Source: Tricharina praecox (Eukaryota). Taken from it: a stretch of DNA of 64,000 nt. Under the pieces are notes generated by a model. It saw nothing but the letters and a program-made list of their open reading frames with translations. It was not told where the DNA came from and searched no databases. The stretch is taken from contig NW_026250424.1 of the NCBI RefSeq assembly GCF_024521635.1, positions 310,001 to 374,000 on the forward strand, read 5' to 3'. This document shows, one piece after another, positions 1 to 64,000 of the stretch. The first letter of the stretch is position 1. Every line of letters begins with the position of its first letter. A program made the position numbers and the translations under genes.

Positions 1-36
1 ATCCACTCCAAATTATGCCTCACTAACACCCCGTAG

Positions 37-514
37 CTACCGCAAACCCGAAATTGCCGATCCCACAGTCGGCAAGCAGCTCTGGGAACTAACCGAGAAG
101 CTTATCGAAGGGCTCGAGAAAGAATCCGCCAAGAAACGCGCGGCGGCAAAGAAAGCTTCCGGCTCCGTTGAGGAAATCGTCGACGAGGCGGAACAGGATA
201 AGGAGCTGAAGGAGAAGCTGCGGAAGCGAGCCGCCGAGCAGGCGCGCAAGAAGAAGCTGCTGGACGATCTCATCAAGGAGGAGGAGGCGAAGGGTGCGAT
301 GTTGGATTTGCCGCCAAAGGTCGTGCCAAAAGCGGCGCCGAGCCCCACACCTGCCCCGGAACTCACGGTACCTGATACCCCCGCGAGGAACACTAGGAGT
401 AGGAGCAAGACTCCGGCTATAGCCGCCCGCGAGGAGGAGACAAGTCCGATTAGACGCCCGGAGACGTCCGGGACGGCGAAGAGCGCGGCGAAGAGGCGGA
501 CGAGGAAGGCGTAG
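37..514 (+). CDS. 3' terminal exon of a gene entering from the left; probably a short-chain dehydrogenase/reductase-like (PBR1/YNL181W-type) protein with a charged tail
   Basis: Branch CTAAC 23-27 and acceptor TAG 34-36, then open frame YRKPEIADPTVGKQLWELTEKLIEGLEKESAKKR... to TAG at 512-514. 'D...A/GKQLWE.SE..I' resembles the C-terminal helix of retinol-dehydrogenase-like SDRs. The family call is from recall. Confidence 0.5.
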
Positions 515-1035
515 ATGTGGTGTTTCTCTCTGGTTTCTTCTCCCTAGATAGCTGGCTGGGTAGATGGATGAGGGTGCATGGGATGGCGTACATATTTTTG
601 GGTTGGGTGTGCTTGTTTGCTTGCAATATATTATTATGATAGACTACATGTACGCATCCTGACGAATAGATGACTTGCATGAGCTCCAGAATTGAGGCAG
701 ATGAGACAGGGTAATGATCCCATCACGTCACGGCCGGCTTATTTTTGAGCCCCATTTTGCGTTACCCCACATGTTCATAATGGGGGGATGAGAGCGCGTG
801 TGCTTGCTATCTACTCGTGCATAAACGAGGGACCCTGCCGGCCTTGTGTGTGGTTGCTTACTGGCCCACTGAAGACCGTCCTCGCTCTCTCCATCTTCAC
901 CTCCTCACTGTCTCTCACTCAATTAACTATTGTTTCGTATCCTTTTATCCCTCCTTCAAGCCCTGTTTGATACCCCGGCGCAGTACAAGTTCCCTCAGCT
1001 TGTACCATTTAGATACACCCTTTCAAATGTTAACA

Positions 1036-2660
1036 ATGGATCCTCCCGACGATGCGGACTGGTCCTGCATCTTTGTTCACGCGGGAGCTGGATATCACTC
1101 GCAATCGAATGAGCCACAACATCTCCAAGCGTGTGCATTGTAAGATGCTGCATTCCCTTTGTGCTTGCGGGGGATGAGTGAATGGCTGACAGTCATCTCC
1201 GCAGGGCCTGCAAAGCAGCCATGGCACTCCTTCGAAACGGTGGCTCCGCCGTAGACGGCGTCGAGATGGCTCTTCGAAGCATGGAGGACAACGAGATTAC
1301 CAACGCGGGCTTCGGCAGCAACCTCTCCCTGGACGGAACGGTTGAGTGCGACGCCTCGATCATGGAGGAGAGTGGACGGTCCGGTGCTGTCGGAGCGGTG
1401 GATAGTGGGTCCCCCCCCTCCCCCCCCCCCCCCCCCCCACACACACACGCACACACACACATCACACATCACACGCGTACTGGTACGGGATGGTTGATTG
1501 ATTCCGCGTGTACCCGCCCGCAGGCTTCAAGAATCCGTCGGCGATGGCCCGTCTGATTCTCGACAACAGCCGCCGTCCCATGTCGCTGAAGCGGGTTCCT
1601 CCCATTCTCCTCGCCGGCCCGGGCGCAAAGCTCTACGCCAGCCAGTTCCACTTCCCAATCATTCCCAACGACGAGCTGGTAAGCCACAGCGCACATCAGC
1701 GCTGGCTGAAGTGGAAGCGCGAGCTCGACGGCCCCCGTGGCGCTGGATCTTCCAACTCTCGCTCCCGCAGATCGAGGTCTAGATCCAGGGGTCACACGAG
1801 GAGAGACTCCACGGATACTCAGCGCTCCTCGGTGTCGAATGCTACCGCTAAGGCAGAGGTTAGGGAGGCGGATGCCGTGCCTGAGGATGCGGATGCCGTG
1901 CACGAGGATGCGGATGCCGTGCCCGAGGATGAGGACTTGGTTACGGATACGGTAGGCGCGATCTGTGTTGACCGCTGGGGGAGGGTCGCTGCCGGGAGTA
2001 GTTCTGGGGGGATTGGGATGAAGTTCCGAGGGAGGGTCGGGCCAGCGGCGTTGATTGGTGTAGGTACTTGGATCAGGTCCGACAACGATGGGACGGTGGT
2101 AGCTACTACTTGCTCCGGTATAAATATATCTTCATGGGGTTCCTTTCTTCGCTAATAATTGGGGCCACTGCAGGTACTGGAGAGCAAATGGCGCACACGA
2201 TGATCGCCTCGAAAGCCGTGGAGCGCATGTTCGAGTCCGATGATGAATTCAACGGCCTCAAGATCGCAATTGAGCACGACTTCATGGGTTCGCCCTCTCA
2301 TCGTCCTATTTCTTCACCCAATCCCGCTAATGATGCTCCATGTTAGGCTCCAATGTCGTTCAGGAATCCAATATGTCATCTGCTGTTGGAATAATGGCCA
2401 TAAAATTCGACAAGGTGGCCCAGAACAGACGTATTCACTTCACCTACGGGCACACCACGGACAGCATGGTACCTCACTCCAAGCTACCAGATATTTCGTC
2501 CCACTAATAATCGGGTGATCGTGGTGCGCAGGCATTGGCATATCAAAGTGTCGCGATGAGGGATGCGGACAGCATCATGTCACGCAACAAGCGGAATCCC
2601 AAGGCCTGCATGGGTGGAGTGTTGGTCCCCATTCTACCGACTCAGATAACCACAGGATGA
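1036..2660 (+). CDS. Threonine aspartase (taspase-1-like), asparaginase-2 / Ntn-hydrolase family; 6 exons
   Basis: Motifs IFVHAGAGYH, TNAGFGSNLSLDGTVECDASIM, autocleavage site D|TVGAICVD, AAGSSSGG, GRVGPAA and SGTGE. GT-AG introns at ~1140-1204, 1405-1523, 2118-2173, 2288-2346 and 2469-2531 restore the frame. Stop TGA 2658-2660. Confidence 0.9.
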
Positions 2661-3071
2661 GAAGATGCAGGCTCTTCCCTCCCCTCTATTGATTATCCAA
2701 ACAGGCATGCCACGCCAACAGGTGAATTTCTCCTCCCCTCCCACTGCAAGATTGTTGCTAATGATAACGACAAGATGGCTAATGACCGAGTAAGGCTAGA
2801 CCTTCGTCTGTTAAGTTTGGCATTCGAAGGGTTGTTTGCTCTTGTGGTAAGTTTTTGCTTTTGGATGGTTGGTTTCCGCCTTGTAAATCAAGTGTGGCAG
2901 CGCGCAGGCAGGAGAGGAAGTGATGGAATTGTTGAGGCCTCTCTTCCCTTCGCAATGAGCTGTGATGGACTGGTTTATGTACATCATGGACAATGGAGCA
3001 GTGATCAAGTACGGACGTCAAGCGCAATCATTTATTCCCAGCTTGTCCAATATATAAAAAGTGCATAGATA

Positions 3072-5553
3072 TCAATTGACCCCCATCAAAGCCTTCAACG
3101 TCTCGACGCCCAATCCAAGCACTTCCGGCTGTCTAGTACTCTTGAGCGCCTCCCTCAGCACCTCCACGCCGCCCTCCTTCTTCACCTCATCTACATACGC
3201 CCCAGGTCCACAGACCAGATTTTTCAGCACCACAACCCCCCGATGCCTCATCTCCTCGCCCTCCTCACTCACCATCCCCAGCACGATCTTCACACCCCTC
3301 TCCCTCTTCACCACCGCTTCACAGGCCTTGTCCCACTCCGTCAGCATAGCCAGCGCACCGCCGGCGGCTCTCCTCGTCGCCAGATCCTGCGCATCCGCGA
3401 GCGCAAGGAGGATATGCAGTCTATTACTAGCGGCGGCCGAGCCATCGGCAAACTTCGCCACCGCCGTGGGCGACGCCATGAGGTTGCAGATCAGCTCGAC
3501 CGTGGCGCGCTGGATCATGACGTTATCGTTCAGCAGCAGCTCCTCGATCTTGGTCCATGCCAGGCGGATGATATGGTCTCGTGTGGTGTCCTCGGTTGAC
3601 GCTAGGTTGGTGAGTGCCAGGAGCGCCTCGAACAAAGGCATTAGGTCCTTGTGCTCCTCGCTGTCCTCGAGGAGATGGTACAGTGGGCGGATGGCGGAGG
3701 AGATGGCGAGCTGCGAGGAGAAGACGTGCGAGGGGTTGACGGAGACGAGGATTCGTGCGAGGGCGTGCGCCGAGGTGCGGCGGATTGCGGATTGCTGCGC
3801 GGCGTCGCTGCCGTTGGAGGTGGTGGAGGAGTAGAATTTGAGGGAGAGCTTGACGCCGCCTTGGGATGCGATGAGGCCGCGGTGCTTTTGGTGCTTGGAT
3901 AGCGAGAGGAGGATGTGCGAGATTATGCCGATGGCATTGGGCGTAAGCTTTTTGCTACAAGCTACGAGGGCGGGGATGATGTCGGCGTCGAGGAGGGTTT
4001 TACAGCGCGGGGTTACTCGCTCGTCTTTGTCTTCGGGATCCAGGCCGACTTTGGCGTGCGGTTTGGTCTCGGCGTAATTCTTGAGTTGAGCTACTTTTTG
4101 CTGCTCTTCGGAGAGGGTAGGTGCGTATGCCGTGAGGTTGTTGACCACCGTCAGGGCGCCAAACATCACCGTTGGTTTTCCGGACGAGGACTGGAGGGTT
4201 TCGACCAAGCTGGTGACGAACTTCTTGTCGCGGATCAACATCTCCTTCACCGAACCCTTCAACGAAGTATACGCCAGTCCCTCCACCGACGAATCTCGCA
4301 CCTCCGCGTCGGATGTCAACATCATCCCCTTAAACACACTCGCAAGCTTGTCCATATCCTTCTGCTTGACATCTTTCCCTTCTCCGGGAGTGTATTTGAC
4401 TTTCGCCAGGACCACGGCAGCTGTGGACTTCCCCTGATCACCACTCTTCACCAGGGCCTCCAGGTACTCAGTACAATGCGTGGCGATATAAGTCCGACAA
4501 GTCTTATCCACGCATGCAGCACTAAGCATATCCAGTGCTGCAGCCTCAACATCTTCCGGCCGCGCCTGCAAACTTGGTACAATCCCCTCGACAAACCCCT
4601 CAGTCAAAAACAACGTCGCTGCAAACTGTGGCACAAGCGGAAATATCGCGGCGGCGACCGAATACGCCAGTCTCAGGTCCTCATCCTCATCCGCCGCTAG
4701 ACGAAACGCAACAAACTTGCCGATCATACTCTGTCCGACATCACCGGCGGCGTCCGCGAATTTGGCGACCCCAAGAGTGGCGTGAGATCGTAGTTCAGGT
4801 GGTGAAGTGGCATCGAGGAGGTTTAGTAACTGCTCGAGTCCGGATTGTGAAACAAAGGGGTGTAGCTCCTCCGCTTTACTCGCCAGTAGCCGTGCAACGG
4901 AGCGCGCAACACATAGTCGACGGTCCGACGTCGTTCCGGCAAGTCGTGATAGGAGCCATTTGAAGCATTCGCGGAGGCAGTTCGAGTGGGTACTGCTGTC
5001 TTTCTCCCACGCACTACCATCCAGCAGAACCGCAACCACACCGTCAATCGCCTCTTCCCCCAGGGTATCAAACACCTTCATCACATCCTCAATCCCACCA
5101 CACAGTTTCAACGCAACGTGCTCCCGTGCACCTCGTGAGACTCGTAGAAGTTCCCCCAGTAGCTTTCCGGCTAGCGGCGCGGTGGGGGTGGACATAAGCA
5201 GCTCTAGACATTCTACCGTTGTGTCGTTACGTAGCGAGGCAGCGTTCGGATCGCGGAGTAATCGGAGCGCCTCGTGGCCCGCCGGTTCATCAGAGTTGAT
5301 CACGCATTTGTGGATAAGCTTTGATGTCGGTGGAGTGTTGGCATCTTCTTGGAGGACGGCGAAGGTCGAGAGGACGATTGGGTTCTGGGGGGATAGGCTC
5401 AGAGCTTCGCGCAGGAGGCGGACCGCATCCTACACCAGTGAGTGGATGAAGGGAAACCGGAGGAAATGGGAGTGGTACCTCTCGTCGGTTGGCCTGGAAA
5501 TGCTCGAGTGATGTTGTGGCTAGTGATGCAGCACGAGTGTCTTCGGGAGTCAT
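3072..5553 (-). CDS. SHE4: UCS-domain myosin chaperone (She4/Rng3/Cro1 family)
   Basis: Long ARM-like ORF with UCS motifs EGLAYTSL, HALARILVSVNP, FEALLALTNLAS and RAAGGALAMLT. Short first exon MTPEDTRAA... with intron ~5430-5478. Confidence 0.9.
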
Positions 5554-5806
5554 TTGGGGTGAAATTGAGGGCGGGAGTGGTGGGGTGAGGTAGGGTGCTG
5601 GGGCTCAACAGCTGGCTGGGAAGGGATTCGCATGAACTGCTAGTTAGTACCAGTAGGGTACTATGTAACATGTGAGTAGGTAGCAGAGAGCTCCAGCCAT
5701 TTGGAGACTCGAGAGCTCGTTCATTCGTCTCAAGTTCTCTCCTCCTCCACTACTACCACCACCACCGATTCCTCCTCCTCCCCTCCAAACCCAACCGCAG
5801 AGCGAC

Positions 5807-7145
5807 ATGGAGACCGTCGATGCCAGTGCCCATTACCAAGGCGTTATCGGTATTCTTGACCCCCTTTGACTACCATCCCGGCCCCACTGATAATTCCTCC
5901 GCGTACCAGAGGACAAACCCTCCATCCTCGTCGTAATTCTCGACACGAACCCTTTCGCCTGGGCAACACTACACGATGAACTACCACTCCAGACCGCACT
6001 ATCGCACATCCTCCTCCTCCTAAACGCGCACCTCAGCTTCTCACACGGAAACCAAGTAGCCGTAATCGCCTCGCACACCAAAACCGCGTCCTTCCTCTAC
6101 CCGGTACCTCCCTCCAGCACGCCAACGTCCACCCCCAGCCTACCCGCCGCCGACCCACTACGCGATGCGAACAAATACCGTCTCTTCGCGCAAATCGAGC
6201 ACACCGTACAAACCTCCCTGCGGACGCTCCTTTCCTCAACCGCAGCCACAACCCTCGAGGGCACCAGTGAAACAATGATGTCCGGCGCGCTGTCGCTCGC
6301 GCTAGCTTACATCCACCGGAGCACAACCGACCTCTCGCCCACCACCGGCGCTACTACTACCGCGTCGGCTCCGCGAGCGGGGGATGTGGGATCTGCAGGA
6401 CCGTCGATGACCGCTAGGATGCTCGTCGTCTCCGTCTCCGGTGACCTGGCGAACCAATATGTCTCAGTGATGAACAGCATCTTTGCCGCCCAACGGCTAC
6501 GGGTGCCGATCGATATCTGTAAGATCGCCGGAGACACGGTATTTCTTCAGCAGGCGTCGGATTCGACCGGTGGGATTTATATGCAATTGCAGCATCCTAG
6601 GTCGTTGCTGCAATACCTTTTGGTGGGCAGCCCAAACTTCTCCATGTTGCTTCCGGAAACTGACGAGTGCGAGTAGTCCTGCTTCATCTCAGATCCAGCG
6701 ACCCGCCGCCATCTGATCCCCCCAAGCCAGATCAACGTCGACTTCCGCGCCGCATGTTTTTGCCACAAGCGAGTGGTAGATATCGGATTCGTGTGCTCGA
6801 TATGCCTGTCTAGTTGGTCCCCCCTACGTCCCCTCCCCGGTTCCGTGATATCACGCCCAGTCAATTTAGTGAGATGAAACAACGGTTACGCCCACACAAC
6901 TCGAATGATCCTACCTACACGACATCCAGGACTGCATTGCCTTGGTTATAGCTTGAGTCACTGACGGCAAAGCAGTATTTTGCTCTCCCCCGAAGGGTGC
7001 GATATGCACTACGTGTAGCAATAAGCTAGATGTTACTGCGCTGGGCAATTACGGGGGTAAACCGGCGGTGGTGCTCATGAAGAAAAAGAAGATTAAGAAG
7101 GGGAAGAAAGGTTTGAGTGAGGGCGGCTCGCCGGTTTGTGCTTAG
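5807..7145 (+). CDS. TFB4: TFIIH core subunit Tfb4/p34
   Basis: VILDTNPFAW, MNSIFAAQR, FLQQASDSTGG, VDFRAACFCH, GFVCSICLSIFC and the C-terminal CTTC zinc finger. Three introns (~5850-5909, 6623-6676, 6813-6975). Confidence 0.95.
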
Positions 7146-7504
7146 CCTGGAAGTCCATGGATAGAGGACTTGCAGTCTATGCTGCGAAGTATGGGTCATA
7201 TGTGACCGTCTTTTGGGCCTCGAGATGGCCATTCAAATCATTGTTCACGGTACCTCACTCGCTACGCTACCAGTTGATGCAGTACATCAAGGAGCTAGAA
7301 TACAATGTCGCGGGGCCTGGTCAACATAGACGTGTGGTAGAGTAGCTTAATCAGTACGGGAAAAAATGTCGTATGGCAAGAGCAGCAATCCATCATTGCA
7401 CTCAACCTCTCCCTCGCGGTGGAATCAATCACATCCCATTGTAGAAAGCATCCATCGCCCAAACAGAGCAACAACCGAGTCTAATAGCTCCACTATCCAC
7501 CCTT

Positions 7505-8078
7505 CTACCAGTTCATCCGACACTTCGTCTCGAGCTCGGTATGGAAGTCTGGCAGTTCGTAGACGTTGTCGTTGCCTACCCAAACCCCAACGTTAGCACG
7601 GCCTCCATCATCCCACCCACTCCCCCGCGGACATCGCAGCCCATCTCCCCGTAGCACTGACCAGAGTAGATATCCTCCCAAGTAATATCGCAATCCCTAT
7701 TCTCGAGGATATCCCTGTGGAGGTTGCTTGGGCCACCGAGCTGGGCGGGCTTGTAGTCGTTGCAGAAGCTGATCTCCATGCCTCTCCGGATGGGCTCCGC
7801 GGCGCCGTAGAGACGGCGCAGCCCCTCCATCTTCAGCGACATCTGTGTGGCGTCCCAATTCTTGAGGCGCGCTTCGAGCGGGTGCCGGTTGTTGAGGTCC
7901 GCCGCTATGCGGTGCGGGCCCTGCGTGCGCAGACTGTCGCGGACCGAGGGTGCGCTGGGCGCGGCGGTGCCGTCGGCAATGGTGCTGACCTTGGAGGCGT
8001 GCGGGGCGGCGGGAATGATGCGGAGGGACTATGCTGGTTAGCTGGAGAGTGGGCGGGGGCGGGAGGTGGAGATACCAT
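7505..8078 (-). CDS. UMP1: Proteasome maturation factor Ump1
   Basis: HPLEARLKNW, LRRLYGAAEPIRRGME and LHRDILENRDCDITWEDIY. First coding exon is the ATG alone (8076-8078). Last exon ends DFHTELETKCRMNW*. Confidence 0.93.
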
Positions 8079-8446
8079 GGCGGCGGTGGTTGATGGGGGT
8101 GATGGGGGTGATGGATTTTTGGTGGTCGTGGTGGTGGTTTGGAGGTGTTGATGGAGACGGGCAAGCAAGCCAAAGCTTAAGGTTGAAGGTGTGCGGGTTG
8201 TGTCACTAGTGAGTAGTCACGTGCGTGGAACGAGGGAGATTACATGGAGAGCAGTTTTGTTCTGCTCACTAGTATTTACCGTCTATCATACAGCTCCATA
8301 CAGCCCGAATCCATCAGCAGCAGCAAAACCACTACATACACCAACCAGAACGAAGAAAACATAACAGAAAGAAAATCTCCCCACACCAATCATGCCTACA
8401 TAATAAGATGCATCCCAAAATCATTCGTTGCATTGCCCCAAATCCA

Positions 8447-11400
8447 CTACTCATCCATCGCCTCGTCCTCCTCTTCATCCTCGTCCATACCCTCAGCCAC
8501 ATCCACCTCGAACTTTTGCTCTTGATCGACACCAACATAGCTGTCGCTCATCAAGGACAGCGTCAACTTCTTCTTGCCAGGCGTGGGCACAGTGTACTCC
8601 AAGCGAACCTCGAGGCGTCTCTGGATAGTAACCTTCTTGATGGCGAGCAGACTCTTCGTCTCCTCCTCGCCAACGACGAGCCACCAAGTCTCCATCTTTG
8701 TGCCAGGATAGAAGGGCGCATGAACGGTTGTATCCACCTCTTGGTCCTCTTCGACGTCTCGCTCGATCTTGACCTTGATGTAACTAGAGGCGCCGGCAGT
8801 GACTTCCTCGTCCTCGAGCTCGTGCTCCATCTCGATGTTGGGGTACTTGTTGTTGGTGAAGTTGGCAATGTCAGCGAGTTGGCGCTGGTTAAGGTTGAGA
8901 GCCTTAAGAAGGTTGTCGCGGGTGTCTTCCTCCGCCATGGCGTCCATGAACTCAAGGATATCATTGACACTATATTCACAACCTTATTAGTTTCTTGCAT
9001 CGTCACGATAGGAGACATATTGGAAGTGACATACCCTGCATCATTGGCCGCTTTGACGACGTCGGGACCGAAGTACGGAATCTGCTTGAGAGGACTGTCC
9101 CGGTCCCACATAGCCTGAACAATCATCTGGCTCAACTCCATGGCATTGATGGCGTTCAAGTGACCCTCAGAACTCAACACATCCACACAACCACTCAGTA
9201 AGTTCAGGATCCGGCCGATAACCATCTCCTGATCCTTTGCGAGATCCGCTGGCAACTGCATCCTCGAGAAGTGTGCTTGCACCAACACGAAAGCCTTGAA
9301 GTGTGGGCTCTCGTAGTTAGGCTCCGCCATCTTGACTGGCACATTGTCGTAGATACGCTGTAGGATACGATCCTCGTGTCTCCGAACCGGGATGAGCTCA
9401 AACTCTGTGGCGGAAGTGACGATCTCAAGAAGACCCTTGAGTTTCGTGCGGCCAGTCAGAGACAACAAGAACGTCTGCATGGTGATGAAGGAGATATTGT
9501 AGTAGGCAGCAATTGTGGCTGGGTTGAGCGGCGCCACGGTATCGTCCTCCTCATCCATGTCCACTATCTTGGCTTCCGCGAGATCCCTCAACGTGTTCTC
9601 AACCATCTCCGAAAGATGCGCACTCAGTCCGTCGTGGGATGTGTCGGTCAAACTGTAGAAGCTGGGGTTGGCCAACAGTCGACGGTAGAAGTACGTGTAG
9701 GTTGACCAATCGACAGCGTCTTGAGTCGAGGCGATGGTTGTGGTGCTGATCTCGGTAACAAAAGCATCATGGAGGTACGCTGGCAGGTGACTCTCGATCG
9801 GAAGCGCTTCGTTCAGAAACTTGCGGTAGTAGTCCTTCTTAACTGCCGGTGTCATCAAAATCGCTTTACCGATTCTGTCCTCACCAGGTCGCGATGCCTT
9901 TCCAAACATCTTCAAGATTTCGCTGAGAGGGTAGTCGACGTAACGGTGCTCACGACCCTCAAAGAATGACGTGCCCATGACGATGACAAGATGGGCAGGC
10001 GTGTCCAGCTCCCAGCAAACATCCCTCGAGGCCAGTAAAACCTTGATAGCACCAGACGCAAACAATCCTTCAACAATCCGCTTGTCGGTCTTGCTCAGGG
10101 CTTCATGGTAGTATCCGATACCGTGAGACAAGCTTTCGGCCAAAGCCCTCTCCTGGATGCGGCTCAGATGTGGAGCAATATCCGAAATCGCCACATTTCT
10201 GAATCTGTCCTCCTGGTCATCCGCAACGCAGTATGAGTTGAGGTCCAGAGCTGTGGACCGGCATTGCTTTCGGCTTGGAAGGAAGACCAAGACGGGCTTG
10301 TCAGCTGGTGTGCCACAGATCGCAACGTATGCCGGTTTGGCCATGGCCATCATCAGCGACGGGAAGTGGGGGATGGTGAATGACTGGATGTGGATCTCCA
10401 GCGGGACCGGGCGAGACGCAGGTGAGAAGTTGAAGATAGTGTGTTTGTCGGCGCCAATCCATTCCCCCAGGTCCCGAGGGTTCGATAATGGAACACTGAG
10501 CGCTACAATCCGCAGAGCGTTCTCGGTCTGTACGGCCATGTAGTGCATCCTCGAGAGAATGATCTCGTAAATGTATCCGTTCTGACCGCCCAACATATGG
10601 ATATCGTCCGCGATGAAAAGTTCCACCGTCTGAACGTTCTTCCGCCGCTGCCACTGCCTAGAGAGAACATCCCATTGTGAAGGTGTGGCCATGATCAAAT
10701 CTCCGCGTTCTAGCAGCTTAAGGTCCGCACTCGTCTCGCCGGTCAACTTGGTGATTTCTTTACCTCCAGCCAACCGACCCAACCTCTCATTCCAATCCTC
10801 ATATCGCCGATCAACTAGCTCTTGGAAGGGTGCGATATACACAGCTCTTCCGGACTCTTCCTGAGACCAGTGGCGAAGCAATGCAAACTCTGCACACACC
10901 GTCTTTCCACTGCCCGAAGGCGCACCAATGAATACACTGTCGTCTGAATCGAACAGGCTCTTGAATACCTGAGTCTGAATCTTGTTGAAGTGGCTCCAGT
11001 CTGGGTACAGCTTGGCAAACTCCTTCTTTTTAAGGGCTTCCACAGGAAGTGGCACAAGGTCCAGCAACGTTGTGGGGGGGAGGAACTTCTCGGGCAGAAT
11101 CAACTTCTTGAACGAAACGGCTAACTTTGCCTCCGAATGCATCCACCGGTCGGAGACAACCGTGATGAAGTAGTTTGGTGGCATCGGCTCGGTCATAGGT
11201 ACGGTGAATTCAACCAGATGCTCGTTATTCTCCGAAGTGGCGTAATTCTTGCGGAGGACGAACAGATCGTGATACAGGATCTCTTCGCCATCACAGTCCT
11301 CGACTAGGATCCAGAATTGCTCGGCGGTGCCGTGGTACGCGTCGTCCCATATGAACTCGGGAGTGATGGTGAGCTCCACTCGTAGCATACTCCGAGTGAT

Positions 11401-14400
11401 CGGTTGGAATTGTGCTTGCACATTCAACCTAGGGAATCGTTCCACAAGGTTGTGAACGAGCTTTCCTGCACGGGCGTTGCCGTTGAAGAGTTCTGTCAAG
11501 TGAGGAATATCCATAGTGAAGTACTTGTTCCATGTAAACTCCGCCGCCTTCTCGGCCTTGGTGACAATTGGGTTGAGCTGGGTGGGGGCGACCGGGAACT
11601 GACGTAAAGGAGACATGGTACGCCACATGCGCTTTTCGGTCATTTTGCAGAGATCCAAGGCAGTCTTTGCAACTGACGCCCAGCCTCGCTTGAGGCAGAT
11701 TTCGAAGATCGCACGGAGGATACGACCGGCTGACTGGGTGATGTAGACCATATCGGCCACCATCGCCAAACCGTTCAGACCGAGTCGGGAGATGTAGGCT
11801 TGTAGGAGAACATTAACCTTGGCCTGTGGTTCCTCAATACCTTCCTTTACCGGCACCGGTACCTTCGCGAGCAGTTCGGCGAGCTCAAGTTTTTCCTCGG
11901 ACCGCACGGGAATGTACTTGAATTCCTCACTCAACGCAAAGACGCGGAAAAGCTCAATAGTCGACAGTTGTGGTTGAAGATGAGTGTAGTAAGTCAACAT
12001 GGAGCTGTGCGTAATGTAGTAGTGACTGGCTATCCGCCCGAGCTCCGTTGCCTGTAGTTTTCCGGTTTTGCGATCGTACTTGATGAGATTGCACTTTTCC
12101 AATATAGTAGCGGCGGAATGGGCGAGATCAACACGCATCTGTTCCAGGGACACATCGTCGGAGTAATCCGTGCCGACACCATAAAGCCCGGGCGAGCGAA
12201 GCATGCGGACATACAGATAGGAATAACCTAGCCAATCGACCGCGTCGTCCCTTGTCCGGACCGTTCCCAGGACAATCTCGGCATTAAGGTTGTCTGCCAT
12301 CTTGCGCATAAACTGTGATTCGATCGGCAGCTGTTGGTTGAGCAAACTTAGGTAATACTGCATCTCGGCCTGCGTCGTGATAATGATACCTTCTCCGTAT
12401 GTGTCGAATTGTGGCCTACCGGCACGACCAAGCATCTGCAGAACATCCTGAGGACTCAGCTCAACCCAACTACCCTTCTCGGGTGAGTAAATCTGAGTGC
12501 CCTTGATGATGACTGTGTGCGCAGGAAGATTGACTCCCCATGCCAAGGTTGCCGTGCAGATCAACACCTGAATCGCTTTGTCGCTGAACAAATCCTCCAC
12601 CGTAGCTCTGTCTGCCCTGCTCATACCAGCATGATGGATGGCAAATCCATATGGCAAAAGATCCTTGAGATTGCCATCAGCCACCTGGTCGGCTTCGTGC
12701 TGCAAAAGCTCTCTGGTACCCGCGTCACTCTTCAGGATTTGCTGGATCGTTTCCATCTCGACCGCCCGATCCCGGATAAACTTGGCGGTTTTGGCAGTTT
12801 CTTTTCGCGAATGAACGAAAATAAGCATTTGATTGGTGGCAGCTTGCTCAATGACCTTCGTATAGCAAACTTCGTTCATCGTCTGCATCTGCTTGATCGC
12901 CTTCTTATCCGTAACACCAATGAACTCCTGTCTGAGGGGACATGGTCGAAACGTAGCATCAAAGTGGAAAAGGCCCTTCAATGGATCCACCTGGAGGAAG
13001 CTGGCCACATCACGGTAGTTCGGGAGTGTTGCCGAGAGTCCTACCAGACGTACAGGTTCCAAAGTCGTCTCCATCTTCCGGATAGTCCTCGAAACGATGG
13101 ACTCGATAACAGGCCCACGCTCGTCGTGAAGAAGATGGATCTCGTCAATGATGATCAGCCTGACAAGGTTGGTGTAACTCAGGTCGGTAGCCTTCCGAGT
13201 GATGACATCCCATTTCTCAGGGGTGGTGACGATAATCTGCGTCTCGGCAATTTGCTGCTTCGTGAGCTGCCTATCACCAGTGAGCTCGGACACTGTGATG
13301 CCGTACGGCTTCAGCCTCGCCCCGAAATTGCCGACTTGCTCCTGGACCAAGGCCTTCAACGGTGCGATATAGACAATTTTGAAATCATCCAAGTGGATAA
13401 CACCGGTGACGGGATCCCTGTGCTTTCCGATTTCCCGCAGGATGGTCAACATGGAGACGTTAGTTTTTCCGGATCCGGTGGGCGCACAGACAAGCATGTT
13501 GCCATCGTCTTCAAATGCAGTGGGGAAACAACGTGTCTGAATCCTGTTGAGGGTGGGATTGCTCTTGAAAGGCCCTTGCGCCCACTCCGGCATTGAGGAC
13601 ACCTGCATCAACTTTGGTTCGTTAGGGTCATTCTTTCTCTTTGGTGCCGGAACGTGAATCTCTTCATATCCCTTGAACGTCCGCTTAGTTGAGCCTTGAG
13701 GGAGTTTGACGCTGGGATTGGTCATGAGATGGTTGCCTTGCTCAAAGACCAAGTTCTCCAGATCGATGGTCTTGCGAGGCTCCAACCCGCCAGTGAGACC
13801 TCCCTCCTTCTGGGCAGTCTTTTCGGGCGCCGAGGTGGGTACATCGATGTCCATCAGGTCCGCCTTGATCTTAGGCTTACGCCCAGGCGCTTCAGATGTT
13901 CCTCGCAGCTCCTCCAGAATACCGCCGTGGCCCTGTTGAACCATTTCCTTCTCTATAACCAGCTTATCCTCACCGTCTCCGGCTCGGGCAAGCTTGGTGC
14001 ACCACACTATCTTGGCTTGGTTCTTCATCAGAACCTTGACCATGTCGAAATGGTCATAATCGAAGAGCTCAATCAGATCGTTTTCAACCTGTCTGAGAGG
14101 CTTCTCGGACTCCGGCGCAGACAAAATATCAAAAGCGGATGCTGTCTTGATGGAGGCGAGATGAGGGTCTGGTTGTAATAAGGATATTTTTCGCTGTAGC
14201 CAAAAGGCATCGATATCGGTTGCGGGCACGATGTCCTTGTCCACCACCCGTTTCCGATCCTTATTTTTCCGACTGTCGCCACCGATCACCAGGCCATCCT
14301 CTTCGTCACCGTCTTCGCCATCGGCAGCTGCCTGTGCGGCTTTCTCACCCTCATCCTCGTCGGCTTCCGCGTCGTCATCGGTCTCGTCGTCCCGGACTTC

Positions 14401-15126
14401 GAACTGGCCGACATCATCCTCCTCATCGCTTTCGTCCTCGAAGACGACTGCGACACCCTCTCGGTCGTCAATATCCTCATCACCACCGGCGCCATCCGCC
14501 TTGCCATCCATATCCTCATCTTCGTCTCCGGCGTTGTAATCAGTAATCTTCTTGGATAAAGTGACGAGGTCCGAGAACGTTTTGGAGTCCATCTTGTCGC
14601 CCAAGATATCCTCGATGCCCCTTTTCTTGTCGAAGTCCTTCTTCGATCCATCAGGATCCTTCAGTATCTCTAGGACTGCATCCGCTGCAGACCGCACGAC
14701 TGAGTGCGGCACATCGCCGAGAATTCCGGCCGTCAACGTCAGAATTAAGGAGTACGTCTCCCGTGTCGCTGCCGTACGGGGATGGTAGATCAGGTCCAAA
14801 ACATCATCGGTAGCCGACAATATGCTTTCACCGAAGCCTGCTGAGGCACCCTTTTTCCGCTTTCGCTTTTCCCGATCCAGAATCTCCCGGCCCTCGTCCA
14901 TTGCATCGAGATTGATTGTCCCGGCTTCCCGCTTCTTCTTCTTCGCCTTTTCCTTGGGCGCGGTATCGCGCAACACACGGCTACCCATCTCCTTGATGTC
15001 GACCTTGCCCGCAAGGGTCTCCGGATCACCGGTCGGCTCATCTGTACGGCGGCTGTAAAATCGCTTGTCCGGCTGAAGAACCAAGTTGGACATAGCGGCA
15101 TACTTGTACTGCGATTGGTCGGCCAT
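8447..15126 (-). CDS. BRR2: U5 snRNP Ski2-like RNA helicase Brr2
   Basis: ~2200 aa with two helicase cassettes (APTGSGKT, DEIH, SAT, QMLGRAGRPQ; second APSGSGKT, DDIH) and two Sec63 domains. One intron ~8973-9033 joins the final exon (8447 frame). Confidence 0.98.
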
Positions 15127-15900
15127 GATGGGCGATCGGAGCCTTCCGGGGGTCTTGGAAGAGCCTTAGAACGGCGGTCGAAAAGCGGAGGAGGGGATGA
15201 CGGGCGGGCGGATTGATGTGTCGGTAAGAGTGGCTGTAGGTAGATGGATGAGGATGAGACGTGAAGTCGGTTCGAAGAGTGGCGAGTGGGGCGTTCTGCG
15301 CGCCTTCAGGAGTGAGTTCAGGGTAGTTTGGGCAGAAGCTCGGCGACGTGACTACTGGGGTTAGAAAGTCCGTACGAGTCTGCAGAACGGAAGAAGTTTC
15401 GATGGGTATACCTTCAGTAATCCGTCTTCAACTAATTCCTTTCGTGGTTGAGGGTTGTGATGGCGGCAGTAGTGAAATGGTGTTGTGATATTGGGGACAA
15501 TCCGTTAGTTAACGACCCCATGCGACGCGAGGCGGGAATTTCTTGAGTCGACATCCTCGCTAACCCTACACCCTAACTTATCATACTCCATACTTTCGCC
15601 GTGGCCGTTGAAGTCACTACCCAGGTAAGTAATCGCAATTGAAACATCTCCGGAATCCCTTTGTCTCCCTCCTGTCTCTTCTATCTCTGGAGCTTGCTCC
15701 CACAACACAACCATCACCCCTCCTCCCGACACATACAGCCTACTCGACACAGCGCACGAACCCCGACGACAATAATCTTTGGACCTAGTTCTCTTCATTC
15801 GCTTGACAGAGAACTCCGCGTCAGGATTTCGTAGCGCGACTTCTCACGTGTTACATCGCACATTGCCAACAGCGCGATTACCACCGCCACCACCGCCAAT

Positions 15901-17016
15901 ATGGATGCCAAAGAGGTCATGACACATGTCACAAACATCGACACCGCGGTCAAGGAAAAGCTACCGGCAGCGCACATTGCTGACCTATTGAAGTCGTTGA
16001 AGACGGGTGTTGTGGCTACCGAGAAACTCCTTCGGGTGAGTCCTCTTTCGATCGTTCACATCACCTGTCCCGAGATCCGACTCCCCGTTCCTGTATGCAC
16101 TTCTTTCTAACAGTTCACCTTAACAGGAAACTCGAGTAGGAATGGCAGTCAACAAACTGCGCACCCACGCTGACAAGACCGTTTCCGATCTGGCCAAGGA
16201 AATTGTCGGGAAGTGGAAACAGGATGTCCACCAGAAGGCGAAACAGGACGTCCACAAGAAAGTCAACCCGCGTCCCCAAGAGAAATCCCGATCCACGGCA
16301 TCTCCGACCATCACCTCGCCGAAACCGAAACCGAAGAATATGCTCGTCAAGGTGGACCCGAGTAAAAGGACCAAGGCGACAGATGGCGTAGACTACAATG
16401 TTACCGGCGACAAGGCTCGAGATAACTGCATTGGAATTCTGTACGATGGTCTTTGCGTAGGATCAGATGCCCGTAAGCCCAGTACCTGCGCCTATCCTCT
16501 GAGGAAATCATTTACTGATGTTGCCGCAACGAATAGCTTCGGATCACATACTCTCACTTGCTAAATCCCTTGAGGCTGAAGTCTTCGTGAACCACAAGAA
16601 GAAGATTGAAGTGCAGTATAAGCGCCGAATTCAGATGCTTTTCCTGTCTCTCAAGGACAAGAAGAATCCTAGCCTTCGCACACGTGTTGTTAAAGGTGAG
16701 ATTTCTCCTGCGCGATTATCCACAATGGAATCGCATGAGATGGCGTCAGACGAGCGCAAGGCAGAGGACCAAGAAATCCAAAAGGAGAATACGAGAAAGG
16801 CAATGGTTGCGAAGCCCGAGAAGAGCATCAGCGACCAGCTGCAGTGTGGCAAGTGCGGACAGAAGAAGGTCTCCTATACCCAAGCCCAGACACGGTCTGC
16901 CGATGAACCGATGACTACGGTATGTTACTGCTACCTCCCCCACCAGCCTTGTCAACAACTAACATGCTCAGTTCTGTACTTGCGAGAACTGTGGAAATCT
17001 GTGGAAGTTCTCATAA
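15901..17016 (+). CDS. DST1: Transcription elongation factor TFIIS
   Basis: N-terminal TFIIS domain (TRVGMAVNKLR..WK), central domain (LKDKKNPSLR), zinc ribbon CGKC...[25 protein letters not shown]. Three introns. Confidence 0.97.
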
Positions 17017-18028
17017 CTCAGAAACGCATCATCTATTGGTCTCGTCGAACGGAAAAAGCACAGTCGGCTGGTTTGGGTTAACGACTCATTGCTTGCACGA
17101 CTGTGGTTCACCGTCTAATATGGCCAATGATTCTTGTCAACTTGCATCACTGCGAAGCCATTACGTTGATGTACCATAGAGATTCTTTCATTCTTTTTCT
17201 CCATTTCACTTGGGCATATGAACTTTTTTCGTCTACTCACGACTCGCCTGTTGGCTGCTCTTTTGTTTCTCTATTTCTCTCTGGAGGCTTTTTCTCATGG
17301 CTCATCGAAGGGCGTTCTTTTGTATATTTGGCAGTTGGTTACTGGAGTCTTGACTTCCCTCTTTCCTCTCTTTTGCGAGAGTAAGGTATGTTTCGTAGAT
17401 AAATCTGAGTGACTGGACATGCTTGTTCTTGTGCTGAACCGATGTAACAACCTTCATAATTGACACGTTTTCTATCAAGCACCCACCTCGATCAGGCTCG
17501 GAAGAGAGGGAGATGAAGGTGGCTGAAGTCCTCAATTATCTGGATAGTATCTCGGACCTTGGCGATGACTGGACAGGCAAATTAGCAATGGACTCCTCTG
17601 GTACAGATTATGACACATTCTATATGGGCCTTCAGCTCTTGTATGTGGCACTTTATGCTCGGGCATCTTCTCTCCGTGTCGGGCTCGGTCCGACGCTCTG
17701 GTAGAGAAATGACAGACTCAGGGATAAAGGAGTCAGAACAAGCTCTAGGGTTAGGCTTGGTATTTTGTTTGATGCGTCGTGGCGTGTGGTTACCCTTGCA
17801 ACTTCGCCAACTGTGGCCCCTCAAGCTTGCACACCCGCGATTAGAGACACACCCGCCAGAAGCTCACCAATCCATCCCGTGGGCCTTTCTGCGACCGTGT
17901 TAATACCAGATTCATACTTTATCTATCGGGCAACCTCTTCGAGCTTTACAGCTGCCGCAATAGCACCTCACCACTCATTCGGATTCCCGCATTTGGAGGA
18001 GTTCCAGTGGCATACATAACGGACCATC

Positions 18029-21000
18029 ATGGCGGCCGTCACCGAAACACAGCATGGCCGGGAGACTACATCGGAGCTTCAGAACGCGACAGAACCTTCC
18101 GCCACCTCTGTCGCGATAGACCCGGTTGCACTGGTCACCTCGGAATGCATCACTGTCACCTCCGCGATGCGCAAGAATGCGCGGTGGGCCCAGTCCTCGG
18201 TGGCTGCGATCCTTGGAGGCGGCGGAGGCTCGGGTTACGGTGGCACCAGCGGCGGCAGCGATTACACTCATGTTCCTGGAAACAATACCCCGGGACTGAC
18301 ACGTAAGGGGGCGGGCGGGATTGCACAGGTAGACGGTGATGCGGGGTTAGCTGGGAGGTGGGGCTTGCGCGGGAAGAAGGGAAAGAGCATACAGGACAAC
18401 CCTCTTATGGCTGCGTTCGCTAAGCTAAGGGGTGATTTGCAAGAGTGCAAAGGTCGGCCTTCTTCCCTTGGTTGTTGGATTTCTTGTGTTGCAGAGGTAC
18501 TGATTTGCGGGACGGAGCGATAGACATCACGACTTTCGACACCCCGAGCTTGCTACACCCATTTCTTCAGGTCATCAGATCTTCGTCGACGAGCGGTCCC
18601 ATAACTTCCCTCGCGCTCATCGCAATCACCAAGTTCTTCTCGTACAATCTGGTCAACCGAGCGTCTCCTCGGCTCCCGGTAGCCATGCAGCTCCTGTCGT
18701 CGGCGATCACACACTGCCGGTTTGAAGCGTCGGATTCCGCCCAAGACGAGGTAGTGCTGCTACGGATTTTGAAGCTGATGGAGATGATGCTTTCCGGGCC
18801 CGGCGGCGAGCTGCTGGGCGACGAGAGCGTCTGCGAAATGATGGAGACTGGGTTGAGCATGTGCTGTCAGATGCGACTTTCAGAGGTACTACGGAGGTCC
18901 GCCGAGATGACTATGGTTTGTATGTGCCAAGTGGTTTTTGAGAGGCTAAAACATCTTGAGCTGGAAGCCAATGCCGCGGGGGAGAATTTGGAGGAAGAAT
19001 CTAAAGATGAAATGGAGAGCGTCAAAATGGCGCCGTCGGCAGAGGGGGAACATGTGGTTACGACTCCAGAAGTGGAACGAACGTCAGACGACAAGGCGGT
19101 AGCAGACGGAATGACTATAGCACCGGCAGGCAGTAGTGGTGGTGCAGAGGGAGTCGCCGGGCAAGACGAGACGGAGGAGGCCCCAATAAAGCCTTACTCA
19201 TTACCATCTATCCGGGAGCTTCTCAGAGTGTTGGTGGAGCTTTTGGACCCGGATGATAAGACACATACGGACACCATGCGAGTGATGGCCATGAGGATAA
19301 TTGATGTCGCATTCGAGGTTGCTGGGCCTTCCATTGCCAAACACCCCAGCCTTGCGGATTTGGCTAGAGACAACCTTTGCCGGTATCTTTTCCAGCTTGT
19401 ACGTTCGGATACCATGACCATATTACAGGAGTCATTGAGAGTCATTCAAACATTACTGGCGACAACACGGGGAGTTTTAAAACTGCAACAGGAGTTGTTC
19501 TTAGCTTATCTGGTCGCCTGTCTCCACCCTCAGGTTGAGATACCGAGAGAACCAGGCGTTAACCCTTTGCTATACGAAGGCGTGCCGCAAGCACCGAAGG
19601 TGTCCAAGCCCCCTCCAACGCAGAACGGTAGCGGACGTTCGACTCCAGTGCCGGTGAAAGAGAGGCAGAAGCTTGGGCTTGAAGGCGGGTCGAGGAGGCC
19701 TGATGCACGCGAAGCCATGGTGGAGTGCGTGGGTGCATTGTCACGGATTCCGAGCTTCATGGTGGAACTCTACGTCAATTACGATTGCGATGTGGACCGT
19801 ACAGACCTTTGTGAGGATATAATCGGACTTCTATCACGGGTAATGGAATTCCCGCCTGCCATAAACATACTATGCTAATCCTCTATTCTCCAGAATGCAT
19901 TCCCTGATTCGGCAACCTGGAGTACTACCAATGTACCGCCTCTCTGTCTGGACGCGCTGTTGGGATACGTGAATTTCATCTATGAACGATTGAGCGACGC
20001 TCCGCGTACAGAAGGGTTCTCGGCACCCCAAAAGCTCCAGGATCAGAGGCAGCTCAAAGCAGTGGTTGTTCAGGGCATCAAGAAGTTCAACGAGGATCCC
20101 AAGAAGGGTATCATCTTCCTTGCCCAACAAGGCATCATTGAGGGTGTTGATCATCCGGAGTCGATCGCACGGTTCTTGAAAGGCACATCTCGGGCGGACA
20201 AGAAACTCCTGGGAGAGTACATCTCCAAGAAACAGAACACCGAGATTCTACGCGCGTTTATGAAAATGTTTGACTTTAGTGGCAAGCGAGTAGACCAGGC
20301 GCTGAGGGAGATGCTCGAGACCTTCCGGCTGCCAGGTGAATCTCAGCTGATTGAACGTATTGTCCTGGAGTTTTCGGAAAAGTACTGCGAGACCGAAGCG
20401 AATCTGAAGGATGTCGCGGATAAAGATGCCGTTTTCATTTTATCGTATGCTATTATTATGTTGAATACCGACCAGCACAATCCTAATATGAAGGTAAACA
20501 CGATTCTCCGAACTCAAAATAATGGCTGTTTTTGTTGCACTGGTATTGACAATGTCCTCAGAATGGCTCTCGGATGACGTTGGAACAATTCGGCCGCAAT
20601 CTGAGAGGCGTAAACAACGGCAAAGATTTCGCTCCCGAATACCTTCAGCTCATCTATGAAACGATCAAGCACCACGAGATCATCCTGCCCACCGAGCACG
20701 ACAACAAGCATGCCTTCGACTACGCCTGGAAGGAGTTGCTCCACAATGCTGACTCGGCCGGTGAGCTATCCATCTGCAACACCAACATCTACGATGCACA
20801 GATGTTCGCGGCCACTTGGAAACCGGTCGTTGCGACACTGAGCTATGTCTTCATGTCGGCCACCGATGATGCTGTCTTTGCAAGGGTGATCACAGGTTTC
20901 GATCAATGCGCCAGGATCGCGGCGAAGTACAAGATTACCGAGGCGCTCGACCACATCGTACGATGCCTGAGTACGATCAGTACACTGGGCACCGAGAACC

Positions 21001-23268
21001 CACCAAGCACCGCGCTGAACACGGAGATCCAAGTCAATGGCAACAGTGTCATGGTCAGCGAGCTCGCCGTTAAGTTTGGCCGGGACTTCAAGGCACAGCT
21101 GGGTACCGTCGTCCTATTCCGGGTGATTACTGGGAATGAAGGTGTCTTGCTCAACGGTTGGAATCATGTATGCTTCCCCTCTCCATAACATATCCTCCTG
21201 TACTTACGTTTTGCAGATTGTCCGAACATGGCTCAACTTGTTTGTGAATTCTTTGATCCCACCGTTCTTCTCGCCCTCCCAAAATGGACTGGACATTCCG
21301 CCCATTCAGCTTCAGACACCTTCCGTGGTGATAGATAGAGACCAATCGTCGAAAGACGTTGGTCTGTTCTCCACTCTTTCCTCGTATCTGTCGAGTTATG
21401 CCAGCGACGAGCCGCCAGAGCCTTCGGACGAGGAACTTGACAGTACATTATGCACCGTGGACTGCGTAAATGCATGCTTCCTAGGTGATGTATTTGCCAA
21501 TATCATGTTGGTTACTCGAATCATGCTGTGTAACAATTACTAACGATCTTTCAGGGAATTGGACTCTGCATCTCTTAAGCCACTCATCGATTCCCTCCTC
21601 CGGCAGATTCCAGACCTAGATGACGAGGACCCAGGGGTTGTCATCGTTAAGCCCGAGCATCCCTCCTCGCCATTGCTGAACGGAAATCCTATGTGGAAAG
21701 GACCCAAGTATGACCCAGCTTTGGTATACGTTCTGGAGTTTACGACATGCTTGGTTCTGCGAGATGCCGAGACCACGCTCGCTCACGGCAAAGCACTCGC
21801 TGAAACGCTCACGGCCATTGTCCGGAATGCTGCAAGGCTGCATCCACTCGTCGTTTCACGGTCGATCTACTACATGTTCTCTCTTCTTGAGCATAGCCAC
21901 GAACACTCTTTCCTCAGGGCACCCTTGGCTCTCCACTCCGTTGCTGCTCTAGACAGAACGCTTCTGGACAAATCCGCCCTGCCTGTGGCCAAGAGTCTTT
22001 CCAAATGCATCAAACGCACGTCGGCCCTCCGAAGTGAAATCATCAACTCTCCCGATCTATGGGTGGTTCTGCACGGGCTGCTGCACAACCGCGATGCCGT
22101 CGTCGACGTCTTCGAGATCCTGGACGTCATCATATCGGAACCGGTAACCAACGTGACTGCCGACAACTACGTTGCCGTAGTCTCGCTGCTGAACGACTTC
22201 GCATCGGAAGCCAACATCGGCGCCGCGTACGAGCAGCGGCAGGACAAATCCGCGCGCAAGGGCAAGCTGCAGAAGAAATCCACCGACTACCCCGGCGTCG
22301 AAATCGTCGCGCGCGGAACAAAGGCGCTAGCAATGATCTACTCCCTGCACACGCGCGTGCCCGCCCTCATCACGCAATCGCACCTTGAAAAGAACGAGGC
22401 GTGGACCGCCTACTGGCTGCCCATATTCCAGAGCCTCAGCACGCAGTGCACCAACCCGTGCCGCGAGATCCGACACCTATCCCTCGGGCTGCTGCGGCAG
22501 AGTCTGCTCGGCCCCGAAGTAACCAGCGACTCCTCGCACGGCGAGTGGACCGCCATCTTTGGCGACGTCCTGTTCCCGCTCATCGGGAGACTCCTAAAGC
22601 CGGAGGTGTTCCAGGCAGATCCCAGGGGAATGAGCGATACCAGGGTCCAGGCGGCTACGCTGCTCTGCAAGATCTTCCTACATTACCTCGTCCTGCTCAG
22701 CGAGTGGGAAGGAATGCTGGGGCTGTGGCTGCGCATCCTCGATATCATGGATAGGCTCATGAACAGCGGCCAGGGCGACCATTTGGTATATTCCTCCGCC
22801 CCCCCCCCTTCCCCCTTCCCCTCCTCCCCCTACCCCCAACGTCCCCCTGTTACACCCGCTAACAACCCCGCACAAAAATAGGAAGAAGCCGTCCCCGAAT
22901 CCCTCAAGAACATCCTACTGGTCATGGCGAGCGGCGGATTCCTGGAGCGTCCTTCACCCACCACCTCCACCACCAGCACCACCGCCACCGCAACCACAAC
23001 AGAAGCGGAGGCAGACGGCAAGTCGCAGCTGTGGGAGCAGACGTGGAAACGCCTGGAACGGTTCCTGCCCGATCTTAAGGAGGAGCTGTTTCCGCCGCTG
23101 CCGGAGTCGGTGTTTGTGCCCGAGCCTGTGGTGGTGGAGGAGCCTGTGAAGGAGCCTGTGCAGAAGGAGGGGGAGCCGGTGGCGGAGACGACGGTGGAGG
23201 GTGAAAAGACAGAGGGGGAGATGGAGGGTGAAAAGACCGAGGAGACGCTGGCGGCAGATATTGATTGA
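18029..23268 (+). CDS. GEA2: Golgi Sec7-domain Arf guanine-nucleotide exchange factor (GBF1/Gea1/Gea2 family)
   Basis: DCB domain (ITHCRFEASD), HUS box (LYVNYDCD), Sec7 motifs FRLPGESQLIERI and YAIIMLNTDQHN, and HDS region (EAVPESLKNILLVM). About 6 introns. Confidence 0.95.
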
Positions 23269-23840
23269 TTGCTTGTGTTTGACGGTTGATGTTTGATGTT
23301 TTTGGTGGTTGTCTATGTCGCGGTAATATATAGTACTAGACGAGTAATATCCGTGGAACTCATGAGATTGTTGTGTGGTTTGGTGTTGGTTGGTATTGAA
23401 GCATGCATTTGTCTGGTCTGGTTTAGTTACTACAATGTCTGTCTATTCCATAGAGTGGTTGAAGTTGAAGTCATTCGTTGCGTCCAAGCCAATACAGGTA
23501 CCTCTGCAATCACGTAGAGCAGCACCCAAATTCAATCAATCGCTCAATCAAGGACTCTCATAAACTGCGTTGACATGCATATACCCCACCCCAACCCAGT
23601 GCCCCCCCCCCATCCCCAATCCCCAATCCCCGACCTAACCAACCATCCAACCCCTTTCCCCACCGCCCGCCCGCCGCCCACCGAACCCAAACACGAAAAA
23701 CACAAAAGACGAAATAAAAAAATAATAGCCCCCTCAAAATTAAATTTCTGTCACAAAGGTTTGTTTTGTTTTTACCGAAGAAAGGAGGAAAAAAGAACGC
23801 CCCGCAACCAACCAAAAACAATCACCGCCTGTTTTTTCTT

Positions 23841-25332
23841 CTACATGATGATGGCAGGGACTGGAAGTAAAGTTAGCGGATGATGGCGAGACGGGTATGG
23901 GAAAGGAGAGCTTACTATCAATGTTTGCCTTGATGGTCTTGTGCGGCAGCACGCATCCTCCGTTCACGTACACCTCATCGGCCACTGTTACGTCGTCGCC
24001 GAGGACGGTGACATTCTCGAGGCGCGCCCACTTTCCGACGGTGCTGTTCCAGCCGACGATGGTGCTCTTGATCCACGCGTGGTCCTTGATCCTGCAGCCC
24101 TGAAGGACTACGCACCGCTGGAGCCTGACACCGTCGCCGACTACGACACCGGGACCGATGGTCACGTTGGGGCCGATGCGGCAGTTCTTGCCGATCTTCG
24201 CCGACGGGTCGATCAGGACGTTTCCACCGTGCACGTACGACTCAGACGATGGCGTGAGCAGCTTCGAGTTCTTCTTTGCCAGCGAGGAAAGGTACAGGCA
24301 GGTTCCGGTCAGGAAATCCTTGGGCTGTCCGACGTCCATCCAGAAGCCTTCCAGATCGAACGAGTGCAGTTGGCCGTCCTCGACGATAGCGGGGAAGGTC
24401 TCCTGCTCGATGGAGGTAGGACGGAGCTCGATGCGGTTGAGAACGCTGGGGTTCAGGATGTAGATACCGGCATTGATGCGGTTTCCGACGAACTCCACGG
24501 GCTTCTCAACGAAGCGGTCGATGCGCGATGCGTGTCCGGGCTTGTGCACCACGACTCCGTACTTTGACGGCTCGTCGACTTTGGTAACGACGATGGTACC
24601 CTCCTGTCCGTGGGACTTGTGGAATGCTGCTAGGTCCTCAAACGGGTACTCGCAGATCACGTCCGAGTTGAGGACGAAGAACGGAGTATCATCCTTTCCG
24701 AGGATCTCTTCGGCAAGCTTGAGGGGTCCGGCGGTGCCTAATGGCTCAGTCTCGACGGAGAAGGTAATCTTGACGCCGTATTGCTCCTCGTACTGTAGAA
24801 TCGATGCATCAGCTCAGCCCCCACCTACTAGTTCCCCGCAAAAGCTCGAAATAGAGTCGAGCTTGGCGATAGCACGTACCTTCTGCAACACATTGATCAT
24901 GACCTCCGGTCTGTAGTTGACGGCGAGCACAATGTCCTTGACACCGGCAGCGGCCAGCGCCTCGACCTGATGCAGGATCATCGGGCGGTTGCCGAATTCG
25001 ACCAATGGCTTGGGCAGGGTGAGGGTCTATTGAAGTGATGTTCAGCGGCCGAGTTCATTTTGATGCGATGGATTGAGCGATGCCCCGCAAGCGGAGCCGC
25101 ACATTTCCGTAGAGTTGCGACACGGTTTACGGGATGGAGAGGAGGAGGAGGGAAGACGGAAGATGGAGGGGTCGCATACAAGAGGCCTCAGGCGAGTACC
25201 GAAACCACCGACGAGAATAAGAGCTGTAGTCCACCACGCCAGCTGTCAGCCTCAACTCGGCATTCGCTCCGCGCATCCGCAACGGAGGGGGAAGCAACTG
25301 GCAGGTAGATGGAGAGGGAGCATACCCTTCAT
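23841..25332 (-). CDS. PSA1: Mannose-1-phosphate guanylyltransferase (GDP-mannose pyrophosphorylase, Psa1/Mpg1)
   Basis: Spliced start [54 protein letters not shown], hexapeptide repeats; ends VPAIIM*. Four introns. Confidence 0.97.
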
Positions 25333-28300
25333 TTTGATTGGGGTGTTTGGGGGGGTATTAAGAGTAGTTGAGTAGTTGGCTGTTCCGTTTCGTGGGGTTT
25401 TCTCTCGAGGTGGTCGTTCAGCGGAGTTTGCTGGTGTGAAGGCGTCGACTCAATCGAGGAGGATTATAGGATTGTCAGGCACGACTTCGAAGGGAGTACT
25501 GACTAGTACGTTGGGAAAGAAACAAAAGGGATGAAGATGATGATTGAGGGTAGACGCAGTGCCAAACGATGGGTTGAAGAACGGAAGAACTTTCAAAGAA
25601 GGTCAGGAGAAGGGGGGCTCCCGTGGTACTTGTACTCTAATTGCACGGTAGGTACTTCTCTCCCTTGTATGGGGTAATAATAACCACGACAGACACAACT
25701 GCCTCAGTTGCCTACTGCTAGCACTGCTGCTGCTGCTACCTACGCCTACCTACCTGCTACAGCGAGTTAAAAAAAGGAGGTACTCGTACTCTGCCTACGA
25801 ACTCGCCTTACCTGACTCTGCTGTTGAAAGGTGGACTCATGTCCCGTGGTCCACCACCACCACTTCACCTCACCACCACCTACCATCGCCGCGACCAATT
25901 GTGTGTCCGCCTTCAGTCCATGTTCCTTACCGTGCTGATCCATGCTCTCTCTCCCTTTCCATCCCAGCTAGTGCCGCCGCCGGCGTCCCACTGCAAGGAC
26001 CCAAGTAGGCGTCGCCCGCTTGTCTGGGTACGGACTTTGTCGCCCCAGCTTTCCTTCGCTTCAAAGTGCTCTCTCTCCGAGTCGAGCTGGAACTGTCGCG
26101 GCTTGTGCTTGTGCTTGCGGAGAACTTCCTTCCCGTGCAAATGTCACCCCTTGGCACGCACTGCTGCTCCATTCCGCGCGCCTTCACCCAGCCAAGCGAC
26201 GTATGCAGGGTAAGGCATGGTCAGGGGATCACGTGGATGCTTAGACGGCTTATGGGGAGGGAGGGGGGGCAAATTAAGGGAGGATGGCCTCGACTAGCGG
26301 AAATCCATCATCTTTTACCCGATCGGGACGGAAATCGCCGCTTCGTTTTGGACGTCCGGGGCTGTTTGGCTGCAGTCGTTTACGGGAACTGGGGAATTTG
26401 GAAGCGTTCGAAACGTGTCCACCGGGCAACGACGCGGGAGCTTTGGTTTCGTCGCGGGTCGTCCGTTGCCGCGCTTACCGCCTAATCGCGAGCTTCCTCC
26501 AGCTCCGCCGGACGGCTGCTCCATAATCTACCAAGTCATCGCTGTCTCCCCCAAGCTCGGCCCCGGAATTCGTCCGCGACGGCTACTGGAGTGCCACCTG
26601 CTGCCGGAATCTTACAGGAAGTTTCCTAACGGCTCGGCTGGGAATTGGCTTTCGCTTATGCCCACATTGCTCCAGAACCTGCACTCTGGGAATCTGCACT
26701 TTATATAGCTACGGTATATCATCTTCACTGTTCCCGTCAACTACATGCTTCTCTCCAATGCTACTCACCGAAACTGTGTTGTCTTGCTGACTTGCTTCAT
26801 CCCACTTTGCCCAATAATGGCCCCATCATCCCAATTGGCTTCCACTGCATTCCGCTGCCTTCCGGACACCCGCCGCTCACCGAGAATGGTCGAAAATTGC
26901 ATCTATGGCAGTCTCTTTGACCAGCAATTACACATGTCTACCAGCCAAAGTTTCATTCGCAATGCCTGAAGCTACGAGCCACGACTACGTCGCCTGCCAA
27001 AGTTTTGGAGTTCTAAAAACATCGAAGCTTGAGCCTACAGTTTAAGCGTAGCAAGATCTAAATATATTTCTTGCTGGGGAGCCGGACCAGCCGGCGATGC
27101 TGGATCGCACCGAAGAGGGTCGAATAGGTATCAATATGGTGGCCTTGGAACTTGGAAGCGCCCCTTCAACTAGTTTTATTGACAGGAAGTCTTTCGGTTA
27201 GTTTATGTAGTTACAGAAGTCACAGTACATGCTGCGTCTTCCAAAGGCAGCGGTGGTTTCTTCCAAACAAATTCCTCCAACCACTCAACACTCACCTTTC
27301 CCACATGTCAACATCTACCCCATAGTTTCACTTCACTACGTTCGCCCTCGGTGGCACGTTCTTCCGACAGCAACACACTCACGACGACTGTATCCAGATT
27401 TCGAAGTAAACATGCTATAAAGGACTGAGACTATACTAGGGAACCCCATCGACCTACTCGATAGACGCCTCACGGCAGCATCTAGCGTCCCAAACGACAA
27501 GAATCCGGATGGATATGCGGCAAGAAGGTGCGGGATTCAACTCATATCCACGATGTTTGATGCCTCCACCATGTCTTTACCCACTCTTGGCTACTCTACT
27601 CTACTCTACTCTATATAGCACAGCACTCTACCCACCCATAACGTGACCCAAATGTCTCGAATAAACCCATTGCGGCCAAGTCACTTCACTTCACTTCAAC
27701 TTCACTTCACGAATGTGGAGGAATTCCGTCCCCAGGCCTTGTACTCTACAGGGTTAGCACTTAATACTCTACATATCGCCGAATCGCCGATACACGCAGC
27801 CAATAAAACTGTTGGGGCTTACTCACTTCCTAGTAGACTGTGTGCACGGGGCACCACCCCCCTCAAACAGCGATCGGCACGCTTCCGGCCCGGTGTTTGA
27901 AACTTCATTGGGGGATTTGGAGGAATTGGAGGAATTGGGGGACGCGCACGCCTTGGCTCGAGTGATGTCACGTGAATTGTGGTTGGACTGGGTGGACTGG
28001 GTGGACTGGGTGGACTGCGGGTGAAGGGTGAAGGATCACGTTGTTTCTGGTGATTGAGTGGATTGGGCTTGGTGCGAAACATCGAGGCAGCCTCACCGGA
28101 CTGGAGTGTCTTATATACGAAGGGTAGACGACGACGGGCGGCAGGGAGGACGGGAGAACGGGAGGAGGACGGTCGCCACTCACTCAATTGGCGCCCGCCC
28201 CGCCCCGCGCCGTGACGGGACTTCGCCGACGCCAGGCTCCAGCTGAGCTGCTGGTGACATCTCCCTAGCTCGAGGTGCATATAAGCATCTGGCGAGTCCG

Positions 28301-30058
28301 ACCTCTCACTCACGCACATCCTTGGCATTCCGCTTTCCCCCAAGGTTTGTTCTTCCAGATCCCTCCTCCACATCAGATACGCACGTAGAAACACATCTCC
28401 ACATCTCCACATCTCCACGGCGAAGCACGGCCAAACCCGGCGGGCGCAGCGAAGGCAGCGAACTCTGCTGTCGAAACTGTTGCTAATACTATTCGGTCGG
28501 CGGCTTATTGTTCGGTGGCATGGGGCATGGCGTGGGGGAAACGTCGTCGTCGTCGTTTCAGCTCAGCTCGTCACGAGGCTTTTCGGGCTGCTGGTCGCCG
28601 GCGACAAAAGCAATAACAAGACGTATGCGTGTGTTTTGCTTTTTGTTGTTTGAGATGTTTATGAGGGAAGGGTAGGTAGCTGAACGTGGGACTTGGGATT
28701 GCGCGATCGGCGGAATGTGCAGGTTTGAGGTTAGGTAAGCAGCGGAGGATTCGGAGTACGCCGCGGGTGAGGGAGGGTCATGGGGTCATGGGGGAGCACT
28801 CGGAATTTGTGGCGGATGGATCCGCGGATGAGGTTGGTGGTAAATATCGAGCATGTATTGCGCATTGACAGCTGGCTGGTCATTGTGGAGGTGCAAATTC
28901 CCGAGTGATGTCGATATATGGAGCAGAATCTTCCTTCTTAACCTACCTACTGTGATAGCGTAACGTCGTGGAGTAGCGATATCCGTCCGCATCCAAGCGT
29001 ATCGGCCATGCATCATACTACCTAGCATGGCGAGCGGGCGGGCTCAAGCGGCGACTCTCGGGGTCTTTGATATCGGCTCTAGCCTCTAGGTAGGTACTAT
29101 AGATACCGAACAGTAGATCCCGCGACGGCACCAAACCTTCACCAGAGGAATCCGTGCTATCGTGAATGATTTCAAGAAGAATCCGTGACGTCCCGTCAGC
29201 ATGGCGATCGGCCTGAGCAGAGAAGTACCCAGCCAGCCCAGCCAGCCCATCTCACGGAGACACAGACACAGTACCTAGGTATCTCCGCGAACTTCCCAGC
29301 CTACAACCGAACGCGGGTATAATTATTCCAACCCAACCATACATTACGACCAAAACCGTGCACTGTAGTCAAGTTTCTCGGTATGCAATACCACTGCGGG
29401 CCTGCGGCACGACCTAACGGACCGCCCACATCGCAAGTTCCAACAGCAACAGCCGCCCCCCGAGTCCCATCGAGCGACGCCTTGGTAGGTAGCACTGCGT
29501 CCTCGCCCATCACCCACCAATACCGTAGGTACTACTCTACAGGGAGCCCCCGCCCTGAAAAAACGGCCTCGTTCTAGCCGAACAGACTCCTCCTCCGGCA
29601 CAGCAGGTCCGTGGGAAGCCGATCAATCGCGTACTCTACGTCCCCCTTCCCCCACCCCCCGCCGCATCCCACAATCACCCCACTGGCCACAGCATCCCGG
29701 CTGATATCATGTATGTATGTGAAACGCCGCAGACCGCGGTCCGTCCCGCCCAACACATACGTACCCCCCTCGCCCTGGCGAAAGTAGTGGGGTGATCAAT
29801 TGACGCGCGGAAGTCGCGGGCACGGACCACAGTTTACACGTGGCATTAGGCACGAGATGCGATGCGGGAGCCGGCTGCTACGGGGTGCGTAGAGTACCGA
29901 GCTGCTGGATGGCGTGTGGAGAGACGAAGGCCTGGTGGTCTGGTGGGTAAGCGGGCGGGTGGAGGGCGGGTGTTCCAGCCTTCCGGGGACGGGTCGCATA
30001 GGGTGCTCGAGGGTAAATAGTGGGATTCCTCCGCATTATTCTGTCGCCACGCTGGTAC

Positions 30059-31168
30059 CAGACCTCCAACAGTTATGTAGTCAGTTGAAATGGGAACACT
30101 GGTTTAAACAGTTCAGTCCTGGTTGATTTTGTCCCCGGTTCAGTTGGGGACACTAGAGGCTGTCAGTTCCCAGTTGGTTTAGATATGATATGTCTGGCAG
30201 TTGTTCTTGGGAAAGCTGGTAGAACTGTCAGTTCAGCGGATGAACTGCCAGTTCAGCTAGGGCAGCAAAAGTGGGCGAGATAGGTGGTTCCCATGGTCAC
30301 GGAAAAGCGGTAGAAAATGGGTTCAGTACTACCTAGTTGTGAACGGTCACGGAAAGAGCTATAGAAGATGTATGTGCAGTACTAGATTTGAATTACTACT
30401 CTGATGCTACCTACCTAACTTATGGGAGCACGGCGATTGAACCTCTTGGTGGCGCAGAGTCAATTACGGTTACTGACTAAACATGCACCCGAGTCAATCC
30501 GAGTCAATCAGGATTATTGACTTGGGACGCTCCCGGGTCAATTACGTTTATTGACTAAACGTGTCCCGGAGTCAATCGGAGTCAATCATGATTATTGACT
30601 CGAGATGGCACCCAGTCAACCACGGATATCGATACCGTTGGGTTGGATACACTCGAAAGCTTCAACACTCTCGGTATCTAGGGAATGCCGGTGATCAGTC
30701 TGAATCATCTTGCACTCGGAGAACAGCCGTTCAACCTCAGCCAACATGGCTGGAATACCTAGACAGAATGTCAATGTCCATTCGGCCGAGGTTAGGAAAA
30801 TGACGTTGCTGCCGCGGTTCTAGCCATCATTCGATCGCGGCAGCCCGGTTTCGAACATTCCTCTCGACAGGCAATGAACAACAATCGCGAAGCTCGTCAA
30901 CCCGCGGCGTCCTACTGGGCGCTAGGTTGGTAGTAGCGACTACCTAGGTGGTGAGTTGTAGGCAGTTGGCCGGTGGGTTTGTAGTGGCAACAGATTTACA
31001 TATCACAAACTTTTAAGCCTCACTTAACTGATGGTACAAGCAGTTTTCCCAGTTCAAACCCCGGCAGTTGGTTCAGTTTGCCAGTTGGTTCAGTTCACTA
31101 CCCTCCAACAGTTGGTTGGTTCGGGAACACCCCCAGTTTGTTCCCAGTTCGAACTGTTGGAGGGTCTG
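30059..31168. mobile_element. Non-autonomous DNA transposon (MITE-like), probably hAT superfamily
   Basis: Left end CAGACCTCCAACAGTT (30059-30074); right end reverse-complements to CAGACCCTCCAACAGTT (31152-31168). Flanked by 8-bp near-direct repeats GCTGGTAC (30051-30058) and ACTGGTAC (31169-31176). Dense subterminal CAGTT repeats; no transposase ORF. Confidence 0.8.
30459..30620. repeat. Two degenerate 78-bp tandem units rich in GAGTCAAT/ATTGACT motifs inside the transposon
   Basis: GTCAATTACG...TGACTAAAC...GAGTCAATC.GAGTCAATCA.GATTATTGACT recurs at 30459 and 30537; a third unit starts at 30615. Confidence 0.85.
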
Positions 31169-31827
31169 ACTGGTACCTTTCCTCAGGTTCGATGTATGTA
31201 GAGTAATGCGGCGCGACTAGTCGAGAAGTTGTACGGTTAGTTTATCCAGCCCTTCACTTCGAGCCTGAGTCATAGTAGATCAGTCGCTCACATTTTCTCA
31301 CTCGATTGCTCGATCGCTCACAGTCTCTTGCCATTGTGTTCTCCTCCTCCCGACCGATGCATCCGGTCCCCAATCCCACCACCTTCTAACCTCATGTCCC
31401 GTCGTCCAAGCCGCATGCGAGGCTACCGAAGTGACAATGACGATTTTGAAGATATTGGCTACTTAGTGAAGCTCTGCCAGCCGACGACGAGGAAGTGGCT
31501 TATTTTGCTACATACCGGCACAAACACGGATAGCTCTCGACGCTCGCAGATGGTGTATGTAGCGTATTTAAGATTCCAACCACATTGCATCATCGTCGAG
31601 TTGGTGCTCGTGTGACAGTCGATGACCGAGCTGTCATCCGCAAGAAGCGATCACCATCGTCCACCATCGTCCGGTGTAGCATGTGTGTGAAGTATATGGC
31701 CATGCGCGACAATGTACTCCTACATGCATGCCCATCTCGACACGAGCGCAACATATCTCGCCCACCGTGATATCAACCCACCTCCACTCGGACCCACATG
31801 CCTACCACCGCCTACGCCATCCCGCAA

Positions 31828-32575
31828 CTACACAGTCTCATAGTACGTCGGCATCCCCATCGTCAGATCCGCCTCACACAGCACGCCCTTCGCCTCCTTC
31901 GCCTCCTTCCCCTCATAGCTCTTCGCCCTACCCACCAACCCCGCCCTGGCGCCCACAACTTTGACAATATCATCCATAACTCCCCCGGCAATAAGCAACA
32001 CGCCATTCCTAGTTTCGCCCTCCCTCCCGCCGCCATCGGGGAGTATGATATCGGCGACCTGTTTCGTGGGCGCGACGACCGCCTCGTAGTTGCGCTTCCC
32101 GAACGCGACGTGCGCCTTCAGCGTCTCCTGCAGCTCCGTGGCGGGGAGCGACAGCACCCGCCGCGCCAACCGCACGTCTGCGTCGCTGTCGACAAATACT
32201 TTCACGGTCGCGAGCGATAACAGCCCGGGGTGTGTTAGAAGGTACGTGCCCTCCGCGATTACTACCGTGCTGGTAGAGCAAGAGATGTGTGTGGCCAAAA
32301 GGTCGAGGTCGTAGGTTTCTGCTCTTGCGGGAAAGCGCTGTTAGTGGTGCTGCACGGCAGGAGCGCGAAGGGGAGGGCGGGGCACCGAGGCTGTCGGGAT
32401 CGAGCGCGGTGCTGGAGGATGCGTGCCGGAAGTCACGCTGGTGAAGCGTCTCGATCGTGAGTGTGTCTGCTGACCCCGTGTGTAGAGATAGCAACGTGGA
32501 TTTTAGGGCGGCTTGCACGGTCTTCTTGCCTGACGCGGCGCCGCCGGCGATCGCGATGAAGATGCTGGGTGCCAT
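31828..32575 (-). CDS. Uridine kinase / PRK-family protein with degenerate active-site motifs (Das2-like)
   Basis: IAIAGGAASGKKT P-loop, YDLDLL, VVIAEGTYLL, KVFVDSDADVRLARRV, VAPTKQVADIILP. One intron ~32326-32386. Confidence 0.85.
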
Positions 32576-33425
32576 TGCTAAGGTCGTGGTGGGTGTGGTG
32601 GGTGTGCTAAGTATGCTGGAGGTGGAGGTGGAGGTAGAGGTCGTGGTGGGGGGGTTGAGTTGTAGCGAGCATCATGTGCATAGAGTACCTAGACCCATGC
32701 TGGTTCGAAAATGGGCTGCGTTTGCACGGGAATCGGACAGTACCCACGCGACACAAAAGCAGGGGTCCCGGTGATACCAGCCCAATGAGCGCAACCAAGG
32801 GAAACATTCAAGTTATATCGAGTGCTCTTTTAGCTGAAGGTGGATTCTCAAAATCATACAAGTATCTCCTACGCTCGTGCCATTCCGACATCGTCCAGGA
32901 CAATCCTCTGTAGAGCACCATACTCAATGCATGTAGAAAGAGAAGAATCCATTCCAGCGCAAGTCTAACCTCGCCAAAAAGTGAAATCCACCATCCGCTT
33001 CCTATGTACAAGTACAATACAAAAAACCACTCCGCATCCAGGGTGCGGCCTTACATACCGGTAGCAGCAGCTCTGCGTTGACAGCTCTCGAGCAACCTAT
33101 GAGGTATGTATGTACCAATCCGCAATGTGCTCGGCCGCCCTGGCTTCTGCTTTGGAGAATTTCCCTTCTTGTGCTCTACATACATACGAGGGTGTGTCAC
33201 AGCTCTGCACTCGCTACAGCAACAGCACAGCACAGCACAGCACAGCATAGCATAGCACGTAAAACCACCAACCAACAACAACGCCACATCGTGCTGGCTG
33301 GTAACGGGGTCCCAACCCCCGGCCGGCCAGAGTGGGCAGGAAAGGAGTGCGACGGTTCGCCATAGTCTAGATAGGCTGGATGCGAAATAAAACAGGAAGA
33401 TCTCTCTCTCTTTAACCACCAATCA

Positions 33426-33480
33426 ACCAATCAGCTTGTATCGTACCAACCAGCTTGTATCGTACCAACCAGCTTGTATC
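33426..33480. repeat. 19-bp tandem repeat (~3 copies)
   Basis: ACCAA(T/C)CAGCTTGTATCGT twice plus a partial third copy. Confidence 0.9.
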
Positions 33481-33919
33481 ACACCCACTAGCACGGACGG
33501 CATCACTGCGCTGTATATGTCCACACCCGCTATCTGTGTGCCCATAATAGCATCTTGGAACATCAAAGAAAACCGCCAATGGCCATCTGCCTAAGCACCT
33601 AATGTATGGTATATCGACACCGACACGGTCGGTATGTAGCATAAAGACAGCTCGCTCGCCCGGACATTCATCAAAATGGCGCACAGAAACAACGACAGGT
33701 ATGAATCTCCATCTCCACATCCCCCACACCCCACATCCCACATCCCACATCCACAACCAAGCCAATCCAAGCCAGCCAAAGTATGAGAGCGACAAAAACC
33801 AGTAGTGGGTATATGTATCTATGAAACCCGCAAGTCCATCCATCGCATCGCATCATGCACAAATTGCGCCCCAATCCAATCCAAGCCTCTAAATATTCCA
33901 AAACTCTACTCTACTCCGA

Positions 33920-35240
33920 CTACCCCGACTTGACCTCCTCCAGTTGCACAGTCGGCACCGTCGTTTTCGACTGTTTAGCCTCTAGCTCGACCTTCCTATT
34001 ATGTGTCAGTGACAAAGTAACAAAGCGGGGGACGATGGGTAGTAGTAAACTCACGCATACGCCGCGCCCCCAGCCAGGGTCAACAATATGCCCAGGCCAT
34101 TCAACCAGCCCACGGCGAGGCCCCAAAAGGCAATACTCAGGATAATCGTGAGGATCTGCTTAATATTCGCAGCGACGGTCATCGTAAGAGCACCCGTCTT
34201 CTTATTCGCGGTGAACGAGATGACATTGAGGGCGAACGCGAGGATTCCGTTTCCGGCAAGGATCATGACCTCCCTCCTGCCGATATTCTCGCCAGCGAAC
34301 TTCTGGACGGCGGCGATCTCGCCGGTGAAGTACGCGTACACCATGGTCTGCACGAACGCGAGCGGCGACATGCGGTACAGCAGCTCGAGCGGCGACAGCT
34401 TGAGCCGGCCCGTCTGGATCCGGTTCGTTACCACCGTCTTGAGCGCCGCCAGGAACGCCCCCAGAAGCGTCAGGATGAAACCCATCGGCGTGAAGTAGTA
34501 GTCCCCGGCGGTGGCGAAGCCGACGCCTGCTACCACCGGCAGCAACGAAGTGTACGTCGCCCGGCTGTACGTCTTGCCGAATCCCAAACGGTAGATTATC
34601 ACGGTGAAGAACGGCGTCATCGCGCGCACGATCTGGTGGAACGGGATCGTCACTAGGTGCCTACGCGCACATCCACCCATCCGTCTCCGGTCAGTTCGGT
34701 GAGGCCCCGCGTTCGTTAGGGGACGGGGGACGGGGGACGGGGGACGCACAGGGATACATTGCTGATAGCGATGTTGATAGTGTACAGCGTGGAGAACAGC
34801 AGCAGCGTGAGGTTCTCTCGGTCGGTGAGGCGCGTGAGCGTGAACGTTCCGCGGTAGTAGAAGAACATGCAACCGAGACTGCCACAGGCGGCATGGATGC
34901 CGGTGAGCAGGTACGGGAACGGGAACTGTGTGTGCGCCGCTACCTATCAGCTATCTACTACCTATATATCGTATACTATATAGCCGCACCCCTCCCTCCC
35001 GCTCCCGTGTCTCGGTGGCGGCGGCGGCGCGGCGGCGCGTGGGATATTATTATTCACCTTGCCCATGACGGCCTTGTTGTAGAGCGTCAACGCCAGGTTG
35101 AGGCTGAAGTATAGCGTCAGCCACGCATACTTTGTGCGGACCGAGTCCTGCTCCGTCGCAATGACTGACGCGCTGCGTCCGCGCGGGGGTAGCAGCAGCG
35201 TGTCTTTTTGTTGCTGCTGCTCCGACGATGACGACGCCAT
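33920..35240 (-). CDS. Triose-phosphate-transporter family (SLC35E-like, nucleotide-sugar-transporter-like) membrane protein
   Basis: YFSLNLALTLYNKAVMGKFPFPYLLTGIHA, LYTINIAISNVSLHLVTIPFHQIVRA, LAALKTVVTN, NKKTGALTMTVAANIKQ. Three introns. Confidence 0.9.
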
Positions 35241-35805
35241 GAACGGTTGGTTGATTGGTGTGTGTGTGTGCGTGTGTGTGTGTGTGGTGTGAGTGAGGGT
35301 GACAATAAGGGGGGGGGGGGGGGTGCGGGGGGCGGGGCGGGGTGAATAATGAAGGAAATCCGAACGACAACGACGACAACGACGGTGCGAGAGCTGAGAA
35401 GAGGGATGGAGAGTTCGTGTTCCGTCAGTCAGTTGTCGCCTGGGTTATGTAATGAAATGATAATTACCGGGACACCACGCACAAACATAAAGTTACACAC
35501 ACTCTAGGGATGGAACGGATGGGCGGGCTGTATATAAGCGACACGGTGACGCTTACGCGTATGATGCGGCATTAGTTAGTGCGGGGATCACCTGGGTCAC
35601 TCGCGAGTTGCAATTAAAAAATTGTACTATTATTGCATTACTCTCATTACAATCGCAACCACCTCCAATCAACCAAACAACCGATCCATTCAACCACCCG
35701 GCGCTATGACCGACCGACCACAGCAAAAAAGACTTCTACAACCAAGCGCACGAAACGAAGGGGTATAACTAAACCGCACATCACACAATATCATACAAGC
35801 ACTCG

Positions 35806-38800
35806 CTACCTCTCGACGGTGAGTGCCGGAACGTTGAAGCTGTACGGCTTGGTCGCACCGGACGGATCGCGCTGGTTGATCTCCATCCGCAGGGTGACCT
35901 GCAGCCCGTCGCGCATCACCTCGTGCGGATCCATGTACTCGGAGCTGCCGACGGCGCCATCGAGGCCAGCATCGCCCGGCAGATGGACTGCCGATGGCGG
36001 GCCCTTCTTCTTGAGTGGTTTCACGATCTTGGAGAAGGTTGACCTCTTGGTTGGCTTGGTCTCGAAGCCGATGTTGCAGCTTTCAGGGTCGTACGCGTCG
36101 ATGATGCAGTAGTTGCGCCCTGTGCCTGTTAGTAGCTACACTCGGAATGTGAATCGGCGCACTCACTGGGCAGCAGCCGTTTGTTGTTGCGTGGCGTACC
36201 GTCGACATCGGTCAGGAAGATCGGGTACATGTCTTCGTCGGTGTAATCGTCGAGATGATGGATCATGTTGCGCTTGTTCAGGATGTCGGCCAACGCTGTG
36301 TATGCGGTCAGCTAGCTGGAATCCAGACCGTCCAAGTCAGACTTACCGTTCGGAGGCGGTGTGTTGACGATCGCCGACGAGATCACGTTCGGCATATACC
36401 GGTGATCATTCTTCTTGGGCACTTTCAACTTGTGATTCGAGAAGAACTGGCCGATACCGGCGAGATGGACGTCGCCTCTGCGCAGCGTTAGCTAAACTCG
36501 GTGCGACTGTGTGGGTGTGTGGTTGGCGAACCCCAAGATTGTCACTCGGACCGAGTGCTGGTGCGCGAACTCTTGCAGCTTCAGCATCAACCAGTTCCGC
36601 TCCGACTTGTGTGATTTGGCCGTCCAGTGGTCGTCCAGGTCGTCCAGAAGCTCTACACCGCCGTCAAAGGAGTTCAAGAAATCACCGAGTACGCCTATGT
36701 GGGCCAGCGCCTTGATCGGATCCATCACTCGAGACGTCAACCTGGATTAGCATGTAAGCAGGCGCTCACGAGTACGGGGTGGCGGCGACGTACAAAGTCT
36801 CCAACCATACTAGCCGCGGGTAAGCAATAGGTACACCGAGCATCACGATTAGATGTTTCGTCTCGCCGGGAACCATCTCCTTATGGAGCCGGTTGAAAAT
36901 CCTGTCGTAGCTCCTTGCGGATACTACCATATCTCTCATCCGCTCCGTTCGGCAGTCCAGTCCCAGAAACGCGACGCTCCGTCCGAGGAACATGAACGTG
37001 TGGCGACTCAGCTCGGTGATGTACGGACCGGGCGCACTACCGAGAATCCAACTTGGCTCATCCTCTTCGCGCTCTTGAGTGGTACTCTGGTGCTGGAACA
37101 GCATGTAGTACTTGAACGCGACCGCCCCGAGGCCACTAAATACGGGGCAGCGGTTAAAGTGGTTCGGGTAGGATCCGTAGCCATCGATGATGTCGTGATC
37201 ATCCCATATGTTGACCATCGGAATCTGCGAGTTGGCAACGCCAAACTGTCCCTGCGAAAACCACATACCTGGAGGGTTAGCACGGCGCAATTACAGGCCA
37301 CGGACCCCATGGGGGGACATACTGTATCTTTCGAGATAAAATGCTTCCAGTTCGACCGCCATTTCGTGAGTAAATTCGTGCGACGACTTCTTGAAAGGCG
37401 TCTTGATATTCAGCCACGCTTTGAAGTGCGTCGTCTGCTTGGAGACGGCATCGTTGTAAACTGGCAACGTCAGTAACTAGTGTCCATCTACATGTCAAGG
37501 AAGCCTACTCTGATCGCCACCACCGAGCATGACGTGGAACGGCCGCTGCTTGTGTTTCTCGAGCACGTCTCGCCACAAGGGATCCGGCCCGCAAAAGTCC
37601 TTCGGGTTCACGCTGAGGCTGAAGCCGTTGCAGCTGTGAAACATAATGTTCATGATCTGGCCTTTCGCGGGCACCCAGAAGTGCACAACCTGTGCGTGGT
37701 TGATCTGGTACGCAATTTTGGACTGGGTGTTGGCTAGCTCCACTTCGAGGTTGAATCGCCAGAACGTCACGCCATTCTGTGCGTGCAACTTCAGGCTCTG
37801 AACCTCCGAGAACCGGCCCCTGCGTCCATCATTTCTGCTGCCCTGGGCGTCGTTAACGTAATACAGGCGTAGGGTTGGCGTCGTCGAATAGTCCGATCCG
37901 CTGTCGGTGGTTAGTATCATGACGGAACCCCGCCAGGTCTCGCGGCCACCCTGCGGTGATCGGGCCGAGGCATCGTCGCGGCGCAGTCCGGTGTACCTCA
38001 ACAGCGGGCCGCACTTGACGGATAGTCTGGGTCTAAAGAGTTGTGGATCTGGGACTGGACGGGAGGGGATCGCCCGGATATAGGCCAATGTTAGCGCTTC
38101 TTGTCTCTCTTCTTTAGTATGCGGGGCCTTGAGATGATCCGGATGGTGGTGGTTAGAGGGATGCTCGGGATCGTGAACATGGTGGTGAAGATGCAGGTTG
38201 TGGTGGTGGTGTCCTCCAACAGCATCGTCACCGCCATGTTCAGACTCGCCATGAGAGGGTCTGGGTATAGTGGGATTTTCGGTATCCGCGGGACCATCAA
38301 GGGAGCCAGGAATGTTCAGGCTAAAAAAATCGGGTCTAGCCATACGACCAAGAATGTCTGTAGGTAATGGACCCGTCTGAGGCTGGTATTGAAAACCGTT
38401 CCTACCCTGCCAATTCGGCCCGTCGTCCACCTGTCCGGCGGCCTCTCGATCCTCAAGGGTCAGTCGGGCGAACTCGTGCGTGAATCCGCCTCCGATGGAC
38501 TCGGTCGGTTTTACGACCTTGCCGGAGTCCACGCCTCGACTTGACGTACCGCCCCACAGCCGGCGGTGACGATGCCGGAATCCAATTTTGCTGTTGGACT
38601 CTATCGCAGCCGGGTTCTGCGGAGGAAAATCATACGTGGGCTGTGGCCCCGGGTGGTCCTCTGCTCCGGACGGCGTCTTGTAGTAGTCCGCCCGCTTGAT
38701 CTCGTGCTCTTTACCCACCGGGACATCACGGGACGGGCGGCGGCCGAAAGGTGGCATCTCTGGTTCTTGCTCGTCTTCCTCGTCCGGCTGGGGTGTAGGC

Positions 38801-39324
38801 GGGAGAGGATGTGGATGAATACGACGAGGCTGTTGCTGCGGTGGTGGTGCCGATTGGGATTGTAATTGTTGCTCTCGCAGCAGCGACTGCGGCTGCTGCT
38901 GCCTCCTACTCATACCACTGGCACTGCGTATAGTATCGTCGGCCTCACCCCGTCCGCTCCTATCCCTATCCCTATCCCTATTCCCAGCAGGCTGACTGCC
39001 AACTGCAGCGCCTCTCTGTCCAACCTGTCCAACTTGTCTATCCTGTCTATCCTGTCCAACCTGTCTATCCGCGCTCCTATCCCCGTGCCTATCCTGAGCG
39101 TGGCGTCTACTCAGCGACCTAACGACGCCGTCGGGATCCGCGTCGGAGCTCTGGCTGATATGCTTCAATTCGCGCTCGAGCTTCTGCAGCGGCGATCGGT
39201 CGCTCGCGAAATCGATCGACCGCGTGGAGGTTGACGACGGCTTGCGCAGCGTGTGCGTGTGTGAATATGTAGTGGTTGTTGGTGAGGTCGGCGAGGTCCC
39301 AGGGAGCACAGCTGCTCCCGACAC
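35806..39324 (-). CDS. PhoD-like phosphatase-domain protein with a long low-complexity N-terminus
   Basis: CGPLLRY, FHSCNGFS, HVMLGGGDQIYND, NIWDDHDIIDGYGS, LDCRTER, DDLDDHW and GDVHL across ~7 exons. Ends YSFNVPALTVER*. Confidence 0.85.
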
Positions 39325-39639
39325 TCGACGAGCTGGCGGTGGGGAGGAATCCAGATTTGGAGTTGGGGAGGAGGGAGTTGCGGAGTTGGGGGGACGCGGT
39401 GTGGCGGCGGCGGTGGTGGAGAAGGCGGCGGAAGAGGCGGCGGGCGGGAGGTTATGGATAGGATAAGGATAAGGCGGTGGCGGCGAAAGTAAGGTGAAGG
39501 CGGGATTGAGTGCAGGTATTGGAGGTGGTGCGTAGTGGAAGACGAGAAGGTAAGGTAAGGTAATGTGTGAGGATCACTCAATTGCGCATGTGTGCGTGCG
39601 GGCGGGTGGGCGGGACTCACAACACAATACGCAGGTGTG

Positions 39640-39641
<2 letters not shown>

Positions 39642-39692
<51 letters not shown>

Positions 39693-39705
39693 TGGGTGTG
39701 TGTGT
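39642..39705. repeat. (GT)n microsatellite
   Basis: Direct reading; nearly perfect GT run upstream of the PhoD-like gene. Confidence 0.95.
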
Positions 39706-42364
39706 ACTCTACTTACCTAGCACCGTATTGAGGGAGGAGGAGGAATAGTAGGCAATGATAGGTCCTCTAGGTACTTGGGGGCGGGCAAGCAAGCAGTGGA
39801 CCAAACAGACGCGACACAGAATACGGAGCAGTTTGTACGACTGCTAGGCTAGAGACTCGAGAGACGCAGAGGCAGAGATCCGAGATGCGTATGACGACGA
39901 TGGAGAAATCGAAATCTCGCGCACCGGGGGCAGCCCTGGCTCTGCCGTCATGCAGCACCAGGATAGGATATAGGGTAGATATATACAGATATAGTAATAT
40001 CATAGTATTAGTAGTTCAGAGGGATGGATCACCGTCCGGCGCACAAGGAGCTGGAGTTCGAGTTCAGTTTCAACTTCCAACGCAGAAAGAGCACCAGAAC
40101 AAAGCACAAAGCCGCCGTGAAAGAAAGAAAAAACATCCTGCCGGAACGGGATGCAGTCGGGCGGCGCCCTTTGAGCTTCGAGATACATACCAGCACCAGC
40201 ACCAGCATCCGCGCGATGTAGCGACGGAAGCCTATGTATCTAGAGTGCTTACAAAATACTCTATGTGGTGGTGGTAGCTTGTCTCGCGAGGCTTGGTAGC
40301 CGAGTCGATGACGATGGCGCGTGCCCTTGGCGGGGAGAAGTGGGTGGCTGGAGATGTGTGTACCATGTGCTGGTACTTGGTAGTACCCGACTTCATCAAG
40401 GAAGTGGAGTGCAAGTTCCAAGAGCACCATCATAGTAGAGCGGCACTTGGAATAGTTCTCAATTGTAGTCCTCGTTGCCTGCACGGCTTCAGCTCGTGAA
40501 CCTCAAGTCCTCGGGTCCTCAAGTCCTCAGCTCTACAGCCGCAGCCGTCGTTTATAGTCAGCGACCATTCGAGCTGAGTGTCCGCCCAGACTCCAGTTCG
40601 GTTGACCACTCCGGCCGTGCGCCAGTCACCACACACTGGGGATCTTCGGGCTAGCTCATAGCGCTGGTCGCGCATCTCCTAGCCCGCCAATTATCTTCAT
40701 CGACGATCACCAGGAAATTGGACGGGGGGTTCAGCGCAGCGCAAGATTTCGGGATGAACCGCAATCACGGAAAACATCAAATGAGATGGAGGGTGTTATC
40801 CCTTTCGCCACCCGGTGGAGATGGATTAGGGATGGAGATGGATTCGCACCTCGCCTATGGTTGTTGCCCCTGTCTATCACTGATGGCTCCCTGCATGCTG
40901 GATCACTCGGGGATATGGAAGATCGTTCTTCCGGAAACTATCATGTGATGCAGAGGATCATGGGTGGTCACTCGCATATAAGCCGTAGGGCTGGCGGGAG
41001 AGTGGAATACTGCTATCCACCTAGGCTGAGAAATTCCATTCAAACCCGCTCTTCAGTCTTCATACAGATTGGAACTTACTACTCGGGCGACACCAACATT
41101 GAACAATGCGGGACGCCGACCCCTTCCCCTTCCCCTTCACCACGAGTAAGCCGAGAACAAAGTCGCAAAGCCGCAAAGCCGCAAAGCCGTGAATCTATAT
41201 TCACATTCCTATATATATGATACCAGGCTGCTGCTGCTTTGTGGTCCCCGGGTGTCGACCGAGTACGGTATAATCTCCGGACTTCCGGTCGATTCGGTGG
41301 GATCAAAGAACAGGTAGGTCCTAGGCCATAATGAAGTCCAAAGACTACAGGTCATGTGGGCGTCTCGAAAAGCGGCCTTTGATACCATGGTTACCGTAGA
41401 GAAAGTCGAGTGAAAGGATGCGACCGTATACCTAGTATATAGTCTTAACCGCTGCCGATAGTACTAGTATATAGAGACGATGTCTCCCGGGGAAACCAAG
41501 TTTAAATGGTACCTACCAAGTCGACGCTGCAAGTTCCTGCCGAGTGAGTGAGAGCCACTCCTCGCACCCGCCATTGAGGTCTCATCCGGGCCACGGGCGC
41601 AAACGCTAACTGCACAGTGTAAGCCGCGCGCACGCACGGGCACGGGCGGGCGCTTCCTGCACGTCCGTCCGTCTTGGCGTAACTGCTCTATCATATGTAG
41701 AGTACCCACAGACCGCTGCCATCTCGGATCTCTCGCGATGGACCATGGGGGGGGAGGGGGGTCGTCGTTCGCAAGCTGCTCCGTGCATGCGAATTCACAT
41801 TTCTGTAGATAGAGTAGATAACAAAGAGGGGATGTGGTGAGGTACTCTGGGTGCTTTATGTAGAGTAGGTTCGTTCGGACAAGCCAGCTTGGGTTGCCGT
41901 TGCCATGACTTTGCCGACCCCTGCCGCGCGGCCACCAAAGCTTGCTGTTGCGTCCAAGCCACTCTCTCAGCCACAGGCCAGAGCAGGCCAGGCCACGGTG
42001 TCGACGAGGGAACACTTTCGGATTATCCATCATACCGCCTCATCGACGCGGTCCTATTTGCTGCAGCAAGCAACTTGATGAGCAGAATAGCAGTGGCGAA
42101 ACGACTTCTCCGACTCCCGGGCGACCAACGAACTGTCAGTTAGCGACGACGCCGAACTCTTCCGTTGCACCGCACCTCCCCCACCCACCCACTCAAGTAC
42201 TCTAGGTACCTACAAACCTACATACAGACGCTACTGGAACAACTGCGCCAGAGCTCTGCAACTCAATTAGCTTACGACCACCACGACCACGACCACGCCC
42301 ACGACCACGACCACGACACGGCACGGCAAACACGACACAATCGGCCATCACCACCCACACAGCG

Positions 42365-45047
42365 ATGCGGATTACCTCGTGGATAGCATTGCTCCAGCTA
42401 GTGGCGGTGGAGCTATGCGGCGGCAGCAGCAGCAGCAACACACCACTCGCGCGACAGTACGATACGCGGGAGTACTACGCCGTGCACCTATCCCGCCATG
42501 CTACACCACACGACCTCGCCGGGCGGCTCGGGCTGGACTTCGAGGGGAAGATAGGGGAGCTCGACGACCACTACCTGTTCTCGGGGCCGAAGGGGGACGC
42601 CGACGTGATCGAACAGTACCAGCTGCGGCAGAAAGGAAAGCGGGATGCGAGCAGCGATGGGATCCTCTTCGCACAGAAACAGAAGCTGAAGCGCCTCGTG
42701 AAACGGATACCGCCGCCGCCGAGAGAGAAGAGGCTGGAAGACCGCGCGCAGGATAAGGGATTGGTGAGAGAGCTCGAGCATATCTCCAGCGCTCTGGATA
42801 TTCGCGATCCGATCTTTCATGAACAGTGGCACTTGTTCAATACCGTGGAGCAGGGCCACGACGTGAATGTTACCGGTTTGTGGTTGGAGGGCATCACCGG
42901 GCACGGATCGACGGTCGCGATCGTCGATGACGGCCTGGACATGTACAGTGATGACCTGAAGGATAACTACGTTAGTCCCCCGTCCCGCGTCCCCCGTCCC
43001 GTTGAGCTTGGCTGATCGGGATACAGTTCGCAAAAGGTTCGTATGACTTCAACGACCAAACCGCGGAACCGAGACCCCGCCTTAGTGACGATCGACATGG
43101 TACTCGGTGCGCGGGAGAGATCGCGGCGGTGCGGAACAACGTCTGCGGTGTCGGCGTTGCCTACGATGCCAAAGTAGCGGGTATCCGCATCCTGTCGAAA
43201 CAAATCTCCGACGCCGACGAAGCAGTCGCTTTGAACTATGCCTACCAGGATAATCAGATCTACTCGTGTAGTTGGGGACCGCCGGACGACGGCAAGTCTA
43301 TGGAGGCGCCGGGAATCTTGATCAAGAAGGCGATCTTGAAGGGTATCAACCAAGGCCGGGGCGGGCTGGGGTCGATCTTTGTGTTTGCGTCCGGGAATGG
43401 TGCTGCCAATGGCGATAACTGCAACTTCGACGGGTACACCAACAGCATCTACAGTATCACTGTTGGAGCCGTGGACCGTAAAGGGAATCACCCATATTAC
43501 TCGGAACACTGCTCGGCGCAGATGGTGGTCACCTACAGCAGTGGTAGCGGCGATGCGATCCACACGACCGACGTTGGCACCAACAAGTGTTACTCCGGCC
43601 ACGGCGGCACATCTGCTGCCGCCCCACTGGCGGCGGGCATCTTCGCTCTCGTCCTGTCGGTACGGCCCGAGCTCACATGGCGAGACCTGCAGTACCTGTC
43701 GATGGACACAGCGGTGCCCATCAACGTGGACGACGGGATGTGGGAGAAGACAGCGCTCGGCAAGCTGTACAGCCACCGGTATGGCTACGGCAAGCTCGAT
43801 GCCTACGCCATCGTGCAGGCGGCCAAGACGTTCAAGCTTGTCAAGCCGCAGACATGGTACAAATCGCCGGTGGTGCTCGCGAACCACGAGATCCCGCAGG
43901 GCCAGAAGGGACTGCGCAGCGAGATCGAAATCACCGAGCAGCACATCAAGGACGCCAATGTCGCGCGGCTCGAGCACGTGCAGGTGCGCATGAACGCTGT
44001 GCACGGCCGCCGTGGTGACTTGAGCGTCGACCTCATCTCGCCGAACGGCGTCGTCAGCCACATCGCGACGAAGCGGGATCTCGATAACAGCGCGCAGGGG
44101 TACGAGAACTGGGACTTCATGACCGTCAAGCACTGGGGCGAGGACGGCATCGGGAAATGGGCCATCATCATCAGGGACACCCAGGAGAACGAGTACAACG
44201 GCACGCTTGTCGACTGGAGCATCACGCTGTGGGGCGAGGCGATCAATGCCGACCTGGCCGAGCCCCATCCCCTACCGGGAGAGGAAAACAAGCTGCCTGC
44301 TTCGCACACGACCAGCGCGCTTCACACTACGACCGACCTGCCCAGCGAATTCCCCACAGACCATGCCGCCGCCACCGGCAATCCAACCGACCACCTGCAC
44401 CGGCCGGTGAACTCCAAGCCCGGCAGCAGCAACGGCGCGCAAGGAACCCCGACCGACAACGGTCAGTCCCGCACCCCCCACTCCACTTACACACAGCATA
44501 CTCACCCCCCGCAGCCGCATCCCCCTCATCTAGCTCTACTACCGCCGAAGACTCCACCAGCAGCGACTCAGCTGCCTACCTCCCCTCGTTCCTGCCCACC
44601 TTCGGCGTCTCAGCCAAGACGCAAGCATGGATGTACGGCGCGATCATCGTGATCGCGCTCTTCATCGGCGCAGTAGCAGTATACCTTCTCAAGCAGCGGC
44701 GCAAAGCGCAGGCGCGCGAGGACGGCATGAACTACGAGTTCGAGGCGCTCGGCGACGCCGATCTCGAGGAGGGCGGTGGGCGCTCCCGCGGCGGCAGCGG
44801 CGGCGGCGGCGGCCAGACCACTGGTGCTGCTGCAGGCGGCAGAAGAAAGGCCCGTGACCTCTATGATGCCTTTGGCGCTAGTGATGATGAGGAGGAGCTC
44901 TTCAGCGATGATAACGATGAGGATGGGGATGAGGATGCGGAGGCTAGCGAGAAGGAGGATTATTATGATCATGATGCTGCTAGGGGCATCGATGAGAGCG
45001 GCAAGGGTGAGGATAGGCAGAAGCTGCTGGGGAGGGAGAATCGGTGA
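42365..45047 (+). CDS. KEX2: Kexin (Kex2) subtilisin-like proprotein convertase
   Basis: Signal peptide, prodomain ending in KR sites, catalytic VDDG / HGTRCAGEI / ASGNG / GGTSAAAP, P domain, Ser/Thr stalk, TM helix, tail with YEF and DLYDAF. Introns ~42971-43027 and ~44462-44513. Confidence 0.97.
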
Positions 45048-45575
45048 TGAGGGGTGGGCTGGGAGGTGCGGGGTGTAATGTATATGTTGCTGTTTTTTTA
45101 GGTGGTGTGGGGGGAAGGGCGGCGGGCGGGGTTATTGTTTGTTTGTTTGTTTAACAAGATCGATTCGCATTGAGTCATGGATGGATGGGGGGAGGGGGGG
45201 AGGGAGGAGGGGGATCCCACTTTGCTCTATGGCAAAGAGGACGGGACTGTATGGGTACAGGGTGTAGGGTGTATCGAGAAGACTTGCCATCATCGACATC
45301 GGAGGCTTGGAGGTATGCGTGATAAACGTCCGGCGATGTGAATGGCCATCTATAATCCAATGGACAAAGAACGATTAGTGCTGGTATGCTATGGTGTCTA
45401 AACTTCCGGTGAGCAGTGCTGGGTGGGCGATTCTGCGACTTGTCCAGGAAAACACGGGCAGCCTCGTACATAGCACGACTGGTCGGGAGTACCGGTATTC
45501 AAGGCCTGGCGGGACGGCGGGACGGCGCCGGGAGTGTCGAGGACGTTTAAAAGCGGGTGTGCTCTCGGAAATGCG

Positions 45576-45681
45576 GGCTTGGAACAGCGGCTTGGAACAG
45601 CGGCTTGGAACAGCGGCTTGGAATAACAGTGCCGGAACACAACAGAGCCGGAACACACCGGCTTGGAACACCGGCTTGGAA
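45576..45681. repeat. 13-bp tandem repeat GGCTTGGAACAGC and degenerate copies
   Basis: Three perfect copies at 45576-45614, then partial or variant copies (GGCTTGGAA, CCGGAACAC). Confidence 0.9.
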
Positions 45682-46741
45682 GATCCGGCCCGAAAGAGGC
45701 GGAGGAAGAGCACTCTACTTTACCATGACAGTTAATGGCATGGGGGAGTGAGGCTGAGTGAGCATCTTCGGAGAATCGGAGGATCAGAGAATCAGAGAAT
45801 CAGGGTACTCAAGTCACGGCCCGATGCGATACGATGCGATCGGGGCGGGGAAATGTGTGTTGGCCCTTGGGCCATGAGCTTCCGTACGGGCGCCTTCGAA
45901 TGTTGACCGGTAATTATGCCAGCGATGCGGCAGGCTTGCTGTGGTGCGGAACCTCATCGGTGGCAGATAGGAAGCCGGGAAGCCGAGCGGCTGCCGTGGT
46001 GCGTTACCGCCGAAACGTGGGAGCGGGGAGCGGGCTCTCTCTCTCTCTCTCTCTCTCTCTCCGTCACTCGGGGATGACTTGGACCTCAGCAGTGGTAACT
46101 ACGTCATTGTACCTAGTATGCTCCACCGCTCACTACCGTTCGATACTGGCACTCTGGAGTCTTGTTGTGGCCGTCGTTGGTACCGGCGGTTGGTACTGTT
46201 TCTACTCACTATCTCTGGTCCAGTACGGTGCTGGCCAGGACCCTCAACGGAGAGATATCGCAGTGGTTTGGCGTGCTGTGGTTAGGCGTGCCGTTCTCCA
46301 CCGGTCTCCATCGTTTGATACCAGCATCAATGTGTCCTACCAGAGCTGATTCTGTTGGCGGACGGACAATTCACGAGGCCGAACGCCGTCCAGCTGCCGG
46401 ATATTCAAGAAAACCACAGACTAACCTTCCTTTAATGCAGTTCAGTTCAGTTCAGTTCTACCTATCGACCTCGATATTACTCCCCGGCAGCCAGACATAA
46501 ATAAACCTACGTACCGGCACATGGCACGACCGAGTGCTGAGCCCTGACGCCTCGGTCGGCGGTCGCTGACATTGTCATCAAGCCTCCAGACTCCAGACTC
46601 TCGAGCTTAGCGCGCGTCCGGCGCCGCGGCAGCGTCAAGGGCCGTTACCAACTTACCATGTTTCGGCCACCTCTATGTAGGTAATATAGATAGAGTACCT
46701 ACAAGGACTGTTTCCGTCCTTCGCACGAGCGAGCGCCTCGG

Positions 46742-46825
46742 CTTTCTCTTTCTCTTTCTCTTTCTCTTTCCCTTTCCCTTTCTCTTTCTCTCTCTCTTTC
46801 TCTTTCTCTTTCTCTTTCTCTTTCT
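46742..46825. repeat. (CTTTCT)n polypyrimidine microsatellite
   Basis: Direct reading. Confidence 0.9.
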
Positions 46826-48365
46826 TTTTTTATCCGTGTCTGTGTCTGTCTGTGTCTGTGTTGCGCGCAGGGCCCAGAGCTGGCTGGCGGACTGGCCCCT
46901 GCGTAAGTCTGGATGCCGTCTGATTCCATAATCACCATCCCATCCCACAACGCAACCACTGTCGGCTCCGGTCTCTGTGGTCGGTTGCTGTGGTGTGGAG
47001 TACATATACTACGTGCAGATTGGGGATGGGGGGCTGGATGGAGAGGAGGCACACACCGGCATACATGGAGTAGATAGATACGTAGCATGCCTACATACGA
47101 GCACAGTACACGGCACACAGTACACAGGTACTCTATGGACGGGGGTGCTTCGGGAGGATCTAGGTATCATTACACGTAGAGTAGAGTAGAGTACAGAGAG
47201 ATGGCATGGATGGCATGGATGGCATGGATACAAGTGGGCGGATACCTAGATCTCACTTACATACCGTCCCCCGAGCAGCCGACATCCGGTGGGATGGGGA
47301 GGTTGGGTTGGGTGCTCGCTCAGTCCTCCATGTACTCCAGAGATACCTGGGTAGGTAGCTGCTTGGTGATGCTGGTGATGCTGGAGCAGCCGGTAACTCG
47401 GGACGGCCAGAGGGTTGAGCCGATGGGTTGGATCATAGCTGGAGCTGTGGAGGTGCAGTGGAGGTGCAGTACCTATCGGATCATGGCTGGCTGGCTCGAG
47501 CTGCTAACAAACTCTCTGTCTCTCCGTCTCTCCCAGTGCCACGTTACACGCCGCCCAGTCTGCGTCTAGTGGTGGTGTCTACATCATCTTGCACCGACTC
47601 GGTCGATCCTATCGAAGGAGTCGCGATCGGGTTGGGTCACCGTGCATGTGCGTGTCGAGAAAGGAAGGCTGTAGAATGGCAGAGCAAAGGTGGTGGAGTA
47701 CCGGTACCTACTTCTCAGGTACTCTAGACGTGTAGAGTGCCCAAACATATTGTAGACATCGCCATCGCCATCGCTTCGCCGTGCTGTGCGGAATCTCCAA
47801 CAGCCATCTCGCATCCGTACAGACGCCTCGGAAAGGTCCATCGACTCTCTCTCCCTTCTCATGTGATCAAGTCAGCACTTACTTAGCCGTCGTGATCTCC
47901 TCCGAACTTTGATCGGTTCCTGTGCTGTCCACTAGCGTCCGACCCCCCCGGCCGTCCGCTTTTGTCAGGATCTGAGCCCTTCAACGCCTCTATCGTCCCC
48001 TCTGCCGCTCCCCAAGTTCCAGCCCGACCCACTATCACATCAGCAACTTTTCTTCGCCTTTGTTCCGTCCGCTTCCCCCCTGCTTCCTCAGACCCTACCC
48101 CTCAACCCCCCCAACACTTCTCTTCTTCTCCTCGCAACCTGCTTCCATCCTATAAATCATCCCCCCCGCGTCCCGGCGTCCATCCTATTATCGACATTCC
48201 ATCCTACCCGAAAAAAATCTAGCAACCACGTTTTCCTCCCGCTTCTTCAGATTTGCTCCTCTCCGGCCGTTGCTGGGAATCGCCTTTACCGCCTCGTCCG
48301 CAGTCCCCCTCCGACCGCCGTCTCCGTCTTCTCTGCATCCTAGCCTGCAAAAACAGAGCCGCAAC

Positions 48366-49616
48366 ATGCACAGCAAAGTAGTCAGTGAGTGCTCCCCAAT
48401 CTCCCGTGGTCGTGTTGCTTCCTGGTTGGTTGTCTGCCTGTTTCGTTGCTAACGGATGGTCGCTCCGGATAGTTATTGGGTACTATGCGCAACCCCGCTA
48501 TCGTGACACCGTTCCCCTCACTAATGCCTCAACAGGTCTGGCCCCGCCGCCCACACCGCTGCGGTGTACCTGGCCCGTGCCGAACTGAAACGTGAGTTCC
48601 GAACCGCTCTGCTCGGCTGGGAGAAATAATGGAGCAGTCATTGACACCACCGTACAGCGGTCCTCTACGAGGGTATGCTCGCGAACGGAATCGCCGCCGG
48701 CGGTCAATTGACGACCACCACCGACGTCGAGAATTTCCCTGGCTTCCCCAACGGAATTGGCGGACAAGAGCTCATGGTACGCACACCCGCCCATCACCGG
48801 CGTCGATCGAAAGGAACTGCCCTGACTCTGGTGGATTAGGAAAACATGAGGGCCCAGAGCGAGAGGTTCGGAACCGAGATCATCACCGAGACGGTCTCCA
48901 AGCTCGACCTGTCCGACCGGCCGTTCAAGTACTGGATCGAAGGTGAGGAGAGCGGCGCGCCCAACACCGCCGACACTGTCATCCTGGCTACCGGCGCGTC
49001 GGCGAGACGGTTGGGTCTGCTCGGAGAGGAGACCTACTGGCAGGCGGGAATCAGTGCTTGTGCCGTGTGCGACGGCGCCGTTCCCATCTTCAGGAACAAG
49101 CCGTTGGCGGTCATCGGAGGTGGCGACTCGGCGGCGGAGGAGGCCATCTTCTTGACCAAGTACGGCAGCAAGGTGACCGTGCTGGTGCGTAAAGACAAGC
49201 TCAGGGCGTCCAACATCATGGCTAAGCGTCTCTCGGCCCACCCCAAGGTCGAGATCAAGTACAACACCGTGGCGGAGGAGTGCTTGGGCAACGGAAAGCT
49301 CTTGGGCACGCTCAAGATCAAGAATGTCGTCACTGGCGAGATTGAGGAGATGGATGCCAACGGACTGTTCTACGCCGTAGGACACGAGCCGGCCACATCG
49401 CTCGTCAAGGGACAGGTCCAGTGTGACGAGGAGGGCTACATCATCACCCAGCCCGGAACTTCGTATACCAACATCAAGGGAGTGTTCGCCGCCGGCGACG
49501 TGCAGGACAAGCGGTATAGACAGGCCATCACCAGCGCAGGATCCGGATGCATTGCTGCTTTGGAGTGCGAGCGGCTTCTGGCCGAGGAGGAGGAGGACGA
49601 GGCTGTGCCAGTGTAA
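48366..49616 (+). CDS. TRR1: Low-molecular-weight thioredoxin reductase
   Basis: Spliced [49 protein letters not shown], redox motif [29 protein letters not shown]. Four introns. Confidence 0.98.
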
Positions 49617-50907
49617 GTGTGATCCAGACCGTCATGGGTGTGCTCAAAACTAACGTCGACCTTGTCATCTCTACAGAGTCGAAGCAGAGAAGAGCGTGAC
49701 CAATGGTGTTGCCCCGGAATACAAGTCCAACCCCATGATCTAATCTAAATGACACGGCTTTCTTCTTCTTGTTCATTGTGTTTCTTGTTATGTTTTATTC
49801 TGGCTTGGGAGTTGCTTTTCGATGGTGTTGATTAAAAGAACGAAAGGGATTTGAAGGAAGGGGAAGAAGCGTGTGGGCAAACTTGTAATTATTTTCGGCC
49901 CCCTGTTTCTTCCTCTTTTTTTCCTTCCTTCCTTCCTCTTTTCGTTTTGGGTTCCTTTTCGGGCTGGGTTATGCGGTTTTCCTTTTTCCTTTTTTCCCTT
50001 TCCGTTTCGTTTCGTTTCTGCGGTCTTTTTGGTAAAACATAGAGCGCATGGTATGGTATGCTTAGAAAGTGTGGAAGTGTCGAGGTGTGGATGTTAGAAT
50101 GTGGTGTCAATTGGAGATTTCTCTGGTACAGTACTATTTTCCGAATCTGTGGAGAGAAATTCGTGAGAAATTCGTGATGAGAAAGGCATGTGTGCATGAT
50201 GCGATGAGCATCGAGACTCGGGTTTTATTTTTTGTTGGCCAGTACAGTACCTCTGTCCATCTGCAGATCAAAACTCCAAGACTCGAGAAAGAGAGAGAAT
50301 GATGCGATGTACCTATGCGTCTTCGCCACCCTCATCAAGACTCGACCGGGGGAGGGGGCCATCAACGATTAAGGGACATTGCGGGTGATATCGAGTGAAC
50401 CGGCCAAAGCCGCACGAGTGCTCGAGTGCTCGGTTGTGTTCAGCCTCAACCGACTACCTACGGTACATAAAATGCCCGCACGAAGCAGAACCCATATATA
50501 AACAGCTAAAACTTCAAGGGCGCATTCGAACTGTGGATCTAGCTGGATAAGGTCGCTTCTGGAGTTCTAATGGAGGAAGAGGATAGAGGAGGAAAAGAAA
50601 GCACTTCTCTATGTATTTGGAATTGCAACCAATGGCGCCTGCCAAGCCTACATCCCTCAGAGTCAGGCAGGGCCAGGTTCGAGTTTAAGCACCAATTGCT
50701 ACTCTGGAGTAAATAGCCTCTAGTTAACTTACTGGTGAACCCACACTCTTCTTTACCACCTACACACCCACGCACCACACCTCACCACACACCCTACAAC
50801 CACACACGACACCTCACCTCACCAACAGCACCTACATACCTCCACCACCACCACCACCACCACCACAACCCGCACACGCCACGACCCACGACAAAAACTC
50901 GCGCACC

Positions 50908-52949
50908 ATGTCCAGCGGCGTCGACGCGAAGCTCCTGAAGAGCACCAAGTTCCCGCCCGAGTACTCCAAGAAGGTGGACATGCAGAAGGTCAATGTCGAA
51001 GTGATGAAGCAGTACGTCCCCGTTGCACTTATCGGGGTTGGCTGGGGGTGCTGATGCGGACGCGGGGGCATAGGTGGATCGCGAAGCAGGTAGTCAAGAT
51101 ACTGGCCAACGAGGACGATGTCGTTATCGACTTCATCTACGGCATGTTGGAGGAGGGGAGATACGTGAGTAACAAAACAAAACTACCGTGGGCAAGGGGA
51201 AGGGTGGGGGGGGGGGGAAGGCGGGAGAGAGGCGGCGGCTGATAGAGACAAGCCCGATCCTAGGAAGATACAGCTGAACCTTACGGGGTTCCTCGAGAAG
51301 GAGACTCCCGGCTTCTGCAAGACCATGTGGACGCTGCTGCTGAGCGCCCAGGCCAGTCCGCAGGGCGTGCCGACGGAGCTGCTGGAGCAGAAGAAGGAGG
51401 AGTTGAGGCTGTTGAAGGTTCGTGTGCGGTGCGGTGCGGTCGGTGGTGCGGGTGGGATGGGATGGGATTGAAGGGCTGACGGGGCCCACAGGAGGACGCG
51501 GAAAAGGCTGCTGAGCAGCAACGGCTGCGCCGCGAGAAGGAGGACTCCAGTCGCCAGGAACTCGATGCGGTTCGGCAACGCGAGCGGGACGGACGGCAGC
51601 GCAGGGGTGGTGCGGGGGGGGAACGCGGCGGCGGCGATGACCGACGACGGAGGGGGGGTGGGCCGGGACATCGCGAGGATACGCGCCGTGACTCGCGTCG
51701 CTCCGCGACTCCGCCGCCGGCGCGATCGGCGAGGAGGGACTACTCTCCGCCGGCGAGAGGGAGTGGTGGTGGTGGTGGTGGTGGTGGCCGTGGCGGTGGG
51801 AGGTTTGACCGCGGGGACCGCGGGGGACGCAGGGCTGAGGCAGACACGTACATTCCGTCATCGCGCAGGGAATCTTATCGTCGGGATTTTGACGACCGTG
51901 AAGGCAGGGGCAACAACAGCAGCAGATATGGACGCTACGATCGCGAACGCGAGCGCGAACGGTCGCCGCCGCCTGCTACTTCTCGCCGCGGGGGGTACTC
52001 GAGGGACGACCGCGACCGCCGCTCGCGCCACTCTCCGGAGCGCGAGCGTGAGCGCAGCAGCAGACGCGATAGGTCCGAGAGACACCGATCCGAGTCTAGG
52101 TCTAAATCTCGCTCGAGGAAGCGCGGAGCCTCCAGCAGGGACCGCGGCAAGCGCAGGTCGTATAGCGTATCCTCGTACACCGGTTCGAGCTCTGCGTCTT
52201 CCAGATCCGGTTCGCGGTCATCCTACGGATCTTCGAAGTCGCGGTCCCGCTCCCGCTCCCGCTCCGCGTCGGCATCGCCCAACAAGAAGAGCAGCCGTAG
52301 GGACCGTACCCGCTCCGTCTCCGTCTCGTCCGCTAGGGGGGAGGATGGCGCGAAGAAACGCCGCGAACGATTGCCCCATAGGTCACATGCTGATACGAGG
52401 GAGAAGGAGAAGGAGAAGCGCGATAGAAGCCGTCATCATGAGGACCGCGATCATCGCGATCGGAGGCGACGCACGCGCACTCCGGATGATGCCGAGAAGG
52501 GCGAGAAGACCCGTGCAAAGGAAAAGGAGGGCAATAAGGACCGCGAGACCTCGCCTGGTACTAAACGCCAGCGGTCTGCGTCGCCCCACCGTCGAGGCAC
52601 CAGCAGCAGCCGCAAGGACCGCGAGACGACTCCTGGCACCAAACGCCAGCGGTCCGCGTCGCCTGACCGTCAAGGCTCTAGCAGCAACAAGCGCACCAAG
52701 GACTCATCCGACGACGCAGCAGCGAAGAAGGGTGACGAAGAAGAAGAGGTTGGTGGTTTGTATTTTTCCGTTTGGCCAGGAATTACGGAGGTTTGCTGAC
52801 TTGCTACTTGATACCAGTACTTGAAGCTCAAGGAGAACTTGCTCAGGGAGAGGCTGCTCAGGGAGAAAATTAGGAGGGATAGGAGGAGTAGTGAGTCCAC
52901 GGGAGGCGGGAAGGAGCAGAAAATTGAGGGGGTGGAGGCAGTGGAGTGA
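50908..52949 (+). CDS. PWI-domain, RS/RD-rich splicing-associated protein (SRRM1/SRm160-like)
   Basis: KFPPEYSKKVDMQKVNVEVMKQWIAKQVVKILANEDDVVIDF...IQLNLTGFLEK...LWTLLLSAQASPQGVP (PWI), followed by RGG- and RS-rich regions. Four introns. Confidence 0.9.
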
Positions 52950-54938
52950 GTGAATACGGATTTACCTTACCATACGATGCATTGTACAATAATTTATGAA
53001 GTCTGGTGGGATTGTGGAGCATATGTACGGCTTGCATACGGCTTGCTTTGATGTATCTATGATGAAGCCTTGAGCTGTGATTTGACCTATTGGGCTAGTT
53101 CGGTTGCCCGGTGATGGGTGATGGGTGAGCGTTCAACATACCAGCCCAAGTTGACAATTTGAGAAACTGCATATTGTCGAGTGAGCCAAAATACTCCAAT
53201 ACTTAGTATGCACAAATAAACTCTACGGACAATCACCAGTATACCTAGTATGTACCTACCCGCGTATACCTATAGCCCCGAAGTCGGAAACAAGTGTGCC
53301 GTGCTGTCTGTTCGTGCTGTTGAACATCTGGGCTGCCGAGGGTCATCAGGGGGAGATGAGAGATGAGAGATGAGAGTTTGCAGCTGCAGCTGCAGCACGG
53401 GTAACCTTCAGGCTTCAGCTCGTCGGGTTCCCATTGCAACTGAAACAGGTAGTATAGGTACCTACCTAGTAGTGAAGACTGTGCAGTGTGAAGTGTAATG
53501 ACCTGCTAAGGGCCTAAGGGGGGCAGTGCACGTATGAACCGGTCAAGCTCCAAGGTTCAATGAGGATCTCCAAAGCCGGACTCCAATGGAACTCGGAAGT
53601 TGGAACAACATCGCGCATCGCGCATTGCGCATCACTCGCATGCTGCTACAACACCTACCTATAGTAGGTAAATTGATTTTCTCTCTCACTCCCGACCCAA
53701 CCCGACAACTCTCTGCCAAAGTAGCATCCACTCGATGATGGCACGCATAGAACACCTAAGCACATGCATGCATATCATCAATCTTAACAACAGCGACTTG
53801 GAAACGTCGCGAGGCCGAACGCTTGAATGAATGAGCATTGAGCACCGTACCTGCAGCAACCAGTACCACTGCAACTACTCTACTGCAACCACTGCAACTA
53901 CCTACCTACTGCAGCAGCAGCAAGCCAAAGCCAAAGCCAAAGCAGGAATAGGTACTACTGGTAATGCCAGTAATCATCGTCACCCCTACTACATACTCAG
54001 CACAACGGCGCCAGCTCAAATGGGTTGAAGGTCTGAGTGGCGATATACCTACCTACCTATCTCGAGCGTCACGGGTTGGAATGCTACAATGGGGGGAGAA
54101 AGTCACGTCGTGTCACTCGCGTTTTCACCTCCTGGGTGTACTCTACCGTGTTGGAGATATCACTCGGTTCGTTCGTTCGATGGGACATCAGTCAATATTT
54201 CCAACTCCCAACAGCATCGGGCCGGGGTGGTAGAGCTTTCTCTAGACCCCGCGGAGCTGGCAGGAAAGGTTGGAAGTTGGTGGTTGCCATAGTCTAGTAA
54301 GGCTGCATGCGACAATAAATTGATGTTCTCTCTCTCTCTCTCTCCAACTCCCAACATCTATCTGCTGGGAACTTGGAAGACCTACTACCTACCTACCACT
54401 CACGACCATATGTGACGATATTAGGAAGCAGTCAGTTGGTCAGTCAGTCAGCAAGTATCGGTGTCAGCAGCAAAAGCGATAACACTTGACACCATCATAC
54501 GAAGGACTTTACAAGTTACAGTTCTTGTTCTAGTTCTTGTTCCTGCCAGTAGGTACGATGAGTGAGTGGGCGAATCGACAAGAGCCATTGGAGAAAACCG
54601 GCATGTATGTAGGTGCTCTAAGTACACGAGTGCAGCTGTATGACGGGATGGAATCGCAACCGCAGCAATGATGCGAAAAATAATGCGAAAAGCTGGGCGC
54701 CAGTTATACGGGTGTCAGCCACACACTGTAGTAACTCTCGGTCGGCAACAACCATCAGACTCCAGATTTTCAGTTTGAACCTTGTTCCGCTTGATACATC
54801 TATTGCAATCAAAGACGGCTCTTTGTCCAGTTTTTTTTATCGCGACGGCGATTATCATTTAGCTGAGGATTTGGTGTGATGTTGTGGCTTGCGATGTGGC
54901 TTGCGATGTGGCTCGTTAGAAAAGCAAGTTATCGTCGA

Positions 54939-54948
54939 GACTCGAACC
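54939..54948 (-). promoter_or_regulatory. Pol III B box downstream of U6
   Basis: GGTTCGAGTC matches the GGTTCGANYC consensus, in U6 orientation, ~10 bp past the T-run. Internal A box TGGTCAATTTG at 55038-55048. Confidence 0.8.
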
Positions 54949-54961
54949 CACGCCCAATAAA

Positions 54962-55063
54962 AAAAACTTTGTAGCTCTTCTTTGTAAAGCGTGTCATCCT
55001 TAGTGCAGGGGCCATGCTAATCTTCTCTGTATCGTTTCAAATTGACCATGTGTCCCGAAGGAC
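54962..55063 (-). ncRNA. U6: U6 spliceosomal snRNA
   Basis: Minus strand GTCCTTCGGGACACATGGTCAATTTGAAACGATACAGAGAAGATTAGCATGGCCCCTGCACTAAGGATGACACGC...TTTTTTTT: 5' UUCG stem-loop, ACAGAGA box, AGC triad, ISL and Pol III T-run. Confidence 0.99.
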
Positions 55064-57516
55064 GAATGTATACGCTTGTGGTTGGCTATAACATACAATT
55101 TTCGGAGAGACATTTGGCGCTAACAACACTGCTGCATATATGCGGTGCCTTCAACCACCTCACCTATGATATGCCGCCATCCCACCCACATCACCTACAT
55201 ACAGAGAATATTTGCTTGAACCTTGACGCGCTTTACACAGAAGAGCGATAAAAATAAATAATCTCCAAAGCGGGCCGATGTAGTCACCATAGAAGTCAGT
55301 GAATCTAGGAGTCTCGAACACCGCAGTGAGTAACTACCCATTGTCTCGAGCCTTGATGTGTTAAACCGCCCACACGACAACAGCCATATCCTCTCACAAC
55401 AACTGATCACACACCACACAAAGAGCTACATACTCACGATGATTGACACTCTACGCGAAATGCTTTCTTTGCGCCCCTGTGCAGTGCGGATGTCCAGTTC
55501 ACCGCCGCCGCCGCTGCCGATAGTTAGCAGTCGGGTTCGGGCCCGGAGTTCCCAATTTTCGCTAAGATCCGAGAGACAGATACCCAGCTTCCACGGACTC
55601 ACAGAGCTGGTCCCGTGGCGTTCATGCTTCGTGCCCCCTCGCCTGTTTGGCTACGATGGTAACTTTAAGCCCAGGGCCAAGACGTTTTCCAGTACTGTGG
55701 TCTGGACTCTGGATTCGCTGCCTAGATCGATGCCCTGCCGACGGGGTATCTATATCTCCATATGCCACCGAGACCGTTCGCAAGAGGATTCCACGGTTCC
55801 TAGGATGAGAGGCGGGTAGGTACAGCTAGTGCTCAGGCCGTTCTTTACGCGCGAGCTTCGACTACGGTATCGCCTTCAGTCTGCTCGTAGGTCGAGGTCT
55901 GGAGAGGCTATTTGTTCTGCCGGTGGAGACGCCGGCGAATGTCCGCTGGTACCGCTAGTTACCGCAAGGACGTCGAGGTCAAAGTGGAGTACGGTGTGTA
56001 TCGAGGCGGATCGTTCTTGACATCGCATACGGTAGATACTTTTAGTCCAGGTATAAAAAAACGCCGGATTGGTGGCGAGACGACCCACAAGTTCCACAAC
56101 CAACTCCGCCGTGACACGAAACTCGCTTCGACGAGAAGTAACGATCTATGCTAGGTAGCTCCGGGCTGCTAGAATAGCGAATGAGGGTAGTAGATCAGGT
56201 ACACACATACACACACCGGGTACATATTCTACATTGTACCCCGAAATCCGGCTCGCAGTGGATATGCACACATGCGGCAAAGCAGATAAACAGGTTGGAT
56301 TGAGTTTAGCGCGCATCGGAACCGCGAGGCGGAAAGAGGGACCCGTAGCTCGCAAATCGTACCGCAGTTATGAACCATACCACGTTGTGCAAGGGTGGCA
56401 TCGGACTCGGCGGACTGCAGCGTTGGTTGTGTGAGCTGACCTTTGCTGATGAACTTTTATGACCCACGTACGGTAGGTACGTCACGTGACGGCAGTGGAG
56501 TTCGACTCGCGCATGGTAGAGTACAGTCGCCGGTGGAGCGCGGGAGGCATGTACATACCGGTACCAGGTACGGTAGGTGCTCTACATAGAGTACGAATGC
56601 CTGCCGTGTCGGCTTCGGGCCAAGGAGACTCCGGTTGCTTGAGCTACCTAGTAGCTACCGGCAATCCACGGCTGTCCCTTGTGGCTACGATGATCCCCGC
56701 CATGATGCCGAGTAGATGGGAGGTCTTCTCACTGGCAACGCTTGGCCAGAAAAATAAGCCTTAGAAATCCTCTGGCTCTGGATGATTTTCCGCACGCAGT
56801 TACTCAGACATCGGCATCCACATATCTCTCGGACAAGAAAAGGCGTGACCTGCAACCTGAGACCTCTGCACGTAGGTACCGGAATCCCCTTGTCTTGCGT
56901 TTAATAAATTGACTCGGCTCGGTAGAGTATGTAGACTCACGTCCTCCAGTCATACGGTACTATATCCAATGACTGAGTCTCCATTTGGTTAGATAGTAGG
57001 TTGTGTTTTAGAGTGATGACTGGGACTCCACTACGGAGGTGGATACGATTACTATACCTACGCGACGGCACGACGGGAGAGAGCGAGTCATACATAACCG
57101 AACTCCCTTCCTCGCCGAGCTGAGGGCGAATCCGCGAATCCGAGAACCCGGATAGAATACCGCAGCCGGGACCCGGGGTATGTGTGAGTCGTCTGTATAA
57201 CACAAAATCGGAGTTCCGAGCTGCTTGGTCTCGGAGCTCCGAGCACACACTTCCGCCGGTTGGTAGCTAGGTATATCGCTGTATGTACGGTACTGTACTC
57301 GGGTGTTGCTTTTCCAACCAGGGCCTCGAGAGAATTATAAAGACGACATAGATATCCTCGCTATTGAGGAATTTGAAGCTCATCAAGCTCGAGCTCGTCC
57401 AATCCAGCTTCATTACCTTCGGCTTCTCCAGACATCCGACTATCCAGCTCATTACCTCCCATACCATACCATACAGCACTCTGCAAGCCACACAGAGCCA
57501 CCAGACTTTCCTCGAA

Positions 57517-58613
57517 ATGACCGAAATCAAGAACGTAACCGTGGTCGGCGTAAGTTCACTCCCAACCATCAGTCTAGTTAGCTCCCTTACTGTGCCAAAT
57601 TTCGTACTGACGGTTCCCAGGGCACTGGCAATCTCGGCCGGAAAATAGTTAGCACCCTCCTCGCCGCAAACCTCAACGTCACGATCCTCTCCCGCGCCAC
57701 CACCACCCCACCAGCAGAACTCTCTCCAGATATCAAATTCCTCACGGCGGACTTCACCTCCATCTCCTCGCTTGCCGCCGCCCTCAAGCAAGCATCCACC
57801 GACGCCGTCGTCAGCGCCGTCGGGATAGCCGGGGTACCCGGGCAGACGCTTCTGATCGAGGCGGCCCTAGCGGCCGGCGTGGCCCGTTTCGTGCCGAGCG
57901 AGTTCGCGAATGCGCCTGTGACGATGCGCCGAGCGGGGGCGGGAGAAGGGCTGGCGGAGCTCGCGTATGCGCGGGAACCGAAGAGCGCGATAATGGAGTA
58001 TCTGATCCGGCGATGCGACGAGAGCGGCGGCGCCATGAGCTGGAGCGCGGTGGCCACAGGGAACTTCTTCGACTATGCGCTCAGGAAGTTTCCCAACGGC
58101 ATGGGCTTCAACGTCAAGGAGAGGACCGCGGTGCTGATCGACTCCGGCGCGGAACCGTTCACCGGCACGACGCTGGCTGGAATCGCGGACTCCGTCCTCG
58201 GCATCCTGCTCCACCCGCAGGAGACCTGCAATAAGTACTTGAGGGTAAGGTCGGTCGAGACTACGCAGGCGGAAATCTTGAGGGCGTTTGAGGATGTGAC
58301 GGGGGTGAAATGGAAGGTCGAGCACCAAAACGGGCAGGAGCTGCTGGATAGGGCGAGAGGAAAGCTGGAAAGGGGAGAGGGGGCCACATTGGATTTGGTC
58401 AGGGTGCAGTTGTTTATGGAGGGTGCGGGGAGGAGTGTGTTGGTGAGGAGAGGGGAGGGTGACAACGAGTTGCTCGGGGTGAAGGAAGAGGATGTGACGG
58501 AGGTGGTGAGGGCGGTGGTGGCGGATGTTGAGTTGCTCAGGGTGAAGGAAGAGGATGTGATGGAGGCGATGAGGGCGGTGGTGGCGGATGCTGAGGCTGC
58601 CCAGGCCGATTAG
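57517..58613 (+). CDS. NmrA-like / isoflavone-reductase-family NAD(P)-binding protein
   Basis: KNVTVVG|GTGNLGRKIV Rossmann motif across intron 57550-57620; DAVVSAVG, LIEAALAAGVARFVPSEF, TGNFFD. Confidence 0.9.
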
Positions 58614-60170
58614 GCGACTTGGAAGCATGAGAGACGTTCCGGTGCTATTGCTTGTGCTCGGTAAACGAATGGAGCGTGGGAGGAAGGTTCTGCAAGTCTT
58701 GTGTACGTAATTCATCGCAAAAGATCACCCACCCGCTGCTTATAGTCCGCACGAGGTGTATATGTAGATCTACAGATGGAGAAAACAAGGGAGGGATTTG
58801 CGGGAGGTTGCTCCGTGAGCTGTAAAGAATAGAGATTTGAGCTTAGTAGAGTTCCTGCCATGTCCTTAGAGACCGCGGATAGCGATGCTCCATGTCCACC
58901 ATTCAATCATTTGGCCTCCTGAGAGGATGAATATATCTAAATCTTCAGGTGTCTACAATAAAACTTTTCGATAGGAGCCATTTATTTACAAAAGCAAGCG
59001 GTGTTGATTTGTTCTCTGGCGATGACACTGATTAACTTTTCAAATTGCCATTGTAACTCCTCGCAGCTTGCCTGCAGAATAACTCGTTTAAATCATCCAC
59101 TATCAATCGAGTTGCACGACAGAATCGATTGTTTCGCGTTAAACCATCCCCGCCGAGTCGGACCGCGTACCTATCCCACATCCCCCAACGGCAGTGCCAA
59201 CGATGGCAGCAACATTGGCAGCTCTTTCGAGAGAGTCCGGTGAACTGCACCCTCCGGCGTGAGGAAGTGAGTATAGCCGCACAAGGTACAGGATAGACTA
59301 CCGATATCCCGCCGTAGGGGGCGGTTTGACACTCTCCTCCGCTGGGAGCTGTGGGTCCGCACGAAGAGAGTTTTACTGGTAGGGGGATCTGGTCCGCTTC
59401 TTCGCCAGTACGGTACTCTCCACTCGGCCCGTGCTTCATGTGGAATTTAAGGCGAGTCTAGTCGTAGTTGTTTGGCCGTTGAAGTGCACGCGATGCATAG
59501 CCGCACTCGGTGTAGCTTTCGAGCGATTATCTGATACGCCGGAGTTTAAAGCCGTTGCTGTGGAAACCCCGCCATGAAGTGCGCCAATCTGCATCATGTC
59601 AAAACCGGTCGTCTCACCACATCTGATCAACAATCATCTTTAGTGTCGCGCTCTGTCGCGCTGCATGGATCCAGCCGGACTGTCGGGTTAGAAATGCAAG
59701 AGCCCGCCGGTCTGATGCTGGCTGGCCGAAACCCGGCCTCGGCCCTGCCCCACCGACCGGGCTCTCGGGATGCCGAATGCATATGTGTCAACAGCGCGAA
59801 CCAGCTCCAAGTGCGCTTTTCGTGAGGATTCAAGAGACCGTGTCTAAATCCGGAAAATTACCGTGTACACCCGGGATAACCGAGTAAGCGGATTGCTTCG
59901 CTTTGTAAAGCACGACATCTCTGTCAGCGGCCAGTTCGGCCCTGATCCCTCGAAAACACTTCAGACGGCTTGTCCCGTGCGGCAACCCTAGTACAGTGCA
60001 CATGCTGCCCAGCTCAGCTCTCTCCCGACCACGGATAATATCGACATCGACGCCGACGACGACTATCACCGTACCGCTGCCTCCCCCCTACGCTCCTCGC
60101 TCCAACACACCCGCGGACAGGCGCCGAGAATTCCACTTCCTCCGCAGCTTCGGCTGGCCCCGCAATCATC

Positions 60171-62100
60171 ATGAACTGTCCGACACGAGATACGAATCCC
60201 TATGATTTGGAAGGTAGTTTGGCGTGCTCACCACCCCTTTTGCGAAAAAGAACGCCGTTGACGAACCCAACAACAAACATGAAGGCCACAATCAAAACCC
60301 ACCTCTCTTCCCACCGGAGCTCACTACGCGGTCGTCTCTCGTATGTTTATTCCGAATCCTTGCGCTTCGCACGAACGCGCGCACGCATGGCATCTGTTTC
60401 CGACGAGCCAATGCTGCACTGCGCAGGGCTGAGATTCCTGCTTGTGAATAGGTTTGCGGCGGAAAGACAGATGGCGTGTACAACCTACCGTTACACGTTC
60501 TTGCTCTGTTCATTATACTGGCAGTGTCGGTATTAGGCATGTACTCTCAGTCTGGCGGTGGGAGTGGTGGTGGATGTGGCGGTGGTTGTAGAGGGTACTG
60601 ACTGCCGACAGCCTGTTCGTTCCCGTTAGTCGTCAAGAAAGCACCGCAGCTCAGGGTCCCGCATTACTTCCTGTGAGCGCGCATACTCTCCCCAGTCCGC
60701 ATATGCCGTTACTGACAGCTTCCAGGTTCCTCTCGAGACAGTAATTAGCCTCTTCCTCCGCCCCGACCCGAACGAAACCTCCGCTACCCAACTAGAGAGA
60801 TCGTCCTGTTGACGTAAAGATAGCTTCGGTACCGGTGTTCTGATTGCTACCGCCTTCGTGCACGTGCGCTACCCTCCCCTGGTCTCTCGTCTCGTGCGAT
60901 TCTGACACCACTACAGCTCCTACCAACCGCGTTCACATCCCTCACGGATCCATGTCTCCCCAAGTTCTGGAACGAAGGCTACCCCGCGATGGCCGGCCTC
61001 ATCGCCATGGCCTCGGTCTTCGTCGTCGTATCGATCGAGATGTTCTTCTCCACCATGAACGGCGGCGCTATGGGTGGCTGTCACGGCGGCCCCAGTGCCG
61101 GTTACGAAGTCCTCACTCCCACCACAGCGTCCTTCGGCCACAGACGCGGCGCCAGCAGCGCCAGTGCGGCAAGCTTCACGAACGGAGGAAGAAACCCGCC
61201 CAGTGAGGCCATTCGACCGGTACGCCGAACCCGCAGGAGCAACAGCATAGGAAGCCAGTTGCAGAGGATCGAGCTCAGCGCGGATGTCTTGCAATACGAC
61301 GAGGCCTGCTCTGATGGGGAGGATTCGCCTGATCCCGAGGCGCATCACAAGAGCGACTATGAAGACGACGATGCCGACTCGGATGACGCTAACGAGGTCA
61401 CGGAGTTGAGGTCTCTGAATTCGAATGGCCAGAAGATGTCAACGAGTGCGGGTCATACGAGGAGGCCTGGCGGTGGAAGGCTGACGGAGGAGCAGCAACA
61501 AAAGAAGAACCTGTTGCAGGTTATGCTGTTAGAGGCGGGGATTTTGTTCCATAGTGTTTTTATTGGTATATCCAATCTCGATAATGCCGCCTTCTCCTTG
61601 CCGCGACTAACTTCCTCCTAGGAATGGCATTATCGGTTGCTACCGGATCGAATTTTATAGTCCTCTTGATTGCGATCACCTTTCACCGTACGTACGCCTT
61701 GTCCGCACTCCCTCCATTCCAGGACTGACTCCCAGTAGAAACATTCGAAGGCCTGGCACTGGGCTCACGCATCGCCGGTATCACCGCCTTCGCCAAGGAC
61801 TCTCCCAAGCCGTGGCTCATGTGTCTCGCCTACGGCACCACGACGCCAATCGGTCAGGCCATCGGCCTACTGACCAGAAACCTCTACGACCCAGCAAGCC
61901 AGACCGGTCTACTCATGGTCGGCGTCATGAACGCCATCTCCTCCGGCCTGCTCTTGTTTGCAGGACTGGTGGAGCTTCTGGCAGAGGACTTCTTGAGTGA
62001 CGAGAGCTATGTGATACTTACAGGGAAGCGGAGGCTTCAGGCTTGTGCGGCGGTTGCGGCGGGCGCAGCCGGTATGGCGCTGGTTGGCGCGTGGGCTTGA
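60171..62100 (+). CDS. ZIP-family zinc/iron transporter, ~9 exons
   Basis: Spliced MNCPTR...NQNPPLFPPELTT...YNLPLHVLALFIIL...RHFGTGVLIATAFVHLLPTAF...LEAGILFHSVFIG...FHQTFEGLALG...GLVELLAEDF...GAWA*. Confidence 0.92.
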
Positions 62101-62518
62101 TAAGGCTTTTTTGGGCGGTGGTGGGGGTATATTATTATGTACTAATGGTCCACTATTCGGATCTGGGCTGGATGGCGCTGGATTTTGCTCTTGCTTTGCT
62201 TAAATATATGTTGCGTTTGATTATTGCCTAAACATCAAGGCTTGGTGAATCAGTGCTCGAGTGATCGTCTATGCATGTGTTTTTCGATCTCGAGGCATCT
62301 TCCAAATCCAGAAGGATACAGGTAGTTGAGGATGCAGCGAGCGAGAAGTATGTAGCTTGGAACAGCTCATCCACTTCTCAAGATCTGATTCAAGTTGGGA
62401 CCGTCAATCAATCACATGCCAAGCCCCACCCCACCACGCCGGCGGCCGCACGGACGGCCGTCACCCCACCTTTCCAGCTACCAGCTAACTAGAGCTCCAC
62501 ACCCCGCCAACCACCTCC

Positions 62519-63612
62519 ATGCCCGCGTCCAGCAGTAGCGACGAGGACTTCGCGCGGCGCCTAGCCGCGCTCAAATCCAAGCCGTAACTACACCCGCCAC
62601 CGCCCCGTCCTCGAGCCCTTCCACACGTGCATCTAACCATTCCTTTCCTACAGAACGCCCGACGACACCGCGAGCGCCAGCTCGGATGACGTGCTCTCCG
62701 CGCGCTTCGCGGCACTGTTCTCGCGCGCGCCCGGCTCCACCCTTACTACTCCACCCGCAGTAGCGAAGCCAAAGACGAAGGATACGCCGGGAAACCCCGA
62801 GGACGAGCTCGACTTCTCGGAGCTGGTCGCTGGGGTGCAGCGGGAGAAGGGACGGGCGTGCGACGACGTCGGCGCAAAGGATAGGGCGGAGATCGACGCG
62901 CTGCTGGAGGAGGCGGCGGGGTTTGCGGGAGAGGCGGAGGAGGCGCCGGAGTGGTTGGCTGATGTTGGGGTGGAGGAGGGGGAGGGGGAGGCGGAGGGGG
63001 CAAAAGGGACGGGCAGCGAGTGGGATCTGAAGGATGAAGAGGACGAGATCTTAAAGAAGGTGCGGGAGGAGGTGGAGTGGGAGCGCCGGCATGGGGTGGT
63101 CGATTCCGACGAGGAGGAGGAGGAGGAGGAGGAGGAGGAGGATCACAATGCGCACCTGAAAGAGGAGCGGAAAGAGGGCGATGAGGATGATGATGGTGAG
63201 CTTGCTGCGTTGGCGGCTAGGTTCAAAGCTCTCGGCGGAGGTGGCGCCGGTGGAACGGGTGGTGAAGGCGGTGGGGGAGACCTCGATCTACCAGCGGTCC
63301 CCTCCGTGGCGCCGGGGAGTGCCCTCAGAATCACACCAAAAAAGAAGATGGAACTGCCAGGCATCAGTGAGATCGATACGTGGTGCTGTATTTGCAATGA
63401 GGATGCGGAATATAGGTGCTCGGGATGCGATAATGACATTTATTGCAAGGAGTGTTTGTACGAAGGTACGCAAGGGGGGAGAATAGGGAAGTGTAAGGAG
63501 TGCATGCTAACATTGGGTGATAGCGCATGTGGGTCCGCAAGCTGGGTATGAGGAGAAGAGACACAAGTGGACGAAGTATGTACGGCCAAAGAAGATTATC
63601 AGTGCGCAATAG
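62519..63612 (+). CDS. ANCHR/ZFYVE19-like protein (C-terminal B-box-like zinc-binding domain, no FYVE domain)
   Basis: C-terminal [30 protein letters not shown]...RHKW resembles the ZFYVE19 C-terminus. Introns ~62584-62652 and ~63466-63523. Confidence 0.75.
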
Positions 63613-63814
63613 ATATGAGGAAATACAAACAAACACGAGTGAACGTTGCAAATGGTTTTTTGAACTTGGCTTATTAATATCAACCATCTCCAACAAATTC
63701 CCATGCTTTGACAAATGCTTAATGGCAAGAATAGACATTACTATGTTCAGCAGGCACTTGACCTGGTTAAAGCAAATACTGCAAATATACAACTCCTTCA
63801 ATCTCACTTTGCCC

Positions 63815-64000
63815 CTAGTCTACCCAGGCGCCAGGCACAAAAAGTTCCGAAGTGACAGGTGTCTTGAGGGAGGCAGTATCAGTAGACTCGCCAACATCCT
63901 CCTCGCCAGCTTCTGCCTCGATGGTGGCCTCGGTGGGAGTGCCGACAATCTCGGCAGCCATTCCCTCCACCTGCGTATCCACCATGACCAAGGTCGCGGT
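63815..64000 (-). CDS. C-terminal fragment of an unknown acidic protein running off the right edge
   Basis: 62 open codons TATLVMVDTQVEGMAAEIVG...ELFVPGAWVD* followed by AT-rich 3'UTR-like sequence. Confidence 0.6.
   Translation of the reverse strand, partial: TATLVMVDTQVEGMAAEIVGTPTEATIEAEAGEEDVGESTDTASLKTPVTSELFVPGAWVD

Follow-up and report, generated by a model that had tools for sequence, protein, structure and literature searches.

A candidate ACG-started, presequence-like extension in the 5' leader of the Tricharina praecox thioredoxin reductase gene is partly conserved, in frame, in two relatives

INTRODUCTION

In yeast, the mitochondrial isoforms of ALA1 and GRS1 are started from near-cognate codons, ACG and UUG, respectively. 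Near-cognate starts of AlaRS in yeasts and an ACG start of the Cryptococcus LeuRS are described in the available text of PMC7049704; according to the same text, fungal dual-localised tRNA synthetases swap weak AUG and near-cognate starts. For the surroundings of a start codon, the accessible part of Ivanov 2017 gives most importance to A at −3 and G at +4 (PMC5487733).

In the portion of Monteuuis et al. 2019 available to us, the candidate proteins that gain a mitochondrial targeting signal through an N-terminal extension with a non-AUG start ('MT-NTE') include S. cerevisiae Trr1, which was detected in mitochondrial fractions (PMC6582344). A further paper places yeast Trr1 in the intermembrane space, which it reaches by an unknown route (PMC8061763). 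K. lactis TRR1 carries a 29-residue presequence according to MitoProt, and its activity is found in both cytosolic and mitochondrial fractions (PMC2754438).

For several Pezizomycotina, no more than one TrxR gene is reported (PMC6382746), which leaves their mitochondrial supply unexplained; papers on plant-pathogenic ascomycetes describe one thioredoxin reductase gene only and assign it to the cytosol (PMC6416177, PMC6382746). In Fusarium graminearum, FgTRR-GFP expressed from the native promoter was uniformly cytoplasmic (PMC6416177), a picture in which a minor pool would be masked. Our literature search found no description of a non-AUG mitochondrial thioredoxin reductase isoform in a filamentous fungus, and the enzyme is mentioned neither in the main text or 10 supplementary files of Ivanov 2017 nor in Wallace 2020. 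Here, we analysed the thioredoxin reductase locus of Tricharina praecox within a 64,000-nucleotide stretch of contig NW_026250424.1 (the window; all positions refer to it).

RESULTS

Gene model of the T. praecox thioredoxin reductase

The gene is a single-copy-type low-Mr thioredoxin reductase of T. praecox (Pezizales). The model contains the following exons.

48366–48384, forward strand: exon 1 with the annotated start codon; it encodes MHSKVV and ends 1 nt later at a GTGAGT donor
48473–48479, forward strand: exon 2, a 7-nt microexon of the spliced model
48536–48591, forward strand: exon 3 of the spliced model
48658–48776, forward strand: exon 4 of the spliced model
48840–49612, forward strand: exon 5, the main body of the reductase with the CAVC active site (spliced model; Pfam on the hits)
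49677–49743, forward strand: exon 6, carrying the stop codon TAA at 49741–49743

The microexon was included because the FAD-binding motif VVIIGSGPAA needs it; IVIGY is also found in the read-through of one relative (P0124, see below). The spliced protein is 346 residues in length and 100% identical to P0001 of Tricharina praecox. CAVC and GSGPAA are readable in it, its homologous hits are named thioredoxin reductase, and precomputed Pfam assignments on these hits are PF07992 and PF00070. With FAD/NAD(P)-binding domains, a CAVC redox centre and full-length similarity, the protein is of the low-Mr NADPH type (TRR1/TrxR). Its annotation begins at MHSKVV, which is the annotated start in all seven Pezizales proteins that we fetched.

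Upstream open frame and candidate start codon

Several features of the 5' leader can be read directly from the sequence or from its comparison with two relatives.

48151–48157, forward strand: TATAAAT, a possible TATA box (the sequence is read directly, its role is presumed)
48225–48299, forward strand: 25-codon block TTFSSRFFRFAPLRPLLGIAFTASS, conserved without gaps in the relatives and proposed as targeting core of a presequence
48228–48230, forward strand: candidate near-cognate start ACG; its surroundings, GCAACC-ACG-T, place A at −3 and T at +4
48261–48275, forward strand: L-R-P-L-L, a hydrophobic-x-x-hydrophobic-hydrophobic motif at residues 12–16 of the extension
48300–48356, forward strand: variable Ser/Pro-rich linker, in frame; 5/19 residues identical to P0122 and 2/19 to P0124
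48357–48365, forward strand: S-R-N before the Met, with Arg at −2; SRN, SRA and KRN in the three sequences

The main ATG is located at 48366–48368, in the context CGCAAC-ATG-C. The ACG at 48228 is in frame with it, and the 46 codons from the ACG onward contain neither a stop codon nor an ATG; from 47900 to 48365, ATG is absent in all frames. The first in-frame stop codon upstream is the TAA at 48153–48155, which is part of TATAAAT itself, and the frame is open for 70 codons. Downstream of the TATA sequence, no in-frame near-cognate codon with a purine at −3 comes before ACG 48228. The candidate extension contains five Arg, one Lys and no Asp or Glu, and one of the Arg residues occupies −2 relative to the main Met.

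A preliminary description of this DNA had proposed that the extension is a hidden mitochondrial presequence. Its account of the open frame, the missing intervening AUG, the TATAAAT at 48151 and the length and composition of the 46-residue extension agrees with our direct reading. It had also called the context of the ACG strong; GCAACC-ACG and the favourable A at −3 are indeed present, but +4 is T rather than G.

Chance expectation and coding signal

C makes up 43% of the 486 nt upstream of the main ATG. When the 300 nt upstream were shuffled 20000 times, 41% of the shuffles kept the frame open over 46 codons or more, and 25% over 70 codons or more. After 20000 shuffles of the 138-nt extension, 616 of the 8214 stop-free products (7.5%) had at least six Lys/Arg and no Asp/Glu. 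In this C-rich leader, the open frame and the basic, acid-free composition, both of them arguments of the preliminary description, are thus close to chance and alone prove little. The depletion of ATG is mild: none was seen over 466 nt against 2.9 expected (P(0) = 0.047), and none between the TATA sequence and the main ATG against 1.5 expected (P(0) = 0.21).

The maximal hydrophobic moment of the extension, in an 11-residue window, is 0.53; the shuffles have a mean of 0.46 with a standard deviation of 0.13, and 30% of them equal or exceed the observed value. The extension contains seven Pro residues, two of them within its head, which fits poorly to an ideal helix. Its codon usage carries no coding signal. 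Scored with the codon usage of the window, the three frame models of the leader gave log-likelihoods per codon of −6.01, −5.98 and −6.10; for the real exons, the values were −5.5 to −5.7 when read in frame and about −6.2 when read out of frame. The extension has a GC3 of 0.65, exon 5 one of 0.82. What takes the finding beyond chance is the conservation in relatives, which the preliminary description, made from the letters of the sequence, could not see.

Conservation in two orthologous leaders

With a 76-residue query covering the leader and exon 1 read-through, a HMMER search of 1.84 billion representative proteins returned four matches at E ≤ 0.001. Two of these come from orthologous loci and are read-through ORF fragments: P0122 (E = 1.6e-6) and P0124 (E = 1.8e-4). 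Both run from the leader into MHSKV[VA], a translated GTGAG donor and the intron; P0124 extends further, into the microexon region. In pairwise BLASTP, the leader matched the two relatives with E = 4e-15 and 6e-13. The other two matches, P0121 and P0123, are repeat proteins of ∼1500 residues without MHSKV; we set them aside as chance similarity to a repeated F-x-x-R-F-x-R-L-G-like unit. Word-based searches with the leader translation gave no match: a 70-residue leader query against longer proteins yielded 155 candidates, none at E ≤ 10, and the 76-residue query against proteins of similar length yielded one candidate and no match. An ESM Atlas look-up gave no usable match.

The 25-codon block is identical to P0122 at 16/25 residues and to P0124 at 19/25. 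It begins at Thr-Thr, encoded by ACC-ACG in the window, and the conservation starts there. The residue aligned to the ACG is Thr in all three sequences, preceded by Thr and, before that, by Ala or Ser; as the two relatives are known as read-through ORFs at the protein level, this is an alignment of the residue Thr and not of the codon. Arg is invariant at block positions 6, 9 and 14. The motif at residues 12–16 reads LRPLL, LRPLL and LRSLL in the three sequences, and it is the sole motif of its kind in each extension; hydrophobic-x-x-hydrophobic-hydrophobic is the pattern described for Tom20 binding. Presequences cleaved by MPP are expected to have an Arg at −2 or −3 to the cut, and the Arg at −2 to the Met could be such an R-2 site or simply reflect the Kozak context around the main AUG.

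The three sequences have 46, 47 and 49 codons between the conserved Thr and the Met, so the length differences of the linker preserve the frame. Neither relative has a stop codon or an in-frame Met in this interval. The conserved open frame that the preliminary description had asked for in relatives is therefore present in both orthologous leader fragments found. All three extensions are 46–49 residues in length, with six or seven Lys/Arg, at most one Asp/Glu and an Arg at −2; the net positive, nearly acid-free composition of matrix presequences, with its many Ser, Thr, Leu, Arg and Ala, and their length of 20–60 residues are thus seen in each of them. Intron 1 diverges straight after its donor. 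High conservation of the block and low conservation of the linker is the pattern that a presequence would be expected to produce.

The block was also considered under a non-coding model. Its 76% and 64% residue identities need only about 12% and 19% nucleotide divergence, respectively. Read out of frame, the real exon 3 of P0124 keeps 17/40 identical residues (43%), equivalent to about 20% nucleotide divergence. Since the divergence of the block does not exceed that of exon 3, the conservation of a non-coding block would have to match or surpass that of a coding exon. Upstream of the ACG, 17 residues also align in frame with P0122, so part of the conservation is non-coding, or the start lies elsewhere.

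AUG-started extensions in other fungi

Basic extensions that start with AUG precede the same Met in three other fungal TRRs: P0053 (66 residues, 10 Lys/Arg and no Asp/Glu), P0073 (46 residues) and P0099 (35 residues). In Smith–Waterman comparisons of the window extension with these proteins against shuffles, P was below 0.04 in four of nine pairs and above 0.4 in five. BLASTP against P0073 gave E = 2e-4, in an alignment that takes in the true N-terminus. With such weak and mixed similarity, homology to these extensions was not counted.

RNA structure of the leader

The leader from 48190 to 48380 is unstructured (minimum free energy z = +1.2; the folds of 180 of 200 shuffles are equally good or better), and a scan of 47900–48600 against Rfam matched no family. 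A reading as structured RNA is therefore unsupported.

DISCUSSION

Taken together, these observations give partial support to a hidden N-terminal extension, carried by the in-frame conservation of the block in two relatives. The best reading, to which we assign a probability of about 0.5, is a mitochondrial presequence with a near-cognate start, through which one gene would serve two compartments. The 5' leader of the TRR gene would encode about 46 cryptic residues in front of the N-terminus. Of the scanning ribosomes, a minority would initiate at a near-cognate codon, most likely ACG 48228 with its A at −3, and the remaining ribosomes would leak to AUG 48366 to give the cytosolic enzyme. The head of the extension would be formed by the conserved basic and hydrophobic part with three invariant Arg and L-R-P-L-L, the middle by the variable Ser/Pro-rich spacer, and the end by the Arg at −2 before the Met; such a layout would be that of a matrix-type mitochondrial presequence. 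Cleavage adjoining the Met would yield the same mature enzyme. We infer that the ACG is present in the mRNA and acts as initiation codon, and that the extension is translated, drives import and is cleaved.

The main rival is conservation of a non-coding leader or core promoter. The leader would then be an ordinary 5' leader or promoter and the block an element at the nucleotide level: a pyrimidine-rich CT box, for example, a region of transcription start, or an element of the untranslated leader. C/T richness would have produced the frame and the presequence-like peptide as side effects, and any initiation at the ACG would be incidental noise. We consider this a serious possibility, somewhat short of an even chance. 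The block is pyrimidine-rich and lies 74–148 nt after TATAAAT, in a possible start region, so it could be core promoter. The near-chance values of the open frame (P = 0.41) and of the basic, acid-free composition (7.5%) suit this rival, as do the codon usage, the alignment of the stretch that lies upstream of the ACG with P0122, the annotation of 7/7 Pezizales proteins from MHSKVV and the cytoplasmic appearance of FgTRR-GFP (PMC6416177). It is harder to reconcile with a frame that is kept through length changes in both relatives, despite a linker with 2–5 identities in 19 positions, and with the degree of nucleotide conservation that the block would need, which equals or exceeds that of a real exon. 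Three Arg and L-R-x-L-L, all invariant, combine with the R at −2 into a layout that is coherent for a presequence, and a leader element finds no help from RNA structure or an Rfam family.

Two other readings were considered. The extension might be translated for another role: as a signal peptide of ER type, though a weak one, as a signal for the intermembrane space or for membrane anchoring, or as a tag that serves stability or regulation. The ER-type variant would consist of a basic n-region followed by LLGIAFTASSA, and the block does end moderately hydrophobic (maximal Kyte–Doolittle 10-residue mean of 1.6–2.1) with small residues after it; the hydrophobic core is short, broken by Gly, Thr and Ser, and three spaced Arg with a long Ser/Pro spacer suit a presequence better. 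We know of no secretory role for thioredoxin reductase. The report of yeast Trr1 in the intermembrane space speaks for a translated extension with another role (PMC8061763), a reading that we nevertheless judge improbable. Very improbable, in our view, is a reading by splicing, in which the block forms the 3' end of an intron in the 5' UTR or follows an unseen exon that lies further upstream and contains an AUG. CTTCTTCAG at 48242–48250 resembles an acceptor, with a pyrimidine tract and TTCAG at 48246–48250, and the Arg codon following TTCAG is AGA. Removal of the ACG by splicing to this TTCAG, which the preliminary description had named as a threat to its proposal, would require a donor and a branch site, and 47800–48365 contains neither GTRNGT nor CTRAY; an upstream AUG exon is opposed by the missing ATG from 47900 to 48365. 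Conservation upstream of the putative acceptor (TTFS.R) equals that downstream of it, and the annotated model has no such exon.

If the presequence reading is correct, its interest lies in the single-gene situation. A single 'cytosolic' TrxR gene leaves the reduction of mitochondrial thioredoxin open in the ascomycetes for which it is reported; a conserved non-AUG presequence on the sole TrxR gene would answer this question and add an isoform invisible to gene callers. A conserved core-promoter or leader element would be of narrower interest. Read-through ORF fragments in large protein collections are proxies for leader DNA and can be reused for other candidate extensions. A wider proposal is possible, if rather doubtful: the block may be an old fungal TRR presequence, the start of which toggled between AUG and near-cognate codons in evolution. 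The mitochondrial TrxR of Pezizales, and perhaps likewise of most Pezizomycotina with a single TrxR, would then be an unannotated ACG-started isoform of the 'cytosolic' gene, with the strength of the start setting the split between mitochondria and cytosol.

Comparison with known systems

As in the dual-localised tRNA synthetases, leaky scanning past an upstream near-cognate codon would allow one mRNA to give rise to an isoform with a presequence and a cytosolic one; in T. praecox, translation of the extension is a prediction from sequence, whereas the synthetases have experimental or profiling support. S. cerevisiae Gpx3/Hyr1 is also a thiol-redox enzyme with a short upstream non-AUG extension that suffices for mitochondrial targeting, and its candidate starts include ACG. 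Compared to the extension here, that of Gpx3/Hyr1 is shorter (18 residues), is directed to the intermembrane space and was tested with reporters, as far as the accessible part of that paper describes it (PMC5368413).

Among thioredoxin reductases, S. cerevisiae TRR2 likewise supplies the mitochondrial enzyme, as cited in the available portions of PMC6416177 and PMC6382746, but through two genes instead of two starts on one gene. S. cerevisiae thus has a mitochondrial paralogue in TRR2, whereas T. praecox belongs to a filamentous lineage for which single TrxR genes were reported. KlTRR1, P0053, P0073 and P0099 have a basic presequence directly before the conserved N-terminus, as is proposed for the T. 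praecox protein; P0053 and P0099 have an internal Met at the same place, and the extensions of P0053, P0073 and P0099 are of similar length (35–66 residues). Different from T. praecox, these extensions are AUG-started and annotated.

A close counterpart is S. cerevisiae Trr1, the same enzyme with a non-AUG extension predicted to add a mitochondrial targeting signal. That extension was predicted by software, whereas the evidence here is the conservation of the block in relatives. The preliminary description had expected standard annotation to miss such an isoform; annotation does start at MHSKVV in the seven Pezizales proteins fetched, but the idea itself is already listed for S. cerevisiae Trr1 in the part of the paper available to us (PMC6582344). 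The T. praecox extension, if real, would therefore join a known type, preceded by the yeast Trr1 candidate and the AUG-started presequence of K. lactis.

Thioredoxin reductase gene and its neighbours

A six-exon gene model at 48366–49743, with GT..AG borders throughout, exactly recovers a 346-aa protein of T. praecox (Pezizales). In a database protein search exon 5 is 100% identical to this protein, and neighbouring entries in the match list carry the name thioredoxin reductase.

Exons of the reductase gene model
48366–48384, + strand, exon 1
48473–48479, + strand, exon 2 (7-nt microexon, TTATTGG)
48536–48591, + strand, exon 3
48658–48776, + strand, exon 4
48840–49612, + strand, exon 5
49677–49743, + strand, exon 6

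The microexon encodes part of the VVIIGSG FAD-binding motif. It is conserved, because IVIGY is present in its flanks both in the window and in P0124, a read-through ORF of a related fungus that extends through this region. In this region two annotated homologues, from Wilcoxina (P0005) and Tuber aestivum (P0043), have [14 protein letters not shown]; the microexon seems to be missing from their gene models, by which the first Gly of the motif is lost, and this is probably mis-annotation. The ending ...SGCIAALE...EAEKS...PEYKSNPMI is common to the window and other Pezizales proteins. The C-termini of P0043 (367 aa) and P0018 (Tuber borchii, 351 aa) deviate from it, and look like a last intron retained or mis-spliced in annotation.

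The neighbouring genes were identified by Pfam on long ORFs.

Neighbouring genes
3072–5429, − strand, UNC45/She4-like protein
8563–15165, − strand, Brr2/SNRNP200 spliceosomal helicase
18436–22881, + strand, GBF1/Gea-type Sec7 ARF-GEF
23740–24813, − strand, GDP-mannose pyrophosphorylase
34051–34950, − strand, TPT-family sugar-phosphate or nucleotide-sugar transporter
43006–44652, + strand, Kex2-like proprotein convertase
57582–58613, + strand, NmrA-like protein (downstream)
60824–61621, + strand, ZIP zinc transporter (downstream)

The reductase gene is preceded by ∼3 kb of gene-poor DNA with the simple repeats (CTTTCT) ×14.7 (46742–46829) and (CT) ×13.5 (46035–46061), which on the minus strand give long KR/ER-type ORF translations. 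An ACC/CAC-rich repeat at 50757–50870 (ACC ×11 plus CA-rich units of 17–25 nt) translates as poly-His, poly-Thr or poly-Pro by frame; it lies directly upstream of the next gene, whose first exon seems to begin MSSGVDAKLL at ∼50905.

The leader is open in frame and partly conserved in two relatives

The preliminary description proposed that an ACG at 48228 starts a mitochondrial presequence on the reductase. Its account of the sequence proved accurate: the ACG stands in GCAACC-ACG-T, the frame is stop-free from the TAA within TATAAAT (48151–48157) to ATG 48366, ATG is absent from all frames in 47900–48365, and the 46-codon extension contains five Arg, one Lys, no acidic residues and Arg at −2. 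Taken alone, the open frame and the basic, acid-free composition are weak evidence. The DNA upstream of the main ATG is 43% C; among 20000 shuffles of the 300 nt upstream, 41% kept 46 or more codons of this frame free of stops, and 616 of 8214 stop-free shuffles of the 138-nt extension (7.5%) gave an equally basic, acid-free peptide. The amphipathic moment was matched by 30% of shuffles, and the two other frames and the promoter give similar Pro/Ser/Arg-rich peptides.

The translated leader gave no matches in word-based protein searches. HMMER, queried with the 76-residue read-through of 48156–48383 against 1.84 billion representative proteins, returned four, two of which were ∼1500-residue repeat proteins and were discarded. 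The remaining pair, P0122 (200 aa, E = 1.6e-6) and P0124 (189 aa, E = 1.8e-4), come from relatives and are ORFs of the stop-to-stop type, called on genomic DNA. Both read from the leader through MHSKV[VA] and a translated GTGAG donor into intron 1, and can therefore stand in for the leaders of the orthologous genes.

In alignment A1, which compares translations only (n = 2 relatives), the 25-residue block starting from Thr-Thr (ACC-ACG in the window; 48225–48299) is ungapped and identical at 16/25 positions in P0122 and 19/25 in P0124; its three Arg and L-R-[PS]-L-L are invariant in all three sequences. Identity in the following linker is just 5/19 (P0122) and 2/19 (P0124), the Met is preceded by S/K-R-N/A in 3/3 sequences, and intron 1 diverges immediately after the donor. 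Between the conserved Thr and the Met lie 46, 47 and 49 codons, free of stops and of any in-frame Met. The conserved open frame in relatives that had been suggested as a check is thus present in both. We estimated at ∼4% the chance that a non-coding leader with independent indels keeps the frame without stops in both, using a 1/3 frame-keeping chance per relative and the stop rate from leader shuffles.

Coding or non-coding constraint

Read out of frame, exon 3 of P0124 with its surroundings matches the window at 17/40 residues (43%); in simulation, a real exon reaches this value at a nucleotide divergence of ∼20%. If the block were non-coding, its identities would need divergence of ∼12% (P0124) and ∼19% (P0122), so constraint on the block is no weaker than on coding sequence. 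The dual-targeting reading is supported in part: all three species have an extension that is in frame, constrained and presequence-like, and that would be translated and imported. A codon-usage model trained on the window's long exons resolves the frames of real exons only 18–39 codons long (∼−5.7 bits/codon in frame, ∼−6.2 out), and since the extension scores −6.01, −5.98 and −6.10 bits/codon, it shows no coding signal by this measure; its GC3 is 0.65 versus 0.82 in exon 5.

Conservation of a non-coding leader or promoter is the somewhat less probable explanation. In P0122 the in-frame alignment extends to the 17 residues that precede the ACG, so either the conservation is partly non-coding or translation starts at another place. 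The block, rich in pyrimidines, lies 74–148 nt 3′ of TATAAAT and would be core promoter if transcription begins downstream of it. CCATCC occurs twice between TATAAAT and the ACG (∼48180 and ∼48199), and the residues of P0122 and P0124 aligned at 48180–48210 are P/D-S-I-N; these residues suggest a conserved nucleotide motif, possibly the region where transcription starts or, for the relatives, an element resembling TATA. Folding of the leader revealed no unusual RNA structure (z = +1.2), and it matched no Rfam family. A translated extension with another function, or a splice-related element, is unlikely; in 47800–48365 we found neither a GTRNGT donor nor a CTRAY branch signal able to use the TTCAG acceptor.

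A functional, near-cognate-started mitochondrial isoform is the predicted role of the extension, with a probability of about 0.5. Scanning ribosomes would encounter ACG 48228, the first in-frame near-cognate codon after the TATA with a purine at −3, and a small fraction would initiate there, giving a presequence-bearing enzyme; the majority would continue to AUG 48366, which has A at −3, and yield the cytosolic form. In the putative presequence, the head would be basic and hydrophobic and include a hydrophobic-x-x-hydrophobic-hydrophobic motif resembling the Tom20-binding pattern; a variable spacer would follow, and the Arg at −2 relative to the Met would agree with the MPP R-2 rule.

Comparison with known systems

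Among 19 of 120 listed homologues, a biased sample for which the closest and longest were picked, all seven Pezizales proteins begin MHSKVV, and three other fungal proteins (P0053, P0073 and P0099) carry AUG-started basic extensions of 35–66 residues directly before the same N-terminus; these resemble the window's extension weakly and to varying degrees. The literature searched contains no description of a mitochondrial thioredoxin reductase isoform with a non-AUG start in a filamentous fungus. A single thioredoxin reductase gene is reported for Botrytis, Magnaporthe, Alternaria and Sclerotinia (PMC6382746), and Fusarium TRR-GFP under its native promoter appears cytoplasmic (PMC6416177). These two papers cite mitochondrial TRR2 of S. 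cerevisiae as a separate gene. Yeast Trr1 has, according to a review, no presequence and enters the intermembrane space by an unknown route (PMC8061763); Monteuuis 2019 lists it among non-AUG N-terminally extended proteins ('MTS gain') and records its detection in mitochondrial fractions (PMC6582344). Fungal tRNA synthetases are described as having switched between a weak AUG and a near-cognate start (PMC7049704). In K. lactis, a presequence of 29 residues is predicted for the single bona fide TRR gene, and both the cytosolic and the mitochondrial fraction show reductase activity (PMC2754438).
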